Shown here in pieces: positions 1-64,000 of a stretch of DNA of 64,000 nt. Both the position numbers and the translations under genes were made by a program. The notes under the pieces are model-generated. The model did not search any database. It was not told the DNA's origin and saw nothing but the letters and a program-made list of their open reading frames with translations. How positions within the stretch are numbered: position 1 is the stretch's first letter; each line of letters starts with the position of its first letter. Origin of the DNA: a virus. The DNA is taken from the IMG/VR virus record IMGVR_UViG_3300050343_000261; one strand, given 5' to 3'.

Positions 1-961
1 CCTTTTTCTCTGCCATCGCACCAACATCAAGAACATTTAGAAAGATTCTTGAATATTTCTCATCAATGTCGTTAGGGATATACTGATCTTCATTTGCAGA
101 ATCCAGTTTACTATCCTTGTAACTATATTCTACGAAGTGTGGGGTGCGATCAATAATATTATAATACCAGTTAGCTGATTTGTATTGTCCAACCATCAGT
201 TTTTTTACGATATCATGACTTTCAACAAATCTTGGTGTATCTACAGCAGCAAAATTATTGATCTTTGTAGAATCAAAAAACGCTAATTGCTCATATCCAT
301 ATGTGGCATCTTCCTGCAATGCTTTGTCAATAGAAAAGAAACTGTATCCTTTCCGTTCTCCCTCACATAAAACATATCCTGCACTTCCACTTTCAGCAGA
401 AGATTTACCTTTCATTTCACCAACACACTTGGATGCTAGTCTACTAACCTGTTTCAATGGTGGGTTGTAATTACCAGTAAATGAGTATTCATTCATGGCA
501 GGATGTGGAATGTCAATTCTACTTGAATCAACCTCCAACACGTCTTTTAGGACTTTCTCAACACTATCAGTAATCTTACCTTTATATCTCTTGATTGTTC
601 TGGTTGTCAAGTTAGACATGGTTGTCTTCGTGACACACTCCAAGATATAAGTGTGTCTTTTTGAGTTTCCACTTTCAGCAGCAATATTTGCAATCAACAA
701 CTCATTCTTCTTTTTAGCAGAGAACTCAAATGGTTCTTTAGCACTAGGATGAGTAAACAGCAACTCAACTTTATTTCCAGGTCTGATTGGCAATGCTTGT
801 GCCAACCCAAAAGTATCCGTAATCATGATAGTAACCTTCAAGGTCCTACCAACTCCCTCCTCATACCGAAGACCTTGAAACTGACCGATCAAGGATTGAG
901 GTTCTTTACCTTCTGGAAATATGTTTAGTGTCTTAGCTTGATAGGCATTCAACCACTTCAT
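1..961 (-). CDS. Baseplate hub-like (gp27/late-control D-like) protein, 3' end runs off the window
   Basis: Not in the ORF track. ATG at 961 overlaps the TGA of the upstream gene; the frame stays open to base 1 (MKWLNAYQAKTLNIFPEGKEPQSLIGQFQG...). Assignment rests mainly on position in the baseplate module. Confidence 0.55.
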   Translation of the reverse strand, partial: MKWLNAYQAKTLNIFPEGKEPQSLIGQFQGLRYEEGVGRTLKVTIMITDTFGLAQALPIRPGNKVELLFTHPSAKEPFEFSAKKKNELLIANIAAESGNSKRHTYILECVTKTTMSNLTTRTIKRYKGKITDSVEKVLKDVLEVDSSRIDIPHPAMNEYSFTGNYNPPLKQVSRLASKCVGEMKGKSSAESGSAGYVLCEGERKGYSFFSIDKALQEDATYGYEQLAFFDSTKINNFAAVDTPRFVESHDIVKKLMVGQYKSANWYYNIIDRTPHFVEYSYKDSKLDSANEDQYIPNDIDEKYSRIFLNVLDVGAMAEKK

Positions 962-2748
962 TTCCAGACCTTCATATAAGATTCATACTCAAGGTATTTA
1001 GAATAAGGTAAGGGACTTTCTGGCATACTAATACTCCCAGAAGGAGAACTAAGTGGTGCAAATGGCATACTCTGCTCTTCAGTGTTACCCTCTCCACCTA
1101 AGAGCATTCCAGCACCAAGCAAAGGAAGAATCATTGCACCAAAACTGCTATTACTTGGATTGTTGGTGAAGAAAGGTTCATAAGATGACATATCTTTAGC
1201 ATTTGTGGGACCTTTCGATATTACACTTTTAGGAGGTGTAATTTCAGGTGCACTTTGATTAGCATCTCTCGCAAATATTCTTTCTAATACAGACTTTTCA
1301 GTTCTTGTTTTAGGACTGTCTGTTTTAGGTGCATATCTTTTGGTTATTTTACGAACAGAGCGAGGAGGTGGGGGAACCGCAGTAGTTTTGGGTTTTACAG
1401 CAGGTTTTACAGTACGACTTGCAGCACCTCTAGAACCTCTAGCAAGTCCAGCCATAGTCAATGCTGTAGAAAACAAACCAAACCCTTGAATAGGTGCAGA
1501 CTGGATAGTCTGTTGTGTCCTAAATCTTTTATCTTCCTGACGATCCCTGTTTAGAAAAACAAATCCTGCTGGAGCAAACGCTGTTGCTGGTTTACGAATC
1601 AGTTTCCCGTAAGGAGTATCAATTGTTTGCTCCTCATTATTTTCAATGTCAAACTTTTCTACATGTGGTCTGACTAGAACGGGTAATTGCTCAGTTGGTA
1701 CAACCTTATTGCTAGGTGTACTTGGGATCTCACTATAATCAACTCCAGTAGGAACATAATCAGGAGAATACCTAAACTGTTTACTCTCACCAGAGTGCTT
1801 TTCAGCTTTACCGTCAAGATCTGCTTCAAATGGACTGGTACTAGGTTTTAGATCATCTGGTGTTGGTTGTGGTCCTTGTGGTCTAGGTCCCCCAAATGGA
1901 TTTAGAGGATCGAAAAAATCATCATCATCCTTATTGAGATTGATAATATAATCATCATCAATAAAAAATATCTTTTTCCTTGCAAGTAAATCAAACCGAT
2001 CTAAAGCATTATCAAACTCTTGAATAGCACCACCAAATTTAGTCTTTACTTGACTAATTCTTTGAGTTTTTTCCTCTACCTTTCGTCGCTGATCGGCACC
2101 AGTTATTTTATCGGAAATACCAGCACCTAAAGTTGCACCACCAAAACTTCCTGCAATACCACCTAAGAAACCACCGATAGCAGCACCAGGGATAGCACCA
2201 GCACCACCAAAGAAGGCACCAATCGTTCCACCAAGTAAAGCACCACCTTTAGCACCAGCAGCAAAACCTGCCAAACCACCTGCTGTAGTGCTAAGTGCAC
2301 CACTAACTGCCTGTGTTTGTGTCTGACCCTCTGACAGTCTCAGTCCATAATCAACTCCTGTCAACGCAGTTGTTGCCACTGCATTGAATTTGCCCATCCG
2401 CAAACCACCCCTCAAGGATGGTTTACCACCACCCCTAAGACCCTTAGTAGGAACAATTCTATTAGCAGGTTTACCCCCCTTAGGTAATTTTGGTTTTGTA
2501 AACCTAGATCTAAGAGACCTTAGGAGACCTCCACCAGCAGCAGCACCACCTAAACCTAATAAACCATTGAGTGCTCCTCCTCCTCCTTCTTTTTCTTTAG
2601 CACGAGACAGTTCACCTTTCAACCTGCCAAACGCTTCGCCACGCTTTTTGACAAGTTCTTTCTTTAGTTTTAGACTTACTTGTTCAAGTCTAGAAACGTC
2701 TCGATTTCTCTGCTTTAGAATATTAGATAATGGTTTTATATTCTTCAT
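958..2748 (-). CDS. Tape-measure-like tail protein with glycine-zipper hydrophobic segment
   Basis: 596 aa; GGLAGFAAGAKGGALLGG...GGIAGSFGG repeat, coiled-coil stretches; lies downstream of gp26/gp51. Confidence 0.5.
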   Translation of the reverse strand: MKNIKPLSNILKQRNRDVSRLEQVSLKLKKELVKKRGEAFGRLKGELSRAKEKEGGGGALNGLLGLGGAAAGGGLLRSLRSRFTKPKLPKGGKPANRIVPTKGLRGGGKPSLRGGLRMGKFNAVATTALTGVDYGLRLSEGQTQTQAVSGALSTTAGGLAGFAAGAKGGALLGGTIGAFFGGAGAIPGAAIGGFLGGIAGSFGGATLGAGISDKITGADQRRKVEEKTQRISQVKTKFGGAIQEFDNALDRFDLLARKKIFFIDDDYIINLNKDDDDFFDPLNPFGGPRPQGPQPTPDDLKPSTSPFEADLDGKAEKHSGESKQFRYSPDYVPTGVDYSEIPSTPSNKVVPTEQLPVLVRPHVEKFDIENNEEQTIDTPYGKLIRKPATAFAPAGFVFLNRDRQEDKRFRTQQTIQSAPIQGFGLFSTALTMAGLARGSRGAASRTVKPAVKPKTTAVPPPPRSVRKITKRYAPKTDSPKTRTEKSVLERIFARDANQSAPEITPPKSVISKGPTNAKDMSSYEPFFTNNPSNSSFGAMILPLLGAGMLLGGEGNTEEQSMPFAPLSSPSGSISMPESPLPYSKYLEYESYMKVWK

Positions 2749-4325
2749 GAGAACATTGCTGGAATGTTATACTGACTCAACAATGCTGAAGATGCAATCT
2801 CACTACCAGTTGTACCCATAGAATTAGGGTCAATTGAAATTTGTGACGGAGATTGTGGTGCTGGTGCAATAGCAGCAACTTTAGGTGCAGGAGTCTTAGA
2901 AGTAAACGGAAGATCAATATTTGGCATCAATGATGATTGATCGCCCAGAGGATCAGGTTTACTCCTACGTTGCCTAACATCATCTAGAATTGTATTATAT
3001 CGTTCAATGGACTCAGCAGGAGTAATATTTTTCTGCCCATGATATGAAGTCAAACTTGCCCATTCCATACCTAGACGTTCCATCTCAGGATTAGAAATTC
3101 CATCGGCAAGATTTACTTTACGTTCTTGTTCCGCCAGGAACATAATCATCTCATCCTGAATTTCAGGAGTCATTTTGGTAGTTTCAGGATCCAATTTCAT
3201 GGCCTTCATTACCTGTTCAGGTTTCATGAATTGACCTGCACCTACAGCGGCACTTGTCTGCACTTTTCCACTAGAGTCAGTAAAGGTGGGAGTCTCCCCA
3301 GCAGCAAGGCGACGATTTTGCTCCTGCATCACTTCATTACCAGTCATATTAGTGATGTCAATACTGGTATCACCACCAAACCACTTGTTATATCCTTGGG
3401 CATCAGCAGTGCCCTCACTTTCTCTTACGAGTTGAATAAATGCTTCTCTCTTAGGATCATTTAGAGCAACCCTATTTGCACCAGGTAACGCTGCGTTGAG
3501 TGGTGTGACCTTTGGAGGTTGCTCGTCATCATCAGGTGCTGTAGTAGTGCCATTCTTCTTCCCATCTTCTGTAATGTTGATAGTAGGATCTTTTACGTCT
3601 CTACCTAAGAGTGAAGAAACAATCCGACTGAATTTAGAAACTGTGGCACTAAAAAGATTCACATCTTGAGGAGTAATCATCCTACTCTCAAGAGCTTGCT
3701 GCTGAGTTATTTCTGCTCTTTTTTCATCTGCACCAGCTCCACGCCCCATCAACATCGACCCACCAATCATTGCTAGTGGTATCAAAGATAAAAGACCAAG
3801 TGCTCCACGACCTCCCATTCTTCCACGGGGGGCAGCAGACCTAGGACCCGCTTGTGGTCCGCGCCTGCCTCCTTTCAATCCTAATGCCAAACCTACTGCT
3901 CCTAATACTGCTGTCGTAATTTCAGGAAGCATCGCTGTTACTGCGAGTGCGCTATCCTGCACCCCTCCCATTATATCACCTTGTGAAAACTCTCTAAAGG
4001 CAGATGCTGACGCTACTGCAGCAAGAACACTTCTAAATCCCAAGAACATATTACCAAGCTGCTCTGTCTGCTTGATATCTTTCTTTAGAAGTTTCTGCTC
4101 TGCCCTAAAATATCGTCGTCTTGCTCCCAAATCTTTCCGAATATCAGCACGCATGACCTTCATGCTAGCATCCATTCTTTCCATGTCAAGGACAATACGT
4201 CCCAAACGCCGAATATTTCTCTTCGTCTTATCAGTATTTTCTTCTAAGGCAGCAGCTTGTTGCTCCACCTTGTCCCTCAATGGGGCAATAATGGGAGTAA
4301 CAGACTGTACGTTAGAATCCGGCAT
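2745..4325 (-). CDS. Tape-measure-like protein with lambda-lysozyme-like (GH104) muramidase domain
   Basis: 526 aa; N-terminal coiled coil and hydrophobic segments; AFIQLVRESEGT..GYNKWFGG and SAAVGAGQF resemble the lambda R SEGT...GY...GG and STAAGRYQ motifs. Confidence 0.65.
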   Translation of the reverse strand: MPDSNVQSVTPIIAPLRDKVEQQAAALEENTDKTKRNIRRLGRIVLDMERMDASMKVMRADIRKDLGARRRYFRAEQKLLKKDIKQTEQLGNMFLGFRSVLAAVASASAFREFSQGDIMGGVQDSALAVTAMLPEITTAVLGAVGLALGLKGGRRGPQAGPRSAAPRGRMGGRGALGLLSLIPLAMIGGSMLMGRGAGADEKRAEITQQQALESRMITPQDVNLFSATVSKFSRIVSSLLGRDVKDPTINITEDGKKNGTTTAPDDDEQPPKVTPLNAALPGANRVALNDPKREAFIQLVRESEGTADAQGYNKWFGGDTSIDITNMTGNEVMQEQNRRLAAGETPTFTDSSGKVQTSAAVGAGQFMKPEQVMKAMKLDPETTKMTPEIQDEMIMFLAEQERKVNLADGISNPEMERLGMEWASLTSYHGQKNITPAESIERYNTILDDVRQRRSKPDPLGDQSSLMPNIDLPFTSKTPAPKVAAIAPAPQSPSQISIDPNSMGTTGSEIASSALLSQYNIPAMFS

Positions 4326-4503
4326 TTGCTTCCTGTGCTGCCTCTAGCCTTTCTTTTTCAAGATAATTTGTTAGATACTTTATGTATACTTCTTTTTCCC
4401 AGGGTATTAGACTTTCTATATCACTCAATGACCAATTGTGGTGTTGCATGAGGGAAAAATTTACCTCCATACACACATCAATAGTCGTGTGATATAGCAT
4501 CAC
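4312..4503 (-). CDS. gp51: Baseplate hub assembly catalyst gp51
   Basis: NFSLMQHHNWSLSDIESLIPWEKEVY motif; follows gp26. Confidence 0.85.
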   Translation of the reverse strand: MMLYHTTIDVCMEVNFSLMQHHNWSLSDIESLIPWEKEVYIKYLTNYLEKERLEAAQEANAGF

Positions 4504-5225
4504 CCGAAAAAATTTGCCATGCCCTCAACAACTACATCAGTCTCAACTTCAGTATTTGGATTAGTTACCTTACCTTCGTATTTCAACTTAGGCATGGTGT
4601 TGAAGAATCTTTCAATTTGCTGGAACTGAGATGAACTTAGTTGCTCAATAAATTTGACCAGTTCTGTTTGAGTACAGTCACTAGCAGACCATGCTTCCTC
4701 TTCCGTATAGATGGTGTCAATGCACTTTGCAACTGCTTTGAATGCCTCCTCTACGAGATCTTTATTAGTTTCCTCAACAACACTAAAGTTGTTTTTCAAA
4801 AACTCATCCATAGATGGATACTTCATTTTGATAGAGATACCTCCATCAAGTTGAATCGTATCATTGTGATCATCAGGAACATCAAGTCCAATCTCTGACA
4901 TTTCAATAGTCAAAGGAACTTTTACTGTCTCATCATCAGCACAAGTAACTAGCAGTTCTACAGTCTCACCGACTGATTTGCCTCGAATATTCAAAAATAG
5001 ATATTCAAGATCAAATGAGGGAAGAGTATCAATCTTGACTCGGGAGACAACACATGCTTTTAGAACATCCTTTACTGTAGAAATAATGTTCTTATCGCTT
5101 CCACTCTCAAGAGCAATTAGAAGTGCTTTTTCTTCTTTGACAAGGAATGGGCGGTATCTAACAGGTTTCCCAGTAGATAGAAGGTTTACCTCAAAAACAG
5201 GTGTTACAACCTTAGGAAGTGGCAT
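4500..5225 (-). CDS. gp26: Baseplate hub subunit gp26
   Basis: MPLPKVVTP...VRYRPFLVKEEKALL; FDLEYLFLNIRGKSVGE. Confidence 0.92.
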   Translation of the reverse strand: MPLPKVVTPVFEVNLLSTGKPVRYRPFLVKEEKALLIALESGSDKNIISTVKDVLKACVVSRVKIDTLPSFDLEYLFLNIRGKSVGETVELLVTCADDETVKVPLTIEMSEIGLDVPDDHNDTIQLDGGISIKMKYPSMDEFLKNNFSVVEETNKDLVEEAFKAVAKCIDTIYTEEEAWSASDCTQTELVKFIEQLSSSQFQQIERFFNTMPKLKYEGKVTNPNTEVETDVVVEGMANFFG

Positions 5226-5245
5226 AATAAGTCAACTCAGTAAAG

Positions 5246-5252
5246 ATATTTA
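5246..5252 (-). promoter_or_regulatory. T4-type late promoter (CTAAATA) upstream of gp26
   Basis: Reverse complement of tatttag; resembles the cyanomyovirus late consensus NATAAATA; about 20 nt before the gp26 ATG. Confidence 0.5.
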
Positions 5253-6152
5253 GGGGGTGGTAAAGAAAAAATCGTCAGGCATAGGACCTAAGGGAGAGAC
5301 ATATCCATCAAGGTTCTGACTTTCTGGTAGTTTAGCAGGTGTTGCAGGTTTTGTAGGTTTCGTGCCAGGAGGAAGTGGACTTGGATCTGAAGGATCTGCT
5401 GCTGGTCCCCTAGGAGAAGGAGCAGATACACTACCATCGGTGTTTTTAGTGGCACCAGCATCAGCACCCTGGCGATCAATATAATAAGTCTCGTATGCAA
5501 AAGATACCGTAGTTTTGATCAGTTCTGCTTTCCCATATGCCAAAGGTGCGGCAATGATATTAGTCGGGAATGCTTTTCTAATAAAATATGTAATGTAACT
5601 AGGGTTTGCTAGAGCACGATTGAATGATGTAATTTCAAGATTACATTTATAACTATCAGGATATCTCATCCTTCTACCAGGATTATCCTGCTTCAATTTA
5701 GTCTCTAAATTTCCCTCTGGACCACCAAAATCAGGAGGACTAATAAACTCCATCCAGGCATTGAACACATCATTAGTGAAGTAATCTCTTTGAGAATACC
5801 AAGTCAAATTGATATCAGGATATCTACGATATAAGGCATATGATTGTGATAATCCTTGACGGAGTCCATCAACTTTAGAAGTTTGAAGTTGACTCCCAGG
5901 AAGAAGTGCCTCTGAACAAAATAATGAAAGATAACTTCCGGGAGGTTGATCATTCTCAAATATAGCTGTGCTGGTGATATGCTTTTCTAAATCACGCCCA
6001 CTTTGAGTTGATGAAAAATCTATAGTTACATCATATATGTTATTGAACGCAGGAACAATTCCTCCGGCTCTACTGTTACCAAGGTAAAGGTCTTCAGTTT
6101 TTAGGCGTCTCCCACCATCCTCTTTTGCTATTACTAAGGCTTTTTTTGCCAT
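5250..6152 (-). CDS. gp54: Baseplate tail tube initiator gp54
   Basis: LSLFCSEALLPG, FNAWMEFI, RMRYPDSYK, AFPTNI..APLAYG..ELIKTTVSFAYE. Confidence 0.88.
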   Translation of the reverse strand: MAKKALVIAKEDGGRRLKTEDLYLGNSRAGGIVPAFNNIYDVTIDFSSTQSGRDLEKHITSTAIFENDQPPGSYLSLFCSEALLPGSQLQTSKVDGLRQGLSQSYALYRRYPDINLTWYSQRDYFTNDVFNAWMEFISPPDFGGPEGNLETKLKQDNPGRRMRYPDSYKCNLEITSFNRALANPSYITYFIRKAFPTNIIAAPLAYGKAELIKTTVSFAYETYYIDRQGADAGATKNTDGSVSAPSPRGPAADPSDPSPLPPGTKPTKPATPAKLPESQNLDGYVSPLGPMPDDFFFTTP

Positions 6153-6156
6153 TCCT

Positions 6157-6163
6157 CTAAATA
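6157..6163 (+). promoter_or_regulatory. Late promoter (CTAAATA) upstream of gp4
   Basis: ctaaata in the 34-nt divergent gap between gp54 and gp4. Confidence 0.5.
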
Positions 6164-6186
6164 TAGAGTGGTCTGTTATACTATGT

Positions 6187-6618
6187 ATGTCCTATCAGGG
6201 TCGGTATAGACCGTCGAATCCGAAGAAGTACAAAGGGGATTCGAGAAACATAATCTATCGTTCTTTATGGGAACGTAAGTTTATGGTCTATTGCGACAAG
6301 AATCAAAATATTATAAATTGGGCATCTGAAGAATTCCATATCCCTTACTATGATCCTACAACCAAACGTGTTCGTAGATACTTTCCTGACTTTTACATCA
6401 GATACAGGAATGTGAACGGCAACATTCTTGAAAAGATCATCGAGATCAAACCTGCTAAGCAGTGCGTTCCTCCAACAACAAAACGGAAGACAAAAAAACA
6501 TCTCTATGAAACCCTTGAATATGCCAAAAACCAGGCAAAATGGAAAGCAGCAGAAGACTTCTGTGCTGACCGCAAATGGGAATTTCAAGTCATGACGGAG
6601 AAAGAACTTGGAATATAG
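6187..6618 (+). CDS. gp4: Head completion protein gp4
   Basis: SYQGRYRPSNPKKYKGD..NIIYRSLWERKFM; RRYFPDF; EIKP (TnsA-like fold). Confidence 0.93.
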   Translation: MSYQGRYRPSNPKKYKGDSRNIIYRSLWERKFMVYCDKNQNIINWASEEFHIPYYDPTTKRVRRYFPDFYIRYRNVNGNILEKIIEIKPAKQCVPPTTKRKTKKHLYETLEYAKNQAKWKAAEDFCADRKWEFQVMTEKELGI

Positions 6619-7033
6619 AGATGAATTTCCAAAATCTACTTTAGAAGGAAAACCAATTCCAGGCAAAATTACACTGTTTCAGTATACAGCGAAAACAGCA
6701 GAGCAAATGCCATTCTATGATCGTAATCCTCTGTGCTACATAATTGCAATAGAAAGACAAACCATATTCTGGGGAGTAAATCTACATTATCACAGTCCAG
6801 AGAATAGATTAGCAATAATGAGATACATTGATTCTGGCAATGATTTAGCAAAATTGCGAGGGTTTCATAAATACCTAAAATCTTATGTCGGCAGTCCTTT
6901 TCTCACAATTGCAACAGAAGAGTGGGAAAAGGCAGTAAACCTTGATTCTGAGCAATTTGTTAGGGACTTTGGTTCCATTGAAATTGATATCGATCCTAAG
7001 ACTGTTTATCGTAAAGGCACCCTCAAAAAATGA
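6608..7033 (+). CDS. gp2: DNA end protector gp2-like protein
   Basis: PGKITLFQYTAK...PFYDRNPL; WGVNLHY; position after gp4. TTG start uncertain. Confidence 0.7.
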   Translation: MEYRDEFPKSTLEGKPIPGKITLFQYTAKTAEQMPFYDRNPLCYIIAIERQTIFWGVNLHYHSPENRLAIMRYIDSGNDLAKLRGFHKYLKSYVGSPFLTIATEEWEKAVNLDSEQFVRDFGSIEIDIDPKTVYRKGTLKK

Positions 7034-8535
7034 GCAAAGAATGTATTGGCGGTAAATGTCTTCTGAACCAAGCAGTTACCCTTGGCTCAGGTATCCATAG
7101 ATTATTGGTTGGTACTCAACTAGATGATCAGTTTGGAACAATAAAAGGTCTTATTGATCCTTCAGGGAAAAACCTGAATTTGAATGTATCCAGCAATAAA
7201 AACCTTTTGAAAGAAGAACCAGTTGGTAATGGACTGGTGCGTGCATTAGATATTGCTCGCGATCTAGCAACTAAAGAAAATAAACTTGACGCACTCGTCG
7301 AAGCTTCTAACTTGTCAGGTGCATCTTTTGCATATGACGGGAACTCAGCAAAACGATTATTAGATAACTCAGGACTTTCAGAGTATTCTGCCCTTACACA
7401 AATTCCATCTGTTCTCGCCAGCAACTTTATCCACCCTGATGCAGGAGTCAATGGTGATGTAATACCCCTGCCTGTTATCCCTGCTCCTGAGGATGGGGAC
7501 ACACCTGCAGCATCACTTCCAGAAGGAGACAATAATAAATTACCTCCGGTCTTACAATATCCACATGATGCACTTTATGATAAAGGTGCTCAAGATTACA
7601 TGAAAATTGAGAGATTCAAGTATTCTCCACCAAATGCAAATGCAATAACAGATCTATCAACAATTTTTACTCAGGGTCTAACAAGAAGCAGTCAGGCACA
7701 AAAATACGTAGGTTCTGTTTATCTACCAATTCCAAATGACCTTCAGTCTAGTCAAGGAATGAATTGGGGAGAGGGAACTGCCAATATGTTGGAAGCAGGT
7801 GCTTTCATAGCAGCACAAGAACAAATTTCTAGCACGATGAAGGGCGATCAAAACTTGGTTGGTTTTTTGGGGAAAACTCTCCAAGACATTGCTGGAGTGG
7901 GGGCAAATTTTGCGAAGGCGGCAGGGGAAGATAGTGGAACTAACCAAGCAATTGCTGGTCAAGTTGCCAAACTGCTTCTATCAAAGGTTGGTATCAATGT
8001 TGATCCTGCACAATTCATTGCCAGAAAAAATGGTGAAGTCTTGAATCCAAATATGGAGTTGCTGTTCTCAGGTCCTAAATTGAGGAATTTTGTTTTCAAG
8101 TATGACTTTGCTCCAAATAGCGAAGATGATGCCATGAAAGTAAATAAAATATCTAGATTTTTCAAGCAAGGTATGACACCTTCACGAGTTGGTCCTGGTG
8201 CTGGTGTCTTTATCGCTTCTCCAGATATATTCCGCGTTTCATATTTCAATGGAGATGCTCGCATTAGATCCCTCCCAATCCATAAAATGTGTGCTCTGAC
8301 TAATATTGGATTCAATTATACTGATGGAGGTGTCTATCAGTCATATGCGGATGCAAATTCAATATCTCAACCAGTTAGAACGGTTATGATGCTGAATTTT
8401 ACTGAACTTACTCCAATCTTCGGTGATGACTACGATCTGAGTGAATCAAGAACAAAGGCAACTGACGACTTGATACAACAGACAGGTCCTCTCAACGGTC
8501 CAAACAAAATCAATGAGTACGACATCGGATTCTAA
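7030..8535 (+). CDS. gp48: Baseplate tail tube cap gp48
   Basis: LQYP..., YLPIP, NPNMELLFSGPKLRNFVFKYDFAP, MMLNFTELTPI. Confidence 0.92.
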   Translation: MSKECIGGKCLLNQAVTLGSGIHRLLVGTQLDDQFGTIKGLIDPSGKNLNLNVSSNKNLLKEEPVGNGLVRALDIARDLATKENKLDALVEASNLSGASFAYDGNSAKRLLDNSGLSEYSALTQIPSVLASNFIHPDAGVNGDVIPLPVIPAPEDGDTPAASLPEGDNNKLPPVLQYPHDALYDKGAQDYMKIERFKYSPPNANAITDLSTIFTQGLTRSSQAQKYVGSVYLPIPNDLQSSQGMNWGEGTANMLEAGAFIAAQEQISSTMKGDQNLVGFLGKTLQDIAGVGANFAKAAGEDSGTNQAIAGQVAKLLLSKVGINVDPAQFIARKNGEVLNPNMELLFSGPKLRNFVFKYDFAPNSEDDAMKVNKISRFFKQGMTPSRVGPGAGVFIASPDIFRVSYFNGDARIRSLPIHKMCALTNIGFNYTDGGVYQSYADANSISQPVRTVMMLNFTELTPIFGDDYDLSESRTKATDDLIQQTGPLNGPNKINEYDIGF

Positions 8536-9191
8536 TGGCTTACTTCGACAACTTCCCCAAAGTATCTTTACTTTCTTTTTCTGATAATCGGTCTTCTAGT
8601 TCTGATTACGTTGAAAGTACCAACATCTTCAAAAGAGGTAAAATTAGAGACGACTTTTTTCAAGTAGCTGCTACTTTTGATAAGTTTTCAATCCGTGGAG
8701 ATGACCGACCAGATAATGTTGCACAAATCTTATATGGGGACTCTGATCTAGATTGGATTATTTTACTATCCAATAACATTTTGAACGTTCGTGATGAATG
8801 GCCTATGAATGGGATGGATTTCCAACGCTACATTGATAATAACTACAGTCCTGAGCAACTTGCAGAAGTTCATCATTATGAAACTGTTGAACGACGTGAT
8901 CCTGAAGGAAAACTTCTACAGCAAGGTGGTCTTGTAGTTGACGGTAATGATACATTTACATATTCATATAGGGGAATCAACTATACCGAGACAGGAACAA
9001 CATCGGTAAGTTACCTAGAGTATGAAACTCAGAAGAATGATGCAAAAAGGAATATCTTTACTCTCAAATCCATGTATATTGATACTATTCTGGAAGATAT
9101 GAGAGATATCCTCACCTATGAAGATTCTAGTCAATATATCAACCGTAAAATGAAGAAAGGAGATAATCTTCGACTTTTAGCACTTCGCTAA
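8535..9191 (+). CDS. gp53: Baseplate wedge subunit gp53
   Basis: MAYFDNFP; DRPDNVAQILYGDSDLDWIILLSNNI; HHYET. Confidence 0.93.
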   Translation: MAYFDNFPKVSLLSFSDNRSSSSDYVESTNIFKRGKIRDDFFQVAATFDKFSIRGDDRPDNVAQILYGDSDLDWIILLSNNILNVRDEWPMNGMDFQRYIDNNYSPEQLAEVHHYETVERRDPEGKLLQQGGLVVDGNDTFTYSYRGINYTETGTTSVSYLEYETQKNDAKRNIFTLKSMYIDTILEDMRDILTYEDSSQYINRKMKKGDNLRLLALR

Positions 9192-9725
9192 ATGTGGGTT
9201 GTTGGGACTGTGAGGAACATCCCAAACCAATGAATACCTATCAACATTCCCCACGTTCAGTGCTTCGTGGGGTAATTTATTATGAAACCAGAAAAACGTT
9301 CCTGGTTGCACAATCATAGATTCATCACCAACTCGGTACAAATAAGTACCCTGCAGAGATAGGTGATATCGGTCCTTTTTCTTATAATACTCTCCACGGT
9401 CAATATGCTCCAAAACACGTTTTCCTGGTTGTAATCGGAAAAATGCTGCTCTGCCTGTTTTAGTGATATTGTGCTTTTTCCAAAATTCTTGCACTTTTGG
9501 ATATAGATCATAAAGTGCAGTTTTTTCTTGTCCCATCGCATCATGGGGATCTTCACCTTTTTGAACTTTTGCCCAAACTAAAGGTAAGAACCCATATGGA
9601 TTTTTGTCTCCTCCTAAGTTATTTCTAGTTTGCTGTGAGACCCAATCCCAATGATCTGGGTTCAATTCTTCCAAAAACGGAGTTACATCAATATTTTGTT
9701 CTATGATGGTAATATTTTTGTACAT
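9177..9725 (-). CDS. Aspartyl/asparaginyl beta-hydroxylase-like 2OG-Fe(II) dioxygenase
   Basis: EHIDRGEYYKKKDRYHLSL...WFHNKLPHEALN..RYSLVWD (HxD...H jelly-roll). Confidence 0.8.
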   Translation of the reverse strand: MYKNITIIEQNIDVTPFLEELNPDHWDWVSQQTRNNLGGDKNPYGFLPLVWAKVQKGEDPHDAMGQEKTALYDLYPKVQEFWKKHNITKTGRAAFFRLQPGKRVLEHIDRGEYYKKKDRYHLSLQGTYLYRVGDESMIVQPGTFFWFHNKLPHEALNVGNVDRYSLVWDVPHSPNNPHLAKC

Positions 9726-9740
9726 AAAATCTATAGGGGC

Positions 9741-9766
9741 AATTTTTACCCCGAGGTTTTTTTCCC
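9741..9766 (-). repeat. A-tract repeat motif, copy 1 (GGGAAAAAAACCTCGGGGTAAAAATT)
   Basis: Closely matches the copies at 18371 and 25271. Confidence 0.7.
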
Positions 9767-9767
9767 G

Positions 9768-10334
9768 TTATGGGTGAATAAGAACGTGAAATGCCACTGA
9801 CACCCTGTCATGCTTTGATCGGTTCTGATCTACGTAATGAACCAGATTACTATTGAAAAACACTCCCGTGTTTGCTTTGGGTTCAATAATCATTGCATTA
9901 CGGTCAATCTTAGATACACATGAGGTATTCAAGTATTGATTATGAAATGGACTCATGATGACAAGGTTACCACTATTACGTGGTGCTTTCAACCAATACA
10001 CCCCACTGAGTTGACCGTAAGTATGATGGTGCATACAGTTTGATGCACCAGGTCCATTGATGTTTGCAAAGGCATGGACAACCTCCACATGACGAGGTGG
10101 TTTTACATCATGATGAGCAATGTACTCTCGTGATTTGCTAGCAATCAGATTCATCAATGGAGTAAATCTTCCATCGGTCTGCATACCGGTGCGTTGCCAT
10201 CCTTCTATGTTTGAATTACCTTCTGACTCAGGGAATTCTTCTTTCCATTCATAAATTTTCCTAAAAGAAAAGTCCAGGATGGGGAGTTCCCCATCCCAGA
10301 CTCCAATCAGCTCGTTGAAGCTGTAAAACTTCAT
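9768..10334 (-). CDS. 2OG-Fe(II) oxygenase (TIGR02466-like)
   Basis: FANINGPG...HHHTYGQLSGVYWLKAP; FFNSNLVHYV; RVSVAF. Confidence 0.85.
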   Translation of the reverse strand: MKFYSFNELIGVWDGELPILDFSFRKIYEWKEEFPESEGNSNIEGWQRTGMQTDGRFTPLMNLIASKSREYIAHHDVKPPRHVEVVHAFANINGPGASNCMHHHTYGQLSGVYWLKAPRNSGNLVIMSPFHNQYLNTSCVSKIDRNAMIIEPKANTGVFFNSNLVHYVDQNRSKHDRVSVAFHVLIHP

Positions 10335-10337
10335 CCC

Positions 10338-11276
10338 TCAGCTCTCGGCAAGTCTCTGAAAGTAGGACAGGGCATCGTCATCTGAGTCATCAGCATTTGT
10401 TGATCCGGTCGCGACAACAGGCTCAACAACGGCAGGACTTTTTTTGACGATACGGTCTTCCTCATCCATTTGCTGCCGTGATTTTGTGACCGCTGCTTCC
10501 TCCTCATCGAAGGTTTCTGGGTCAACCGCTTTCCGAGAGTTGTTCAACACGGAATTCAAACGCTTCTCTAGATCCCCATATGCCTTGAATTGATCAGGGC
10601 GAGTAAATTCTTCCAGAGAATGTTGCTTCTTCCACAATGCCTCAAGGGCATCGTCGTCGTCCAACACTGGAGATGCGGCAGCAAATTCGCTGCTGTCATA
10701 GTTGCGGTAACCCGCAACGTTCTTAGCTTTCAGTTTGAAATTGGCACCTTGCCAAAAATCGAATGGATCGATTGCTTCTTCGTCTTCAAACTCAGGCTGC
10801 ATGGCAGCAGAAACTTTGTCAAAGATCTTCTTACCGAACTTGTAAAGGAAAACTTGTCCTTCGTTATGGGGGTTAGTTGGATCTTTGACGACATAGATGT
10901 TCGCAATGTAAGAAAGCTTTCGCTTCTGCTTACGTGCCAGATCCTTGTCACTATCAGTACCACTGTTCCAAAGGAGACGGTTGTACTCAGAGACAGGATC
11001 TTTCTGTCCTAGGGTGGTCAGGCTATTTTCGATATACCAACCTCCGGGTCCTTGGAAGGCGTGAGACCACACCTTCGCCCAAGGGAGCTCTTCTCCATCG
11101 GGAGCGGGCAAGAATCGGATGACGGCATAACCATTGCCTGCCTTATCGACTTCGAGTTTCCACAGACGTTCGTCTGTGTTACCAGATCCGCTGGTATTCA
11201 TCTTCTCAATCTCTTTGGTCAACTTTGAAGTCAGAGAACCAAGTCGAGATTGCTTTTTGAGGTCTGCAAAAGACAT
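10338..11276 (-). CDS. gp32: Single-stranded DNA-binding protein gp32
   Basis: MSFADLKKQS...DKAGNGYAVIRFLPAP...GANFKLK...NYDSSEF; acidic C-terminus. Confidence 0.97.
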   Translation of the reverse strand: MSFADLKKQSRLGSLTSKLTKEIEKMNTSGSGNTDERLWKLEVDKAGNGYAVIRFLPAPDGEELPWAKVWSHAFQGPGGWYIENSLTTLGQKDPVSEYNRLLWNSGTDSDKDLARKQKRKLSYIANIYVVKDPTNPHNEGQVFLYKFGKKIFDKVSAAMQPEFEDEEAIDPFDFWQGANFKLKAKNVAGYRNYDSSEFAAASPVLDDDDALEALWKKQHSLEEFTRPDQFKAYGDLEKRLNSVLNNSRKAVDPETFDEEEAAVTKSRQQMDEEDRIVKKSPAVVEPVVATGSTNADDSDDDALSYFQRLAES

Positions 11277-11320
11277 ATTGGATTGGATTCGGTGGATTGT
11301 AAGATTGTCACCGCTTACAT

Positions 11321-11349
11321 AATATAGCGGTTTATTTATCCACTGTCAA
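11321..11349 (-). promoter_or_regulatory. Sigma70-type early promoter with an embedded late promoter, upstream of gp32
   Basis: TTGACA-17 nt-TATATT, with ATAAATA inside the spacer. Confidence 0.75.
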
Positions 11350-11360
11350 GGAATCCAATA

Positions 11361-11591
11361 CTACATGTCCAACATGTCAAAGTTGTATTGCATAATAATG
11401 CCTGCCAGACGGGTTTTTAGAACGTGAAGATACTCTTGCTCTTCCGCAGGTCTGGCAGGAGAACCTGGCCACATCTTGATTGAATAATTTACATGATCAT
11501 ATAACATTCTACACTCTACTATACCCAAATTCATGCTTGCATACCAATCACCATCAAAAACTGAGTATTGATTTGCATCTTCGTCAATCAT
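11361..11591 (-). CDS. Conserved cyanophage hypothetical protein
   Basis: DWYASMNLGIVECRMLYDH...WPGSPARP.EEQEYL; start placed at the ATG overlapping the upstream stop. Confidence 0.6.
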   Translation of the reverse strand: MIDEDANQYSVFDGDWYASMNLGIVECRMLYDHVNYSIKMWPGSPARPAEEQEYLHVLKTRLAGIIMQYNFDMLDM

Positions 11592-11860
11592 TGATTTGAG
11601 GTAAAATGCTTTGCTCGGTACCAATAGTACCATTTTTGCACTCTTTTCTTTGCTTTCATATGCGTTGGGTCACGTGCCCACTCTCGCACATCATCCTCAG
11701 TTTTCCACTGACTGATGGTAATTTCAATGTCATCAACCATTTCACTTTGCATGTCAATAAACCCTGGAATCTTTCGTGCACTATCCATTAGAGTTTCATT
11801 ATATGCTTCGTACTCTTCAGTAAATTCCTTTACTTTCCCAACGAATAAAACAGAAATCAT
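11588..11860 (-). CDS. Antibiotic biosynthesis monooxygenase (ABM) family protein
   Basis: SARKIPGFIDM...ITISQWKTEDDVREWARDPTHMKAK..WY matches the ABM/HmoA pattern; start placed at MISVLF. Confidence 0.75.
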   Translation of the reverse strand: MISVLFVGKVKEFTEEYEAYNETLMDSARKIPGFIDMQSEMVDDIEITISQWKTEDDVREWARDPTHMKAKKRVQKWYYWYRAKHFTSNQ

Positions 11861-11876
11861 ATCAATCAATAAAAAA

Positions 11877-12900
11877 CTATTTATTGATGTGCTCAAAAAT
11901 AATATCTGCCCAGTATTCATGACCCTCTGGACTTAGATGCGTACCATATGATGCCATAGGGATACCCTCTTTATTCCTAACCTCAAAATATTCTCCTGGA
12001 GAGCAGAAACCAGGAAAGTTTGTCAAATACTTATACTTATCTGGATTTGTCACAAGTGATTCAAACTCAAATCTATCATCTAAAATAAGATCTGGAGGGA
12101 GACTACGTCCATAATTAGTGTCCTCAAAATTATCACGGACCATAAAAATTTTATATGGAATATTATGGGACTGGAAAATTCCAGACATTGCCCATAGTGC
12201 TTGCCACGTTCCCACATTATGATATTCATCTTACATTTAGATATATTCCTATAAAAATCCTTTATCAGTTTTCCCTCTCTTTTTATTTCATCATTTAGTG
12301 TATACTTATTTTCCGACAGATCTCCCAGGGTAGCAGTTGTTCTTAGTCTCTCATAAGTGTAAGCGGCATTTAGATATCCACCCCCCTCAAAATAATGATC
12401 TGATAGTTCTCCACTGGATGAATACATTGAATTCATCACATCAATAGGATAACGGAGGTCATATAAATGTTTACCCCTAGAGGGCACAAAACCTCTATCA
12501 GAGAATGTAAGTTGAACTACCACATATTCTACTTCTTCTCTTTTTTTACGATTTGAAAAATATCTTCCCATGTCAGTTGACATTGAATGATTAGAGTTGC
12601 CAGGTCTTGATACACAAACCTCTTCAAGTCCCATCTTCTCAGCAAGAAGTGCTCCCCATCTATGAGATCTTCGATATTCATTACACTCTATATCATGAAA
12701 GGAATCTAAAAAACTTTATCACACACATCATTCTCTCCCTCAATAATATAACTTTCAGGTGTACCGGCGTGCCTCCTTACCGATGAATCTCTATGAATAG
12801 GGACAATCATAGACTCTAGATCAAACTTTCTAAATGAATAGATTTGAGCTAATTCTAACCCAAAGGTAAGGGAACACCCCACACTTAGAAGTTTTCCCAT
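11877..12900 (-). pseudogene. SGNH-hydrolase-like gene broken by two single-base frameshifts (pseudogene or sequencing error)
   Basis: Three track ORFs join into one protein: GCSLTFG (fragment 1), WGALLAEKMG..SRPGNSN (fragment 2), THLSPEGH (fragment 3). One added base at the T6 run (12708-12713) and one near 12230 restore a single frame. Confidence 0.7.
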
Positions 12901-13229
12901 TATCTTTTGAGTTGTGTTTGCATTAGATTCAGTGTGTTCTTCATGTTGCCGAAAATAGTATTCATATCCGCAACACCAAACCCAATTTGTTTGGCAGACT
13001 CTTGAATCTTTTTCTTCATGTCAATTGCTTCAGGGTCCTCTGAGTAGGAGACTCTAGTCCACATAATCTGCTGTTTCTCCAGCAGTTCCTTCAAAGTTTC
13101 AATGTGCTCCCATTTAGCATCATCAGACATAGAAGGGAACTGCATGATGACATTGTATAAATCCTTCTGAATCTCATAGATGTCCTCCATCTCACGGCGG
13201 ACATTATCGTTCTCAAAAAAATTACTCAT
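12900..13229 (-). CDS. Conserved cyanophage hypothetical protein (DUF1825-like)
   Basis: MSNFFENDNVRREMEDI...LLEKQQIMWTRVSYSEDPEA. Confidence 0.7.
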   Translation of the reverse strand: MSNFFENDNVRREMEDIYEIQKDLYNVIMQFPSMSDDAKWEHIETLKELLEKQQIMWTRVSYSEDPEAIDMKKKIQESAKQIGFGVADMNTIFGNMKNTLNLMQTQLKR

Positions 13230-13825
13230 TAGAATTGATCGTTTACTTCGGTGATTACTTGTTTACGATACTTATCATTGTCAATATTTAGAAATGGCAA
13301 ATATTTCTTGATCTTCATCCCAATTTGATGCCACACAGGGTCATCTAGTTTCTTGTCATAGTCTTTGCAGTACCCAAACAGTTTCTCATAGATCACTACC
13401 TCCTCAATACTAAGGTTACCTCCCAAGTATTCTTTGAGTAGTGGAGGATGTCCATCTTTAGGTTCCAGAAATGTCTGCAACCCATACTGCTCCAACATGG
13501 TCTTGTTTGTGCTCTTGAAGTTATAGAACAAACTCTGCTGACGACGCTGCCATGCAACGTAAATGCTCTCACCCCCACGAATAATGTTTCCAATCCACAG
13601 ACCTTGTGGGTTATCAGTGCTTACAAAATTAGCAAGGAAAAAGTTCCTGATATCCTCGTCCTTGTACTTCCTTGAGGTCTTCTCAAAAAAGTACCTATCT
13701 TTCCTCTTGTAAAATGATTCAAGACTTGCTCTAGACTTACCACCATACACAAAGTAATCATACTTCTCCTTAGAGAAATGATTCTTGTACGCAAGATACT
13801 CTTTGTAAGTATCAAACGGTGTCAT
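13229..13825 (-). CDS. gp59: Helicase loader gp59
   Basis: FDTYKEYLAYKNHFSKEKYDY; FYKRKDRYFFEK; HPPLLK; start uncertain (13825/13840). Confidence 0.9.
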   Translation of the reverse strand: MTPFDTYKEYLAYKNHFSKEKYDYFVYGGKSRASLESFYKRKDRYFFEKTSRKYKDEDIRNFFLANFVSTDNPQGLWIGNIIRGGESIYVAWQRRQQSLFYNFKSTNKTMLEQYGLQTFLEPKDGHPPLLKEYLGGNLSIEEVVIYEKLFGYCKDYDKKLDDPVWHQIGMKIKKYLPFLNIDNDKYRKQVITEVNDQF

Positions 13826-14888
13826 AGGTTGCTTCATCATGCATTGCGACATTTTTTTTCAATTTCGCATCCAGTTGTGCAGTTGCAGTGAACCACACAG
13901 GGTTGCGGGGACACATAGAACAGATCTCATGAGGTTTTTTTACCTCATCAAATGATGCTCGTATGTCATCTGGGGAAGCAGAGATGTCAGTTGGTTTGTA
14001 CGCCAGGTACTTCTGCCATTCAGGATCATTGAGTTGATCTGTAGCATCCAACGATTCTCTGAGGTAGGAGATCATGGGACACTTCCACAGGTGTCCATTA
14101 TACAACTGACTATTGGGACACGTGCAGTGTGTAAAGCTTTCTTCAGGATTCCCTTCCTCAAAGGGGTAATATTTGATCTGGTCTTCCTTGATCTCATACC
14201 GCACAATATCAAACCACTGCCGAGGTTTACCATCAAGCAGACGGAATGCCTCACTAAATTCAAGAAGGTTATCCGTGTCCACATCGCGGGACTGGAGATA
14301 CCTAATAAACTTGGCAGCATTTTCCCAGTTGGCGGATCCCAACTCAGTAAACCAGGGTTTATGAAATGTCAGTCTGAAGTTGACACCTTTCAACATTTCA
14401 TCAGCAATCCACTCCTGCTCTTGTATGAGGCGTGAACCGTTGCTAAACAGTTTTATGTTACAGGTCTGCCCCGTTGCTTCTGCGACCTCTCTAGTGACCT
14501 TCACGACCTCTCTGGTGCGTGGTTCTAGTAAAGGTTCGCCACCGATGATGCTAATATGACTCCACACATATACTTTGGGCAAGAATTCTTTGATGTCTTC
14601 CATCAAAGCATCAATGTCTACACCACTCTTGACACCAAGAAGACTGCTGTTGTGATTACATGCACGACAGGCAAGATTGCACCCATTGATAACATGTATA
14701 CTCAGTAATCTTGTGGTAGGTCTCTCTGCCTCAAGAGATGCAATCTCTTCAGGTGTAACCTGTTTGAAGTTAGTTGTCCAGAATCCTTTTTGAGATCTAA
14801 CAAAGTCCACACTTTCAGATACTCTATGAAGTTTATCTACAGGTAGATTACTTTTGATCTGAGATAGTTTGAACTCTCTTTTATCCAT
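13812..14888 (-). CDS. Radical SAM enzyme with C-terminal Cys-rich auxiliary domain
   Basis: GCNLACRACNH (CxxxCxxC), IIGGEPLL, SNG, then CTCPNSQLYNGHLWKCP and CSMCP. Confidence 0.9.
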   Translation of the reverse strand: MDKREFKLSQIKSNLPVDKLHRVSESVDFVRSQKGFWTTNFKQVTPEEIASLEAERPTTRLLSIHVINGCNLACRACNHNSSLLGVKSGVDIDALMEDIKEFLPKVYVWSHISIIGGEPLLEPRTREVVKVTREVAEATGQTCNIKLFSNGSRLIQEQEWIADEMLKGVNFRLTFHKPWFTELGSANWENAAKFIRYLQSRDVDTDNLLEFSEAFRLLDGKPRQWFDIVRYEIKEDQIKYYPFEEGNPEESFTHCTCPNSQLYNGHLWKCPMISYLRESLDATDQLNDPEWQKYLAYKPTDISASPDDIRASFDEVKKPHEICSMCPRNPVWFTATAQLDAKLKKNVAMHDEATYDTV

Positions 14889-15136
14889 TAGATACTAAAA
14901 AACTTTGCTCTGGATGTCCTCTTCAAATAATTTAGGGTCATAGCATTGCCCTTGAGTTTTTCTTTCAAGGGTTTTGTGATGAGATTAGAAACAGATTCAA
15001 TCTCAATGTTGTTTGACTCGCAGTAAAAACAAATTGCCTCAATGTAATTCATTTCAGCATTGTCTTTGACTAAGTTTTCAATGTCATTAGTAAACTTGTC
15101 TTGACACAAGAATTTACTCTTCAAAATGGATTTCAT
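14888..15136 (-). CDS. gp33: Late promoter transcription accessory protein gp33
   Basis: KFLCQDKFTNDIENLV..MNYIEAICFYCESNNIEIE..LITKPLKEKLK..LNYLK. Confidence 0.88.
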   Translation of the reverse strand: MKSILKSKFLCQDKFTNDIENLVKDNAEMNYIEAICFYCESNNIEIESVSNLITKPLKEKLKGNAMTLNYLKRTSRAKFFSI

Positions 15137-15137
15137 T

Positions 15138-15806
15138 TCAGACTTGGAGTGCTGTGATTTTTTCTTCAACGAATTTCTCGATGTATTGAACAAGAAGTTT
15201 CATATATTTCATTTTATCATACTCTTCGTAAACTTGCACCTCTCCGTTCTCACATGTCATAATAATGACAAGTTTTTTTACGGGGATACCAGTACGTTCA
15301 AAGAACATACAAGCATATCCTGCTGCTTGTACGAAGTAACCTTCAATCCACTCCCTAGGTTTAGGTTTTGCTGATGTCTTGAAGTCAATGATTGCAAGTT
15401 CTCCATCGTACTCAGCGATGCAATCTACTGTACCTGCGACCCCAAGTTCCTCGCTATAGAGACTTTTTTCTAATGCGTATATGTTATTTATATTTTGTAA
15501 TGTTTTCTTTGCCTGGAGGAATAGCATTTTCGGTCCAGGATTCTTATATTCCACCTCTTTATTCAGCATGAATGTCTCGATCAACTCGTGACATTCTGTA
15601 CCACGACTGGTAGCACGTTTGGTGATACGGTTTGCTTCCTTATCACCGACACGTTTTCTCCACTCGACAAATTTCTTTGCACTCCAATGAGAAGTGACCG
15701 AGGTGATGGACACCATCGGTCGGTCATTGACTGTGTAAAAACGAACTCCTTCAATATTCTTCCGCTGAAGTCGCGGAAGATCACATTCTACATGGTCAAA
15801 CATCAC
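15138..15806 (-). CDS. PD-(D/E)XK exonuclease (RecB/Cas4-like), T4-like marine phage type
   Basis: SITSVT; ATSRGTECH; GVAGTVDCIAEYDGELAIIDFKTS; YFVQ..YA. Confidence 0.9.
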   Translation of the reverse strand: MMFDHVECDLPRLQRKNIEGVRFYTVNDRPMVSITSVTSHWSAKKFVEWRKRVGDKEANRITKRATSRGTECHELIETFMLNKEVEYKNPGPKMLFLQAKKTLQNINNIYALEKSLYSEELGVAGTVDCIAEYDGELAIIDFKTSAKPKPREWIEGYFVQAAGYACMFFERTGIPVKKLVIIMTCENGEVQVYEEYDKMKYMKLLVQYIEKFVEEKITALQV

Positions 15807-16558
15807 ATACCAAGTTCGATTTTGCTGGTTATGTAGGACTTGACAAGTCCTGAGCGAACGATATCCTCGATACCAAATTCGATTGAATCAAATTCTGGCA
15901 TGCGTTGGATGATCTTCATGAAATCTAGGATTCCATTTTTCTCATTGGTCTTGACAAGATCAGTCTGTGCCACATCACCACAGAACATGATCTTAGAACC
16001 TTCACCCACGCGGGTGATGATGCTGTCAAGTTCGTGGAAATTGAGGTTTTGAGACTCATCTACAATAATGATAGCATCATCCAGCGTAGTACCACGGATA
16101 AAGCTAGTAGACCAGAACGTCACTGACTCCTGTGCTTTCAGGTTACCCCAAAGCATTTCAAAGTCATTGTCCGTAGGCATCTCAAACATATACTTCACCA
16201 TATTCTTATAAGGAATTTGGTAAAGAGCAGACTTATCCTCGTGGTCTCCAGGAAGAAATCCGATCTCACGTGTTGACACCAGTGACCGAACAAGAACTAC
16301 CTTGTTATATTGCGTCAAAGGATCAAGCACATCCCTCAATGCCAGATAGAGAGTGATGAACGTTTTACCAGTGCCAGCACACCCGAAAAGAAATAGATTC
16401 TGATCGTCTGTGTACTTTTGGAATACCGTCTCCTGATTATCTGTGATTGGTAGAATTTCTACCATCGAATCAGAATTGATTGGTTTCTTACGTCGCATTT
16501 GCTTGGCAGTCATGCCAGCACCAACAGATGAAGAAATCTTCTTACGACGTGCTGTCAT
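15803..16558 (-). CDS. phoH: PhoH family ATPase
   Basis: GCAGTGKT Walker A; IGFLPG; SFIRGTT; IIVDESQN; GDVAQTDL. Confidence 0.95.
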   Translation of the reverse strand: MTARRKKISSSVGAGMTAKQMRRKKPINSDSMVEILPITDNQETVFQKYTDDQNLFLFGCAGTGKTFITLYLALRDVLDPLTQYNKVVLVRSLVSTREIGFLPGDHEDKSALYQIPYKNMVKYMFEMPTDNDFEMLWGNLKAQESVTFWSTSFIRGTTLDDAIIIVDESQNLNFHELDSIITRVGEGSKIMFCGDVAQTDLVKTNEKNGILDFMKIIQRMPEFDSIEFGIEDIVRSGLVKSYITSKIELGM

Positions 16559-16806
16559 GAGTGTGTAGTTTTCTGGGGTTTGACTCGTGAACCAGGAACT
16601 TGTGCAACCTTTGATAGAACTTCATTCCATCCACCATCAGTCCTACTGTAAACGTCACCTGTACCACTAACGGCAGAGGCAGTTCCTTTAGACCAATCTT
16701 TGTCCCAATCAGGATTGTCTTTACGCCACTGATCATAGTCAGCAACTTTCATTGACAATTCCTTTGTCTCGCCAGTTGTCAGATGTTTTACAGGATATGT
16801 TGGCAT
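16555..16806 (-). CDS. Conserved cyanophage protein (FmdB-like, MPTY start)
   Basis: MPTYPVKHLTTGETKEL...GGWNEVLSKVAQVPGS. Confidence 0.7.
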   Translation of the reverse strand: MPTYPVKHLTTGETKELSMKVADYDQWRKDNPDWDKDWSKGTASAVSGTGDVYSRTDGGWNEVLSKVAQVPGSRVKPQKTTHS

Positions 16807-16826
16807 GTGAGGGTAGTTTTGGTTAT

Positions 16827-17618
16827 TTATTTTGAAGGAATAACCTTTCGTTTACTCCGTTCTTGCAGTGCAGCACTGAACTTTATTGGTTTGGCAGTAC
16901 ACATGTTACATACACTTTCAGTAAGTCTACTATTATTACAGAAATTTGTCAATGCATCATCACTACAATCAACAGGAACACCATCGACAAGATACTCCTG
17001 CCACTCAGGATCATCCTGTTGATCAGTCACATATAATAGTTCCCTCAGAAATGCTGTGTTGGGACACTTCCACAGTTTCCCATCATACAACTGTGCATTA
17101 GGACAAGAACAAACCTTGAAACTCTTTGCTGGATTCTTATGCTCGTAAGGATAGACCTTACCATCTCTCTTCTTGATAGAGTTGAACCACCTATCTTTAC
17201 CAGTATGGTGCTCAGTAACAAGAACCTTAGGGTGGTTGAACTCTTTGATGATCTGTTCTACTTCTGGTAGATGAATGCTAATCCTAAGAAATATCTGTGG
17301 ATTCTCTAGACTCTTTTTGATCCATGCTTCATTCTGTAGGAGCAATAGACCATTACTGTAGAGATAGACAGGAGAATCAGTGTGTGTTGTACATGCATTT
17401 ACAATCTCCTCACAACGGGGATTCAGTAGTGGTTCGCCACCAATGACGGACACTCTACCTATATTTACCCTAGGCAATAGAGTTGCTATGTCATCAAGCA
17501 AACTATCAGTGTCTACCTTACTACCAGGAGCAAAATAGTTACTGAAATGATTACAACCCTTACATTGAAGGTTGCAACCAATAGATGCACTGATATCTAA
17601 GATGTCAATTGATGCCAT
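16827..17618 (-). CDS. Radical SAM enzyme, paralog of 13812..14888
   Basis: GCNLQCKGCNH, IGGEPLLNP, SNG, CSCPNAQLYDGKLWKCP, CNMC; start placed at MASIDIL. Confidence 0.9.
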   Translation of the reverse strand: MASIDILDISASIGCNLQCKGCNHFSNYFAPGSKVDTDSLLDDIATLLPRVNIGRVSVIGGEPLLNPRCEEIVNACTTHTDSPVYLYSNGLLLLQNEAWIKKSLENPQIFLRISIHLPEVEQIIKEFNHPKVLVTEHHTGKDRWFNSIKKRDGKVYPYEHKNPAKSFKVCSCPNAQLYDGKLWKCPNTAFLRELLYVTDQQDDPEWQEYLVDGVPVDCSDDALTNFCNNSRLTESVCNMCTAKPIKFSAALQERSKRKVIPSK

Positions 17619-18420
17619 GATATGCCAAGTACGCAGCACCCATGGCAGTGCCTCCATCGTTTGCTAGTGGTTCTGCATAGAACCTGTGATCAGGGAATCT
17701 TCCCAATGCTTTGTAGTTTGCTACACAATTCAAGAAACATCCCCCTGCAAAGACAATATTTGTTGTAGGTGCCATACGGATCAGTTCTAACACCCTCTCT
17801 TCCCACTCTGCCTGCAAAGACTTGGCAGGTTCAGAATCATAAACACTCTTCCCCATAACCTTACCTGCATCCATGTAGTGCCATCCATATTGAACGCATG
17901 CCTCTTCAAATCTCCTACCAAAACCAATATTATCAGGAGAGAACATGGTCTTATGAATTACACCCCAAGTGGGAGCAAAGAAAATAGATTCTATCTCTAG
18001 ACCTTCAGGTGTCTTTGATCCATTAGAATCAACAACAATACAAGTGGCAGTCTCAAATCCTGAGTTGTAGAAACCACATGCAGCGTGTGTCATATGGTGC
18101 TTCTTTCTGTAGTCATACAGTGCGGCACCAGGAAACTTTCTCTTGACAGCAGACAACATCTTGATGTTATCAACCTGCTTGTTACCACGTTTCCAAAAGG
18201 AATCTGCCAAAGCAATGTGCTCTATTCCCTCAGGCAACATATCAAGTAGAGACCTGATGTCATAGTCATACTTTACATAGGAAACACGCTCTGCCTCCAG
18301 GTACCAAACAGGTTTACCATCCTCAAGTAGACAAGCAGATCCATTATTAGACAGGTTCAACCCTAGGAGCAAATTTTTTGCCCGAGTTTTTTTCCCACTT
18401 TTCTGTAAATGAAAAGTCAT
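17605..18420 (-). CDS. Carbamoyltransferase N-terminal (Kae1-like) domain, copy 2
   Basis: GLNLSNNGSACLL; EAERVS; HHMTHAACGFYNSGF; VVDSNGS; AGKVMG; GGCFLNCVAN; NDGGTAMGAA. Confidence 0.88.
   Translation of the reverse strand: MTFHLQKSGKKTRAKNLLLGLNLSNNGSACLLEDGKPVWYLEAERVSYVKYDYDIRSLLDMLPEGIEHIALADSFWKRGNKQVDNIKMLSAVKRKFPGAALYDYRKKHHMTHAACGFYNSGFETATCIVVDSNGSKTPEGLEIESIFFAPTWGVIHKTMFSPDNIGFGRRFEEACVQYGWHYMDAGKVMGKSVYDSEPAKSLQAEWEERVLELIRMAPTTNIVFAGGCFLNCVANYKALGRFPDHRFYAEPLANDGGTAMGAAYLAYHGIN
18371..18396 (-). repeat. A-tract repeat motif, copy 2 (GGGAAAAAAACTCGGGCAAAAAATTT)
   Basis: Matches the copies at 9741 and 25271. Confidence 0.7.
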
Positions 18421-19013
18421 TTTCGCACCAGCTTTCCAACCTCTGGAAAGTATAGGTATGGTATATCAGACTCATAGAATGTTTTGAATGCATCCTGCGG
18501 AGACTCTACTAATGGTTCACCTGCCAGGTTGAATGAGGTGTTGAACAGCATTGGGATGCCTGTCTTGTCCCAGAATGCACTGATTAGTTTGTAGTAGTGC
18601 TCGTTCTGCTGCTCAGTAACAGTTTGAATACGACAAGTCTTGTCGATGTGCAGGACACCTGGAATCAAATGCCAACCAGGTGGACGTGCATCCATGGCAT
18701 ACATCATGAACGGAGACTCGTCAAGTCCACGCATGTAAAACCAATCGTTTGCATATTCAAGCATGACACTGGCAGCAAATGGTCTCCAGTGCTCACGCTT
18801 TTTGATTAGATTGACGGTCTTCTGTGCTTCATGATCACGAGGATCATACAACAAAGATCTATTTCCAAGAGCACGAGGACCTGCCTCTGATCTGCCTTGG
18901 AACAATGCAACCACTTCTTTACCTGCGATGATGTCTGCTACATCTTTGTAAGTTACATCGTCACCGTCAACAAAGGAGAGATCGTATTCAGGACCGAGGT
19001 ACAGTGTTCTCAT
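18417..19013 (-). CDS. Carbamoyltransferase C-terminal (YrdC-like) domain
   Basis: LYLGPEY; FQGRSEAGPRALGNRS; KKREHWRPFA; HIDKTCRIQTV; NTSFNLAGEP. Confidence 0.92.
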   Translation of the reverse strand: MRTLYLGPEYDLSFVDGDDVTYKDVADIIAGKEVVALFQGRSEAGPRALGNRSLLYDPRDHEAQKTVNLIKKREHWRPFAASVMLEYANDWFYMRGLDESPFMMYAMDARPPGWHLIPGVLHIDKTCRIQTVTEQQNEHYYKLISAFWDKTGIPMLFNTSFNLAGEPLVESPQDAFKTFYESDIPYLYFPEVGKLVRK

Positions 19014-19980
19014 AATGTTCCAATAGAGCAGAACCGATGGCAAGACCGCCATCATAAGCAAGGGGATCTACATACAAATTTATACCAGTTTTTAGGAGAT
19101 GATGGTTAGCAATACAGTTGAGGAAAAATCCTCCTGTAAGAACCACGTTCTCCTTACCGGTCAATTCATATGCTTTCTCAAGCATGAACATAGCATGTTC
19201 CTCAGCAGACTTTTGTAGTCGATATGCTAAGTCTTCAGGGTGCCACTCATGCCCAGTATACCTGGTGGTATTACCTTCTGGACTGAGTTCAGTAGAGCAC
19301 ACGCTATGCCCATTGTCAATCTCAAATAGATCTATAGGTGCTGCACCGTAGGTGGACAGACCCATGGTCTTACCAGCATCAGTTTCATCAAACCCACAGT
19401 ATCGTGACACTCTACGATACGCCTGACCAACGCTGGTCCTATTGCTGTAAAAGTTTTTACCGTCCCAGAAAGAAGAATCTAACTTTTTAGACTCATCTTC
19501 GCTCCAGAACGTAGAGTAATGTTTGAAGACTGACTCAAACTTTCCGTCGTTTACGTCAAAAATACTTTCAGTCTCACAGAACTTCAGATCTTTATGATGG
19601 TGTAGAGAACCTTTACCATCCATGACGATGACAGCAGCATCTTTGAACTCAGAGTTGTAATATGCATTCGCTGCATGGCATTCATGATGCCTGTCACGAT
19701 AATCTTTTAGTGGAAGTCCTTTTTCCTTGACTAGATCAATGATTTTGTTTGCCTGCTTGGTTCTAAACAGGTATTTTTTCAAATTATATGTGGTATAGCA
19801 GTCACATATAGTGACCACACCAATAGAATCATCTAAAAATTGAGTCGCAGCAGTCAGAGCAGATCGATCTCTCTTGACACGACTCAATCTTTCTTCTTCA
19901 ATGTAGAATTGAACCTCACCATCCTCAAGGATGGCAAGAGACCCATTATGCGACAGATTTATTCCGCAGATTCTACCCAT
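18988..19980 (-). CDS. Carbamoyltransferase N-terminal (Kae1-like) domain, copy 1
   Basis: GINLSHNGS; EEERLSRVK; HHECHAANAYYNS; VMDGKG; AGKTMGLS; GGFFLNCIAN; DGGLAIGSA. Confidence 0.92.
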   Translation of the reverse strand: MGRICGINLSHNGSLAILEDGEVQFYIEEERLSRVKRDRSALTAATQFLDDSIGVVTICDCYTTYNLKKYLFRTKQANKIIDLVKEKGLPLKDYRDRHHECHAANAYYNSEFKDAAVIVMDGKGSLHHHKDLKFCETESIFDVNDGKFESVFKHYSTFWSEDESKKLDSSFWDGKNFYSNRTSVGQAYRRVSRYCGFDETDAGKTMGLSTYGAAPIDLFEIDNGHSVCSTELSPEGNTTRYTGHEWHPEDLAYRLQKSAEEHAMFMLEKAYELTGKENVVLTGGFFLNCIANHHLLKTGINLYVDPLAYDGGLAIGSALLEHYENTVPRS

Positions 19981-20606
19981 TCCAATGCCTCACTCACAGA
20001 AGGATACTGTTCAATGAAAATCTTCTTACATGCATGGGCGATGTCCATGTGCTCCTTCTGAGTGCCATTTTCAGACCTCAGATTGATGTAATGGATCCAT
20101 GACCTACATGAGCCTGTCATGTAAATTTTGGTGGGTGTACAGAGTGGAAGCACCATTCTTGCACATTCTTTTGCTACCCCCTCCTCTAGCATCTGATTGT
20201 AAAGCGATTGTGCAGAGGAGAATAGAGTTTGCATCTGTAACTCTAATTTCTGAACAGTATATGGATCCAAATCATCAATACTATTTTGCCTGTTCTTAGT
20301 ATCCTGACGACGCATTGCAGGAAGAGGAATGTTATCCTTCAGCAATTTAGTGTCAGCATATCTTTGGGAGAACTCTTGGAATGTGAATGAACGGTGCCTC
20401 AAAATTTGAGCTGCGATTGCTCTAGTTGTAAAGATCTCCAAAGTCATTGTTGATTGCTCAAACACACTCCAATGGTTGTGCTTGATACAATACTTCAGTA
20501 GACCAGAATACTTTTCATTCTCTTGATTAGCAGGATTGCTCACACGAGCAATGTACGCCATCATCTGCTCAGAATCAGGAGTAACGCTGATAAGTTCTAC
20601 TGTCAT
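19959..20606 (-). CDS. thyX: Flavin-dependent thymidylate synthase
   Basis: ARVSNP; HWSVFEQ; QILRHRSFTFQEFSQRY; TQKEH. Confidence 0.97.
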   Translation of the reverse strand: MTVELISVTPDSEQMMAYIARVSNPANQENEKYSGLLKYCIKHNHWSVFEQSTMTLEIFTTRAIAAQILRHRSFTFQEFSQRYADTKLLKDNIPLPAMRRQDTKNRQNSIDDLDPYTVQKLELQMQTLFSSAQSLYNQMLEEGVAKECARMVLPLCTPTKIYMTGSCRSWIHYINLRSENGTQKEHMDIAHACKKIFIEQYPSVSEALEWVESAE

Positions 20607-20755
20607 GGACCTTCGTAAATTTCGTCGTAGTTTTGCTCAACAGGGTCACACTCGTCGAAACGATAAGACTCCACGTCAGAGTAGACCTCTGCTTTGAGAG
20701 CACTGAGAAGCATTTCCAAATCGGAAACAATGATCTTGAGTTTGTCTCGTTCCAT
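20603..20755 (-). CDS. Conserved small cyanophage hypothetical protein
   Basis: Hand-translated: MERDKLKIIVSDLEMLLSALKAEVYSDVESY... (50 aa); stop overlaps the thyX ATG. Confidence 0.65.
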   Translation of the reverse strand: MERDKLKIIVSDLEMLLSALKAEVYSDVESYRFDECDPVEQNYDEIYEGP

Positions 20756-20771
20756 GGTTTTATTATAAAAC

Positions 20772-20800
20772 AAAAAAGGGAAGGTGTCAAACCTTCCCTT
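20772..20800 (-). terminator. Rho-independent terminator
   Basis: GGGAAGGT-TTGAC-ACCTTCCC followed by a T-run, just after the DUF4278 gene. Confidence 0.8.
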
Positions 20801-20834
20801 AGTTATACAAGATCATTTGTCTAACAAATGTATC

Positions 20835-21002
20835 TCACCTTTTGTAAGTGCTTCCACGATAGCAGAAAGTCCCATGAGACTCTTTGCTTTCTACACAACG
20901 TGTGTCATACTCCACTCCACGGTATGTGGTGTGATGAATTTGTGCGTTGTGAAGAGCAGATGCTTTGACGATCTGCTTCTGGATCATTTTTAGTGTGTTC
21001 AC
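20835..21002 (-). CDS. DUF4278-like small protein
   Basis: Hand-translated from GTG with AGGAG RBS: MNTLKMIQKQIVKASALHNAQIHHTTYRGVEY...FCYRGSTY; the duplicated YRG motif is typical of DUF4278. Confidence 0.75.
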   Translation of the reverse strand: MNTLKMIQKQIVKASALHNAQIHHTTYRGVEYDTRCVESKESHGTFCYRGSTYKR

Positions 21003-21036
21003 TGTAGGTACTCCTAAAGTAGTTGGATTTTTAGGT

Positions 21037-21261
21037 CCGTTCCTTTAGTCGTTTGCGTCCCAATAACACTCAGGAGTTGCCTCCTTCATGGTCTCTACAA
21101 GTTCAACTTTCAACGAAAGAGGAAGATCCTCATTCGCTTTCATCCGTAGCATAATGCTATCGGCTTGCTGACATGTGAGCGAGGTATACAGTAGTATATC
21201 AAGCATTGGGATGAACGGCTCCGTTCCGCGACTTACTTGCGTCCCCGAAGGGATGAACGAT
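21037..21261 (-). ncRNA. Tandem glutamine riboswitch-like element (glnA / Downstream-peptide type)
   Basis: Aptamer 1 at 21221-21261: CGTTC-A-TCCC-TTCG-GGGA-CGCAAGTAAGTCGCG-GAACG. Aptamer 2 is split: CCGTTC-A-TCCCAAT (21218-21205) ... ATTGGGA-CGCAAACGACTAAAG-GAACGG (21063-21037). It sits upstream of a DUF4278 gene, the usual partner of glutamine-II riboswitches. Confidence 0.75.
21045..21206 (-). CDS. 53-aa hypothetical protein nested within the riboswitch
   Basis: Hand-translated: MLDILLYTSLTCQQADSIMLRMKANEDLPLSLKVELVETMKEATPECYWDAND*. Confidence 0.7.
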   Translation of the reverse strand: MLDILLYTSLTCQQADSIMLRMKANEDLPLSLKVELVETMKEATPECYWDAND

Positions 21262-21299
21262 TCGCATGATGTTATATTATATAGAAAAGAACATCAGCA

Positions 21300-22412
21300 T
21301 CAATTGCTAAGTCTCTTCTTTCCGCAGTAGTCCGCACAGATGTGTGGTCTACTACTCCAAGAGTCTACCAGAGTATGCTGAAAAAAGGGAGTCTGTAAAA
21401 CATCTTGTAAGGATTGATGCTCTAGGGAGATGGTTTTGATACCACCCTGCTCCTCTATCAAAGGGATCACGTTGTCCCAAAAGACCTGCTGCATATACTC
21501 TGCACCCACTCCCTTGTTTGGGTTTTTGATGTCACGGAAGACAGCAGGTGCATCAGGGTCATTATCAATATAATATCCAGGATAGAAAAACCTGAGACGT
21601 GACTGATGGAAGCAGCAAGCATGCACCACACCCCTACTATCGATCCTCAGTTGACCAGGACTACCTTTGCTATGCTTATAGCGGCACACCACCTCTGAGT
21701 CCTCTGCTACGGGTTCTGGGTGGTACACATGGTCAGGATCGTCTGCTACCTGTAGGGTATGCACCTTATCTCGGTATGAATACGTAAATTTACCGTCACC
21801 ACGACCACTAGCGTCATACATATCATTGACCCGAGTATGCTGAAAGTCTTTGAACTTCCATAGTTTACTCAGCGTCTTACATCTTTTTATCTGATGTTGG
21901 TTGTGTTTGAAGACTAGCATCCTCCAAACAGCAGGACCACCTGCCGCAATGAATGCTTTAGCACTCCTCATTACTTTCTTATAGTCCACACCTACACGGT
22001 AATGCTGCAGTGTATCTTCTAGACCATCAATAGAAAAGATGAGGAAACTATCTTTATGTGATGCTCCCATGAGAGCACCAAGTCTTCCCCAAAATGCATC
22101 GTCACGAGTGCCTCCATTGGTACTCATCTGGAAAACAATATTGGGATTTGACTTTAGAGTATAGGCATATATTTCAAGCAGATCATCACACAATGTAGGC
22201 TCACCAAAAGACCCTTGGAAGTAGATCAACTCTGTCTTCTCAAGGGTTTTTTGAGGGAACCATGTCTTCCACTGATCAAGAGAGATCTTTGACAAGTTCA
22301 TTGATGGGTCAGGTGCAAGCACCGCAACTTCATCATTGTATGATGTCTTATGCCTAGCACACAGAGGACACTTGGAGTTACAATGATCTGTTAGATCAAT
22401 GAGAAACTTCAC
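21300..22412 (-). CDS. Radical SAM enzyme with twitch/SPASM-like C-terminus
   Basis: DHCNSKCPLCAR; GSFGEP; STNGG; FSIDGLEDT..YR; VVC...RIDSRGVVHACCF; C..YCG. Confidence 0.9.
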   Translation of the reverse strand: MKFLIDLTDHCNSKCPLCARHKTSYNDEVAVLAPDPSMNLSKISLDQWKTWFPQKTLEKTELIYFQGSFGEPTLCDDLLEIYAYTLKSNPNIVFQMSTNGGTRDDAFWGRLGALMGASHKDSFLIFSIDGLEDTLQHYRVGVDYKKVMRSAKAFIAAGGPAVWRMLVFKHNQHQIKRCKTLSKLWKFKDFQHTRVNDMYDASGRGDGKFTYSYRDKVHTLQVADDPDHVYHPEPVAEDSEVVCRYKHSKGSPGQLRIDSRGVVHACCFHQSRLRFFYPGYYIDNDPDAPAVFRDIKNPNKGVGAEYMQQVFWDNVIPLIEEQGGIKTISLEHQSLQDVLQTPFFQHTLVDSWSSRPHICADYCGKKRLSN

Positions 22413-22864
22413 TTGTCACGCCAGTGAATCTCAGGGTATGCTTTTTCTACAACGCTACGAGTAATGCGATACTTACTCTGCAGTTCACTGTCTTTGGTCA
22501 GAGTAACAATCTCTGCTTCGTCAGCATGGAGTGACTCTAGGAGTTGAATCAACAAGGTTTCCCGACGCATCTGAGATAGTTTGTCGTTACCACCACGGAT
22601 AAAGTTATACAGTGACCTCCACTCATGTACTAGACGAGTGTGACCATCAGTACCAGCAGGAGACTCGTTCCTCTTATAGGGAACATCTCCTTCGGGGATA
22701 GCAGACTTGATTCCCTTGTCAAAGTTCCAGATAAGGATTGCCTTTACATCATCCCGTTTGTGTTGTTCAAGTAGTTCAACCTTTTTATCCACAGTCTTGG
22801 CACCATGCACTGCTTTGAACAGTTCAGAGACCAGAGGATTGCTAGGAAGTTTGGACGTTGCCAT
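22409..22864 (-). CDS. Conserved marine T4-like hypothetical protein (DUF6433-like)
   Basis: LIWNFD..IKSAIPEGDVPY; RRETLLIQLLESLHADEA. Confidence 0.75.
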   Translation of the reverse strand: MATSKLPSNPLVSELFKAVHGAKTVDKKVELLEQHKRDDVKAILIWNFDKGIKSAIPEGDVPYKRNESPAGTDGHTRLVHEWRSLYNFIRGGNDKLSQMRRETLLIQLLESLHADEAEIVTLTKDSELQSKYRITRSVVEKAYPEIHWRDK

Positions 22865-22866
22865 AA

Positions 22867-23097
22867 TTAGTCTTCAAATTCATCGAGGTAGGGGGTCTCA
22901 CCTTCAAATCGGAAAGAGATTAGAGTGTCGGCAACAGGATTACCATGCTCATCAAACATCTCAGGGTGAGAATACTGGGGAGTTACATCGTGGATGTAAG
23001 TACGGACTAGGTACCCAATTACTAAACCAATTGCAATTGTTTGTAGCATGATCACCACAAACATTGCGAAAAAGACAGTAGTTGAATCGAGCGCCAT
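22867..23097 (-). CDS. Conserved small membrane protein
   Basis: N-terminal TM segment; HPEMFDEHGNPV...FRFE. Confidence 0.65.
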   Translation of the reverse strand: MALDSTTVFFAMFVVIMLQTIAIGLVIGYLVRTYIHDVTPQYSHPEMFDEHGNPVADTLISFRFEGETPYLDEFED

Positions 23098-23182
23098 GCT
23101 AATTCTCCCTTTCTATATGTAGCGAAAATCTCTTGCCAAATATTTTGAAAAGAGGTACTAGTTTGTAGGGGTGTTTCCTTCT

Positions 23183-23211
23183 ATTATACATGAGAAGGGT
23201 GCCCTTGTTTA
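23183..23211 (-). promoter_or_regulatory. Sigma70-type promoter (extended -10)
   Basis: TAAACA-17 nt-TATAAT, immediately after the glutaredoxin stop. Confidence 0.55.
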
Positions 23212-23448
23212 TCAAATCATCTCCAGAGTTTGAAGATGATGGAGTGTCTCTTTGCATCCACCAATTGCTTTGTTGTTGATAGAGACTTGTGGGAAGGTAG
23301 CACCTTCCTCAAACTCATTGTAGAATTGATCTTTTGTGAAATCTTTGTCAAGTTTATACTCAAGGTATTCAATGTCAACTGACACTAGTAGTTGACGAAC
23401 CCTATCACACCACTGACAGTCGTCCTTCGAGTAAATTACTGCTTGCAT
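23212..23448 (-). CDS. nrdC: Glutaredoxin
   Basis: YSKDDCQWC (CxxC); TFPQV; IGGC. Confidence 0.92.
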   Translation of the reverse strand: MQAVIYSKDDCQWCDRVRQLLVSVDIEYLEYKLDKDFTKDQFYNEFEEGATFPQVSINNKAIGGCKETLHHLQTLEMI

Positions 23449-24024
23449 TTACCAACGATTTTGGTTGAGTTTTACTATGTTACCGACGACAACAAAGCGG
23501 TCGATCCCTTCAGTCATCTTTTCCACACCGTGCATAGCATAGGATGGATACAGCATAATGTCACCACTTTTTTGGCATTCAGGATAGATTTTTTTATCTC
23601 CAACCTGAAAGTAAAACAGTTTGGTGTCAGGAACATCAACAAAGTGAACCCACGAAATCAATTGACGTGGATCCTCGTAGTGATTGTGAACATCAATGAC
23701 CGCTTCAAGGTCACGTTTATATAGTTGTCCCCAGATACTACTGTAACTATAAATGGTCTTGCCCATAGGCAATCCAATGTCACCAAGGATTTTCTTTAGT
23801 TTAGGGACATAAAGTTGTAGAAGATCTTTGTCAACAAAGTTACCTTCAACAGTTGGTGCTTTATTGTTTGGGTTCTTATGAAACCCAGTGTAATGTTGTC
23901 CCCAGTTTTTTCTATTCTCAATCGAGTCCTCTCCTCCCTTTAGGAAGAAAGAGTCATCGTATCGTTCCTTGAGAGTTTTTATAGTATCTTCCGGAAGTTT
24001 CCACTTCTCAGAATAAAGAATCAT
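23449..24024 (-). CDS. Putative 2OG-Fe(II) oxygenase
   Basis: WGQLY..DVHNH..ISWVHFV; GDIMLYPSYAMHGV; RFVVVGNI. Confidence 0.75.
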   Translation of the reverse strand: MILYSEKWKLPEDTIKTLKERYDDSFFLKGGEDSIENRKNWGQHYTGFHKNPNNKAPTVEGNFVDKDLLQLYVPKLKKILGDIGLPMGKTIYSYSSIWGQLYKRDLEAVIDVHNHYEDPRQLISWVHFVDVPDTKLFYFQVGDKKIYPECQKSGDIMLYPSYAMHGVEKMTEGIDRFVVVGNIVKLNQNRW

Positions 24025-24190
24025 TATTAGGGATAATCAAAGTTACATCTACACCAGAAACTACCGACCCAATGGCTTTTGCCATTGCCCGGTAGCCTGT
24101 ACCAACATAAATTTGACCTGACACTACTGAGACTGTTGCAATACCCCAGAACCAGTAGTACCAGCGAGATTTTACTTGATACTTTTTCAT
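24008..24190 (-). CDS. Small membrane hypothetical protein
   Basis: KSRWYYWFWGIATVSVVSGQIYVG; directly follows a consensus promoter. Confidence 0.65.
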   Translation of the reverse strand: MKKYQVKSRWYYWFWGIATVSVVSGQIYVGTGYRAMAKAIGSVVSGVDVTLIIPNNDSLF

Positions 24191-24202
24191 GAAAGACAGA
24201 TC

Positions 24203-24240
24203 AACTTAGATATTATAGGGTATCTAAGTTACCTTGTCAA
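24203..24240 (-). promoter_or_regulatory. Perfect sigma70 promoter overlapped by a 10-bp inverted repeat
   Basis: TTGACA (24240-24235)-17 nt-TATAAT (24217-24212); AACTTAGATA-8 nt-TATCTAAGTT flanks the -10. Confidence 0.8.
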
Positions 24241-24243
24241 TCT

Positions 24244-24543
24244 TTACTCAGGACGCTCTGGAAAAGCACCGGTCCTTGCCTTCTCGCGATTCATAAACTC
24301 AAGATCCGCTTTGACTTCTTTCTTAGCAAGTTCTTGCTTACGATAGAAGTCCATTCCAACGTCATGCTGTTCGCGATCAATGCGTTTCCAAATACGCTCA
24401 CGAAAACGCCATGCTGGCGATTTAGCGGAGCGATCAATCGCCTCACCAGTGCCATCCAAGACCATGTTTCCATTAGAATCCATGGTCAACTCACTCCGAA
24501 CTTCAGAGGAGGAAAGCGAAGAACAGGCTTTAGAAACCGACAT
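24244..24543 (-). CDS. Hypothetical protein
   Basis: 99-aa ORF with no recognised motif; fits the operon spacing. Confidence 0.5.
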   Translation of the reverse strand: MSVSKACSSLSSSEVRSELTMDSNGNMVLDGTGEAIDRSAKSPAWRFRERIWKRIDREQHDVGMDFYRKQELAKKEVKADLEFMNREKARTGAFPERPE

Positions 24544-24575
24544 GTCTACGTTTTACGACTGTTATACATTGATAT

Positions 24576-24872
24576 TTAGTAAAGGTTCTCCTCTTGCTCA
24601 GTAAGAATAGTAACGTCAGAAGTTGGGTAGGAGACACAGGTCATCAAGAAACCTGCTTCTAGTTGATCATCGTCTAAGAATGACTGATCACTTTGATCTA
24701 CAGTACCCGATTCAATTTTTCCTGCACAAGTGGAGCAGGCACCTGCACGGCAGGAGTAAGGAAGATCAATACCTGCCTCGTCAGCAGCATCAAGGATGTA
24801 TTGATCATGAGCACACTCGATAGTGTGTACTTCTTCAGGAGTCTTGAGAGTAACAGTGAACATAGGATTCAT
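24576..24872 (-). CDS. petF: Plant-type [2Fe-2S] ferredoxin
   Basis: [16 protein letters not shown]...[12 protein letters not shown]...TCVSYPTSD. Confidence 0.97.
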
Positions 24873-25192
24873 TGAACGTGAACGGTGCCAGTCATACCTG
24901 CACTTTGGTGAGGTCCACAGAAGAAGTTATAGTCTCCTGCATCAGCAAATACAACGTCTTGTGATTCTCCAGGAGCAAACAATAGTGATTCTCTAGAAAG
25001 ATCAGGACGTGCCTCTACAATAATATTATGTGGAGGTAGTGATTCATTGATAAAATGAACCGTATCACCTACAGAGATTGTAATCTCATTCGGTTCAAAT
25101 ACTAGGTTTCCATTAGCACCCATCGTTACATCCACTGCCCATGCAGGTAAAGCAAGGAACAGTGAAGCGATTAGCACAAATAAAGGCTTCAT
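24869..25192 (-). CDS. petE: Plastocyanin
   Basis: Signal peptide; PPHN; [10 protein letters not shown] (Cu ligands His/Cys/His/Met). Confidence 0.95.
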
Positions 25193-25241
25193 TTGCAATT
25201 CGCAGACACGTTATGTATCTGAGTATAAACTCTCACATATA

Positions 25242-25271
25242 ATTGTATCACATAAAAAACCTGGGTGTCAA
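25242..25271 (-). promoter_or_regulatory. Sigma70-type promoter for petE-petF
   Basis: TTGACA-18 nt-TACAAT with TGn extended -10; A-tract motif directly upstream of the -35. Confidence 0.7.
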
Positions 25272-25294
25272 ATTTTTGCCCGAGTTTTTTTTCC
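25271..25294 (-). repeat. A-tract repeat motif, copy 3 (GGAAAAAAAACTCGGGCAAAAATT)
   Basis: Matches the copies at 9741 and 18371. Confidence 0.7.
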
Positions 25295-25307
25295 TGTTTC
25301 TAGGAAA

Positions 25308-26753
25308 CTAATTATCGATTTTGGTTTCCTGATCTTTTCTGAAGTTAGGACGTTGCTTATCGTAATTACTCCACTTGTTATACAACTCTGACCTCTTGTC
25401 TTCACGTGGATCATGGATGATATAACTTTCATCACCACGCTCTGGGAAGAAGTCTTGCATCTCTCCCTCACGATCCAGGTCGAGGGTGATGCAGTGTAGT
25501 CCACCGTCCCAGAAGTAACGATGCCTAAAGTTCACCACGTGACCTGTAATTCCATGCCTATCAAAGGCATCAAAGACAGTCTTGTTATATCCATTACAGA
25601 TAACATTCTTCTCGTCAACCACAAGCATGTTGACATCAAAGACACTCTCTTCAACATAGATTACCCAGTCATTCAACCAAGTGTCTATGAATTCAGTCAA
25701 AGAATCATTGTCTTCTTCTCCAGGAACCCACCAGCGTCCCTTATTTTTCTTCTTCATCTTCAGGAAACCATCCACCTGTTTCCATCCAGCACCTTGAAGA
25801 CGCACAACCTCCCAATCAGGGAAAGTTTCACCAAAGAATTCAGGTTTACTAATAGAAATCAACAGTCCTGGTTTGACTGGGGTCAAAGCACCATCACCAT
25901 GTCCAGGAACATACAGAGGGTGTCGTCTAAACTCAGGGAACAGACGCTCCCATTTCTCCATGAACTTATCTTGGTTCGCAAGGTTCATGATGTTATTCAA
26001 AGAGAAGTATAGATCTCTGCCACAACTAATTACTGCAGCACTATTGACGTACTGATTATATACAACTTCCCCACCCTGTTCTTTGAACCACTTCTCTGCA
26101 TCCTGATACTCATTATATTCTTTGTTGACCCTGTGAGGGTCACCAATTGTATTAGTAACAGCACTCAAGCACAGTCTCTCCATGTCCTCCAGGTCTAATC
26201 CAGCTAGTAGTCCACCCAAACTATAAGTATTCCCATCCCGACGCTGTGAACCATAATTCAAATAGTAATCACGCAACTCCTCAATAGGATTAGTATTCTC
26301 AACACCTCTAGCAGGTTTCATCATATCAAGGATGAACTCTGCAACCAACTCAGCACCCGGTTGCAACCACTCATGCTTACATTTTGGATTATGAAGACCA
26401 TTGATCATCTCGCGAAGATCAATGTTCTTCAAGTAATCACTGTTAGGCATGTATAATTTATTACCAATCACCGCAAGGTGATCCCGTGGAATCATTGCCG
26501 AAGGATACTTAGCTTCGTATCCACAGTTATGATCCTTCTCCCAGTCGTCAGAAATATTAGTTCTAATTACATTGACACCCAACTCCGTCAGTTTGTCACA
26601 GAGTTTTTGATAATCTTCCTCAGTTTCTTGAGCAATCTTCTCCATCCCAGCACGTGCTTTGGGATCTTTGATATAAGAATAAAACTCTGGAGGATATGAC
26701 CGACCTACCAAGCACGTTTTTAGTTTATCCCACGGTTGATATACTGATGGCAT
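25308..26753 (-). CDS. Amidinotransferase (AGAT/StrB1 family), paralog 2
   Basis: WDKLKTCLVG; IPRDHLAVIGN; PGHGDG (catalytic HxD); FDVNMLVVDE; DGGLHCIT (catalytic Cys). Confidence 0.88.
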   Translation of the reverse strand: MPSVYQPWDKLKTCLVGRSYPPEFYSYIKDPKARAGMEKIAQETEEDYQKLCDKLTELGVNVIRTNISDDWEKDHNCGYEAKYPSAMIPRDHLAVIGNKLYMPNSDYLKNIDLREMINGLHNPKCKHEWLQPGAELVAEFILDMMKPARGVENTNPIEELRDYYLNYGSQRRDGNTYSLGGLLAGLDLEDMERLCLSAVTNTIGDPHRVNKEYNEYQDAEKWFKEQGGEVVYNQYVNSAAVISCGRDLYFSLNNIMNLANQDKFMEKWERLFPEFRRHPLYVPGHGDGALTPVKPGLLISISKPEFFGETFPDWEVVRLQGAGWKQVDGFLKMKKKNKGRWWVPGEEDNDSLTEFIDTWLNDWVIYVEESVFDVNMLVVDEKNVICNGYNKTVFDAFDRHGITGHVVNFRHRYFWDGGLHCITLDLDREGEMQDFFPERGDESYIIHDPREDKRSELYNKWSNYDKQRPNFRKDQETKIDN

Positions 26754-26771
26754 AACAATATTAGACCTGCA

Positions 26772-28097
26772 TTATTTAGAACGCTCTGGGAAAAAGTCCT
26801 GCCTTTCTCCTTCGCGATCCAGGTCAGTAGTAATACAGTGTAGTCCACCGTCCCAGAAGTAACGGTGCCTAAAGTTGACCACGTGCCCAGTCACACCATG
26901 CTTCTCAAAGAAATCAAAAACATCTTTATTATAGTTGTTGACGATGACATTCTGCTCATCAACAACAAGCATGTTGACATCAAATACAGTCTCCTCAACG
27001 TAAATGACCCAGTCATTCAACCAAGTGTCTATAAATTCAGTCAAAGAATGATTGTCTTCTTCTCCAGCAACCCACCAGCGTCCATTATTTGGTAATGAAT
27101 TTTTCATGTTGGAGAACTCTTCTACTTGAGACCAACCTTGCCCACCGATATTACAAACATCCCAACCAGGGAAAGTTATATCAGTGTGCTTTGGATCGCC
27201 AATACTAATCAAGCACCCAGGTTTGATTGGTGCCAATGCTCCGTCAGAATGTCCAGGGAAATGTAGTGGATGGATTCTATAATCAGGGAACATCTTCTGC
27301 CATTTCTCAAGAGCATAGTCCTCATTGATATAAGTAAGAATATTATTGATGGCAAAGTAAAGATCCTTTCCACACTTGATTGTCGAAGCACCATTCACAT
27401 ACGAATTATAAACAACCTCTCCTCCCTGTTCTTTGAACCAATTCTCTGCATCTTGAAACTCATTGTATTTTTTATTGACTCGACGTGGATTGCCAATTGT
27501 ATTTGTCGCAGCACTCTCACATAATCTAGTGACATCATCAATGTGCAATACCTGCATCAACCATCCAATAGGAAAGTCTTTTCCATCTGTCAAAAACTTA
27601 TGTGCTTCCTCAACAACCTCTTTAGATGCGGCAGCCTGACCTTTAGAACCACGACCAGGTTTGACAAGATCTAAAAGATACTCACTGAGGACTTGTGCTT
27701 CTGGTTGATTTTTTGCGTACTCAGCATTGTCCCGGATAGCATAGATCATATGTTCGACATTTATATCCTCCAAATAATCATGATTCGGCATGTATAACTT
27801 GTTTCCCAGAACCATAGTATGATCACGAGGGATCATGGCAGAAGGATAGTTAGCTGTGTACCCCCAGTTATGATCCCTCTTCCAGTCGTCAGAAACATTA
27901 GTTCTAATTACATCAACGCCTAACTCAATAAGTTTATTGGACAGTCTTACAAAATCCTCTTCAGTTTCTTGTGCAATCCTTTCCATCCCAGCACGTGCCC
28001 TAGGATCCTTGATGTAACTATAAAATTCAGGAGGGTATGATCTTCCAACCAAACATGTTTTCAGTTTATCCCATGGTTGATTTACTGAAGGTGACAT
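26772..28097 (-). CDS. Amidinotransferase (AGAT/StrB1 family), paralog 1
   Basis: Same motifs: WDKLKTCLVG; IPRDHTMVLGN; PGHSDG; FDVNMLVVDE; DGGLHCIT. Confidence 0.88.
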   Translation of the reverse strand: MSPSVNQPWDKLKTCLVGRSYPPEFYSYIKDPRARAGMERIAQETEEDFVRLSNKLIELGVDVIRTNVSDDWKRDHNWGYTANYPSAMIPRDHTMVLGNKLYMPNHDYLEDINVEHMIYAIRDNAEYAKNQPEAQVLSEYLLDLVKPGRGSKGQAAASKEVVEEAHKFLTDGKDFPIGWLMQVLHIDDVTRLCESAATNTIGNPRRVNKKYNEFQDAENWFKEQGGEVVYNSYVNGASTIKCGKDLYFAINNILTYINEDYALEKWQKMFPDYRIHPLHFPGHSDGALAPIKPGCLISIGDPKHTDITFPGWDVCNIGGQGWSQVEEFSNMKNSLPNNGRWWVAGEEDNHSLTEFIDTWLNDWVIYVEETVFDVNMLVVDEQNVIVNNYNKDVFDFFEKHGVTGHVVNFRHRYFWDGGLHCITTDLDREGERQDFFPERSK

Positions 28098-28115
28098 AGC
28101 ATAAAAATACCTGCT

Positions 28116-28334
28116 CTATTTAGAGAACAGGTAGATGAGACCAGGGATGATGATGAAAAACTGTGGAAGGAAATTCATGACGATTGCACGTTCCTTCCAC
28201 TTGAATCCCACGTATGTCCAACCACTAGCACCTACAAGTTGGAGGATACTATTCCAGGGAGTCCACCCCATCACATGAAAAACCATAGCGATGAGGATGA
28301 TGGTTGCAGAAAACCATTTGATTTGTTGAACCAT
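28116..28334 (-). CDS. Small multi-pass membrane protein
   Basis: IKWFSATIILIA...PWNSILQLVGASGWTYVG..WKERA...NF; three hydrophobic segments. Confidence 0.65.
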   Translation of the reverse strand: MVQQIKWFSATIILIAMVFHVMGWTPWNSILQLVGASGWTYVGFKWKERAIVMNFLPQFFIIIPGLIYLFSK

Positions 28335-29005
28335 CAGTCAATAAAACCATTCTCCTCTAAGTATTGACGTGTGAGTGGAGTAGGTTCATATTCCTTCCAC
28401 ATTTGACCAGCAGCACAGGCATTCAATGCATTCATGGTCATGTGTTCAGTCTTACCTGCCCACATTGCTTCCTTCTCCCATGGAATTGCTCCTGGTTGAA
28501 ATGCATAGGTCCTACGTGCCATCTCTTGCCACATCTCAGGGACAGCATCTTCGGGCAAGATAATAGCAATCAAACTATTATCAATCGTTCCTGCCATACA
28601 ATCTTGTGCTGCATGCCATCCTTCATGTCTCATCACACTCATCAGAATGTGTGGACGACCCATGAATGTTTTGTTTAGATAGAAGTTATTACTTACAGTA
28701 TGATAGACACCACGGTGTCCTACTGGGAAATACTTTTCGTCAGCAAGATATACCTTCACACCAACATGACTTAGTGAAGACATCATGTGGTTGAACTCTG
28801 TTGCCACTGAAGTAAATGCTTCAGGGTTGTCATAATTTGTGGAGACATCCAACAAACTATGCACTTCCTTCACATCATCGGTGCATTCTTGAAGGAGCAT
28901 ACACCCCATAGAATGATTGCTATAGTAGTCATCCTCTTCAATAGGATCTGCCATTGCAGGGAGAGCACCGCCTAACAGGAGCCCTGCCAGAAGAAATTTG
29001 AACAT
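28334..29005 (-). CDS. Conserved cyanophage protein with signal peptide and HExxH motif
   Basis: MGCMLLQEC; MRHEGWHAAQDCMAG; PWEKEA. Confidence 0.7.
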   Translation of the reverse strand: MFKFLLAGLLLGGALPAMADPIEEDDYYSNHSMGCMLLQECTDDVKEVHSLLDVSTNYDNPEAFTSVATEFNHMMSSLSHVGVKVYLADEKYFPVGHRGVYHTVSNNFYLNKTFMGRPHILMSVMRHEGWHAAQDCMAGTIDNSLIAIILPEDAVPEMWQEMARRTYAFQPGAIPWEKEAMWAGKTEHMTMNALNACAAGQMWKEYEPTPLTRQYLEENGFID

Positions 29006-29031
29006 AAAAAAGGGGGGTCGTTAGACCTCCC
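29006..29031 (-). terminator. Rho-independent terminator
   Basis: GGGAGGTC-TAAC-GACCCCCC followed by T6. Confidence 0.75.
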
Positions 29032-29085
29032 TAATATAGCACAGTCATCTAGATTTTGCCAGAGACTATAGCGGCGACGATATAT
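29006..29085 (-). ncRNA. Putative ~80-nt structured sRNA (TATCGTCGCCGC-led, possibly abiF-like)
   Basis: Late promoter CTAAATA at 29095-29089, then a nested two-stem hairpin, then an intrinsic terminator. The family name is from memory and unverified. Confidence 0.5.
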
Positions 29086-29272
29086 TATTATTTAGATAAT
29101 CTTTCTCAGTTTGATAGGGATGTGTATCACCTGTGTATAGTTTGTACCCTTCAATTAGATCAGGTACTAACCATTCATGAACTGGAGCACATGCTTTCCA
29201 ATTGATGGGTTGGATGCAGTTCATGACAGCAACATTCCAAAACGCTACCAAATGTATTACCAATGTAGTCAT
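29066..29272 (-). CDS. Small cyanophage hypothetical protein
   Basis: IHLVAFWNVAVMNCIQPINWKAC..VHEWLVP. Confidence 0.6.
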   Translation of the reverse strand: MTTLVIHLVAFWNVAVMNCIQPINWKACAPVHEWLVPDLIEGYKLYTGDTHPYQTEKDYLNNNISSPL

Positions 29273-29484
29273 TCGTCCTTCTTGTAAAGGTCTTCTAGTT
29301 TTTCTCTAGTTAGATCAACATACATTACTTCTTCTCCTGCTTGTGGTGCTTCAGGATGACGTGGTTTAGGGGGTTTATTCATCTCTATAGAAATAGATTG
29401 AATATTAGTCCACATCATAGCAAAAGCAGTGCCCGAAAGCACTGCAAAGCAGACAAAATAAAGGGCAAGTTCAAAGGTATTCAT
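29269..29484 (-). CDS. DUF2973-like small membrane protein
   Basis: LYFVCFAVLSGTAFAMMW..HPEAP..GEEVMYV. Confidence 0.65.
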   Translation of the reverse strand: MNTFELALYFVCFAVLSGTAFAMMWTNIQSISIEMNKPPKPRHPEAPQAGEEVMYVDLTREKLEDLYKKDE

Positions 29485-29872
29485 GAAGTCTTCGTTTTAT
29501 AAGATGGTCTATTGAGAAGTTACCTGGACCACTGAGGACGATACATGCTGCACCTCCCCAGTAAAGAACTAAAAGTTCTAACAAGTAGATGTTGAATCCA
29601 GATGTAACTAGAGCATGATAAATTGCGAATGATATTGTACCTAAGATTGCTAAGGCACCCAGACGAGTGCCAAGTCCACAGATAACCATCCAACTCCCCA
29701 CAACCTCAGCAAATGCTGCGAAGTATGAGGAGACGATTGGGAATGGAAGATGCAATGGTCGTACAAATGCATCCGCAAAGTTTTCAATGTTCTCTAGTTT
29801 CTCATAACCATGATGGATAAGCATAGTGCCTAACGCTATGCGAAGTAATAAGAATCCTAGAGACTGAATCAC
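29471..29872 (-). CDS. DoxX family membrane protein
   Basis: [19 protein letters not shown]; AEVVG..ICGLGTR; [10 protein letters not shown]. Confidence 0.85.
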
Positions 29873-30924
29873 AATGCGTTACCTCTTGGTAGAACTTCTT
29901 CTGGGAATACAAAGTTCTCGTGGGGTTGGTCAACTGGTGCCAACCATGCACGTAGTCCTTCGTTGAGCAAGATATTTTTCGTATAAAAAGTCTCGAACTC
30001 AGGATCCTCAGCGGCACGAATCTCTTGACTTACGAAATCATAAGCACGAAGATTGAGAGCCAGACCAATAATCCCAATGCTAGATGTCCAGAGACCCATG
30101 ACAGGAACAAAAAGCATAAAGAAATGAAGCCAACGCTTGTTACTAAAGGCAACACCGAAAATCTGAGACCAGAAACGGTTTGCCGTAACCATTGAGTAAG
30201 TTTCCTCTTCCTGCGTAGGTTCAAAAGCTTTGAAGGTGTTTGCCTGTTCACCATCTTCAAACAGTGTGTTCTCCACTGTAGCACCATGAATTGCACAGAG
30301 CAAAGCACCGCCAAGGATACCTGCAACACCCATCATGTGGAAGGGGTTTAGCGTCCAGTTGTGAAATCCTTGGAGGAATAAGAGGAATCTAAAAATTGCC
30401 GCAACGCCAAACGACGGTGCGAAGAACCAACTCGATTGACCCAGAGGATAGATAAGGAAGACAGAAACAAAGACAGCAATAGGACCAGAGAAAGCAATTG
30501 CATTGTAAGGACGAATGCCGACGAGACGTGCGATTTCAAATTGTCGGAGCATGAATCCGATGAGTGCGAATGCACCATGCAGGGCAACGAATGCCCAGAG
30601 ACCACCGAGTTGTACCCAGCGGACAAAGTCACCCTGTGCTTCTGGACCCCATAGAAGGAGAAGACTGTGACCCATTGCATCAGCAGGTGTACTGACTGCA
30701 GCGGTAAGAAAATTGCAACCTTCTAGGTAAGACGACGCGATGCCGTGGGTGTACCAGGAGGTAGCGAAGGTGGTGCCAGTTAGCCAACCACCAATTGCCA
30801 TGTAGGCAGTGGGAAGTAGAAGTAGTCCAGACCAGCCGATGAAGACAAACCTGTCCCGTTTCAACCAGTCATCAAGGATGTCAAACCATCCTCGTTGGTT
30901 TTGCTGAAGCGTTGAAGCGACCAT
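29869..30924 (-). CDS. psbD: Photosystem II D2 protein
   Basis: [16 protein letters not shown]...EVLPRGNAL; full length, no intron. Confidence 0.99.
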
Positions 30925-30926
30925 TG

Positions 30927-31208
30927 TTATTTACTGTAAGTGTCGTAGTTTAGGAGATCATCTTGTTCTTTTGTTACTTGATCATCAAACTGATCAATAA
31001 CTCGAAGACGTTGCTCTGCAATTACAAGTCTATCCAGACAGAGATTGATTTCGTGGAGAGTATTCATATCAACTGCGTTGGGTGATACAGCAGCAGTATG
31101 AGCAGGAAGACGTTGATCCAAATGCTTTTGAATCGTTGATTTTGCATCTTTGATCTTTTCTCTGCACTGTTCTCGTAAGTGTTGCAGAGTATTGCGACGA
31201 GTATTCAT
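30927..31208 (-). CDS. Hypothetical helical protein between psbA and psbD
   Basis: The ORF fills the psbA-psbD gap; ATG at 31208 (the track starts at TTG 31214). Confidence 0.55.
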
Positions 31209-31212
31209 GTCC

Positions 31213-31238
31213 AAAAAAATAGGGGACCGAAGTCCCCC
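31213..31238 (-). terminator. psbA terminator
   Basis: GGGGAC-TTCG-GTCCCC followed by TATTTTTTT. Confidence 0.85.
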
Positions 31239-31259
31239 GTAGTATAACAGGAAATGTTA

Positions 31260-32339
31260 TCAACCGATAGCAGGTGCGGTGAGTGCAACAGGAGTTGACT
31301 CAGCAGCAGCAAGATCGAGTGGGAAGTTGTGTGCGTTACGCTCATGCATAACTTCCATACCCAAACCTGCACGGTTCAGAACGTCTGCCCAGGTGTTCAA
31401 CACACGACCCTGACCATCAAGGATGGACTGGTTGAAGTTGAAACCGTTGAGGTTGAACGCCATCGTGGACACGCCAAGGGCGGTGAACCAGATGCCAACA
31501 ACAGGCCATGCAGCAAGGAAGAAGTGCAAGGAACGTGAGTTGTTGAATGAAGCGTATTGGAAGATCAAACGACCGAAGTACCCGTGGGCAGCTACGATGT
31601 TGTAGGTCTCTTCTTCTTGACCGAACTTGTAACCATAGTTCTGTGACTCTTGCTCAGTCGTCTCACGAACCAGCGAGGACGTAACAAGCGAACCGTGCAT
31701 AGCACTGAACAGTGAACCACCGAAGACTCCAGCAACACCCAACATGTGGAAGGGGTGCATGAGAATGTTATGTTCGGCTTGGAAAACCAACATGTAGTTG
31801 AAGGTTCCCGAAATGCCCAAAGGCATAGCATCGGAGAACGAACCTTGACCAAATGGGTACACCAGGAATACTGCGGACGCAGCCGCAACAGGAGCAGAGT
31901 ATGCGACACAGATCCAGGGGCGCATGCCCAGACGGTAAGAAAGTTCCCACTCACGTCCCATATAGGCATAGATGCCGATAAGGAAGTGGAAGACTACCAG
32001 TTGGAAGGGACCACCGTTGTATAGCCACTCATCAAGTGAGGCAGCTTCCCAGATGGGGTAGAAGTGAAGACCAATTGCGTTGGAGGATGGGACAACTGCA
32101 CCAGAGATGATGTTGTTTCCATACATGAGTGAACCAGCGACGGGTTCACGGATGCCGTCAATATCGACGGGGGGTGCTGCTACGAAAGCAACGATGAAGC
32201 AGATGGTTGCCGCCAACAGAGTTGGGATCATCAGTACACCAAACCAACCGACATAGAGACGGTTATTGGTGGAAGTAACCCACTCGCAGAACGAATCCCA
32301 CGCGGAGGTTGTTTGTTGTTGTCTTGAAAGAGTAGACAT
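31260..32339 (-). CDS. psbA: Photosystem II D1 protein
   Basis: [13 protein letters not shown]...HNFPLDLA; uninterrupted; Glu at position 130. Confidence 0.99.
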
Positions 32340-32344
32340 TGAAA

Positions 32345-32450
32345 AGGGTAAGGATAAGTGCGGGGAACACTAGTATGATATTCCTGCTGCACCCTCAGCA
32401 ACAGGTATTAGAGACGTTTTTATTCTCCCTATAGGTCTCGGTTTGAGGGG
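32345..32450 (-). ncRNA. PhotoRC-II cis-regulatory RNA in the psbA leader
   Basis: AAACCGAGACCTATAGGG..TAAAAACGTCTCT..ACCTGTTGC-TGAGGGT-GCAGCAGG hairpin immediately 5' of psbA. Confidence 0.75.
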
Positions 32451-32477
32451 AGATCATTACGCTTTGTAACGTATTTG

Positions 32478-32511
32478 TATTTAGTATAACATGAATCCCT
32501 AACTTTGTAAA
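32478..32511 (-). promoter_or_regulatory. Overlapping early and late psbA promoters
   Basis: TTTACA-17 nt-TATACT, plus CTAAATA at 32484-32478. Confidence 0.65.
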
Positions 32512-33359
32512 GGCAAAGTTGGAGATATCACATTACGTTCAATGAACTCAGAGTGATCATGTTTTGCGAAAACAAAGGGATGTAATCCCGTGATCTCTCT
32601 TAGTTCAGCAAGGATCTCACGTCGCTTCGTCCATTGGTCAGGTTTCCCTGCCTGTGGATGCCTTTTGCGACGGTATTGTTTTCCTTGCTGTCCAAATAAT
32701 ATACCACAACTACCTGCTCTGTGGAGATACTTCCCTCTTTTGTCTCTCCATAGTTCATGCCACCCATCTTCGATGAAAGTCATCTGCTTATTGGTGAACT
32801 GCTTGGCAGCATCAAACGAAATCTGATCTCGGTTGGGTCCAATCTGTGCATACTTCCACCACAGATCACCAAACTCTTCATAGTTTTCTAGACGACGCCA
32901 GATAGATCCCAGCACAGGACTGCTGTACTTCTTGAAGTCATAGTTCATCCACTTCAGGACTCGGGTGATCTCTAGTTGCTGCTCCTTTGTATTCATGGAG
33001 GACATAAACCCCTCCAAGATCTCATCGTAGTATGAGTAACGATTCACATGACGGATGACTGTGAAAGAACTCTCCTCAAAGTATCTCTTACAATTTTCTA
33101 CGTATTCTTTAGTCATGATGTAGCAACCATCAATCCACACAACCTCCTCACCCTCATCAAATACTTTATGAGGATTGATCTTGACGTAGGAAGAACGGAT
33201 ACGAGGACAGGAATGATCACATGGAATCTCTCGGAACTCCCATGGACCTTTCCTTTCAACAGTATCATCAGCGAACATCACATACTTGACATCCGGATCG
33301 TAGTAATTTTCATCCGGTATCTCATCGTATCCATTAGTGATACAAGAGTAGATAATCAT
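32499..33359 (-). CDS. DUF616 (TOD1/MUCI70-like) glycosyltransferase-like protein
   Basis: IYSCITNGYD; VKINPH; WIDG; RH..R..Y.E; NRDQISF. Confidence 0.75.
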   Translation of the reverse strand: MIIYSCITNGYDEIPDENYYDPDVKYVMFADDTVERKGPWEFREIPCDHSCPRIRSSYVKINPHKVFDEGEEVVWIDGCYIMTKEYVENCKRYFEESSFTVIRHVNRYSYYDEILEGFMSSMNTKEQQLEITRVLKWMNYDFKKYSSPVLGSIWRRLENYEEFGDLWWKYAQIGPNRDQISFDAAKQFTNKQMTFIEDGWHELWRDKRGKYLHRAGSCGILFGQQGKQYRRKRHPQAGKPDQWTKRREILAELREITGLHPFVFAKHDHSEFIERNVISPTLPLQS

Positions 33360-34172
33360 CGGTTCAATACGTTTGCATCAATCATTGATTGGAAGTTGTG
33401 CTTGTAGTACAACCTTGGAATCATACGAGTGCACCGACGTATCTCCTTGAGCATTTCATCTTCACGCTTATACTGCTCCAGATCTCCTGCTTGGGGATGC
33501 TTTCCTAAGCGATTCAACTTACCTGTTCGGTGGTCAAAATCAATACCAACCTCAGGCCAGTTGTCTTTTAGTGTATTTTTTATTGTCTGCCAGGGTAATG
33601 CAGTCAGTTGACGTGCAGTATCAAAAGAAATCTGGTCACGGTTAGGACCAATCAAAGAATACTTCCACCACAAGTCACCAAACTTACTGATCTCAGGAGT
33701 AATACGTCTCCAAATTGATGCCAGTACAGGACTGCAATAGTCTTTGAAGTTATAGTTCAGTTCCACCAATGCTTCCATGATCTCCACCATCTGTGCCTTG
33801 GTATTGAATGAAGACACGTAACCTTCCATCACTTCCTCAACAAAATTGAAGCGACAAGGATGAATCATATGAGTCTGATTGTTACGACTCAGGATATGTT
33901 TAGAAGTTTCTACAAACTGTTTGGTGATTACATAACACCCATCAATCCAAACCACGGACTCACCCGCATCAAAATAAAGATGAGGACAGATCTTGGGGTG
34001 AGCAGATCTCCTACGTGGACACTCCTCTTCTACTTTGATTGGATACTCTTCCCATTTTTCTGGCACATCAACAGTGCCATCTGTGAAAGGCAACATACCT
34101 GACACTGGGATCATAGTAATGATCATCAGAGAATTTGTCGTATCCGTTAGTGACGCAGGTGTAAATAATCAT
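33356..34172 (-). pseudogene. DUF616-like protein with one +1 frameshift near 34085
   Basis: ATG at 34172 overlaps the upstream TGA and gives MIIYTCVTNGYD...RYVAFH, which stops at 34 aa. Removing one base gives F(H/T)DGTVDV..., in frame with the track ORF. Confidence 0.7.
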
Positions 34173-35110
34173 ATGGGGTGTGGGAAAAAGAATGGATCAT
34201 CAAAGTGGGATCTAATAGTTCGACTCGGTCTTCGTATGACACCAGTCTTTCTATTGGTATACCACAGAAGACTGTGATATGGATTCAAAACGTTCAATTT
34301 TCTGTACTTATAATCGAAATCATCTGACATATCACCGAACAACCAGACAGGTTTATCATTTTTAGTAAGAAGAGCACAGCGATAGTTCCTTGAGTTCTTT
34401 TCCAGACCTGTCACCCCACATAGAATGTCTACTGCCCACTCAGGATTGACATGATACTCAGCACCATACCTACCACCCTTGTTCGCCCACCACTCACCAC
34501 CATCACTGGCGTCTGACCATACATCAATCAATTCTCTAGCAGGAATAGTTTCATACTTCATACCACTCATCTGCAATGCCACTGCAAAGGACAGTTGATC
34601 CCTCCTACCACCCTTCAAGTACCAATCCCACCATAGTTGGTCGAAGTCAGTCTTACCACGCCTCCAGAGGATCGTACACAGGGGTGACAGATAGTCCTTG
34701 AAGTTATACCCTGCCTCCACAGCAGCAACCGTGAACTTATACACATCAGCGAAAGGAACAAGTCCTCTACAAATATATTCAGCACACTCTTCAAGATACC
34801 TATGACAATGTGGATGCTCTATTACAGTAAAACTATCCTGAGAAAGAATGTAATTACTTACTTCACAAAATTTATTGTTTAGTGTATGAAGTTTAGATGC
34901 ATCGATATACACATTTGGTTCATCAAATGGGCACAACATCTTTACCAGACGTGACATACGCACAGGATCAGATGAGAACCCAGGTATGTACTCTAGTTCC
35001 CAACCTTCCTGCTCCTTCACACTTCCATCATGGAAACAAACACACCTACAATCAATATCTAATTGTGGTAACTGAAAGTATCCGTTAGTAATGGATGTAT
35101 AGAGGATCAT
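34169..35110 (-). CDS. DUF616-like glycosyltransferase-like protein
   Basis: LYTSITNGY; YIDAS; HPHCHRYLEE; RRDQLSF. Confidence 0.75.
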   Translation of the reverse strand: MILYTSITNGYFQLPQLDIDCRCVCFHDGSVKEQEGWELEYIPGFSSDPVRMSRLVKMLCPFDEPNVYIDASKLHTLNNKFCEVSNYILSQDSFTVIEHPHCHRYLEECAEYICRGLVPFADVYKFTVAAVEAGYNFKDYLSPLCTILWRRGKTDFDQLWWDWYLKGGRRDQLSFAVALQMSGMKYETIPARELIDVWSDASDGGEWWANKGGRYGAEYHVNPEWAVDILCGVTGLEKNSRNYRCALLTKNDKPVWLFGDMSDDFDYKYRKLNVLNPYHSLLWYTNRKTGVIRRPSRTIRSHFDDPFFFPHPI

Positions 35111-37584
35111 ATAATGTCATAGTGTTTCATGTAGAACTCATGAAACTTATATTTGATATACAAAAGTGGTTTTAGTTTGGTAATTTTCTCTAGATCTTTT
35201 ATGAACTGATCAACCTTGGTGTACTGCTTCTTGTCCCCATACTGAGGATGCTTCTTGACTCTACCAACCTTGTGCTGGAAACCCATCTTGATTCCAGAGT
35301 CAGACCTGTTCTCATAATACAGAGGTTTGGTGCCAGTCAATTGAACAGCAGCATCAAAAGGAATACTATCCCTATTGATACCTTTCTTACTCCAATTATA
35401 CCACTGCTCATTGAATTCTATAGTCTCATCGTACAAATATCTCCATACGATTGAACACTGAGGACTAGAATACTTATTGAACTTATATTTTGTGGCACTC
35501 AGTGCCTCAGTGATCTCAATTCCCCCCTCATAGGGGAAGAAAGCACATGTAAATCCTTCCAACAACTCATCATAGTATGAGAACTTACTGATGTTCCTAA
35601 GTGTGGTAAAAGGGAAGGAATACAAACTCTTCTCAACAAACTCTCGGGTATGTTTGAAGCACCCATCCACCCACACAGTGTAAGTTCCTTTCTCAAAAAA
35701 CTCATGGGGGTTACACTTTGGATAGAACGCCAAGTCTCGTGGACAATCAATATCAAGATCTAATTTGATGTACTCCCATGGACCCTTGGTAGTATCAATA
35801 GTGCCATCATGAAAACATACGTATCTTATTTCAGGATCATAGTAATTCTTATCTGGTATCACATCATGTCCATTAGTGATGCATGTATAGATGACAACAA
35901 ATCTTTTATCGACACGGACACCTTCTTGATAAGGATAAGTATTGAATGACAGTCCTAAACTACCACCAATACCATAGTATTTCATGTAAAACTCATGGAG
36001 TTTGTACTTACAAAACAACTTTGCTTCATATCCAGTCTCTCGATCAATTTCCATAAGGAACTGATCCACCTTTTTATATTGCTCTAGGTCACCCAGTTGC
36101 TCATGCTTTTTGATTCTACCTTTCTTGTTATTGAAACCAAATTGTATACCACAGTCATCCCGGTTATCATAGAACCGGGGAGTTACTCCTGTGAACTGCA
36201 TGGCAGCATCAAAAGGAATCGTATCTCGATTTAGATACCCCTCCTCATACCATTTCTTATTGAACTCGATTACCTCCGGAGTCAACTGTCTCCAGACAAC
36301 AGAGCACTGTGGACTAGAATATTTTAGGAAGTCATATCCCGCCGATGCCAGATACTTGGTGTAGTTGACTGCTGTGTTGTACCTATAGAAAGCACAAGTA
36401 AATCCTTCCAACAACTCATCGTAGTATGAGAACTCTCCTCCATGACGCAGGACCGAGAAAGGAAAACATCCAAGAGATCTTTCAATAAAATCATAAGAAT
36501 GATCAAAGCATCCATCAACCCATACTGTATATGAGTTAGGAGGAAAAAACTCATGAGCATTTGCTTTGACATAGAACGCCAACTCTCTTGGATTATCAAT
36601 ACCAAGATGAGAAACATCAATATACTTCCAAGAACCTGACATCTTTTGACTATCAGGAACAGATAACTTCCCATCATGGAAGATCCAATAGTTTACGTCT
36701 GGATCAAAGTAAAAACTTTGAGGGATATCATAATCATTAGTGATACATGTATAAACATTCAATTGATTATGTTTGATTCTTTCTCCAAATTCATGAGGTA
36801 AAGTGGGCACTGCTGCCTTCATCATTGCAGAAGTAATATCACTGTCCCAGATTTTTACTAATTTATTTTGAAAGTCAGTGATCTGTTTGTTGGTTGGTCG
36901 ATCAATATTATAAGATTCTTCGTACTTCTTGACCCTATTAGTGTTGTCAAGACTGACCTGCATCGGTACACGCAGTGCTGTCAGTCCTGTCTCATACTCA
37001 GCAAGTGCACTAGCAATTTGATCACGGTTGACTCCTCTCCTATACCACCGTGCCCATGCTCTGTTCCACTGTCTATTCTCTTGGAAGTTATGTCTCCAGA
37101 CAACGCAGTTGATTGTTTGTTTGTAATCCTTTTTAGGGTAAGGATCATAACCAGCCAGCATCCTCTCGGACATCCTGGTAATTTCTAAACTGTCAGAAAA
37201 TCCTTCGGCATATAACTTATTGAACTCTTCAAGCAAACTGCGGGGGTCAGGGTGCTCTTGTAGTACAACAAAACTATGAGGATGCCGAAAGACTTTCCTA
37301 CTATATTCAACAAGATCTCGGGTTATATTATATGCTGCGTCTACCCACACAGTCAGATCAGAAGACTGTGTGAAGTATATATGCGGTTCATGCTTGATAA
37401 CATATGACTTCCTAACAGGACAGTCAGGAAGTTCTACATTTAGATCATCAAGATGTACATACTCCCACGGACCTTTGGTTGTAGGAATGCTTCCATCATG
37501 GAACAAAACATACCTACAACCTTCCTCAACATATGCGTCGGGGACAGAATCATATCCGTTGGTTATGCACGTATAAAAAATCAA
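35107..37584 (-). CDS. Protein with three tandem DUF616-like domains
   Basis: YTCITNGYD / YTCITNDYD / YTCITNGHD begin three repeats, each with WVD(A/G) and NRD motifs. Confidence 0.8.
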   Translation of the reverse strand: MIFYTCITNGYDSVPDAYVEEGCRYVLFHDGSIPTTKGPWEYVHLDDLNVELPDCPVRKSYVIKHEPHIYFTQSSDLTVWVDAAYNITRDLVEYSRKVFRHPHSFVVLQEHPDPRSLLEEFNKLYAEGFSDSLEITRMSERMLAGYDPYPKKDYKQTINCVVWRHNFQENRQWNRAWARWYRRGVNRDQIASALAEYETGLTALRVPMQVSLDNTNRVKKYEESYNIDRPTNKQITDFQNKLVKIWDSDITSAMMKAAVPTLPHEFGERIKHNQLNVYTCITNDYDIPQSFYFDPDVNYWIFHDGKLSVPDSQKMSGSWKYIDVSHLGIDNPRELAFYVKANAHEFFPPNSYTVWVDGCFDHSYDFIERSLGCFPFSVLRHGGEFSYYDELLEGFTCAFYRYNTAVNYTKYLASAGYDFLKYSSPQCSVVWRQLTPEVIEFNKKWYEEGYLNRDTIPFDAAMQFTGVTPRFYDNRDDCGIQFGFNNKKGRIKKHEQLGDLEQYKKVDQFLMEIDRETGYEAKLFCKYKLHEFYMKYYGIGGSLGLSFNTYPYQEGVRVDKRFVVIYTCITNGHDVIPDKNYYDPEIRYVCFHDGTIDTTKGPWEYIKLDLDIDCPRDLAFYPKCNPHEFFEKGTYTVWVDGCFKHTREFVEKSLYSFPFTTLRNISKFSYYDELLEGFTCAFFPYEGGIEITEALSATKYKFNKYSSPQCSIVWRYLYDETIEFNEQWYNWSKKGINRDSIPFDAAVQLTGTKPLYYENRSDSGIKMGFQHKVGRVKKHPQYGDKKQYTKVDQFIKDLEKITKLKPLLYIKYKFHEFYMKHYDII

Positions 37585-38327
37585 TTTAGTTTATCCACAG
37601 GTTGCGACTTACCCAATGCTTCACTCACTGTACGGTTTGTGACATTACCAGGTTCACGTAAGAACCATCCAGTAGCAATGTACTTAGATTCATTACCCGT
37701 AAGGAATGAACCTCTGTGCATGTGAGTATACGTAGCAGGCCAAAGAACAATAGTTCCTTTCTTAGGATGGAACGTTTTCTCCTGGTGATAGAAGTCAGTG
37801 CCGCCACCATTCTCAGGAGGGATATCATTCAGATAAATCATCCACGTCAGCACACGGTCACGGTAGAGGAAGTTGCCATTCTCACAATGCCATACATGGT
37901 ATCCACCACCTGGATCAGTGCGTTGTAGTTTGCAGGTCCAAGAAGAAATTGGATCACAAGAATCAACGAGACCTTTGTACTTCTGTACGTACATCTCAAA
38001 TGCTTGACCAATTGCTTGGTTGACCTGAGCGGTCATCGTTGTGTCACAAACTTCAAGATAGAGTTGATGGTCCTTACGACCCATGCCACCTTTAGGGAAT
38101 TGGGATTCCCCATCATTGAAGTGGTCAATGGTAAAATCATTGTCTCCAATTTTTGTGACGGCATGCTCGGAGGATTCTCCTACGAAATGCTTTTTGTTGT
38201 ACCAGTATTCAAAAACCTCACGCAAAGAATCACAGAATTCCCAGCGTACAAAGTTCTCAAAGATACCTATGTGATCATAGAAAACTGGTTCAGTGAAGTC
38301 AGGTTGTTTGATGATCTCTTCTGTCAT
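37581..38327 (-). CDS. 2OG-Fe(II) oxygenase (prolyl 4-hydroxylase-like)
   Basis: GGGYHVWHCE; LTWMIYLND; GGGTDF; WPATYTHMHRG; KYIATGW. Confidence 0.9.
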   Translation of the reverse strand: MTEEIIKQPDFTEPVFYDHIGIFENFVRWEFCDSLREVFEYWYNKKHFVGESSEHAVTKIGDNDFTIDHFNDGESQFPKGGMGRKDHQLYLEVCDTTMTAQVNQAIGQAFEMYVQKYKGLVDSCDPISSWTCKLQRTDPGGGYHVWHCENGNFLYRDRVLTWMIYLNDIPPENGGGTDFYHQEKTFHPKKGTIVLWPATYTHMHRGSFLTGNESKYIATGWFLREPGNVTNRTVSEALGKSQPVDKLN

Positions 38328-39124
38328 TGTTTCTGTGCTTGTTCCATGTACACTGATGGTGGTATTCTACCACAATATTCGTCTAGTTCCATAATCTGAT
38401 CGACAGTATGCTCCCTAGCATCTCTCTCCCAGAACTGTGCTAGTGCCTCATTACTACCCTTATGAAAGATGTCAATATGTTCTTCATGAATTGAAGAACC
38501 CATGTCCAATCTGTAATTGAATAGGGGAGTAGAGTAAGACTTACCACTGTCAAGAATCAAATCCTCTGACACTGCACGAGGTTTGATGTTCTGATCCAGT
38601 TTCCACTGATTGCCACGGAGGTGACACCTAAGGACCTTGGTTGCATGGTGCCTGCTGATTAGATAACCAGCAGCAGAGAAATCATTGATGAACCTTTGAT
38701 GTAACTTGAGAGTAATCCCATTGGGATTGATGATGGTTAGTTGCAGGCAGTCCCAGTTGATGGGCAGTCGCTTCCTAACATCCTTCCAAGTGAAAGTCCA
38801 ATGCTTGACAGTGGAAAGATCAATGTCGTCCTCCATGATGAAGACTTCATCTAGGTCAGTCTCTTCGACAAAGTAACGCAGAGCATTTAGGTGAGACATT
38901 ACACATGCGATCTCACCTTTGTTCATATTATGAGGTACAGAACCCTTCAGGTTCTCCTCATACTCATCACCATCAATACCACTAATGCGGTGGTTATCAG
39001 TGAGTCCCCAGTAGTCCAATTGATCTTCCATGTATTCCCGTCGTTGGGTCACACGGTCTAGATTGATCCAAAGAACTTTAGGGAACCCCTTCAGTTTGTC
39101 GATAGACTTATTCCTATCAGTCAT
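38324..39124 (-). CDS. Glycosyltransferase family 25
   Basis: WINLDRVTQRR; GEIACVMSH; IMEDD; SAAGYLIS. Confidence 0.88.
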   Translation of the reverse strand: MTDRNKSIDKLKGFPKVLWINLDRVTQRREYMEDQLDYWGLTDNHRISGIDGDEYEENLKGSVPHNMNKGEIACVMSHLNALRYFVEETDLDEVFIMEDDIDLSTVKHWTFTWKDVRKRLPINWDCLQLTIINPNGITLKLHQRFINDFSAAGYLISRHHATKVLRCHLRGNQWKLDQNIKPRAVSEDLILDSGKSYSTPLFNYRLDMGSSIHEEHIDIFHKGSNEALAQFWERDAREHTVDQIMELDEYCGRIPPSVYMEQAQKQ

Positions 39125-40079
39125 CCGTGCCAGGGCGTTTGCCATTGCGGACACCACGATACACCATGTATAGGGGCTCCTTATAATATTCTTCAATAGC
39201 GTCCCTACTCATGTTGCCAAGTTTTTCCCACAACGCACGGTTCTCTTCGATGTGAGGGTTGTTGAACCAAGAGTTAGGAGTACGACGGTGCTCCATATGA
39301 TAGATCAAATCATTTAGACGCAGCACTTGTGAACAAAGATTGAAGCGACTATAACGTTCGTCATCTTCATATCCATAGGCAACGAAACCTTCATTCTCAC
39401 CACCAAGTCTGAGATATTCTTTGGTGTCAAAGAACTGTACGAAACCAAACTTGGCATCATATAGAGTTGCACTCTTCACAAATGCATTGAAGTTGAAGTT
39501 GCTATTGATGAACCGAGTACATTCCTCATCAGTAACTCGTAACTGATATTGATACTCTCCACACCCATAAGGATAGACACACTTCACAGGTTCAGGAGTT
39601 GCCTCAGGATCATTCGGAGGAATCCAACCATAAAGAATGGCATTCTGCGCCAAGATATAGTTGTTCATCGGCAGCAAGACATCGCAGTCATAGTTGCAGA
39701 CCACAGGGGTCTCAACCAACATCAGCATGTCGTTTATCAAACGAGTCCTATGGAAGACTTTATCATCACTCTCCTCAAAGATATGATGAATCTTTTCCAT
39801 CTTCTCAGGGGGCAATGCTTCATCAAGCATTGGCACCACACTCTTCAAGAAAATAGATTCAACATCATGTTCCTTGATAATAATCTGCGTGTCAAAGTTA
39901 CGCAGAAGATAGATTAGTGTTGTCGTGATGTTACGCATCCGATCAACACTTTCGATTCGCAAAGGAATGATGAAGGTTGTTTTAGTCAGGTCCCAGGAGT
40001 TTACCGGTTGGATCTGAAGATCCTCGTACATCCCAAGATCTTGAATTTCAACACCTTCTTGGTGGATTGTTTCAGACAT
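39117..40079 (-). CDS. GT-A glycosyltransferase with GT7-like C-terminal motif
   Basis: TFIIPLR; FHRTRLIN; NYDCD; GGENEGFVAYGYEDDER. Confidence 0.8.
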   Translation of the reverse strand: MSETIHQEGVEIQDLGMYEDLQIQPVNSWDLTKTTFIIPLRIESVDRMRNITTTLIYLLRNFDTQIIIKEHDVESIFLKSVVPMLDEALPPEKMEKIHHIFEESDDKVFHRTRLINDMLMLVETPVVCNYDCDVLLPMNNYILAQNAILYGWIPPNDPEATPEPVKCVYPYGCGEYQYQLRVTDEECTRFINSNFNFNAFVKSATLYDAKFGFVQFFDTKEYLRLGGENEGFVAYGYEDDERYSRFNLCSQVLRLNDLIYHMEHRRTPNSWFNNPHIEENRALWEKLGNMSRDAIEEYYKEPLYMVYRGVRNGKRPGTDD

Positions 40080-40860
40080 TGATAGATTTCCAGTTAGGGC
40101 AGTAAAGGTCAGAGGTGTCGTGGTCTTTAGTATACCCGTCACCGAACCAACGGTTAGGGGCGATGATTGTCTTGTCTGAGTTTGTACTCAACCAAGACCC
40201 CCACCATGAGAATGATGAGTTAGCAATGATAAAGTCGTGACATAGACTCATCATACAGAGGTCGGCAACATTGTCGCCACCCTCAGAGATCAAGAAACGA
40301 TCTTCTACAAATTGTTCGTTACACCAGGCAGGATCGTCAGAAAAAACAACGACAGTCCTGTCAGAATCAAAGTGCGAAAGGGCACGATCATAATAGTCCT
40401 TGGTGCATGGAGGGTGGTTGTCGCAGTTAGTTATGTAGTCACCCCTCCGAACATGTAGAGCAATTGGTCGGTCAACCGAACCAATCATTTCTTGACATGG
40501 TTCTTTGATATTATTTTTGAATTCAAAGTCCTCACGGATCTCAGATTCAATATGTTTGAACCACTTCTCGCTTTGTAGATACCCATAAACATTATGCCCA
40601 TCAGGCATCTTGTCAAACAGGTTCTTATCAAAGTGAAAGTGTTCTTCCTGAACATAAGGTCCAGGACATACCCCGATGTTTGTTAGTCCAGTAAGTTTGA
40701 AACACTCAAACAGTTGATGGTCAGTCCACTCATCTTTGAAATCGCTAGGAGGAATACAAAAATCGTATCCATGCTCAGCAGCAATACCACGTAGTCCTGC
40801 ATACTGAAACATCTGATTTCCTAGACGACCATGCCGACCTAGGTGATTGAATCCAATCAT
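40072..40860 (-). CDS. Glycosyltransferase family 11 (alpha-1,2-fucosyltransferase-like)
   Basis: GRLGNQMFQYA; GYLQSEKWF; HVRRGDY; FSDD; IANSSFSWW. Confidence 0.93.
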   Translation of the reverse strand: MIGFNHLGRHGRLGNQMFQYAGLRGIAAEHGYDFCIPPSDFKDEWTDHQLFECFKLTGLTNIGVCPGPYVQEEHFHFDKNLFDKMPDGHNVYGYLQSEKWFKHIESEIREDFEFKNNIKEPCQEMIGSVDRPIALHVRRGDYITNCDNHPPCTKDYYDRALSHFDSDRTVVVFSDDPAWCNEQFVEDRFLISEGGDNVADLCMMSLCHDFIIANSSFSWWGSWLSTNSDKTIIAPNRWFGDGYTKDHDTSDLYCPNWKSINV

Positions 40861-41540
40861 TTATGTTTCTCCTTCAAATATTCAATCTCTTGTGGCATAA
40901 GATCCTCAAACTTTCGTTGTGTTTGATGGGGGTGTTCTCTATTAGAAATATGATAGTGCTGAAGAACTTTTGGTTCCCCGTAGTTCTCATACAACCTATA
41001 GTACATGTCACAATCCATCAGCATGGTGAGTTCTTCATCAAAGTATTCACCACATCCATTACGGAGAGCAAGAATAGATGGAGAACTAAGGGTGTTGACA
41101 CCCTCTAGCAAACGATTGTTATAGACAGGAATCTTAGGGTTGTAGTGAGTCTTACCATCATCTAAGGTATGAGCAAATCCAGTTACTGCCCACTCCACTC
41201 CTTCAGTAAAAGCAGCGTCAAGTTCAGCACATAGATTCTTAGTAAGAATCATATCATCACTGAAGATAATTTTCAAGATCTCACCATCTGCTAAACGCAT
41301 AGCGTTATTGGTGTTAGCAGAAATGTTACCTGACTTACTTGGGTTGCGAACGTAATTGATCTCAAAGAGATCATCGTACTCTTCACATGCCTGTAGAACT
41401 TTATTTGATGTGCCATGATCGGACACCCAAACATTGAAGTTCATATCACTCTGCAATGACAGACTATGAAAGATGTCAAACAAATACTGTTGACACCTAG
41501 GGTTCTTATCATGCGTAGGGATGCAAAAACTTACTCTCAT
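40857..41540 (-). CDS. Glycosyltransferase family 2
   Basis: VSFCIPT; VSDH; SANTNNAM; KIIFSDD; MDCDMY. Confidence 0.85.
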   Translation of the reverse strand: MRVSFCIPTHDKNPRCQQYLFDIFHSLSLQSDMNFNVWVSDHGTSNKVLQACEEYDDLFEINYVRNPSKSGNISANTNNAMRLADGEILKIIFSDDMILTKNLCAELDAAFTEGVEWAVTGFAHTLDDGKTHYNPKIPVYNNRLLEGVNTLSSPSILALRNGCGEYFDEELTMLMDCDMYYRLYENYGEPKVLQHYHISNREHPHQTQRKFEDLMPQEIEYLKEKHK

Positions 41541-42328
41541 TTCCCTACAAACTCCTTGATTTTATTTGTAAGTCTAGGCACTACATCGTTTTCACTATGG
41601 AAACGCTTAGCAATTTCATAGTTCTGCTCGATTGCAGGCTTTCTCCAATCATACATTTCAGTGTCCAGATGTCTTAGGATAAGTTCAAGCTCTTCCATAT
41701 CATGAAATACAATCACACCATCCATATTGAACCAATCACTAAGGTTAGGACAACCATAATAAATGGGTACAGTTTTTGACGCAAAGCAATCAATAACTTT
41801 TTCAGTAAAGTAATTCTGTTGGCGAGAGTTCTCTACTGTAATATGGAACTTAGCGTTCTCAAAGAAATCATTCCTCCGTTGATGAAAAGGAGGTGACTTA
41901 TGTGCATAGTATTGCAATCCATTAGATACATCTATCTTCTTGAGCATCTCAAAGATGTCAAGACGCATGTTGTGTCCAACAGTTTGGTTCTTATTACTTG
42001 TGACAAAGGTAACATTGTTACCCTTATCCAGAATAAGATCAGAAAAATTCAACCAACTAGATCCCCACTCAAACAATTCTGCTTGGGGGTGTATGTCGAT
42101 AATTTTCTGAGTGAACGTGTAGATTTTATCAAAATGATGAGCACCACGAAGTGCTCCCTCAGTCACTGTAGGAAGGATTGAATATGGTTCCGCTAAGAAC
42201 AGAATTTTTACATCTGCTTGCGGATCATAATCAAGGTTATCAATAGAGATACTGACAGACCTACCACCAAGATCAAGATGCTTATCTTGCCAAGGGTTCC
42301 ACCAAAGAGGATAGTATTTTACTGTCAT
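41537..42328 (-). CDS. GT10-like (alpha-1,3-fucosyltransferase-like) protein
   Basis: KFHITVENS...YFTEKVIDCF...PIYYG. Confidence 0.8.
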   Translation of the reverse strand: MTVKYYPLWWNPWQDKHLDLGGRSVSISIDNLDYDPQADVKILFLAEPYSILPTVTEGALRGAHHFDKIYTFTQKIIDIHPQAELFEWGSSWLNFSDLILDKGNNVTFVTSNKNQTVGHNMRLDIFEMLKKIDVSNGLQYYAHKSPPFHQRRNDFFENAKFHITVENSRQQNYFTEKVIDCFASKTVPIYYGCPNLSDWFNMDGVIVFHDMEELELILRHLDTEMYDWRKPAIEQNYEIAKRFHSENDVVPRLTNKIKEFVGK

Positions 42329-42996
42329 CGTATGTCTTGAAAATGATAATGAAAACCAAAGGTCTCAATTCCTTTGTGTTCCGGGCACTCTACTTCTTTA
42401 GAGAACCTAGCGGCAACTTCCACTGGAGCAAAGACGCATCCTTGTTCCTCAAAAAGGTGCCGATTGTGGATACATATGTTTCCGTCCTCGTTATATAGTC
42501 CGGCATTCATATGCTTGTAGAAGTCTCCTTCGTTGACTTCCCAAGGCACAGTCACACGCGAGGGAACTTGTAATAACTTTCTGGAACGTAAGGAAAATCC
42601 CCCATTCCCAACCCGCTGACTCTTACCCCAGGGGTCGAGATAGGCGGTTGGATCGTCTCTCCACGGGGCACCGATGTAGTCGTATTGTAACCACGAATTA
42701 TCCCATAACCAAGGTCGAATAACAAAACCGTCAGGATGAATAAGGAGGCAATGCGAGGATTGAATATGATTGAGAAAATTATATATGCAATAAAAATTGA
42801 AATCATTGATACTCTGGATTGGATAAGTTTTCTCATACTGTGCTTGATCACAGAGACCTTCTGGTCTTCCTTTACTGCCAAGAAATTTGACAGCACCCCA
42901 TTCAATAGATTCACATGATTTATTTACCGCATAGACTGCTTCCGGTATGTCAACATCTGCTAGCATCAGCAGTGTGACTTCAGGAATCTTTAGCAC
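42325..42996 (-). CDS. DUF5672 glycosyltransferase-like protein
   Basis: LLIHPDGF; YDYIGAPW; VGNGGFSLRSRKLL; NED; FGFH. Confidence 0.88.
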   Translation of the reverse strand: MLKIPEVTLLMLADVDIPEAVYAVNKSCESIEWGAVKFLGSKGRPEGLCDQAQYEKTYPIQSINDFNFYCIYNFLNHIQSSHCLLIHPDGFVIRPWLWDNSWLQYDYIGAPWRDDPTAYLDPWGKSQRVGNGGFSLRSRKLLQVPSRVTVPWEVNEGDFYKHMNAGLYNEDGNICIHNRHLFEEQGCVFAPVEVAARFSKEVECPEHKGIETFGFHYHFQDIR

Positions 42997-43885
42997 GTTT
43001 GACTGCCCTGTTGAACACCGAGTATAAGTCTAACAGATTAGTGTCAATATTTCTAGCCTTGTCACAAAGATCTTGAGCATTCGACAACACGGTTTTAGTG
43101 ATCTTCCTAAAGTCATTTACCCATAAGACAGGATAGTCTTTATATAACTCTTGCAAGTAATCATTTTTCACCATGATTGGCACCCGTTTTAGGTAAAGCA
43201 CCTCCCAGTTTCGATGACAATCAACTGCATTGCCTTGAGGACAGATCATAAATTTATGATTCTGAATCTCTCTCAGGTAGGTCTCATAGTTTACTGCTTC
43301 TCCGACCGTCGCGTAGGATCTTTTACTAAAAATCTCACGGATGTTGCCACGTGCACTGATGTTAGTGTGCTCTGCATGATTGATGTAGAGTAATTTTTTA
43401 GGTTTAGGATCTTTCTCCATAGCAACGTGGAGAATACTTTGACGTTCATCATTGGCACTCAACTTCCTACCCACACCATAAGGAAATGGATATAGTTTAT
43501 CTTTGAACCCCACTGCATTTGCAGCAAAAATCCCCAACACATTGTCGGGGATATCAATATCAGAATTGATAGGAGTGTCTTCGTTATTACAAAAAATTAT
43601 AAATTTTTTCTGAGGATAACAAGCACATAGTTTCATTAGATCATTACGTTTCTGTAGACCATTGATCCACACTTGATCTTTTTTATTACCGCACTTGATT
43701 TGTCTGTGATACAATCTAATGTTATCAATGAATAGTTTGATAACTTCTTTATCACATAAAAAATCAGTGTTAGATGAGTTGGCATCATTCATAAAGGCAC
43801 CGTAGACTCCTCCTACCATGCCTGCCTGATCACCAAAACTATAGTCACAAAGATCTGCAACCGCTGGTCCCGAAATCAGCTTCAT
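42980..43885 (-). CDS. Exostosin (GT47)-like glycosyltransferase
   Basis: KFMICPQGNAVDCHRNWEVLYLKRVP. Confidence 0.78.
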   Translation of the reverse strand: MKLISGPAVADLCDYSFGDQAGMVGGVYGAFMNDANSSNTDFLCDKEVIKLFIDNIRLYHRQIKCGNKKDQVWINGLQKRNDLMKLCACYPQKKFIIFCNNEDTPINSDIDIPDNVLGIFAANAVGFKDKLYPFPYGVGRKLSANDERQSILHVAMEKDPKPKKLLYINHAEHTNISARGNIREIFSKRSYATVGEAVNYETYLREIQNHKFMICPQGNAVDCHRNWEVLYLKRVPIMVKNDYLQELYKDYPVLWVNDFRKITKTVLSNAQDLCDKARNIDTNLLDLYSVFNRAVKRAKDS

Positions 43886-44727
43886 ACTTTCACAAACTTC
43901 TTCAGTTTACGATTCTTCTGTGCCCTCACATATGAAGGGAAGGTGTCGTCGATCTCTACAGTAGTTGGTTGGTAAAGATAACTACGACCATAAGGATCTA
44001 GATTATGCTTGATCCTATCCTCCATACTAGACCTAAACTCTTCTGTATTATTTTCCTGATGCTCATAAGCATCCATCTTCTGTCGTACCGTATCTGCATC
44101 ACCAAAGAAACTCCAATGCCATGAGGCATTAGCAATCTTGTATGCCTGATGATGTGACTGACGGAGTTTGTCAACACTCATTGTCTTCAGTGTTTTGAAA
44201 TCACACACTCTGGTTCCCATCCACTGGTCCTCACATTTGACGTTGAGGTAGTAGTAATAAAGGGGACCAGTAAGAACGTAATGATTATTAGGATCAAACC
44301 AGTCATCAATACATTTCAGTGCTTCAGGGTTGGCAATTTCATCAGCATCACTGGTAAGAATAATGTCATCATCCTTTGCCTTACCTAGCAGAGCATAGAT
44401 TGCACTGTCCTTATGGAAGCATGCACGTTGGTACGGTAGTGGCAGTTTATAGATATCATCTTCCATCATGCTCCGGTGATAAGGAACATTCTCCCAGAAT
44501 TTTTCTAGTGTCTGATTATCGTCAATCGTCTCATGATAGATGATCTTGTCTTCCCACTTCTTGAACCGCTTACGGTTCTCTGAGAAGTACATAGGTTTTT
44601 GGTTACCTGTGAATGTAATATTAGATTCATTGATAACAAAATAATCTACTTCGTTACCAAGAATATTCATTCTCATTTCAAGTAAGTCCAGTTCATTATA
44701 GAACGTGAACACATCATAGACTGCCAT
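43882..44727 (-). CDS. Glycosyltransferase family 17 (beta-1,4-GlcNAc transferase-like)
   Basis: DVFTFYNELDLLEMR; FVINES..TFTG; SDADEI; WHWSF. Confidence 0.9.
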   Translation of the reverse strand: MAVYDVFTFYNELDLLEMRMNILGNEVDYFVINESNITFTGNQKPMYFSENRKRFKKWEDKIIYHETIDDNQTLEKFWENVPYHRSMMEDDIYKLPLPYQRACFHKDSAIYALLGKAKDDDIILTSDADEIANPEALKCIDDWFDPNNHYVLTGPLYYYYLNVKCEDQWMGTRVCDFKTLKTMSVDKLRQSHHQAYKIANASWHWSFFGDADTVRQKMDAYEHQENNTEEFRSSMEDRIKHNLDPYGRSYLYQPTTVEIDDTFPSYVRAQKNRKLKKFVKV

Positions 44728-45256
44728 AATTTATGTTCAAAGAAAAGCGTACGTTAGAGGAGGGAGAAGAACTGGAGTGGAGTGTCCTACCATCGAACAC
44801 TATTATTTTACCACGTTTAGGTTCCTCTGTATGTATCACATCACCAGATGAATCAAAAAAATATGTGTCACCATCAGAATCATTAGGATAATAGAGTGCG
44901 ACTACATGTGGACGGTCGTCATCAACGTGAGGATTGTGAGGGACATCCACAGCATCAGGTCTGGGATATTGCAGGGTCATATGTGCCCTGAACATCTTCT
45001 TGTCTGGTAAGTTGATTGCTTTACCAATCTCATCCCACGGAAACTTATAAAAAAAGTCAGACGTTGTGCCCTTGACGTGCAATAACGTATGACTGAAGTA
45101 GGGATTCATTTTTTTTCTCAAGGGATGGTCTACGTTGCCGTATGCACAGTCCTTGAAAAAATAGTAGGGCATCTCATGACACAGATTCTCAATCAGTTTT
45201 TGATGAGTAACCTTGAGTCTATACCTTGTAACTAAAGAGGAACTCTCGTTGTTCAT
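44714..45256 (-). CDS. 2OG-Fe(II) oxygenase
   Basis: PHVDD; LYYPNDSDGDT; FDGRTLHSS; RFSLNIN. Start uncertain. Confidence 0.8.
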   Translation of the reverse strand: MNNESSSLVTRYRLKVTHQKLIENLCHEMPYYFFKDCAYGNVDHPLRKKMNPYFSHTLLHVKGTTSDFFYKFPWDEIGKAINLPDKKMFRAHMTLQYPRPDAVDVPHNPHVDDDRPHVVALYYPNDSDGDTYFFDSSGDVIHTEEPKRGKIIVFDGRTLHSSSSPSSNVRFSLNINYGSL

Positions 45257-45992
45257 TAGTGTTCGCCCACTCTCCTGTCTTGATATAGTCTGATAGGACC
45301 ATCATATTGATGACTACATCCGTATTATAAAGCATTTTATAATTTAGATGTTCACCAATACACAAGTCTGTGCAATAAAGATTAGTAATTTTATCACTAC
45401 AAAGTGCTGCAGCAATACCAAACGTCCCTACTCCAGACGTAGCGACATGTTTTGCTGCCATTAGCGTAGCAAAATCTTCCTCAACGCTTTTAGATTGGAC
45501 CGTAACCTTAGGATTCCACCTGAGTTCTTCAACGATTGGATTGTGTCGGTCAGGTTCAGTGACGACAATTGCCTTCTCAAAGTTCTCAAGTAGTGCACCA
45601 TAAAAACAGTAAGGATTAGGGACATATTGACCAGGATTATCAACCCCCCGGTCAAAGACATCTCCACTACGAATATGGATAACGAGGCAATCAGGATCCA
45701 CCTCCACAGGTGGGAGGTCAAGACGCGGTCTGATATATGTTTTACAAAACGATCGCATCTCGGTATAGACTTTACCGATTTCGAGCGGGACTTCTTTGAA
45801 TGGTCCATCATAATAAAAAAATTTACTAAACCCAGACCGTCTAGTGTCACCAAACTTTTCAGTAAAAGTAGAAATTATCTCGTGCTCTAGGGGTTGGATA
45901 AACTCGGTGCTGTATGCCTGAGCACACATCAATCCAACAGCACATTGTTGAATGTTGTTACCAAGTCTACCATACCAATGAGATAGTTTCAT
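45219..45992 (-). CDS. GT11-like glycosyltransferase
   Basis: WYGRLGNNIQQ; IHIRSGD; DFATLM..STF. Confidence 0.65.
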   Translation of the reverse strand: MKLSHWYGRLGNNIQQCAVGLMCAQAYSTEFIQPLEHEIISTFTEKFGDTRRSGFSKFFYYDGPFKEVPLEIGKVYTEMRSFCKTYIRPRLDLPPVEVDPDCLVIHIRSGDVFDRGVDNPGQYVPNPYCFYGALLENFEKAIVVTEPDRHNPIVEELRWNPKVTVQSKSVEEDFATLMAAKHVATSGVGTFGIAAALCSDKITNLYCTDLCIGEHLNYKMLYNTDVVINMMVLSDYIKTGEWANTNEQREFLFSYKV

Positions 45993-46645
45993 ACAAAAAT
46001 GTTTCGTGCTTCTGATCTAACACACGCAAAGGGTTTCCAAACTGATTCTTTTACAACAGTAGGATCAACCCACCAATCTTCATAAGAATTGCCACCATTA
46101 CAAACACAAGCACATACCAGTTGGTAACCAAGATCCTCTAAGAACTTACGTGAATGATCACGGATGGTGTCACCGTCCTTGTACGAGTCATGTTCAAAAG
46201 TGATGACGCTGGCACGGAATTCATCATGAGGGAATGCTTTGAGTGCATTGAACGTCACCTCAGGAGGTTCACAGTCAACAGAGAAGTAATCAACACGACC
46301 CTGCCACTTCTCTTTAGCGATTGCTTCGGAGTAATCAAACTTAGTGGCATCTGCTTCATAGCAGTGGTTTTGCCGTGCCATGTCTCCGTTGAAAACCTCA
46401 CACATTGAACGCTCAATCTCTACAGAGAAACCACGCCAACCAAATACGGTCTCAAGTAGGAAAGTATTACTCAAAGATTGAGGATGGTTAGCACCCACCT
46501 CAACATACTTACCATTCTTTTTTCCATTCAGCATAGTTAGGACAAACAAATCCTGGTATGCTTGAGAGAAATTTTGGAATACTTTGGTATGCCCCGTAAA
46601 AGTATGCTTCAGGGTATCGCGTTCATAGTTATACGTAGTGTTCAT
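45989..46645 (-). CDS. FkbM-like SAM-dependent methyltransferase
   Basis: FSQAYQD; YVEVGAN; SNT..LE..GW; DYFSVD; ITFEHD. Confidence 0.82.
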   Translation of the reverse strand: MNTTYNYERDTLKHTFTGHTKVFQNFSQAYQDLFVLTMLNGKKNGKYVEVGANHPQSLSNTFLLETVFGWRGFSVEIERSMCEVFNGDMARQNHCYEADATKFDYSEAIAKEKWQGRVDYFSVDCEPPEVTFNALKAFPHDEFRASVITFEHDSYKDGDTIRDHSRKFLEDLGYQLVCACVCNGGNSYEDWWVDPTVVKESVWKPFACVRSEARNIFV

Positions 46646-47742
46646 GCGCCCTCAAGGTTCTTGCCGATTTGTTGAATGATCCAATTGTAAGTTAGAGAGA
46701 TACCTTCTTCAAGGGTTTGTGAGTAATCCCAACCTAATTTCTCTCGGATTAGATCGTTGTTGGAGTTGCGTCCTCGAACACCTGTGTGAGGAACATCAAG
46801 ATGAATCTTAGTAACATCTTTACGTGCAACTTTTGCAGTGATTTCTGCCAGTTGGTTGATGGTGACCATCTCCTCAGATCCAATGTTCACAGGACCCATG
46901 AAGTCAGACTGCATCAGTCTCCAAGTCGCTTCGATGCATTCATCAATGAACAAGAAGGAACGAGTTTGTAAGCCATCTCCCCACACCTCGATAGATCCAC
47001 CCTGGAGCGGGAGGAAAGCGACTTTGCGGCAGATTGCAGCAGGTGCCTTCTCTTTTCCACCGTCCCAGGTTCCTTCAGGTCCGAAGATGTTGTGATAGCG
47101 AGCGACACGAACAGGAATCCCATGATTACGGTTGTAAGCAAAGAAAAGTCTTTCGCTAAAGAGTTTTTCCCATCCGTACTCCGAATCAGGAGCAGCAGGG
47201 TACGCAGATTCTTCACGGCAGTCTGGGTTATCAGGGTCTAATTGATTATGCTCAGGATACATGCAAGCAGAAGAACTGTAAAAGATCTTTGTGGGTTGAT
47301 CTTTCTTAGGACGATTTGCTACCGTCCACTCTTTGTCACGACCATCAAAGGTCTCATTGAATTTGTGGACTGACTGCAGCAGGTTCAAGTTGATGCTTGC
47401 AGAGTTATGCATGATGTCTGCATCATGCTCACCCGTGAAGATGTAACCAGCACCACCCATGTCGGCAGCAAACTGATAGATCTCATCAAAGGTGTCAATG
47501 TACTGGTAAGGAACAGAGTTATAAAAGTTACCCTGTTGACCCTTGTACTCAATTACACGTTCGACAAAAGTATAATCTCGCAGATCACCTTGGATGAATT
47601 CATCCGCTGCTGAATCTGAGAAGTCAGGAACCTTGAGGTCTACACCACGAACCCAATACCCTTCGGTCTTGAGTCGCTTGACCATATGACTACCGATGAA
47701 ACCACCGGCACCCAGGACCAATGCTCGCTTTTGTCTATCCAT
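46642..47742 (-). CDS. NAD-dependent epimerase, GDP-mannose 3',5'-epimerase-like
   Basis: GAGGFIG; AADMGGAG; YSSSAC; YGWEK; YHNIFGPEG; KAPAAICRK; GVRGRNS. Confidence 0.88.
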   Translation of the reverse strand: MDRQKRALVLGAGGFIGSHMVKRLKTEGYWVRGVDLKVPDFSDSAADEFIQGDLRDYTFVERVIEYKGQQGNFYNSVPYQYIDTFDEIYQFAADMGGAGYIFTGEHDADIMHNSASINLNLLQSVHKFNETFDGRDKEWTVANRPKKDQPTKIFYSSSACMYPEHNQLDPDNPDCREESAYPAAPDSEYGWEKLFSERLFFAYNRNHGIPVRVARYHNIFGPEGTWDGGKEKAPAAICRKVAFLPLQGGSIEVWGDGLQTRSFLFIDECIEATWRLMQSDFMGPVNIGSEEMVTINQLAEITAKVARKDVTKIHLDVPHTGVRGRNSNNDLIREKLGWDYSQTLEEGISLTYNWIIQQIGKNLEGA

Positions 47743-49043
47743 TAGTAATTTTCGGAAATGTAATTAGAAACAACCTCACCTATGTATTCTAACATAGGTT
47801 CAGTGATAACAGGACTACACCCAACAAAGAATACATTGTCTAGAACCTTACATGCATTTGGATAATTACTTGCAGGTTCAATATGACGGTATGCAGGGTG
47901 CATCAAAATATTACCAGCAAAATAGTTTCTTGTCTGGACTTTATTGCTCTCTAAATATTTTACGAGGCGGTGTTTATATTCTTCGCAGACAATAGGAACA
48001 CCAAACCAACTGGTCTCTGCATGCTCTTTCTCTTCAATAACCCGAGCACCAGGGATCTGACTGAAGATCTCGTGAAGTCTAGCTTTGTTGCTACGACGGA
48101 TGCGATGTATCTCGTTTTGCTTAGTCAGTTGTACCAACCCAATAGACCCTTGCAGGTCGGCAGGCTTGAGGTTGTATCCCTGAACGCCAAAGACATACTT
48201 ATGATCGACATCTTGATCGTACCCTTCCAACCAGCGGTCGAATCGTTGTCCACAGACACCGTTGGGCAATTTGTTTTGGGATCCTACACAATAACAACCT
48301 CTCCCCCACCATGCAAAAGACCTGGCGATCTGGACGATCTCCTCAATGTTGGAGGAAACCATCCCGCCTTCAATCGTGCTGATATGGTGCGCTGGATAGA
48401 AAGAACAAGACGCTGCGACGGCATGTTTGGTAAGCAACTCACCACGCCACTTGGAACCGAGAGAGTCACAGTTGTCAGCGATGTACCGCAGGTTATTCCT
48501 ATTGACAATCTCGATGAACTTATCGAAGTCATAGGGATTTCCCAGAACAGGAGACGAAAAAAGCGCCACGGTTCTAGGAGTGATCTTACTCTCTAGTTGA
48601 TCAAGATCCCAGTTGAGGTCATCATAATTGATGTCTACAAAAACTGGTGTAAGTCCATTCTGGATGATGGGATTGATAGTTGTGGGGAACCCACAGGTGC
48701 AGACGATGATCTCATCACCATCATGCCAATCAAAATACTTTTTTAGTGCAGCAATCATCACCAGGTTGGCAGATGATCCACTGTTCACCATCACAGAATA
48801 GTCAAACTCAAACTGCTTAGAGAATGCACGTTCAAATTTGTTGACTTCTTCACCAGCAGGCAACCATTTACCTTGGAGTAAGGTAGTGATGGCGGCAGCA
48901 GGTTCTTGATTATCCCAGTAAGGACCAGAATAATAAACATTATCACCTGGTTGCCATCCCCTGTTTGCCATGTAGGGAAATAGTTTTTCACCGTCCGCCT
49001 CTAAGGCATCGATGAAGTTCTCAACTTTCTTTCTTACGAACAT
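47742..49043 (-). CDS. rfbH: NDP-4-keto-6-deoxyhexose 3-dehydrase (RfbH/DdhC E1 type), DegT/DnrJ family
   Basis: YYSGP; NSGSSAN; SFYPAHH (His replaces the catalytic Lys); GRGCYC...C Fe-S motif; TRNYFAGN. Confidence 0.85.
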   Translation of the reverse strand: MFVRKKVENFIDALEADGEKLFPYMANRGWQPGDNVYYSGPYWDNQEPAAAITTLLQGKWLPAGEEVNKFERAFSKQFEFDYSVMVNSGSSANLVMIAALKKYFDWHDGDEIIVCTCGFPTTINPIIQNGLTPVFVDINYDDLNWDLDQLESKITPRTVALFSSPVLGNPYDFDKFIEIVNRNNLRYIADNCDSLGSKWRGELLTKHAVAASCSFYPAHHISTIEGGMVSSNIEEIVQIARSFAWWGRGCYCVGSQNKLPNGVCGQRFDRWLEGYDQDVDHKYVFGVQGYNLKPADLQGSIGLVQLTKQNEIHRIRRSNKARLHEIFSQIPGARVIEEKEHAETSWFGVPIVCEEYKHRLVKYLESNKVQTRNYFAGNILMHPAYRHIEPASNYPNACKVLDNVFFVGCSPVITEPMLEYIGEVVSNYISENY

Positions 49044-49888
49044 AACGACTCCACAATTTCAACAGTGTCCATACTTGGCATGAATCCTAATTCTCGAAGC
49101 TTAGTAGTGTCAAGATAAAAGTCTTGTGTCTGGACATCATTATGAAATTTGGGAGGATCAATCATATCTATGGCAGAACGACTGCTCAAAATAGGTACTG
49201 CTGCATCAACAATATCAGCAATAGAAGTGGGTATCCCAGACCCAATATTGTAAGTGTCATTCAGGTCACCTTCAGTGATAACAGTTTTGATTGCACGACA
49301 GACATCATCAACATGCATGACATCACGATGATGACTACCACCATCATACAGAGCAATTGGTTTGTGCTCTCTCAATTGATTTATCATCCACATGATTGCA
49401 TTCTTCTGGCGTGATGCCTTGGGATCATGTCCCATCACATTACACAGACGAAGGATGCGGTACTTCATACTGTACACATCACAGAATGATTTGATTAGAT
49501 CTTCTGCACACTTCTTAGTGATGCTATAGAACCCAGTTGGGTTACAAGAATCTGACTCATGAGCAGGGATTTCACACCCCTTACCATATACAAACCATGA
49601 AGAGATAAAGTTGAACTCAATATCTTCATTGCGACAGTGCTCTAATACATCGCAAAGGAGACGAAGATTAGTGTCAACATCTAAGTTGAGATCTTTGTGA
49701 ACATTATAGTTGTCCACCGTAGAGATCATGTAAAGAATCTTCTTAGATTGTGGTTTGTATTCATCGCGTTCCTGTACCAACGTATCAGGAAACATCTCAG
49801 CATACCTACCACCAACAAACCCAGGTCCATAAAGACTTACTGGACTGTTGTAGGACTTTAGGTCAGTCCCCATCGTTCTAAGTACCAT
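49034..49888 (-). CDS. NAD-dependent epimerase/dehydratase
   Basis: ISSWFVYG; YSITK; LRLCNV; RDVMHVDD. Confidence 0.85.
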   Translation of the reverse strand: MVLRTMGTDLKSYNSPVSLYGPGFVGGRYAEMFPDTLVQERDEYKPQSKKILYMISTVDNYNVHKDLNLDVDTNLRLLCDVLEHCRNEDIEFNFISSWFVYGKGCEIPAHESDSCNPTGFYSITKKCAEDLIKSFCDVYSMKYRILRLCNVMGHDPKASRQKNAIMWMINQLREHKPIALYDGGSHHRDVMHVDDVCRAIKTVITEGDLNDTYNIGSGIPTSIADIVDAAVPILSSRSAIDMIDPPKFHNDVQTQDFYLDTTKLRELGFMPSMDTVEIVESLCS

Positions 49889-50805
49889 GAGACAGTTGTA
49901 CGTAGTCCATATTCAAAGTCAGTACGGGGTTTCCACCCAGTACACTTAGTAAGTTTATCATAATTTATGCCATAACGCTTGTCTTGACCAGGTCTTTCAT
50001 GGGATATCCCAATAAGATCATATGGTTTTTTCAAAAGATCCAGGATTTTCTTAGTCACATCAATGTTTCTCATCTCACAACCACCACCAATGTTGAAATG
50101 ATCGTTGATTACACCTTGTTCTTCCAGTGACCAGATTGCTTCACAATGATCCTTGACATACAACCAGTCACGGACCTGTTGACCACCCCCATACATGTAA
50201 GTAACATCGTCTATCAATGCACGACCGATAACTTTTGGAATAAGTTTTTCTACGTGCTGACGCAGACCATAGTTATTACTACAGTTAGTGATTAGGTATG
50301 GGAGATCATATGTATTGTGCCAAGTCTTGACATAATGATCTGATGCTGCTTTGCTTGCAGAGTATGGATTCTTAGGATTGTATGGAGTCTCTTCTGTGAA
50401 CAGTTCTGTATCGTCATAGTCCAGAGATCCATACACCTCATCAGTAGAGATGTGATGGAACTTATCAACCTCCACGTTCAATGAAGCATTGAGGAGATTG
50501 ATAGTACCTACAACATTTGCCTCTAGGAAAGGTCGATAGTTAGCGATGCTATTATCTACGTGACTTTCTGCCGCAAAATGCCAGATCTTTCTAGGTTTAT
50601 ATTTTTCAAATAGAAACAACACATGATCTTCATTTGAGATGTCACACCACTCAAACTTTACCTGCTTTGTAACAGGAATGAATCTCATGTCACCAGCGTA
50701 AGTGAGATTATCAAGCACGACAATAGGTTCTGACGTTTTCTCAGTGAGAAAATGTAAAAAGTTACTGCCGATGAAACCAGCACCGCCAGTCACCATGTAT
50801 GTCAT
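49858..50805 (-). CDS. rfbB: dTDP-glucose 4,6-dehydratase
   Basis: GGAGFIGSN; AAESHVD; STDEVYG; YSASK; NCSNNYG; RPGQDKRY. Confidence 0.92.
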   Translation of the reverse strand: MTYMVTGGAGFIGSNFLHFLTEKTSEPIVVLDNLTYAGDMRFIPVTKQVKFEWCDISNEDHVLFLFEKYKPRKIWHFAAESHVDNSIANYRPFLEANVVGTINLLNASLNVEVDKFHHISTDEVYGSLDYDDTELFTEETPYNPKNPYSASKAASDHYVKTWHNTYDLPYLITNCSNNYGLRQHVEKLIPKVIGRALIDDVTYMYGGGQQVRDWLYVKDHCEAIWSLEEQGVINDHFNIGGGCEMRNIDVTKKILDLLKKPYDLIGISHERPGQDKRYGINYDKLTKCTGWKPRTDFEYGLRTTVSWYLERWGLT

Positions 50806-51167
50806 GTCAACATTTCCAAAAAGGTTGGTATGTGACGACCATAGTCGTCCTCTATTCTGACAATATCTCTTTCACTACACTCTCCTCTCTGCACCTCAAT
50901 AAAAGTAAGACCTTCCTCACTTGCAGTAGCACGGTGCCGTTGCTCAATACCTATGGTAAAGCAACTACCAGGTCTAGCCTCGTAGTCAGAGTCTCCAAGC
51001 GTGACCGTACCTGAACCATCAATGATGACCCAGTGTTCAGATCTTTTTCTATGGAATTGAAGTGAGAAACGTTGCCCTGAATTGACGTGGATTTTTTTTA
51101 CTCTGTATCCTTCGCCGTCTTCAATAGTTTCATACCAACCCCAGGGGCGATTCTCTTTCATCCCCAC
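50802..51167 (-). CDS. Stand-alone mannose-6-phosphate isomerase type II / GMP cupin domain
   Basis: RPWGWY; SLQFHRKRSEHW; EVQRG...DIVRIEDDYGR. Confidence 0.88.
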   Translation of the reverse strand: MGMKENRPWGWYETIEDGEGYRVKKIHVNSGQRFSLQFHRKRSEHWVIIDGSGTVTLGDSDYEARPGSCFTIGIEQRHRATASEEGLTFIEVQRGECSERDIVRIEDDYGRHIPTFLEMLT

Positions 51168-51385
51168 ACGCCAGAATTTAGAAGATCGTATTCTAACTTA
51201 TCAATCAATACATTATAATTTTTGTCCTGGTCTTCGTAAAAATAAACTTCCTGATCTTTGTAGTGAGAAATTAGATTTTCATACAGAGAAGGATGCTCAT
51301 ATTCAAGATCTGTTTTTTCCTCTACTGCATCTACCAAGATCTTAGTATAGTTCTTGAATTTGGAAAGGAAGACTCCTCGGGACAT
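51158..51385 (-). CDS. Conserved cyanophage hypothetical protein
   Basis: LSKFKNYTKILVDAVEEKTDL..HPSLY; follows a consensus promoter. Confidence 0.6.
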   Translation of the reverse strand: MSRGVFLSKFKNYTKILVDAVEEKTDLEYEHPSLYENLISHYKDQEVYFYEDQDKNYNVLIDKLEYDLLNSGVWG

Positions 51386-51406
51386 TGTGGTAGTAAAGTT
51401 GTCTAT

Positions 51407-51442
51407 AGTATAAAGGACCCAGCGGATCCTGTCAATATTTAT
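51407..51442 (-). promoter_or_regulatory. Early promoter with adjacent late promoter, at the head of the glycosylation island
   Basis: ATAAATA overlapping TTGACA (51435-51430)-17 nt-TATACT (51412-51407). Confidence 0.75.
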
Positions 51443-51702
51443 CGTACGTCATACGACAATTTCTTGAAGTCTCGTTGCCGTCTCTGCTCTTGGAAGAGCA
51501 AGTCTTCGGGGGACAGGTAACTACTTTGTTTATGTACCTTGGATTCTTGCTTATGAATGGGGATCTCTACTACGAGTCCCATATCCATAGCAGTGATCTT
51601 ACCGTTACAAAACGAAAGACCATTAGGACACCCGCAAGTACAAAACTTACCGATGTCTTCAATTTCATTATTACATTGCAAACATTTTACTTTGAAATCC
51701 AT
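51439..51702 (-). CDS. Conserved small Cys-rich (Zn-binding) protein
   Basis: KVKCLQC...CTCGCPN; QRRQRDFKKLSYDVR. Confidence 0.65.
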   Translation of the reverse strand: MDFKVKCLQCNNEIEDIGKFCTCGCPNGLSFCNGKITAMDMGLVVEIPIHKQESKVHKQSSYLSPEDLLFQEQRRQRDFKKLSYDVR

Positions 51703-52280
51703 TAGACCGTTCGACCTCCTCCACTTCTACGTGCTTGGTGTGCTGCTTCTTTGGTACAGAATAATTGAACGGACATTCTTAGTCCGGCGTCCTTTTCACT
51801 AACAACAATAGGAGAGACAGCATGCCGTTCTTCTCCCTCATTGATTACCAGGGTATTTTTCTTTGGATATATTGAATGAAGGACATCAGTACCATTTTCC
51901 TTCCACATAAAAATACCACCGTGCTCAGGTGGCCAGTCCTTCAGGTGGAGGGTGGCACCATAAACATAGTCAGCATCGTTATGCCAGTTGATTCCAGACC
52001 CAGGCAACCATACATGATAGTTGATAGCAGTAGGAACAAACGGTAACCAAGGAGAAGTCTCATTACGAAGTCTCTTGTAGAGATCCGTACAAGGTTTTGC
52101 AGAAAGACAAAAACTCTTCATAGAAGAGGTCATCAAAGTTGCACCCCACTTCCACTTGCTGATACCCCAGCAGTCATGTTTCTTTTTTGCTTCAATCTCT
52201 TGAACGCAGAGATCAATCAGTTCAGGAGAAACGGGATAGTCAATGATTCGCATTACGAATTTCTTCCAAGTTTTGATCAA
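51702..52280 (-). CDS. 2OG-Fe(II) oxygenase (prolyl hydroxylase-like)
   Basis: INWHND; GATLHL..W....GG.F; HAVSP; RMSVQLF. Confidence 0.85.
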   Translation of the reverse strand: MIKTWKKFVMRIIDYPVSPELIDLCVQEIEAKKKHDCWGISKWKWGATLMTSSMKSFCLSAKPCTDLYKRLRNETSPWLPFVPTAINYHVWLPGSGINWHNDADYVYGATLHLKDWPPEHGGIFMWKENGTDVLHSIYPKKNTLVINEGEERHAVSPIVVSEKDAGLRMSVQLFCTKEAAHQARRSGGGRTV

Positions 52281-52908
52281 AAATTTCGAGTCCCTTATCC
52301 GTCAGCACATGATTGAACATTTTTTCAAACACTGCCGGGGGCATGGTTACTACGCTTGCACCGTTGTAGAAACAACGAGAAACTTTATACACATCACGAA
52401 GTGATGCTGCTAAGACTTCAGTACGAACACCCTGACGAGCATAGACCTCAGAAATAGAACGGACAAGTTCTAAACCACTAATACTGTTGTCATCATAGCG
52501 ACCCACAAACGGAGAAACATAATATGCACCTGCTTTAGCAGCAAGGATTGCTTGTGATGCAGCAAAAATCAAAGTGACATTGACTCTAATAAGATCACGT
52601 GATAGTTCTTTACATACCCAAAGTCCATCAGGTGTGCAAGGTACCTTTATAGTAGCACACTTTCCAAACTTAGTAGATAAACGTCTTCCTTCTTCAAGCA
52701 TTTCCATGGCGTTACCACCCACTTCCATACTAATGTCAGGGAGACCCATGTCTGCTAGTTCTTGATAAACATCATCAGGACATTTACCACTTTTTAGCAT
52801 GAGTGTAGGGTTAGTAGTTACCCCATCAATCAACCCACTTGGCAGATACTGATTGATAATATCGGTGTCAGCAGTATCCAGAAAAATCTTCATAGTAATC
52901 AAGATCAC
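52240..52908 (-). CDS. talC: Transaldolase (TalC/FSA type)
   Basis: KIFLDTAD; GVTTNPTL; IKVP; NVTLIF; YVSPFVGR; LAASLR. Confidence 0.96.
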   Translation of the reverse strand: MILITMKIFLDTADTDIINQYLPSGLIDGVTTNPTLMLKSGKCPDDVYQELADMGLPDISMEVGGNAMEMLEEGRRLSTKFGKCATIKVPCTPDGLWVCKELSRDLIRVNVTLIFAASQAILAAKAGAYYVSPFVGRYDDNSISGLELVRSISEVYARQGVRTEVLAASLRDVYKVSRCFYNGASVVTMPPAVFEKMFNHVLTDKGLEIFDQNLEEIRNANH

Positions 52909-52955
52909 TTGTTATATATCATATATAAAATAGGTACAATTTCTAAGGGTATGCA

Positions 52956-53450
52956 ATGAAAAGATTACTTTTTATTGTGGCATTACTCAGTATGGGTAGT
53001 GCTGCTAGAGCAGACCTGACACACCGTATTACATCATCAGTTCAATTGACAGTTGATGCTGCCGCAACCAATGTGCAGCGGATTGGTAACTCTCTCAGTG
53101 TCTCCGGTAACGGAGTGACCACCTCAGACGGCACCACAGCAGGTGTAGTAGGTGGTCTTGGAACTGTTGGGTCTAATGGTGTTGCAGCTCCACCATCAAT
53201 CACAGCAACTCAACAAACTGCAGGGAGTGCTTTCTCCTTCAGTTCTTCTTATACCGCCGGGGATGCAATCGTAACTACAGCTCCTACTGTTGGTGCGGTG
53301 AATGCTTATTCAAATCAAACTAGCACTGCTGTTGGTGTTGCTGGTGATTTAGCAGGTACTATTACAAGTGCTGGCGTAATTGGTTTGACCGCAGGCGGCG
53401 GTGGCACCAGTGCCACAGGACAAGTAGTAACTGAAATCACGGTTCGGTAA
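52956..53450 (+). CDS. Secreted-type Thr/Gly-rich hypothetical protein
   Basis: Signal peptide MKRLLFIVALLSMGSAARA; beta-rich low-complexity body. Confidence 0.7.
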   Translation: MKRLLFIVALLSMGSAARADLTHRITSSVQLTVDAAATNVQRIGNSLSVSGNGVTTSDGTTAGVVGGLGTVGSNGVAAPPSITATQQTAGSAFSFSSSYTAGDAIVTTAPTVGAVNAYSNQTSTAVGVAGDLAGTITSAGVIGLTAGGGGTSATGQVVTEITVR

Positions 53451-53903
53451 ATGTATAAAATACTGGCGACATTGGCGTTGCTTAGTATTGCCTCACCAGT
53501 GTATTCCGTGCCGGTAGTGCCCAACTTCACACAGGGCTCCATGACTAGCCACACGGAAACCACTTCAAAGGTATCTGAAACGATCAACTCTATAGATTAT
53601 TCAACAGGATGGGAATACTCAGTAACGGGAACAAACGTGGACAACGGAGGACAATCTCTAACTCCACCTGCAAATACATCAACAGTAACAGTGACCCCCA
53701 TGGGGGGAGTCGAAGGACAAGTAACATCGACCCAGTCTGCGTTGAATTTCAACAACAGTCCAGCATTCAAAATAACAAATCCAGGAGAAGCGTTTCAGTT
53801 CACTCAGACATATCGAGGACCAGGAATCTCAAATCAAACTGTGATCCAAAGGGTCACGGAGGTCACCAGCGTAACCGACACCACAAGTATCTTTACCCAG
53901 TAG
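53451..53903 (+). CDS. Secreted-type hypothetical protein (VPVVPNFTQG)
   Basis: Signal peptide; VPVVPNFTQGSMTS; FQFTQTYRGPG. Confidence 0.7.
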   Translation: MYKILATLALLSIASPVYSVPVVPNFTQGSMTSHTETTSKVSETINSIDYSTGWEYSVTGTNVDNGGQSLTPPANTSTVTVTPMGGVEGQVTSTQSALNFNNSPAFKITNPGEAFQFTQTYRGPGISNQTVIQRVTEVTSVTDTTSIFTQ

Positions 53904-54916
53904 TATTATGTCTAACTCAACTTGCGACTGCCCCTGCCACACTGGCGGCAGATGTCGGGGGTGTAAGTGCAACAGCATCTCCAATCGCGAATAGCTCAGG
54001 CTCAGTTACGAACCAAGCTATTCAGGTATTACAAGGTCCTTACATCACCAATCAATACGGTGGAGGTATTGCATGTCAAGGACCTACTGCTAACATTACA
54101 CCCTTTATTACTCATGCTCGTAATACAAAGGATCCATTTGAGACACACTACATGGAACCTCAGTATGACAACAGAGATTTTGAAGGACAACTAGTAGAAG
54201 TTACAAAAAATGTGAAGAACTGGCCATGGGAATCTTGGTATGATGATAGATCATATACCAACTCAGAGGGTGATGAGGTTCGTGCCTATGAAGATGGTGC
54301 AGATATGCCTATCACTGTTATGGAGATGCAGGGAGATGGGGTGCCAGATAGTCCTGGATCAGAACTTTGGCAGAAACCCATAAGAACTGGTGACACTAGA
54401 AACTACAGCACAAGTCTTGGTTTATCTGCAACGATCTCTTTCCCACTTGATGGTGGACTACAAGAGCGTTGTAAGCAAGCAGCAGATACTCAAATCCAAA
54501 TGCAGCAACAGTTGATTGCTAACAAACGTTTGGACTTTGAGATTGCGAGATTGAAAAATTGCGGAGAATTGAAAAAAGCTGGAATTTATTTCAGACCCGG
54601 TTCATATTATGCTTCCATCTGTGCAGATGTGGTAGTAGATAATGTTGATGTTATCAGACCACACCGACATAAAATTCCACAACCTATCTCTTCCTTTGGC
54701 GGAGGGCAGACTTCAACGTCCGAATCGCCTGGTTCCGTTCCCGTTGCTCGTCCCTCCTCGCAGACAAAGATAGTACCGGGATCTCCTTCTTCCGTATTGC
54801 AGCAATCTTCTTCACCACTTTCTTCGTCACAGGTTTCACCACTTTCAAAAGAAGATCAGCGAGAGGTTTTGCGAGCAGTGCAGAAGTCGTCGCAACTACA
54901 GCGATTGCGGCGGTAG
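53609..54916 (+). CDS. Secreted-type hypothetical protein; true start unresolved (probably near 53880)
   Basis: Signal-like KYLYPVVLCLTQLATAPATLAA then GGVSATASPIANSSGSVTNQAIQ...CQGPT; RLDFEIARLKNCGEL. Confidence 0.65.
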   Translation: MGILSNGNKRGQRRTISNSTCKYINSNSDPHGGSRRTSNIDPVCVEFQQQSSIQNNKSRRSVSVHSDISRTRNLKSNCDPKGHGGHQRNRHHKYLYPVVLCLTQLATAPATLAADVGGVSATASPIANSSGSVTNQAIQVLQGPYITNQYGGGIACQGPTANITPFITHARNTKDPFETHYMEPQYDNRDFEGQLVEVTKNVKNWPWESWYDDRSYTNSEGDEVRAYEDGADMPITVMEMQGDGVPDSPGSELWQKPIRTGDTRNYSTSLGLSATISFPLDGGLQERCKQAADTQIQMQQQLIANKRLDFEIARLKNCGELKKAGIYFRPGSYYASICADVVVDNVDVIRPHRHKIPQPISSFGGGQTSTSESPGSVPVARPSSQTKIVPGSPSSVLQQSSSPLSSSQVSPLSKEDQREVLRAVQKSSQLQRLRR

Positions 54917-55454
54917 TAGTTACTAGTGGTAGTGGTGGGAGATACTGCTCAGTCCATGGTATCTGTTGTTCTTCAGGAACCTCAACCACTATCCTTTCAC
55001 AAACTCGTTTTGCCTCATTATATTTTTCACCCTCCTTACATGAGGGTCTTTTTGGTATGGCAGGTTGTGCAGGTGTCTTCTGCTCCTCCGGGTTTTTAGA
55101 TGGAGGAATAATAGGTGGTGGTGGTGACTTTTGTGTGATATCTAAATTGTCTTTATCATAATCAATAGGACTGAATGAAGGTGTTCCAGCGTCACAGTAG
55201 GCAACTGTGCCTTCTCTATCCTCATTTTTTAGATTTTGATTTTCACTACTATCTCTGTGTGCCTCGACACATCCAGGAATATTGACAATAGGAGTCCCCA
55301 CCTGTGTAGTGACTGGTGGATAGATTGGAATTGCTTGTGGACTAGACTGTACCCAGTCAGGGATGGTCCGAATCCCCGTGTCCCTGATGTTCAGTTCCCC
55401 GATCTGTAGACGTTTGATTCCCACTGGATTGATATTGATCCCCGGAATCTCCAC
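54684..55454 (-). CDS. Conserved cyanophage membrane protein
   Basis: PVTTQVGTPIVNIPGCVEAH; CDAGTPSFSPIDY; C-terminal TM segment and basic tail. Confidence 0.65.
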   Translation of the reverse strand: MEIPGININPVGIKRLQIGELNIRDTGIRTIPDWVQSSPQAIPIYPPVTTQVGTPIVNIPGCVEAHRDSSENQNLKNEDREGTVAYCDAGTPSFSPIDYDKDNLDITQKSPPPPIIPPSKNPEEQKTPAQPAIPKRPSCKEGEKYNEAKRVCERIVVEVPEEQQIPWTEQYLPPLPLVTTTAAIAVVATTSALLAKPLADLLLKVVKPVTKKVVKKIAAIRKKEIPVLSLSARRDEQRERNQAIRTLKSALRQRKR

Positions 55455-55584
55455 TTTCCCTCTGATCAATGCCTAGTATGTATAAGATGACATAAAATGC
55501 CATAGCAAGAGCAAGTATCACCATAATGATCACTGACCATACAGGATCACTTGCATTATCAAGAGGACGTAATAACAGATTCAT
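55357..55584 (-). CDS. Small membrane protein
   Basis: NLLLRPLDNASDPVWSVII..TM segment. Confidence 0.6.
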   Translation of the reverse strand: MNLLLRPLDNASDPVWSVIIMVILALAMAFYVILYILGIDQRESGDSGDQYQSSGNQTSTDRGTEHQGHGDSDHP

Positions 55585-55742
55585 TTATGAAATGGTGCCC
55601 AGTGTTGCCACCCATATTTGTGAACGAAATGCATACCAATAATAGGAACAAAAACTAATGCAAGACTAAGTGTTCCAATTCCAAAAGGATTATTGAGTGT
55701 GGCAGCAGCAATGTGTGCTGCCTTGAGTGCGATGTGGGTCAT
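55581..55742 (-). CDS. Small membrane protein
   Basis: LNNPFGIGTLSLALVFVPIIGM..VHKYGWQHWAPF. Confidence 0.6.
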   Translation of the reverse strand: MTHIALKAAHIAAATLNNPFGIGTLSLALVFVPIIGMHFVHKYGWQHWAPFHK

Positions 55743-55945
55743 AGGTGTCCTCCCCAGATTTCCCAATGATCTCTAAAATAGAAATCAACTTTCGTAAGAC
55801 CACCTGAAGGTGCAACTTCTCCAGACAGTGCCCAATAGCGACAAAATTTATGTATAGAATCATCGGATTGAGTATACCTAATTCCAAACATCCTGGCAAA
55901 CGATGACATTGCAAAGTTATATGCCTGAGTTTCAGCAGGGTTCAT
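55739..55945 (-). CDS. Hypothetical protein
   Basis: FAMSSFARMFG...KFCRYW; overlapping start/stop junctions on both sides. Confidence 0.55.
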   Translation of the reverse strand: MNPAETQAYNFAMSSFARMFGIRYTQSDDSIHKFCRYWALSGEVAPSGGLTKVDFYFRDHWEIWGGHL

Positions 55946-56397
55946 GCAGATAACGATTCAAAAATTTTCTGGCAAGTAGCAACGGCATAAGTTGCACCAT
56001 ACACTCCACCAAAAAGATAAGAGACACCTAACTTAGAACAATATTTTTCTAGTTCAATGCATTTATCTACGTTATCACTACTGTAATCAATAATGATATC
56101 ACCTTCCTCAAGTAATGGCAGCAACTCATCAAGTGTTTCGTCTACCTTCTCTTCAGGAATTGCTAGTTGAAATATACCAGGAACTTTTCCTACACGTACA
56201 TGTTTATTGGTATCGTTCTTTACTCTATCAACCAGAATTTTCAATGAAGTGGTAACACCACTTACATATCCAGTATCATATTGCTCAGAGGATTTTGTAT
56301 AGTCTTTACTATACCCCCAAACTTCAATATCTGCTTTGAGCATACGGCGAGACATTCCCTCACCTCTACGCCCCAGACCAATCATTCCAACTTTCAT
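55942..56397 (-). CDS. Truncated 6-phosphogluconate dehydrogenase-like NAD(P)-binding domain
   Basis: KVGMIGLGRRGEGMSRRM; PGIFQL; LPLLEEGDIIID; AVATC..IF; only 151 aa. Confidence 0.75.
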   Translation of the reverse strand: MKVGMIGLGRRGEGMSRRMLKADIEVWGYSKDYTKSSEQYDTGYVSGVTTSLKILVDRVKNDTNKHVRVGKVPGIFQLAIPEEKVDETLDELLPLLEEGDIIIDYSSDNVDKCIELEKYCSKLGVSYLFGGVYGATYAVATCQKIFESLSA

Positions 56398-56549
56398 TTG
56401 AGTTTCTCAATAATACGAAGCATCCCATCAGCATAACCGATAAGTGCTACTGAACCAAGTACGATACTAATAGCAGAAGCATTACGATTATGCTTTGCCA
56501 TGGCAGCATCAATCATTTTCTGCACTTCTTCCTTAGTGTGCGGTTCCAT
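56394..56549 (-). CDS. Small membrane hypothetical protein
   Basis: Hand-translated: MEPHTKEEVQKMIDAAMAKHNRNASAISIVLG... (51 aa). Confidence 0.55.
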   Translation of the reverse strand: MEPHTKEEVQKMIDAAMAKHNRNASAISIVLGSVALIGYADGMLRIIEKLK

Positions 56550-56664
56550 TACCATCGTACTTATCACTCTCATAATAAAAGTTCTCGCCCCTATAAAGTC
56601 CGAAAGCTATAGTGGCGAGCACAAATGGAATTGATACCCACAACAAAACATCAGCAAGGTTCAT
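56533..56664 (-). CDS. Small membrane hypothetical protein
   Basis: Hand-translated: MNLADVLLWVSIPFVLATIAFGLYRGENFYYESDKYDGNGTAH (43 aa). Confidence 0.6.
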   Translation of the reverse strand: MNLADVLLWVSIPFVLATIAFGLYRGENFYYESDKYDGNGTAH

Positions 56665-57146
56665 GACTTTTTAGGAGGTACCACTGGAGGAGCACCGTCT
56701 TCGGACACAGTAGGAGGTTGTGTTCCAATTGTCAACGGTTGTTGTTCAATCCGAATTGTTTGTGCAGGAGCAGTACGTGCTGCTGCATCAATAAGACGTT
56801 CCATATCTGCCTTACTGATACCAGCACTACCGTTGGCACCGTTTGCTTTTTTACCTGCCTGAACCCCGAAGGTAGCTAAAACCCCAGTAAAGACACTGGC
56901 GATGAAAGTTGGATCGAGTTTCTGTTCTGGAATACCTAGTGCAGGAGGTAGTTTGATGTAGGCAAGAGTAAGAATTCCTCCAGACCAAATAAGAATACCA
57001 AGACGAACGAGTGTGGACAACGCCAGCATTCGATCTTCTTGGTCTTCCTTGACTTCTTCTTTATTTTTCTTTGGTTTACCCAACCAATTCTTATCTACTT
57101 TCGCCTCTTCTACCTTCTTATCCTCAGTCTTAGGTTTACCGTCCAT
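56661..57146 (-). CDS. Conserved cyanophage two-TM protein
   Basis: LSTLVRLGILIWSGGILTLAYI; DPTFIASVFTGVLATFGVQ. Confidence 0.7.
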   Translation of the reverse strand: MDGKPKTEDKKVEEAKVDKNWLGKPKKNKEEVKEDQEDRMLALSTLVRLGILIWSGGILTLAYIKLPPALGIPEQKLDPTFIASVFTGVLATFGVQAGKKANGANGSAGISKADMERLIDAAARTAPAQTIRIEQQPLTIGTQPPTVSEDGAPPVVPPKKS

Positions 57147-57170
57147 ACGCCAGAAAGACACTGGCATTAT

Positions 57171-57377
57171 TTAGAATGGAAGAACGCCTCCAGTGGTCGC
57201 AGGTACAGAAGGAACATCCATTTGACCTACAATTGCATCTTCAATTCCTTTGGTGACCTGCTCTTTGATGTTGTTTGTGATATTGTCTTTGTTTACATAC
57301 ACATAACCAGCGGTGCTGACAACAGCAAGACTAGTTGCAAATGAAAAAATCGACATGATGCTAATGATTTTCTGCAT
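57171..57377 (-). CDS. Small membrane hypothetical protein
   Basis: MQKIISIMS..TM..GYVYVNKD...GGVLPF. Confidence 0.6.
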   Translation of the reverse strand: MQKIISIMSIFSFATSLAVVSTAGYVYVNKDNITNNIKEQVTKGIEDAIVGQMDVPSVPATTGGVLPF

Positions 57378-57597
57378 GTTCCTCAATAGGGGTTAGTGTG
57401 TACAAAGTTTCGGCACAATCACGGATGAAGTCTTGGAATCTTTGCTCGACTCCAGTAGTTGTTTTATTACCTTGACTCACCCAGTCATGACAAAACTCAT
57501 AGACGAGTCTACAATGATCATTTAGGTGATGAGATAACGCACGAAATACTTCAGCACGAAGTAGCATTCGTTCCTCAGAATACCTCCAATCATTCAT
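57361..57597 (-). CDS. Conserved cyanophage hypothetical protein
   Basis: DWRYSEERM.LR; VYEFCHDWVSQG. Confidence 0.65.
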   Translation of the reverse strand: MNDWRYSEERMLLRAEVFRALSHHLNDHCRLVYEFCHDWVSQGNKTTTGVEQRFQDFIRDCAETLYTLTPIEEHAENH

Positions 57598-57928
57598 GTC
57601 GGTTGGATCTAATAAAGCTTTCCGCATCGAGTACAGCGAGTGGTTTCCTGCCATTCTTTTTTATAAAGAGAATTGGTTCGTAATCACCAGAGTTAGCACA
57701 TGCCTGGTCATACGCATCCCAGACGTTTAGTTTTTCTGTGTTCTTACATTCTACTGAGAAAGGAAACTTTTGTCTAGCTGCACGTGCCATGATGATGTCT
57801 TCACCACCCGCACCCATAGATCTAGATTCAACATCCTCAGGATGTACTTCTAACATCTCGATGAGCATGTCTCTCACCCACTGTTGTAGTCTCCTACCCT
57901 TTGCCTTAGCAGACTGAACCCTCATCAC
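57590..57928 (-). CDS. PD-(D/E)XK endonuclease (Holliday junction resolvase-like)
   Basis: SAKAKGRRLQQWV; SMGAGGED; SVECKN. Confidence 0.75.
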   Translation of the reverse strand: MMRVQSAKAKGRRLQQWVRDMLIEMLEVHPEDVESRSMGAGGEDIIMARAARQKFPFSVECKNTEKLNVWDAYDQACANSGDYEPILFIKKNGRKPLAVLDAESFIRSNRHE

Positions 57929-58598
57929 TTAGTCGCTCACTTACTATATCTATAACGTATTTTGCTATCGTCTTATGTCCTTCTACAGAAGGATGCCCAT
58001 CGTCGGGTATTTTATCATATACCAATAGTTCTGGTGGCATAGGTTTATCCTTAGGCCAGTCCCTTTTGCCTATGTGATACAGATCATACTTATTATCAGT
58101 GCATTGAAAAGGTACCAACGTACTAAAGAAAGATCTTCTTGCTCGACCCACAGATGCAACGTATGCTTTCATTGCATTGTATACAATAGTTTCTTTAGTT
58201 TTTCCATAATGATCATTATAGACTCTACTAAATCCAAACTCCATCCACTGTATAAACTTTGCTCCTTCTATAGGTCCCCACCGAGATATACATTTCTCCT
58301 TCATACCCTTCCCAAAACTATATCTTGTCCACCCCTGCGTTTTAGGATCAAAAAACTCACCTCTAGTAGGAATAGTGGTTTGCAGAAAATAAAAATCATA
58401 AACCTCACTAGTAGGTTTACTGAAAATGTGCCTTATAACTGCATCGTTACTAGAACCACAAGAAGATAAGTTTATTTCTTCAGCACCAAAGTGATCACAT
58501 ACTAACTTAGACCACCTTACATCTTCTGGATCTATACCTAATACTTTTTTGAGGCCCCCACCATATGTAAATGAATCACCGTCAAAATAAAACTTCAA
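57906..58598 (-). CDS. SGNH-hydrolase-like protein, tandem copy 2
   Basis: DGDSFTYGG; WSKLV; NLS..GSSND; DDGHPSVEGH. Confidence 0.8.
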   Translation of the reverse strand: MKFYFDGDSFTYGGGLKKVLGIDPEDVRWSKLVCDHFGAEEINLSSCGSSNDAVIRHIFSKPTSEVYDFYFLQTTIPTRGEFFDPKTQGWTRYSFGKGMKEKCISRWGPIEGAKFIQWMEFGFSRVYNDHYGKTKETIVYNAMKAYVASVGRARRSFFSTLVPFQCTDNKYDLYHIGKRDWPKDKPMPPELLVYDKIPDDGHPSVEGHKTIAKYVIDIVSERLSDEGSVC

Positions 58599-59326
58599 TC
58601 TTTGATTCTTTCAGTTACTATATCTATAACGTATTTTGCTATTGTCTTATGCCCTTCTACAGAAGGGTGTCCATCGTTGGGTATTTTATCATATACCAAT
58701 AGTTCTGGTGGTACAACTTTATGCTTAGGCCAGTTGTGTATTTTGTTTATGTGATACAGATCATACTTATTATCAGTACATGGTTTTTCTTTTTCAAAAC
58801 GCACTAACGTACTAAAGAAAGATCTTCTTGCTCGACCTATAGATGCAACGTAAGCCTTCAATGCATTGTATGTAATAGTTTCTTTAGTCCTCCCATAATG
58901 TTCATTATGGACTCTACTAAATCCAAACCGCATCCACTGTATAAACTTTGGTCCTTCTATAGGTCCCCATCGTTCCATACATCTGGTTTCTACATCCTCA
59001 TTCAGACCATATTTTATCCACCCCTCGTTGCCGGTTTCTGCCCCGGTTACTGGGTATTCCCATCTATGTTTTCTAGGGTCAAAAATCTCACCTCTACTAG
59101 GAATAGTGGTTTGAAAAAAATAAAAGTCATGAACCTCAGTAGTGGGTTGACCGAACGTATGCCTCATAACTGCATCGTTACTAGCACCACCAGTAGATAA
59201 GTTTATTTCTTCAGCACCAAAGTGATCACATACTAACTTAGACCACCTAACTTCTTCTGCAACTGCACCTACCTTGTCTAGACTACCACCATAAGTGAAA
59301 GAGTCCCCATCAAAATAAAATTTCAT
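58595..59326 (-). CDS. SGNH-hydrolase-like protein, tandem copy 1
   Basis: DGDSFTYGG; GASND; NDGHPSVEGH; start placed at MKFYFD. Confidence 0.8.
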   Translation of the reverse strand: MKFYFDGDSFTYGGSLDKVGAVAEEVRWSKLVCDHFGAEEINLSTGGASNDAVMRHTFGQPTTEVHDFYFFQTTIPSRGEIFDPRKHRWEYPVTGAETGNEGWIKYGLNEDVETRCMERWGPIEGPKFIQWMRFGFSRVHNEHYGRTKETITYNALKAYVASIGRARRSFFSTLVRFEKEKPCTDNKYDLYHINKIHNWPKHKVVPPELLVYDKIPNDGHPSVEGHKTIAKYVIDIVTERIKD

Positions 59327-59790
59327 TCTAATTCTAGGAAGTGTGATATAGCATATGTAGCTTTTGCCTGATAGTATGTAATATTTTTTTCTCGGACCCA
59401 ACCTATAGAATCATAATCAATAACCTTTGGGACACCATGCTGGTTTACTAAAACATTCCCAGGGTGCATATCAACATAAGACAATCTATAAGTCACTCCA
59501 TCCTGAACTAAGGTTCTTTTACTAAATTCATAGTAAAGATTATGCATATCATTCATAAACTTATATGCCCACTCAGGTGATCGATTATCCCACCACCATT
59601 CACCTAGAGTTTTACCACTCCAATTCTTAGCAACATAATGATCATTAGAGTAAGCGTATAGTTCCAACAATAGTGGACTGTCTATGTCATTCAGCATCTC
59701 AAATGCTTCTTTATGACATGTAGCGAGATCTAGGGACCAATAACCTTGAACTCTTTTATAAAAGTTAGTTGTTAGTTGCACCCGTTTCAT
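59323..59790 (-). CDS. Minimal protein-kinase-like / phosphotransferase domain
   Basis: YVDMHPGNVL (catalytic loop) and VIDYD (Mg-binding). Confidence 0.7.
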   Translation of the reverse strand: MKRVQLTTNFYKRVQGYWSLDLATCHKEAFEMLNDIDSPLLLELYAYSNDHYVAKNWSGKTLGEWWWDNRSPEWAYKFMNDMHNLYYEFSKRTLVQDGVTYRLSYVDMHPGNVLVNQHGVPKVIDYDSIGWVREKNITYYQAKATYAISHFLELE

Positions 59791-59899
59791 CTTTCAATTC
59801 CTCATAATTTTTATACATTGCTTGAAGTCTCCACGCAGATGCGAGACTGTCTGGTCCATTCTTGAGGAGTTCCATTTCCCTCAAAGACAGTCTCTTCAT
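59765..59899 (-). CDS. Small hypothetical protein
   Basis: MKRLSLREMELLKNGPDSLASAWRLQAM... Confidence 0.5.
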   Translation of the reverse strand: MKRLSLREMELLKNGPDSLASAWRLQAMYKNYEELKDETGATNN

Positions 59900-59921
59900 C
59901 TTCGGATATTCTTTTCTCCAA

Positions 59922-61109
59922 TTAGAGTTGGAATCCACTGAACGAATCCTTCTGAACATCCTGCTTGATACCACCAACAACATAGGACTCCACCTCCGTC
60001 TCCTGTGGGGCGACCTGAAGACCCTTAGAAGAGATCCAGTGCTCAGTCCAAGGAAGAGGATTAGAATGGATTGGAGCGTCGTATAGGGGTTTCAAACCGA
60101 TCGCACGCATACGCTTATTAGCGATCCACTCCACATACTTGACGAGGAGTTTGTCGTTGAGACCAATCATGCTGCCATCCTTGAACAGATACTGTGCCCA
60201 CTCCTTCTCCTCTGCCACTGCATTGGCAAACATATCAATGACAGTTTGCTCTTCTTCCTTGATGATCTGCACGATCTCAGGATCATCACCCTTCTGCCAT
60301 GCCTTGATAATTTGTTGAGTCAACACAGTGTGCTGGTTCTCATCTCGTGCAATCAAAGAAATAATCTTGGCAGATCCTTCCATCAGTTTCAGTTCACCAA
60401 AGGCAAACGAACAAGCAAAAGACACATAGAAACGAATACCCTCAAGGATATTGACGTTTTGTATTGCCAGATACAAGCGACGCTTCAGTTCCTTACGGGT
60501 GTAGACGGCAGTAGGTGAATCAGCATAGTCTGCTGTCCACATGTTACCAGCACCCCACTCATTTGCTACTTCTAAGAAGTCATCATATGCTTTGGTGACA
60601 CTCTTAGCACGTGCCAGGATACGTTCATCATCCAGGATGGTATCGAAGACCTCAGCAGGATCTGGATAGATGTTCTTGATGATGTAAGTGTAAGAACGTG
60701 AGTGGATCATCTCCATGAACTGCCACACATTCATAGCACCTTCCAACTCAGGAAGAGCACAGTATGGAGAGAATGCCATACCAGGACCACGACCCTGCAC
60801 AGAGTCCAGAAGAATCTGATACTTCAGGTTAGATGTGAAGATGTGCTTCTGCTCAGGACGCAGAGTCTTATAGTCTCCACGGTCCTTCTGAAGAGACACT
60901 TCTTCAGGACGCCAGAAGTATCCAAGCATCTGATTAGTCAGTTTTTCAAAGACCGGATACTTGTATGAGTCGTATCGTTGAACACCCAGAGGTGCCCCAA
61001 AAAACATTGGTTGAGTCTTAGTGTCCACGTGAGTATCATTGAACACAGTCATGCCTTTGACAGACATACTCTTGTCGGCGGAAGTTTTTCTAAATTGCAC
61101 AGGATTCAC
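59922..61109 (-). CDS. nrdB: Ribonucleotide reductase class Ia, beta subunit
   Basis: FWRPEEVSL; DSVQGR; EMIHSRSY; EGIRFY; RDENQH; VAPQETE. Confidence 0.97.
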   Translation of the reverse strand: MNPVQFRKTSADKSMSVKGMTVFNDTHVDTKTQPMFFGAPLGVQRYDSYKYPVFEKLTNQMLGYFWRPEEVSLQKDRGDYKTLRPEQKHIFTSNLKYQILLDSVQGRGPGMAFSPYCALPELEGAMNVWQFMEMIHSRSYTYIIKNIYPDPAEVFDTILDDERILARAKSVTKAYDDFLEVANEWGAGNMWTADYADSPTAVYTRKELKRRLYLAIQNVNILEGIRFYVSFACSFAFGELKLMEGSAKIISLIARDENQHTVLTQQIIKAWQKGDDPEIVQIIKEEEQTVIDMFANAVAEEKEWAQYLFKDGSMIGLNDKLLVKYVEWIANKRMRAIGLKPLYDAPIHSNPLPWTEHWISSKGLQVAPQETEVESYVVGGIKQDVQKDSFSGFQL

Positions 61110-63384
61110 AGGTTTCTTCGTCTTCAGTTTGGATACTAGCAACTAAACTTGCAAGATCTACTGCCGGTTCTTCCATCTCGTCCGACTTGAGGTCATTTGT
61201 ATTTTGGTAATAAGAAGTCTTCCAGCCATACTTGTATGTGGTTAGAAGATCATTCGCCATGACAGACACCGGGACTTCGTTGTTGTCATAGTCAATGGGG
61301 TTGTACGACCAGTTACCAGAGATTGCTTGATCAAAGAATTTCTGCATAACAGAAACCACATTGATGTAACCTCGGTTACCTTTCATTTCCCAGAGAAGAG
61401 TGTACTGATTCTTCAGGCGTTGATACTGGGGAACAACCTGCTTGAGAGGCCCCTTTTTGCTTTTCTTGATGGACAGACAATCACGCGGGGGTTCGATTCC
61501 GTTGGTGGCATTTGACACAACGGAACTGCTCTCCGAAGGCATCTGTGCGGACAGTGTTGAGTGCCGTAGTCCATGCTCGGAGATAGATACCCTAAGACTA
61601 TCCCAATCATGTTGCAATTCAGCAGTTGTAATCTCGTCAACGTCACTCTTATAATGATCTATTGGTAGTTGACCGTGAGAATATTTAGTCCGATCGAAGT
61701 ATCCACATGCACCCTTCTCTTCTGCCAATTTATTAGACGCTTTGAGAAGATAATACTGGAATGATTCCGTCAGTTGATGAACTGCATCCCATGCCTCTTG
61801 ACTATCATAGTTGTATCCAAGTTTAGCAAGATAGTGTGCCAGACCAATGAACCCAATACCCAGTGAGCGACGTGCTTTTGTGCTGATTTCTGCTGCTTTG
61901 ACAGGATACTCTTGATACTCAATCAGTTCATCCAAAGCACGAACAGCTAACTCACAATAATCTTCCAGTTCAGTGTCAGATCGCACTGTACCTACGTTGA
62001 TAGCAGACAGGATACAAAGAGCAATTTCACCTGCTCCATCGATGTGATCAATGGGGTCTGTGGGAAGTGTAATCTCCTGACAAAGGTTACTCATCGACAC
62101 CTTATCAGTAAACGAAGAGTGAGTATTACAATGATCGATATTCATGATGTAAATACGACCAGTCTCTGCTCTCTCCTTCAGGATGTTTAGAATTAGGTCC
62201 TGTGCCCCGATAGTCTTTCTTGGAACAGACTCATCTCGTTCAAACTCCACATATAAATCATCGAACCTGTCAGTACCAAAGGAATCATACAGACCCGGTA
62301 CGTCATGCGGTGAGAAGAGGCTAATCTCTCCATTCTGGATGAAACGTTCGTAGAAAATCTTTGAAATTTGGATTGAGTAGTCAAGTTTTCGTACCCGATT
62401 GTCTTCTGTGCCTTTGTTGTTCTTGAGAACAATGATGTCCTCTATCTCTTGATGCCAGATTGGAAAGTGGACAGTCGCTGACCCACCTCGGACACCGTTT
62501 TGTGTGCAGCATCGTACAGTTGATTCAAACTTTTTGAGGAAGGGGATAACACCTGTGTGTTGAACCTCTCCGCCTCGGATTTTAGCGTTGATGCCACGGA
62601 TTGCACCTGCGTTGATACCGATACCCGCCCTTTGTGCAACGTATTTGCCAATAGCCATATCAGAGCTAAAGATACTATCGAGGGTGTCAGCAACATCAAC
62701 AAGAACGCAAGAAGCAAATTGTCGAAGGGGTGTTCTGACGCCTGCCATGATGGGCGTTGGGATGTTGATCTTGTGTTTGCTGATTGCGTCGTAGTACCGT
62801 TTGACATATGACAGGCGAGTCTCTTGGGGGTAGTTAGCAAACAGAGTTGCCGAAATCATCATATACATTTGCTGAGGAGTCTCAAAGACTTCCCCATTAC
62901 TACGATCTTGGACCAGATACTTATCAACTACTTGACGGAGACCGGCAAAAGTAAACAGATAGTCACGGTCGTGGTCAATATAGGTGTCAAGTATTGCGAT
63001 CTCTTTACTGTCATACTTATCTAGGATGTTTGCATCGTAAACACCCATCTCAACACACTTAGAAATGTGTCCCTGCAGAGGTGGAATGTCATCAATCAAA
63101 CCGTAAAGTTGTTTACGGATGGAAAACAGGAGCAAACGAGCAGCAACAAACTGGTAGTTAGGTACTTCCAGAGAAATAAGATCCGAAGCAGATTTGATCA
63201 AGATTCCTTGGATCTCAGCAGTGCTGATACCATCAAAGAACTGAATGCCTGATTGAATTTCTACTTGAGATGCAGAGACGCCAGCGAGTCCTTCGCATGC
63301 TTTCTCTACCATCAAATGCATCTTATCAAGGTCTAAAGGTTCAATAGAACCGTTACGCTTTACTACCTTGGTGCCGTTGCTCAT
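61090..63384 (-). CDS. nrdA: Ribonucleotide reductase class Ia, alpha subunit with ATP cone
   Basis: VVKRNG ATP cone; QFASC; SNLCQEI; MPSESSS; C-terminal CESC. No intron or intein. Confidence 0.98.
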   Translation of the reverse strand: MSNGTKVVKRNGSIEPLDLDKMHLMVEKACEGLAGVSASQVEIQSGIQFFDGISTAEIQGILIKSASDLISLEVPNYQFVAARLLLFSIRKQLYGLIDDIPPLQGHISKCVEMGVYDANILDKYDSKEIAILDTYIDHDRDYLFTFAGLRQVVDKYLVQDRSNGEVFETPQQMYMMISATLFANYPQETRLSYVKRYYDAISKHKINIPTPIMAGVRTPLRQFASCVLVDVADTLDSIFSSDMAIGKYVAQRAGIGINAGAIRGINAKIRGGEVQHTGVIPFLKKFESTVRCCTQNGVRGGSATVHFPIWHQEIEDIIVLKNNKGTEDNRVRKLDYSIQISKIFYERFIQNGEISLFSPHDVPGLYDSFGTDRFDDLYVEFERDESVPRKTIGAQDLILNILKERAETGRIYIMNIDHCNTHSSFTDKVSMSNLCQEITLPTDPIDHIDGAGEIALCILSAINVGTVRSDTELEDYCELAVRALDELIEYQEYPVKAAEISTKARRSLGIGFIGLAHYLAKLGYNYDSQEAWDAVHQLTESFQYYLLKASNKLAEEKGACGYFDRTKYSHGQLPIDHYKSDVDEITTAELQHDWDSLRVSISEHGLRHSTLSAQMPSESSSVVSNATNGIEPPRDCLSIKKSKKGPLKQVVPQYQRLKNQYTLLWEMKGNRGYINVVSVMQKFFDQAISGNWSYNPIDYDNNEVPVSVMANDLLTTYKYGWKTSYYQNTNDLKSDEMEEPAVDLASLVASIQTEDEETCESCAI

Positions 63385-64000
63385 ACCCGTTTCCACGTTT
63401 GAAGTTTCAATGTCGCCTCTAATCCTTTGTAGGTATTAGATTCTATCAGATTTTGGACATCCTGTCCAGCAAGATGCATGTCATTCAAATCCTTTTCATG
63501 AACTGATGATGGAAAAATAACTACCGGATACGACTTTGCGATGGTCTTAGCAATTTTAGAGACGATCTCCCTGGAACGGGGCTCGTTGTCATAGACGAAT
63601 ACGAACTTATAATCCATAGTGCCAAGGTCAACATCGCTACCACACATAGCGATAGAGTTCCCAAGGAAAGTGGAGTCAAATGGTCCTTCTGTGACGTAGA
63701 CGGTCTCTTTTTTGTCAATTTTATCTAACCCGTAGATCTTTGGATGTTCCTCATCAAGCATCATGGTGAGATATTTAGGTTGCACATAATTGTCCAACGC
63801 CCTACCCTGAAACCCAATTAGTTTTTTACTCTCACTGTACATTGGTATGACAATACGTGCATGATCACGTGTAATGTTGTCATACGTAGGTTTGTATGTG
63901 TTGCAGAACCTCTGAAACTTTTCAGCGTAGAAATAATCCTTTGGATCTAGACCACGTTTGGTCAAATACCTTACAGAATCTGCATTTTCAGTTGCTCTAG
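63381..64000 (-). CDS. gp61: DNA primase gp61, 5' end outside the window
   Basis: IVIPM; GFQGRAL; VYVTEGPFDS; DNEPR; KDLNDM (TOPRIM); the frame is open to base 64000. Confidence 0.93.
   Translation of the reverse strand, partial: RATENADSVRYLTKRGLDPKDYFYAEKFQRFCNTYKPTYDNITRDHARIVIPMYSESKKLIGFQGRALDNYVQPKYLTMMLDEEHPKIYGLDKIDKKETVYVTEGPFDSTFLGNSIAMCGSDVDLGTMDYKFVFVYDNEPRSREIVSKIAKTIAKSYPVVIFPSSVHEKDLNDMHLAGQDVQNLIESNTYKGLEATLKLQTWKRV

Follow-up and report, generated by a model that had tools for sequence, protein, structure and literature searches.

The window analyzed here, a stretch of 64,000 nt from a T4-like cyanomyovirus, carries two adjacent genes, AT-A and AT-B, whose open reading frames lie exactly where a preliminary description of this DNA had placed them (Table 1). 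A pairwise alignment of the two proteins, 446 columns long, gives 64% identity and 78% similarity. AT-A ends in a disordered, charged C-terminal tail of ~40 aa (residues 441-481) that is missing from AT-B.

Table 1. Coordinates of the AT genes, their neighbors and associated features in the window.
Feature	Position	Strand	Description
petE	24869-25198		Photosynthesis-region neighbor of the AT pair
AT-A (P0001)	25308-26753	-	481 aa; amidinotransferase-clade enzyme, adjoins petE; ORF and translation
Cys421 codon, AT-A (GGLHC)	25491-25493	-	Predicted nucleophile; aligns to AGAT Cys407 (GGFHC)
Variable helical insert, AT-A	26109-26441	-	Residues about 105-215 (core 115-180); family and pairwise alignment, model
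AT-B (P0002)	26772-28097	-	441 aa; paralogue of AT-A; ORF and translation
CTAAATA late-promoter-like motif, AT-A	26773-26779	-	Ends 19 nt before the AT-A start codon; made of the last codons and stop of AT-B
AT-B codon equivalent to AT-A Cys421	26835-26837	-	
Corresponding variable insert, AT-B	27471-27782	-	Approximate limits; pairwise and family alignment
10-bp hairpin before AT-B	28108-28133	-	CTAAATA in loop (28117-28123), ending 19 nt before the start codon; then T-run
DoxX/TQO	29471-29872		Photosynthesis-region neighbor of the AT pair
psbD	29869-30924		Photosynthesis-region neighbor of the AT pair
psbA	31260-32339		Photosynthesis-region neighbor of the AT pair

Genomic setting and distribution

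The pair is flanked by petE on one side and by DUF6552, DoxX, psbD and psbA on the other, in agreement with the photosynthesis-region setting proposed earlier. The order psbA/psbD, AT, petE/Grx/DUF6433/ThyX is common to dozens of loci. AT is an accessory gene at the conserved psbA-thyX variable site of T4-like cyanomyoviruses, present in some lineages and lacking in others, and the two genes qualify as cyanophage auxiliary metabolic genes (AMGs) of this variable region. A link with carbamoyltransferase, radical SAM and GT genes, proposed for survey in the preliminary description, found no support: these neighbors are standing parts of the cyanomyovirus region with no specific tie to the AT gene. 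A large GT/2OG island lies elsewhere in the window, near the AT pair, with psbA/psbD and other genes intervening. In S-MbCM100, compared as an "empty site," the corresponding region is arranged differently. The nearest virus record, a 9.5-kb fragment, does not contain the AT genes, and the short contigs for P0124 and P0130 offer no gene context.

The AT family is virus-restricted and very common in ocean viruses. It comprises more than 4,100 clusters at 90% identity and at least 503 IMG/VR loci; in about 185,000 cellular species genomes it turned up on just 12 contigs, all from MAGs. A representative search with AT-B returned 688 clusters at 50% identity (E ≤ 0.001). With thousands of clusters and no Pfam model, the family is among the more abundant unannotated enzyme families of marine viromes. 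The gene is missing from nearly all cultured cyanomyoviruses (4 records carry it out of 50,697). As the preliminary description supposed, such pairs are not already well described in cyanophages: the literature on phage amidinotransferase function holds homology-based annotations only, tandem pairs are not described, and the one cyanophage case is a shorter relative in Synechococcus phage S-SCSM2R (PMC12801897).

Fold, active site and predicted chemistry

Neither protein matches any Pfam or NCBIfam family at E ≤ 1, including PF02274, the family named in the preliminary description. PADLOC returned nothing for either protein, and the PHROGs search gave only PHROG 25854, a family of unknown function. 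Searching the PDB with AT-A (phmmer) retrieves AGAT at 1e-9 and also HsvA, StrB1 and SxtG. With the family profile, AGAT (GATM, PDB 1jdw) is the best match at 1e-24, followed by HsvA (3e-21), StrB1 (1e-20) and SxtG (2e-19); the matches fall in four segments, all collinear, and relaxing the cut-off to E ≤ 1 brings in no hydrolase. The AlphaFold2 model of AT-A (pLDDT 81, pTM 0.82, tail pLDDT below 50) adopts the five-fold pseudo-symmetric β/α propeller of the guanidino-group modifying enzyme (GME) superfamily, 211 PDB chains of which align to residues 1-437 at Z ≥ 8. Foldseek ranks the amidinotransferases first, from AGAT (9e-16) to StrB1 (1e-13), with arginine deiminase (ADI) next at 2e-8. In VIA-align, the four amidinotransferases superpose at Z about 25.5 (25.4-25.8; rmsd ~3.2 Å, ~277 residues) and 22-24% identity, against Z 21 and 13-14% identity for ADI. 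SxtG (saxitoxin; PDB 6u1r) and HsvA (polyamine; PDB 5wpi) are equal-best structural matches (Z 25.8 and 24.5), alongside StrB1, the inosamine-phosphate amidinotransferase (PDB 1bwd; Z 25.6, 281 residues), and AGAT (Z 25.4, 277 residues, 24% identity). ADI, DDAH and agmatine deiminase are all more distant from the pair, in sequence and structure, than the amidinotransferases are, and the earlier placement of the pair on the amidinotransferase branch holds.

Both copies carry the motifs PRD (Asp91), PGHGDG/PGHSDG (His285, Asp287) and GGLHCIT (Cys421). Cys421, His285, Asp91 and Asp287 align to AGAT Cys407, His303, Asp170 and Asp305 and are (near-)invariant in an alignment of 106 family members, 104 of which have Cys at position 421; D247, W363, E369, D373, N375, R412, D416 and H420 are conserved to the same degree. 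The N-terminal W-D-x-L and G-R-D motifs are also common to AGAT and the AT family. Each copy possesses the Cys, the His and the two guanidinium-holding Asp residues of the GME superfamily. The third member of the Cys-His-Asp triad is not found in either copy. This Asp (AGAT Asp254 and HsvA, both within FDAAD; SxtG Asp209; StrB1 Asp179) is kept in all characterized amidinotransferases (PMC3684758, PMC12371840; also the profile alignment). In AT-A and AT-B its position is Asn237, and across the family it is N, S, G, T, P or H, non-acidic in 105 of the 106 sequences and Asp in one. The "full AGAT/StrB1 catalytic signature" of the preliminary description is thus overstated: the PRD, HxD and Cys motifs stand in both copies, and the triad Asp is replaced. 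For this reason the AT proteins are filed as a sister family rather than as canonical amidinotransferases.

The substrate-binding positions of AGAT have also been remodeled. Its carboxylate- and amino-group-binding residues are not kept in the AT family: Ser354/Ser355 become Glu-Glu, with an invariant Glu369 at the Ser355 position, the Arg322 position is variable (D/G/K/N/S), and the Asn300/Met302 flap, NPMH in AGAT, reads PGH. The donor is consequently uncertain, and the name "glycine amidinotransferase" is not justified. This viral family, which lacks a Pfam match, is further set apart from AGAT, a mitochondrial or bacterial enzyme, by the invariant motifs GRWWxPGEE and RHRYFWDGG and by about 60-100 additional residues inserted behind the PRD strand. 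An invariant acidic set (E368/E369, D373, D416, GRWWxPGEE) stands at the AGAT carboxylate-binding positions, which suggests a donor or acceptor unlike free Arg and Gly, probably cationic. SxtG and HsvA use cationic amine acceptors and have Glu/Asp-rich pockets (PMC12371840), as the acidic residues of the AT family suggest for its own. In contrast to the AT pair, they retain the triad Asp, lack the central insert and sit in bacterial toxin or virulence clusters; the AT pair is without cluster partners.

From these residues, AT-A and AT-B are predicted to be active enzymes of a sister family to the arginine amidinotransferases (AGAT/StrB1/SxtG/HsvA). The donor is most simply arginine or a compound resembling it; Asp91 and Asp287 would hold it while Cys421 attacks its guanidino carbon, His285 serves as the acid/base, and Asn or Ser (here Asn237) stands where canonical enzymes have the triad Asp. 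A Cys-His-Asn arrangement occurs in papain-type enzymes. The resulting S-amidino-enzyme intermediate would then be resolved by an amine acceptor to give a new guanidino compound. If amidino transfer is the true activity, ocean cyanophages turn host arginine into guanidino compounds during infection, a route absent from current AMG catalogues and relevant to nitrogen flow in infected picocyanobacteria. Enzymologists may find in the family a naturally occurring amidinotransferase scaffold that dispenses with the canonical triad Asp and whose lid can be swapped.

Transfer and hydrolysis cannot be separated by sequence, and the AT proteins might instead be guanidino-group hydrolases of the deiminase or dihydrolase type, freeing nitrogen from arginine, agmatine or another guanidine for phage synthesis in nitrogen-poor water. 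The fold and the Cys/His/two-Asp set are shared with ADI, agmatine deiminase, DDAH and the cyanobacterial arginine dihydrolase ArgZ/AgrE (Z 17-21), and the active site has been remodeled, having lost both the triad Asp and the positions with which AGAT binds its substrate. One metagenome source labels a family member "N-dimethylarginine dimethylaminohydrolase." Against hydrolysis stand the profile, which finds transferases only, and an identity to transferases that is ~10 points higher; with the regulatory sequences described below, these make the hydrolase reading unlikely.

Age and divergence of the two copies

Non-synonymous divergence between AT-A and AT-B (pN) is 0.03-0.17 in the core and 0.40-0.50 in the insert. 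Core pN/pS is far below 1 and dS is saturated, so both copies are old and constrained. Four relatives (L012-L015), one of them a complete genome of 192 kb, retain both genes undamaged at 90-94% identity. AT-A has orthologues of 80-92% identity in single-copy and paired relatives, and those of AT-B, at about 94% identity, lie in L012-L015. In the tree, AT-B sits on a long stem branch (0.34), with the single-copy form from locus L020 as its sister, and paired copies have at least three independent origins.

It would be very surprising if the second copy were a superfluous or degenerating duplicate that lacks a function of its own. The closest relatives (L001, L016-L020) do have a single copy at the same site, and divergence of the insert does not exceed the family background. 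Such a duplicate is hard to reconcile with saturated synonymous sites beside so little non-synonymous change in the core, with the retention in both copies of every catalytic residue that the family conserves, with the four further loci holding the same pair, with the repeated origin of pairs in other lineages, or with a promoter-like motif before each gene. The copies are old, separately maintained paralogues, most likely with different substrates or joined in a hetero-oligomer, and their repeated retention provides a comparative system for specificity determinants.

The insert is the most diverged part between the copies. Over residues about 105-190 identity is 22-36%, against 73-97% in the flanks, which bears out the strongly diverged internal segment of ~85-90 aa noted earlier. 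In the AT-A model it forms five helices (pLDDT 58-79). Family members of 340-380 aa lack it (occupancy 0.07-0.25 in short members), and it is the fast-evolving, dispensable part across the whole family. Divergence of the insert between co-resident paralogues does not exceed that between any members at equal core divergence, and a paralogue-specific signal was rejected. Because the insert varies family-wide, it offers no argument by itself for two acceptors, contrary to what the preliminary description drew from it. Two acceptors or sequential amidination by the pair are possible. In streptomycin biosynthesis, paralogous StrB enzymes carry out two separate amidinations, a precedent for a two-step scheme. 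StrB1 differs from the AT proteins in keeping the triad Asp, is only 22% identical, and belongs to an aminocyclitol pathway of which there is no evidence with the AT pair.

Nucleotide identity between the copies is 84% in the C-terminal 300 nt and 74-76% elsewhere. The near-identity reported around the catalytic C-terminus (25494-25545 vs. 26838-26890) was recovered as 48 of 52 positions. Gene conversion was mostly rejected as its source, synonymous sites being saturated over most of the gene; only local synonymous dips, at codons 338-367 (pS 0.24) and 60-89 (pS 0.34), could represent a short conversion or recombination patch.

Upstream motifs and possible roles

Each AT gene is preceded by its own CTAAATA motif, a described late-promoter variant of the T4-like phage Aeh1 (PMC1524935). 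The same motif precedes two structural late genes, those for the baseplate hub and for head closure, by 22-24 nt. Of 91 distinct AT upstream regions, 21 have TAAATA at a distance of 16-24 nt from the gene, and the motif is nearly never found before neighboring genes. Neither the T4 consensus TATAAATA nor an NtcA-type site was found upstream of the pair. The motif, which alone carries the late-promoter reading, suggests that both enzymes are probably produced in the late phase, together with the components of the virion. A nitrogen-scavenging hydrolase fits such timing poorly, because that role would be expected early, and the lack of an NtcA-type site likewise speaks against it. Contigs from two RNA libraries span both genes and their junction at 99-100% identity; these may be DNA carry-over. 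Taken with fold and residue conservation, the reading we favor, at a probability of roughly 0.55, is that the pair encodes late-expressed, Cys-dependent guanidino-group transferases of a virus-restricted sister family of the amidinotransferases.

Alternatively, instead of a small metabolite the substrate could be a macromolecule or virion component (amino groups on capsid or tail proteins, glycans of the virion, packaged polyamines), with the enzymes acting as virion-maturation factors. The motifs before both genes, the nearby GT/2OG island, and the variable lid-like insert with its acidic pocket are consistent with such a role. However, the island is set apart from the AT genes, and a polyamine link through phage speD was rejected, speD being absent from the complete related genome. 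We know of no characterized member of the amidinotransferase clade that acts on a macromolecule. The only cultured-phage relative found, ORF266 of S-SCSM2R, annotated by homology as "glycine amidinotransferase," was detected in CsCl-purified virions, and its gene lies in a glycosyltransferase/KdsA/KdsB/2OG-oxygenase island; its authors allow that its presence may be carry-over of an abundant protein (PMC12801897). In a C-terminal stretch of 146 residues that contains HxDG, FDVN and RHRYxWDGGLHC, ORF266 is 40% identical to AT, and it is also encoded upstream of psbA. It differs in its length (297 aa), its single copy and the lack of the central insert. On balance, a virion-maturation role seems improbable. 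A related and speculative proposal, which we consider doubtful, is that this virus-only family guanidinylates a virion protein, glycan or packaged polyamine late in infection through Cys-His-Asn chemistry, the two paralogues making two distinct modifications; if true, guanidinylation of particle components would be a previously unrecognized class of phage-encoded modification.

Distant AT family members also occur (L083-L096) inside a cassette with a small Cys protein (c5), an ATE_C-like transferase and DUF6614, comparable to argolaphos AglA/AglC (PMC12866846). The ATE_C-like and DUF6614 genes are absent from the window's lineage, where c5 lies about 52 kb away. In many cyanomyovirus-type loci c5 directly adjoins the AT gene; the complete genome from the window's lineage has it too, as do cultured cyanophages without AT. 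The ATE-like candidate, c42, has one weak Pfam match (0.0034) and no PDB sequence match. For c5, examined as a possible heme oxygenase, neither a PDB sequence match nor a Foldseek hit was obtained; among 15 members, 8 match Pfam DUF6875 (3e-4 at best) and one matches DUF1415, all weakly, and in VIA-align AglA ranks first, weakly, at Z 5.8.

Affinity of the pair and its active site

The window carries, as the preliminary description observed, two adjacent amidinotransferase-like genes, AT-A and AT-B, whose proteins share 64% identity. The amidinotransferase affinity proposed there stands; the full catalytic signature, and the diverged insert as a sign of two acceptors, do not. The two belong to a sister family of the amidinotransferases (the AT family) that is restricted to viruses and changed at the triad. 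The favored reading, at a probability of about 0.55, is that both are late-expressed guanidino-group transferases, probably with cationic substrates.

Domain libraries give no hint of this: the AT proteins have zero matches in Pfam, including PF02274, to which the earlier description had pointed, and in NCBIfam even at E≤1, and the sole PHROGs match is a family without assigned function. A single-sequence PDB search matched AGAT (1e-9), HsvA, StrB1 and SxtG via the last 73 residues, and a 42-sequence family profile matched the same four amidinotransferases alone (1e-24 to 2e-19); the hits span the protein as four collinear segments. With the AlphaFold2 model (pLDDT 81, pTM 0.82), VIA-align superposes ~277 residues on the four (Z 25.4-25.8, rmsd ~3.2 Å, 22-24% identity), compared with 13-14% identity for arginine deiminase (ADI) and Z 17-19 for agmatine deiminase, DDAH and ArgZ. 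As profile and fold searches all favor the amidinotransferases, clustering with ADI or DDAH is not seen. The main rival, that AT-A and AT-B act by hydrolase chemistry, is unlikely. ADI trails the four amidinotransferases both in Foldseek (2e-8 vs. 9e-16 to 1e-13, directly behind them) and in Z (~21).

C421, H285, D91 and D287, the equivalents of AGAT Cys407, His303, Asp170 and Asp305, are invariant or nearly so among 106 family sequences; the Cys, the His and the two guanidinium Asp residues of the claimed signature are therefore in place, but the triad Asp is not. The AGAT triad includes Asp254 (PMC3684758), which lies within FDAADFIRAGRDIF; this aligns to VNSAAVISCGRDLYF, so that the triad-acid position is Asn237 in AT-A and AT-B alike. 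Across the 106 sequences the position holds N, S, G, T, P or H, with Asp in a single outgroup sequence. Catalysis by a Cys-His-Asn set is chemically feasible, papain-type enzymes being an example. HsvA, unlike AT-A and AT-B, retains FDAAD, and SxtG uses D209 as triad acid (PMC12371840). Furthermore, the family has an invariant Glu-Glu (E368/E369) where AGAT has Ser354/Ser355, varies at the Arg322 position, and possesses several invariant motifs of its own (GRWWxPGEE, W363, D373, N375, RHRYFWDGG). Given these changed positions and family-specific motifs, the name "glycine amidinotransferase" is unjustified. By analogy with SxtG and HsvA, the numerous invariant acids suggest a cationic substrate.

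Central insert and history of the pair

Residues ~115-180 (up to 215) are absent from the 340-380-aa family members and form five helices, at lower confidence, in the AlphaFold2 model. This insert is the most divergent segment between the two copies (22-36% identity over residues ~105-190), in line with the diverged internal segment of the earlier description; the reported near-identity around the catalytic C-terminus is also borne out, with 48 of 52 bases matching at the coordinates given there and 84% identity across the 300 nt that encode the C-terminus. However, measured against arbitrary family members at equal core divergence, the insert of the window pair scores 0.36 vs. a background of 0.48 ± 0.11 (9th percentile), and the remaining co-resident paralogue pairs fall at the ~35th to 95th percentile. 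Insert divergence between co-resident paralogues does not exceed that background, so the pattern is the mode of evolution of the whole family; it is compatible with a specificity lid.

Synonymous sites are saturated across most of the alignment (pS 0.5-0.95) and core pN is low (0.03-0.17), so both copies are old and under constraint. AT-A codons 338-367 (window 25650-25740) and the matching part of AT-B, covering the GRWWxPGEE...WLNDW region, stand apart (pS 0.24, 92% nucleotide identity); a short tract of gene conversion or recombination could account for this.

Two copies occur in 15 of the loci examined, head-to-tail or head-to-head. The tree splits a single 16-row clade (SH-aLRT 100) into two sister sub-clades, one with AT-A and one with AT-B: AT-A clusters with single-copy forms (L001, L016-L019), and AT-B branches from a long stem (0.34) next to L020 (support 91), which has a single copy at the same genomic site. 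On this topology, inter-phage recombination that brought two diverged alleles together in tandem is as likely as duplication followed by loss. Locus L005 has a duplication of its own (sister copies, support 100, 71% identity). The L008/L031 tandem pair (55% identity) is split over two deeper clades, as is each head-to-head pair, and these may derive from one common ancient duplication. The tree thus indicates at least three separate origins of pairs, and the fact that pairs have been kept more than once speaks for a benefit of having two copies.

Genomic setting and distribution

The window comes from a T4-like cyanomyovirus and includes baseplate, tail-tube and head-closure genes as well as psbA/psbD at 83-84% nucleotide identity to Synechococcus phages ACG-2014a/i and S-MbCM100.

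Features of the window around the AT pair
Feature	Position	Strand	Remarks
NodU/CmcH-type carbamoyltransferase	17605-19980	-	three consecutive ORFs (Carbam_trans_N / _C / _N-like); same split in related metagenomic phages
Radical SAM gene	21300-22412	-	
DUF6433, then small ORFs		-	between radical SAM gene and petE
petE	24869-25198	-	
Near-consensus sigma-70 promoter	25242-25271	-	TTGACA, 18 nt, TG-TACAAT; 11/12; directly downstream of AT-A, upstream of petE
AT-A	25308-26753	-	481 aa
AT-B	26772-28097	-	441 aa
DUF6552	28116-28334	-	
Uncharacterized 223-aa gene		-	after DUF6552 in listed order
DoxX/TQO, psbD, psbA		-	in this order after 223-aa gene
PhotoRC-II RNA motif	32370-32465	-	Rfam RF01717, 67 bits; closely upstream of psbA; likewise annotated in S-SCSM2R
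Glycosyltransferase/2OG-oxygenase island	35107-44727	-	~35-45 kb, beyond psbA in listed order; at least 7 glycosyltransferase-like genes (TOD1/MUCI70, GT2, GT7C, GT10, GT17, DUF5672, RXYLT1-like) and a 2OG-Fe(II) oxygenase

More than 4,138 90%-identity clusters, virtually all of marine metagenomic origin and all lacking a Pfam domain, match the family, as do 688 50%-identity clusters (E≤0.001); at least 503 loci are confirmed in IMG/VR. Eight or more studies have near-identical DNA in their marine metagenomes and viromes, with a deep virome bearing out the tandem order of the genes. Most loci are cyanomyovirus-type and share one variable site, with psbA/psbD on one side and petE/Grx/DUF6433/ThyX on the other. 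The nearest clusters in a protein atlas are labeled 98-100% viral, and in ~185,000 cellular species genomes there are 12 loci, every one on MAG contigs and several showing the gene order of cyanophages. Of 50,697 phage records, four match: S-SCSM2R and three contigs of the single-cell assembly Marine virus AG-345-D19 (MH319720, MH319724, MH319727), on which lie three divergent copies (45%, 39% and 34% identity).

In many lineages the AT gene directly adjoins c5, a conserved ~150-aa protein family marked by an invariant Cys-Pro as well as PPCP[FY]A and LEDHPD motifs. Members of c5, adjacent to AT or not, lie at L107:1492-1947, L005:9903-10349, L073:3548-4000 and ~27 further loci. The most distant lineages have the order c5 - c42 - AT - DUF6614, c42 being a second protein cluster; this four-gene cassette occurs in phages unrelated to cyanomyoviruses (L083, L084, L087, L089-L091, L093, L095, L096). 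c5 weakly matches DUF6875 and DUF1415 (2e-4 to 3e-4), and the fold that ranks first, weakly (Z 5.8), is the heme enzyme AglA, a thiolate-heme guanidine N-oxygenase (PMC12866846); c42 has a weak ATE_C match (0.0034). The window has no c5. In G002 (L107), a complete 192-kb genome of the window's lineage, c5 lies 52 kb from the AT pair beside clamp-loader and regA genes, and c42, DUF6614 and speD are all absent; some cultured cyanophages that lack AT have c5-like genes too. Such neighbors are a hint of guanidine chemistry around the family but do not define a product in the window. Distant AT homologues (~31% identity) on Pseudobdellovibrionaceae MAG contigs (L097-L101) lie amid c5 and several radical SAM genes of 360-460 aa, a setting that resembles a gene cluster for peptide or natural-product tailoring.

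Expression signals

CTAAATA, a late-promoter variant in the T4-like phage Aeh1 (PMC1524935), ends 19 nt before the ATG of both AT-A and AT-B; before AT-B, a 10-bp hairpin carries it in its loop. Of the 13 copies of the motif in the window, five precede a start on the same strand by 20-30 nt (~0.1 expected), two of these starts belonging to baseplate-hub and head-closure genes. Family-wide, TAAATA stands 16-24 nt upstream of AT in 21 of 91 distinct upstream regions and is nearly absent before neighboring accessory genes. Because a near-consensus sigma-70 promoter separates AT-A from petE, the pair and petE seem, from these motifs, to have different promoter types. Contigs from two oligo-dT RNA libraries of one study span parts of AT-A and AT-B and their junction at 99-100% identity, with DNA carry-over possible, and the AT relative of S-SCSM2R has been found in purified virions (PMC12801897). 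A scan of the window for NtcA-type GTA-N8-TAC gave no site upstream of the pair; the window as a whole holds 21, mostly intragenic, vs. 10.9 ± 3.2 expected, a count reached in no shuffle.
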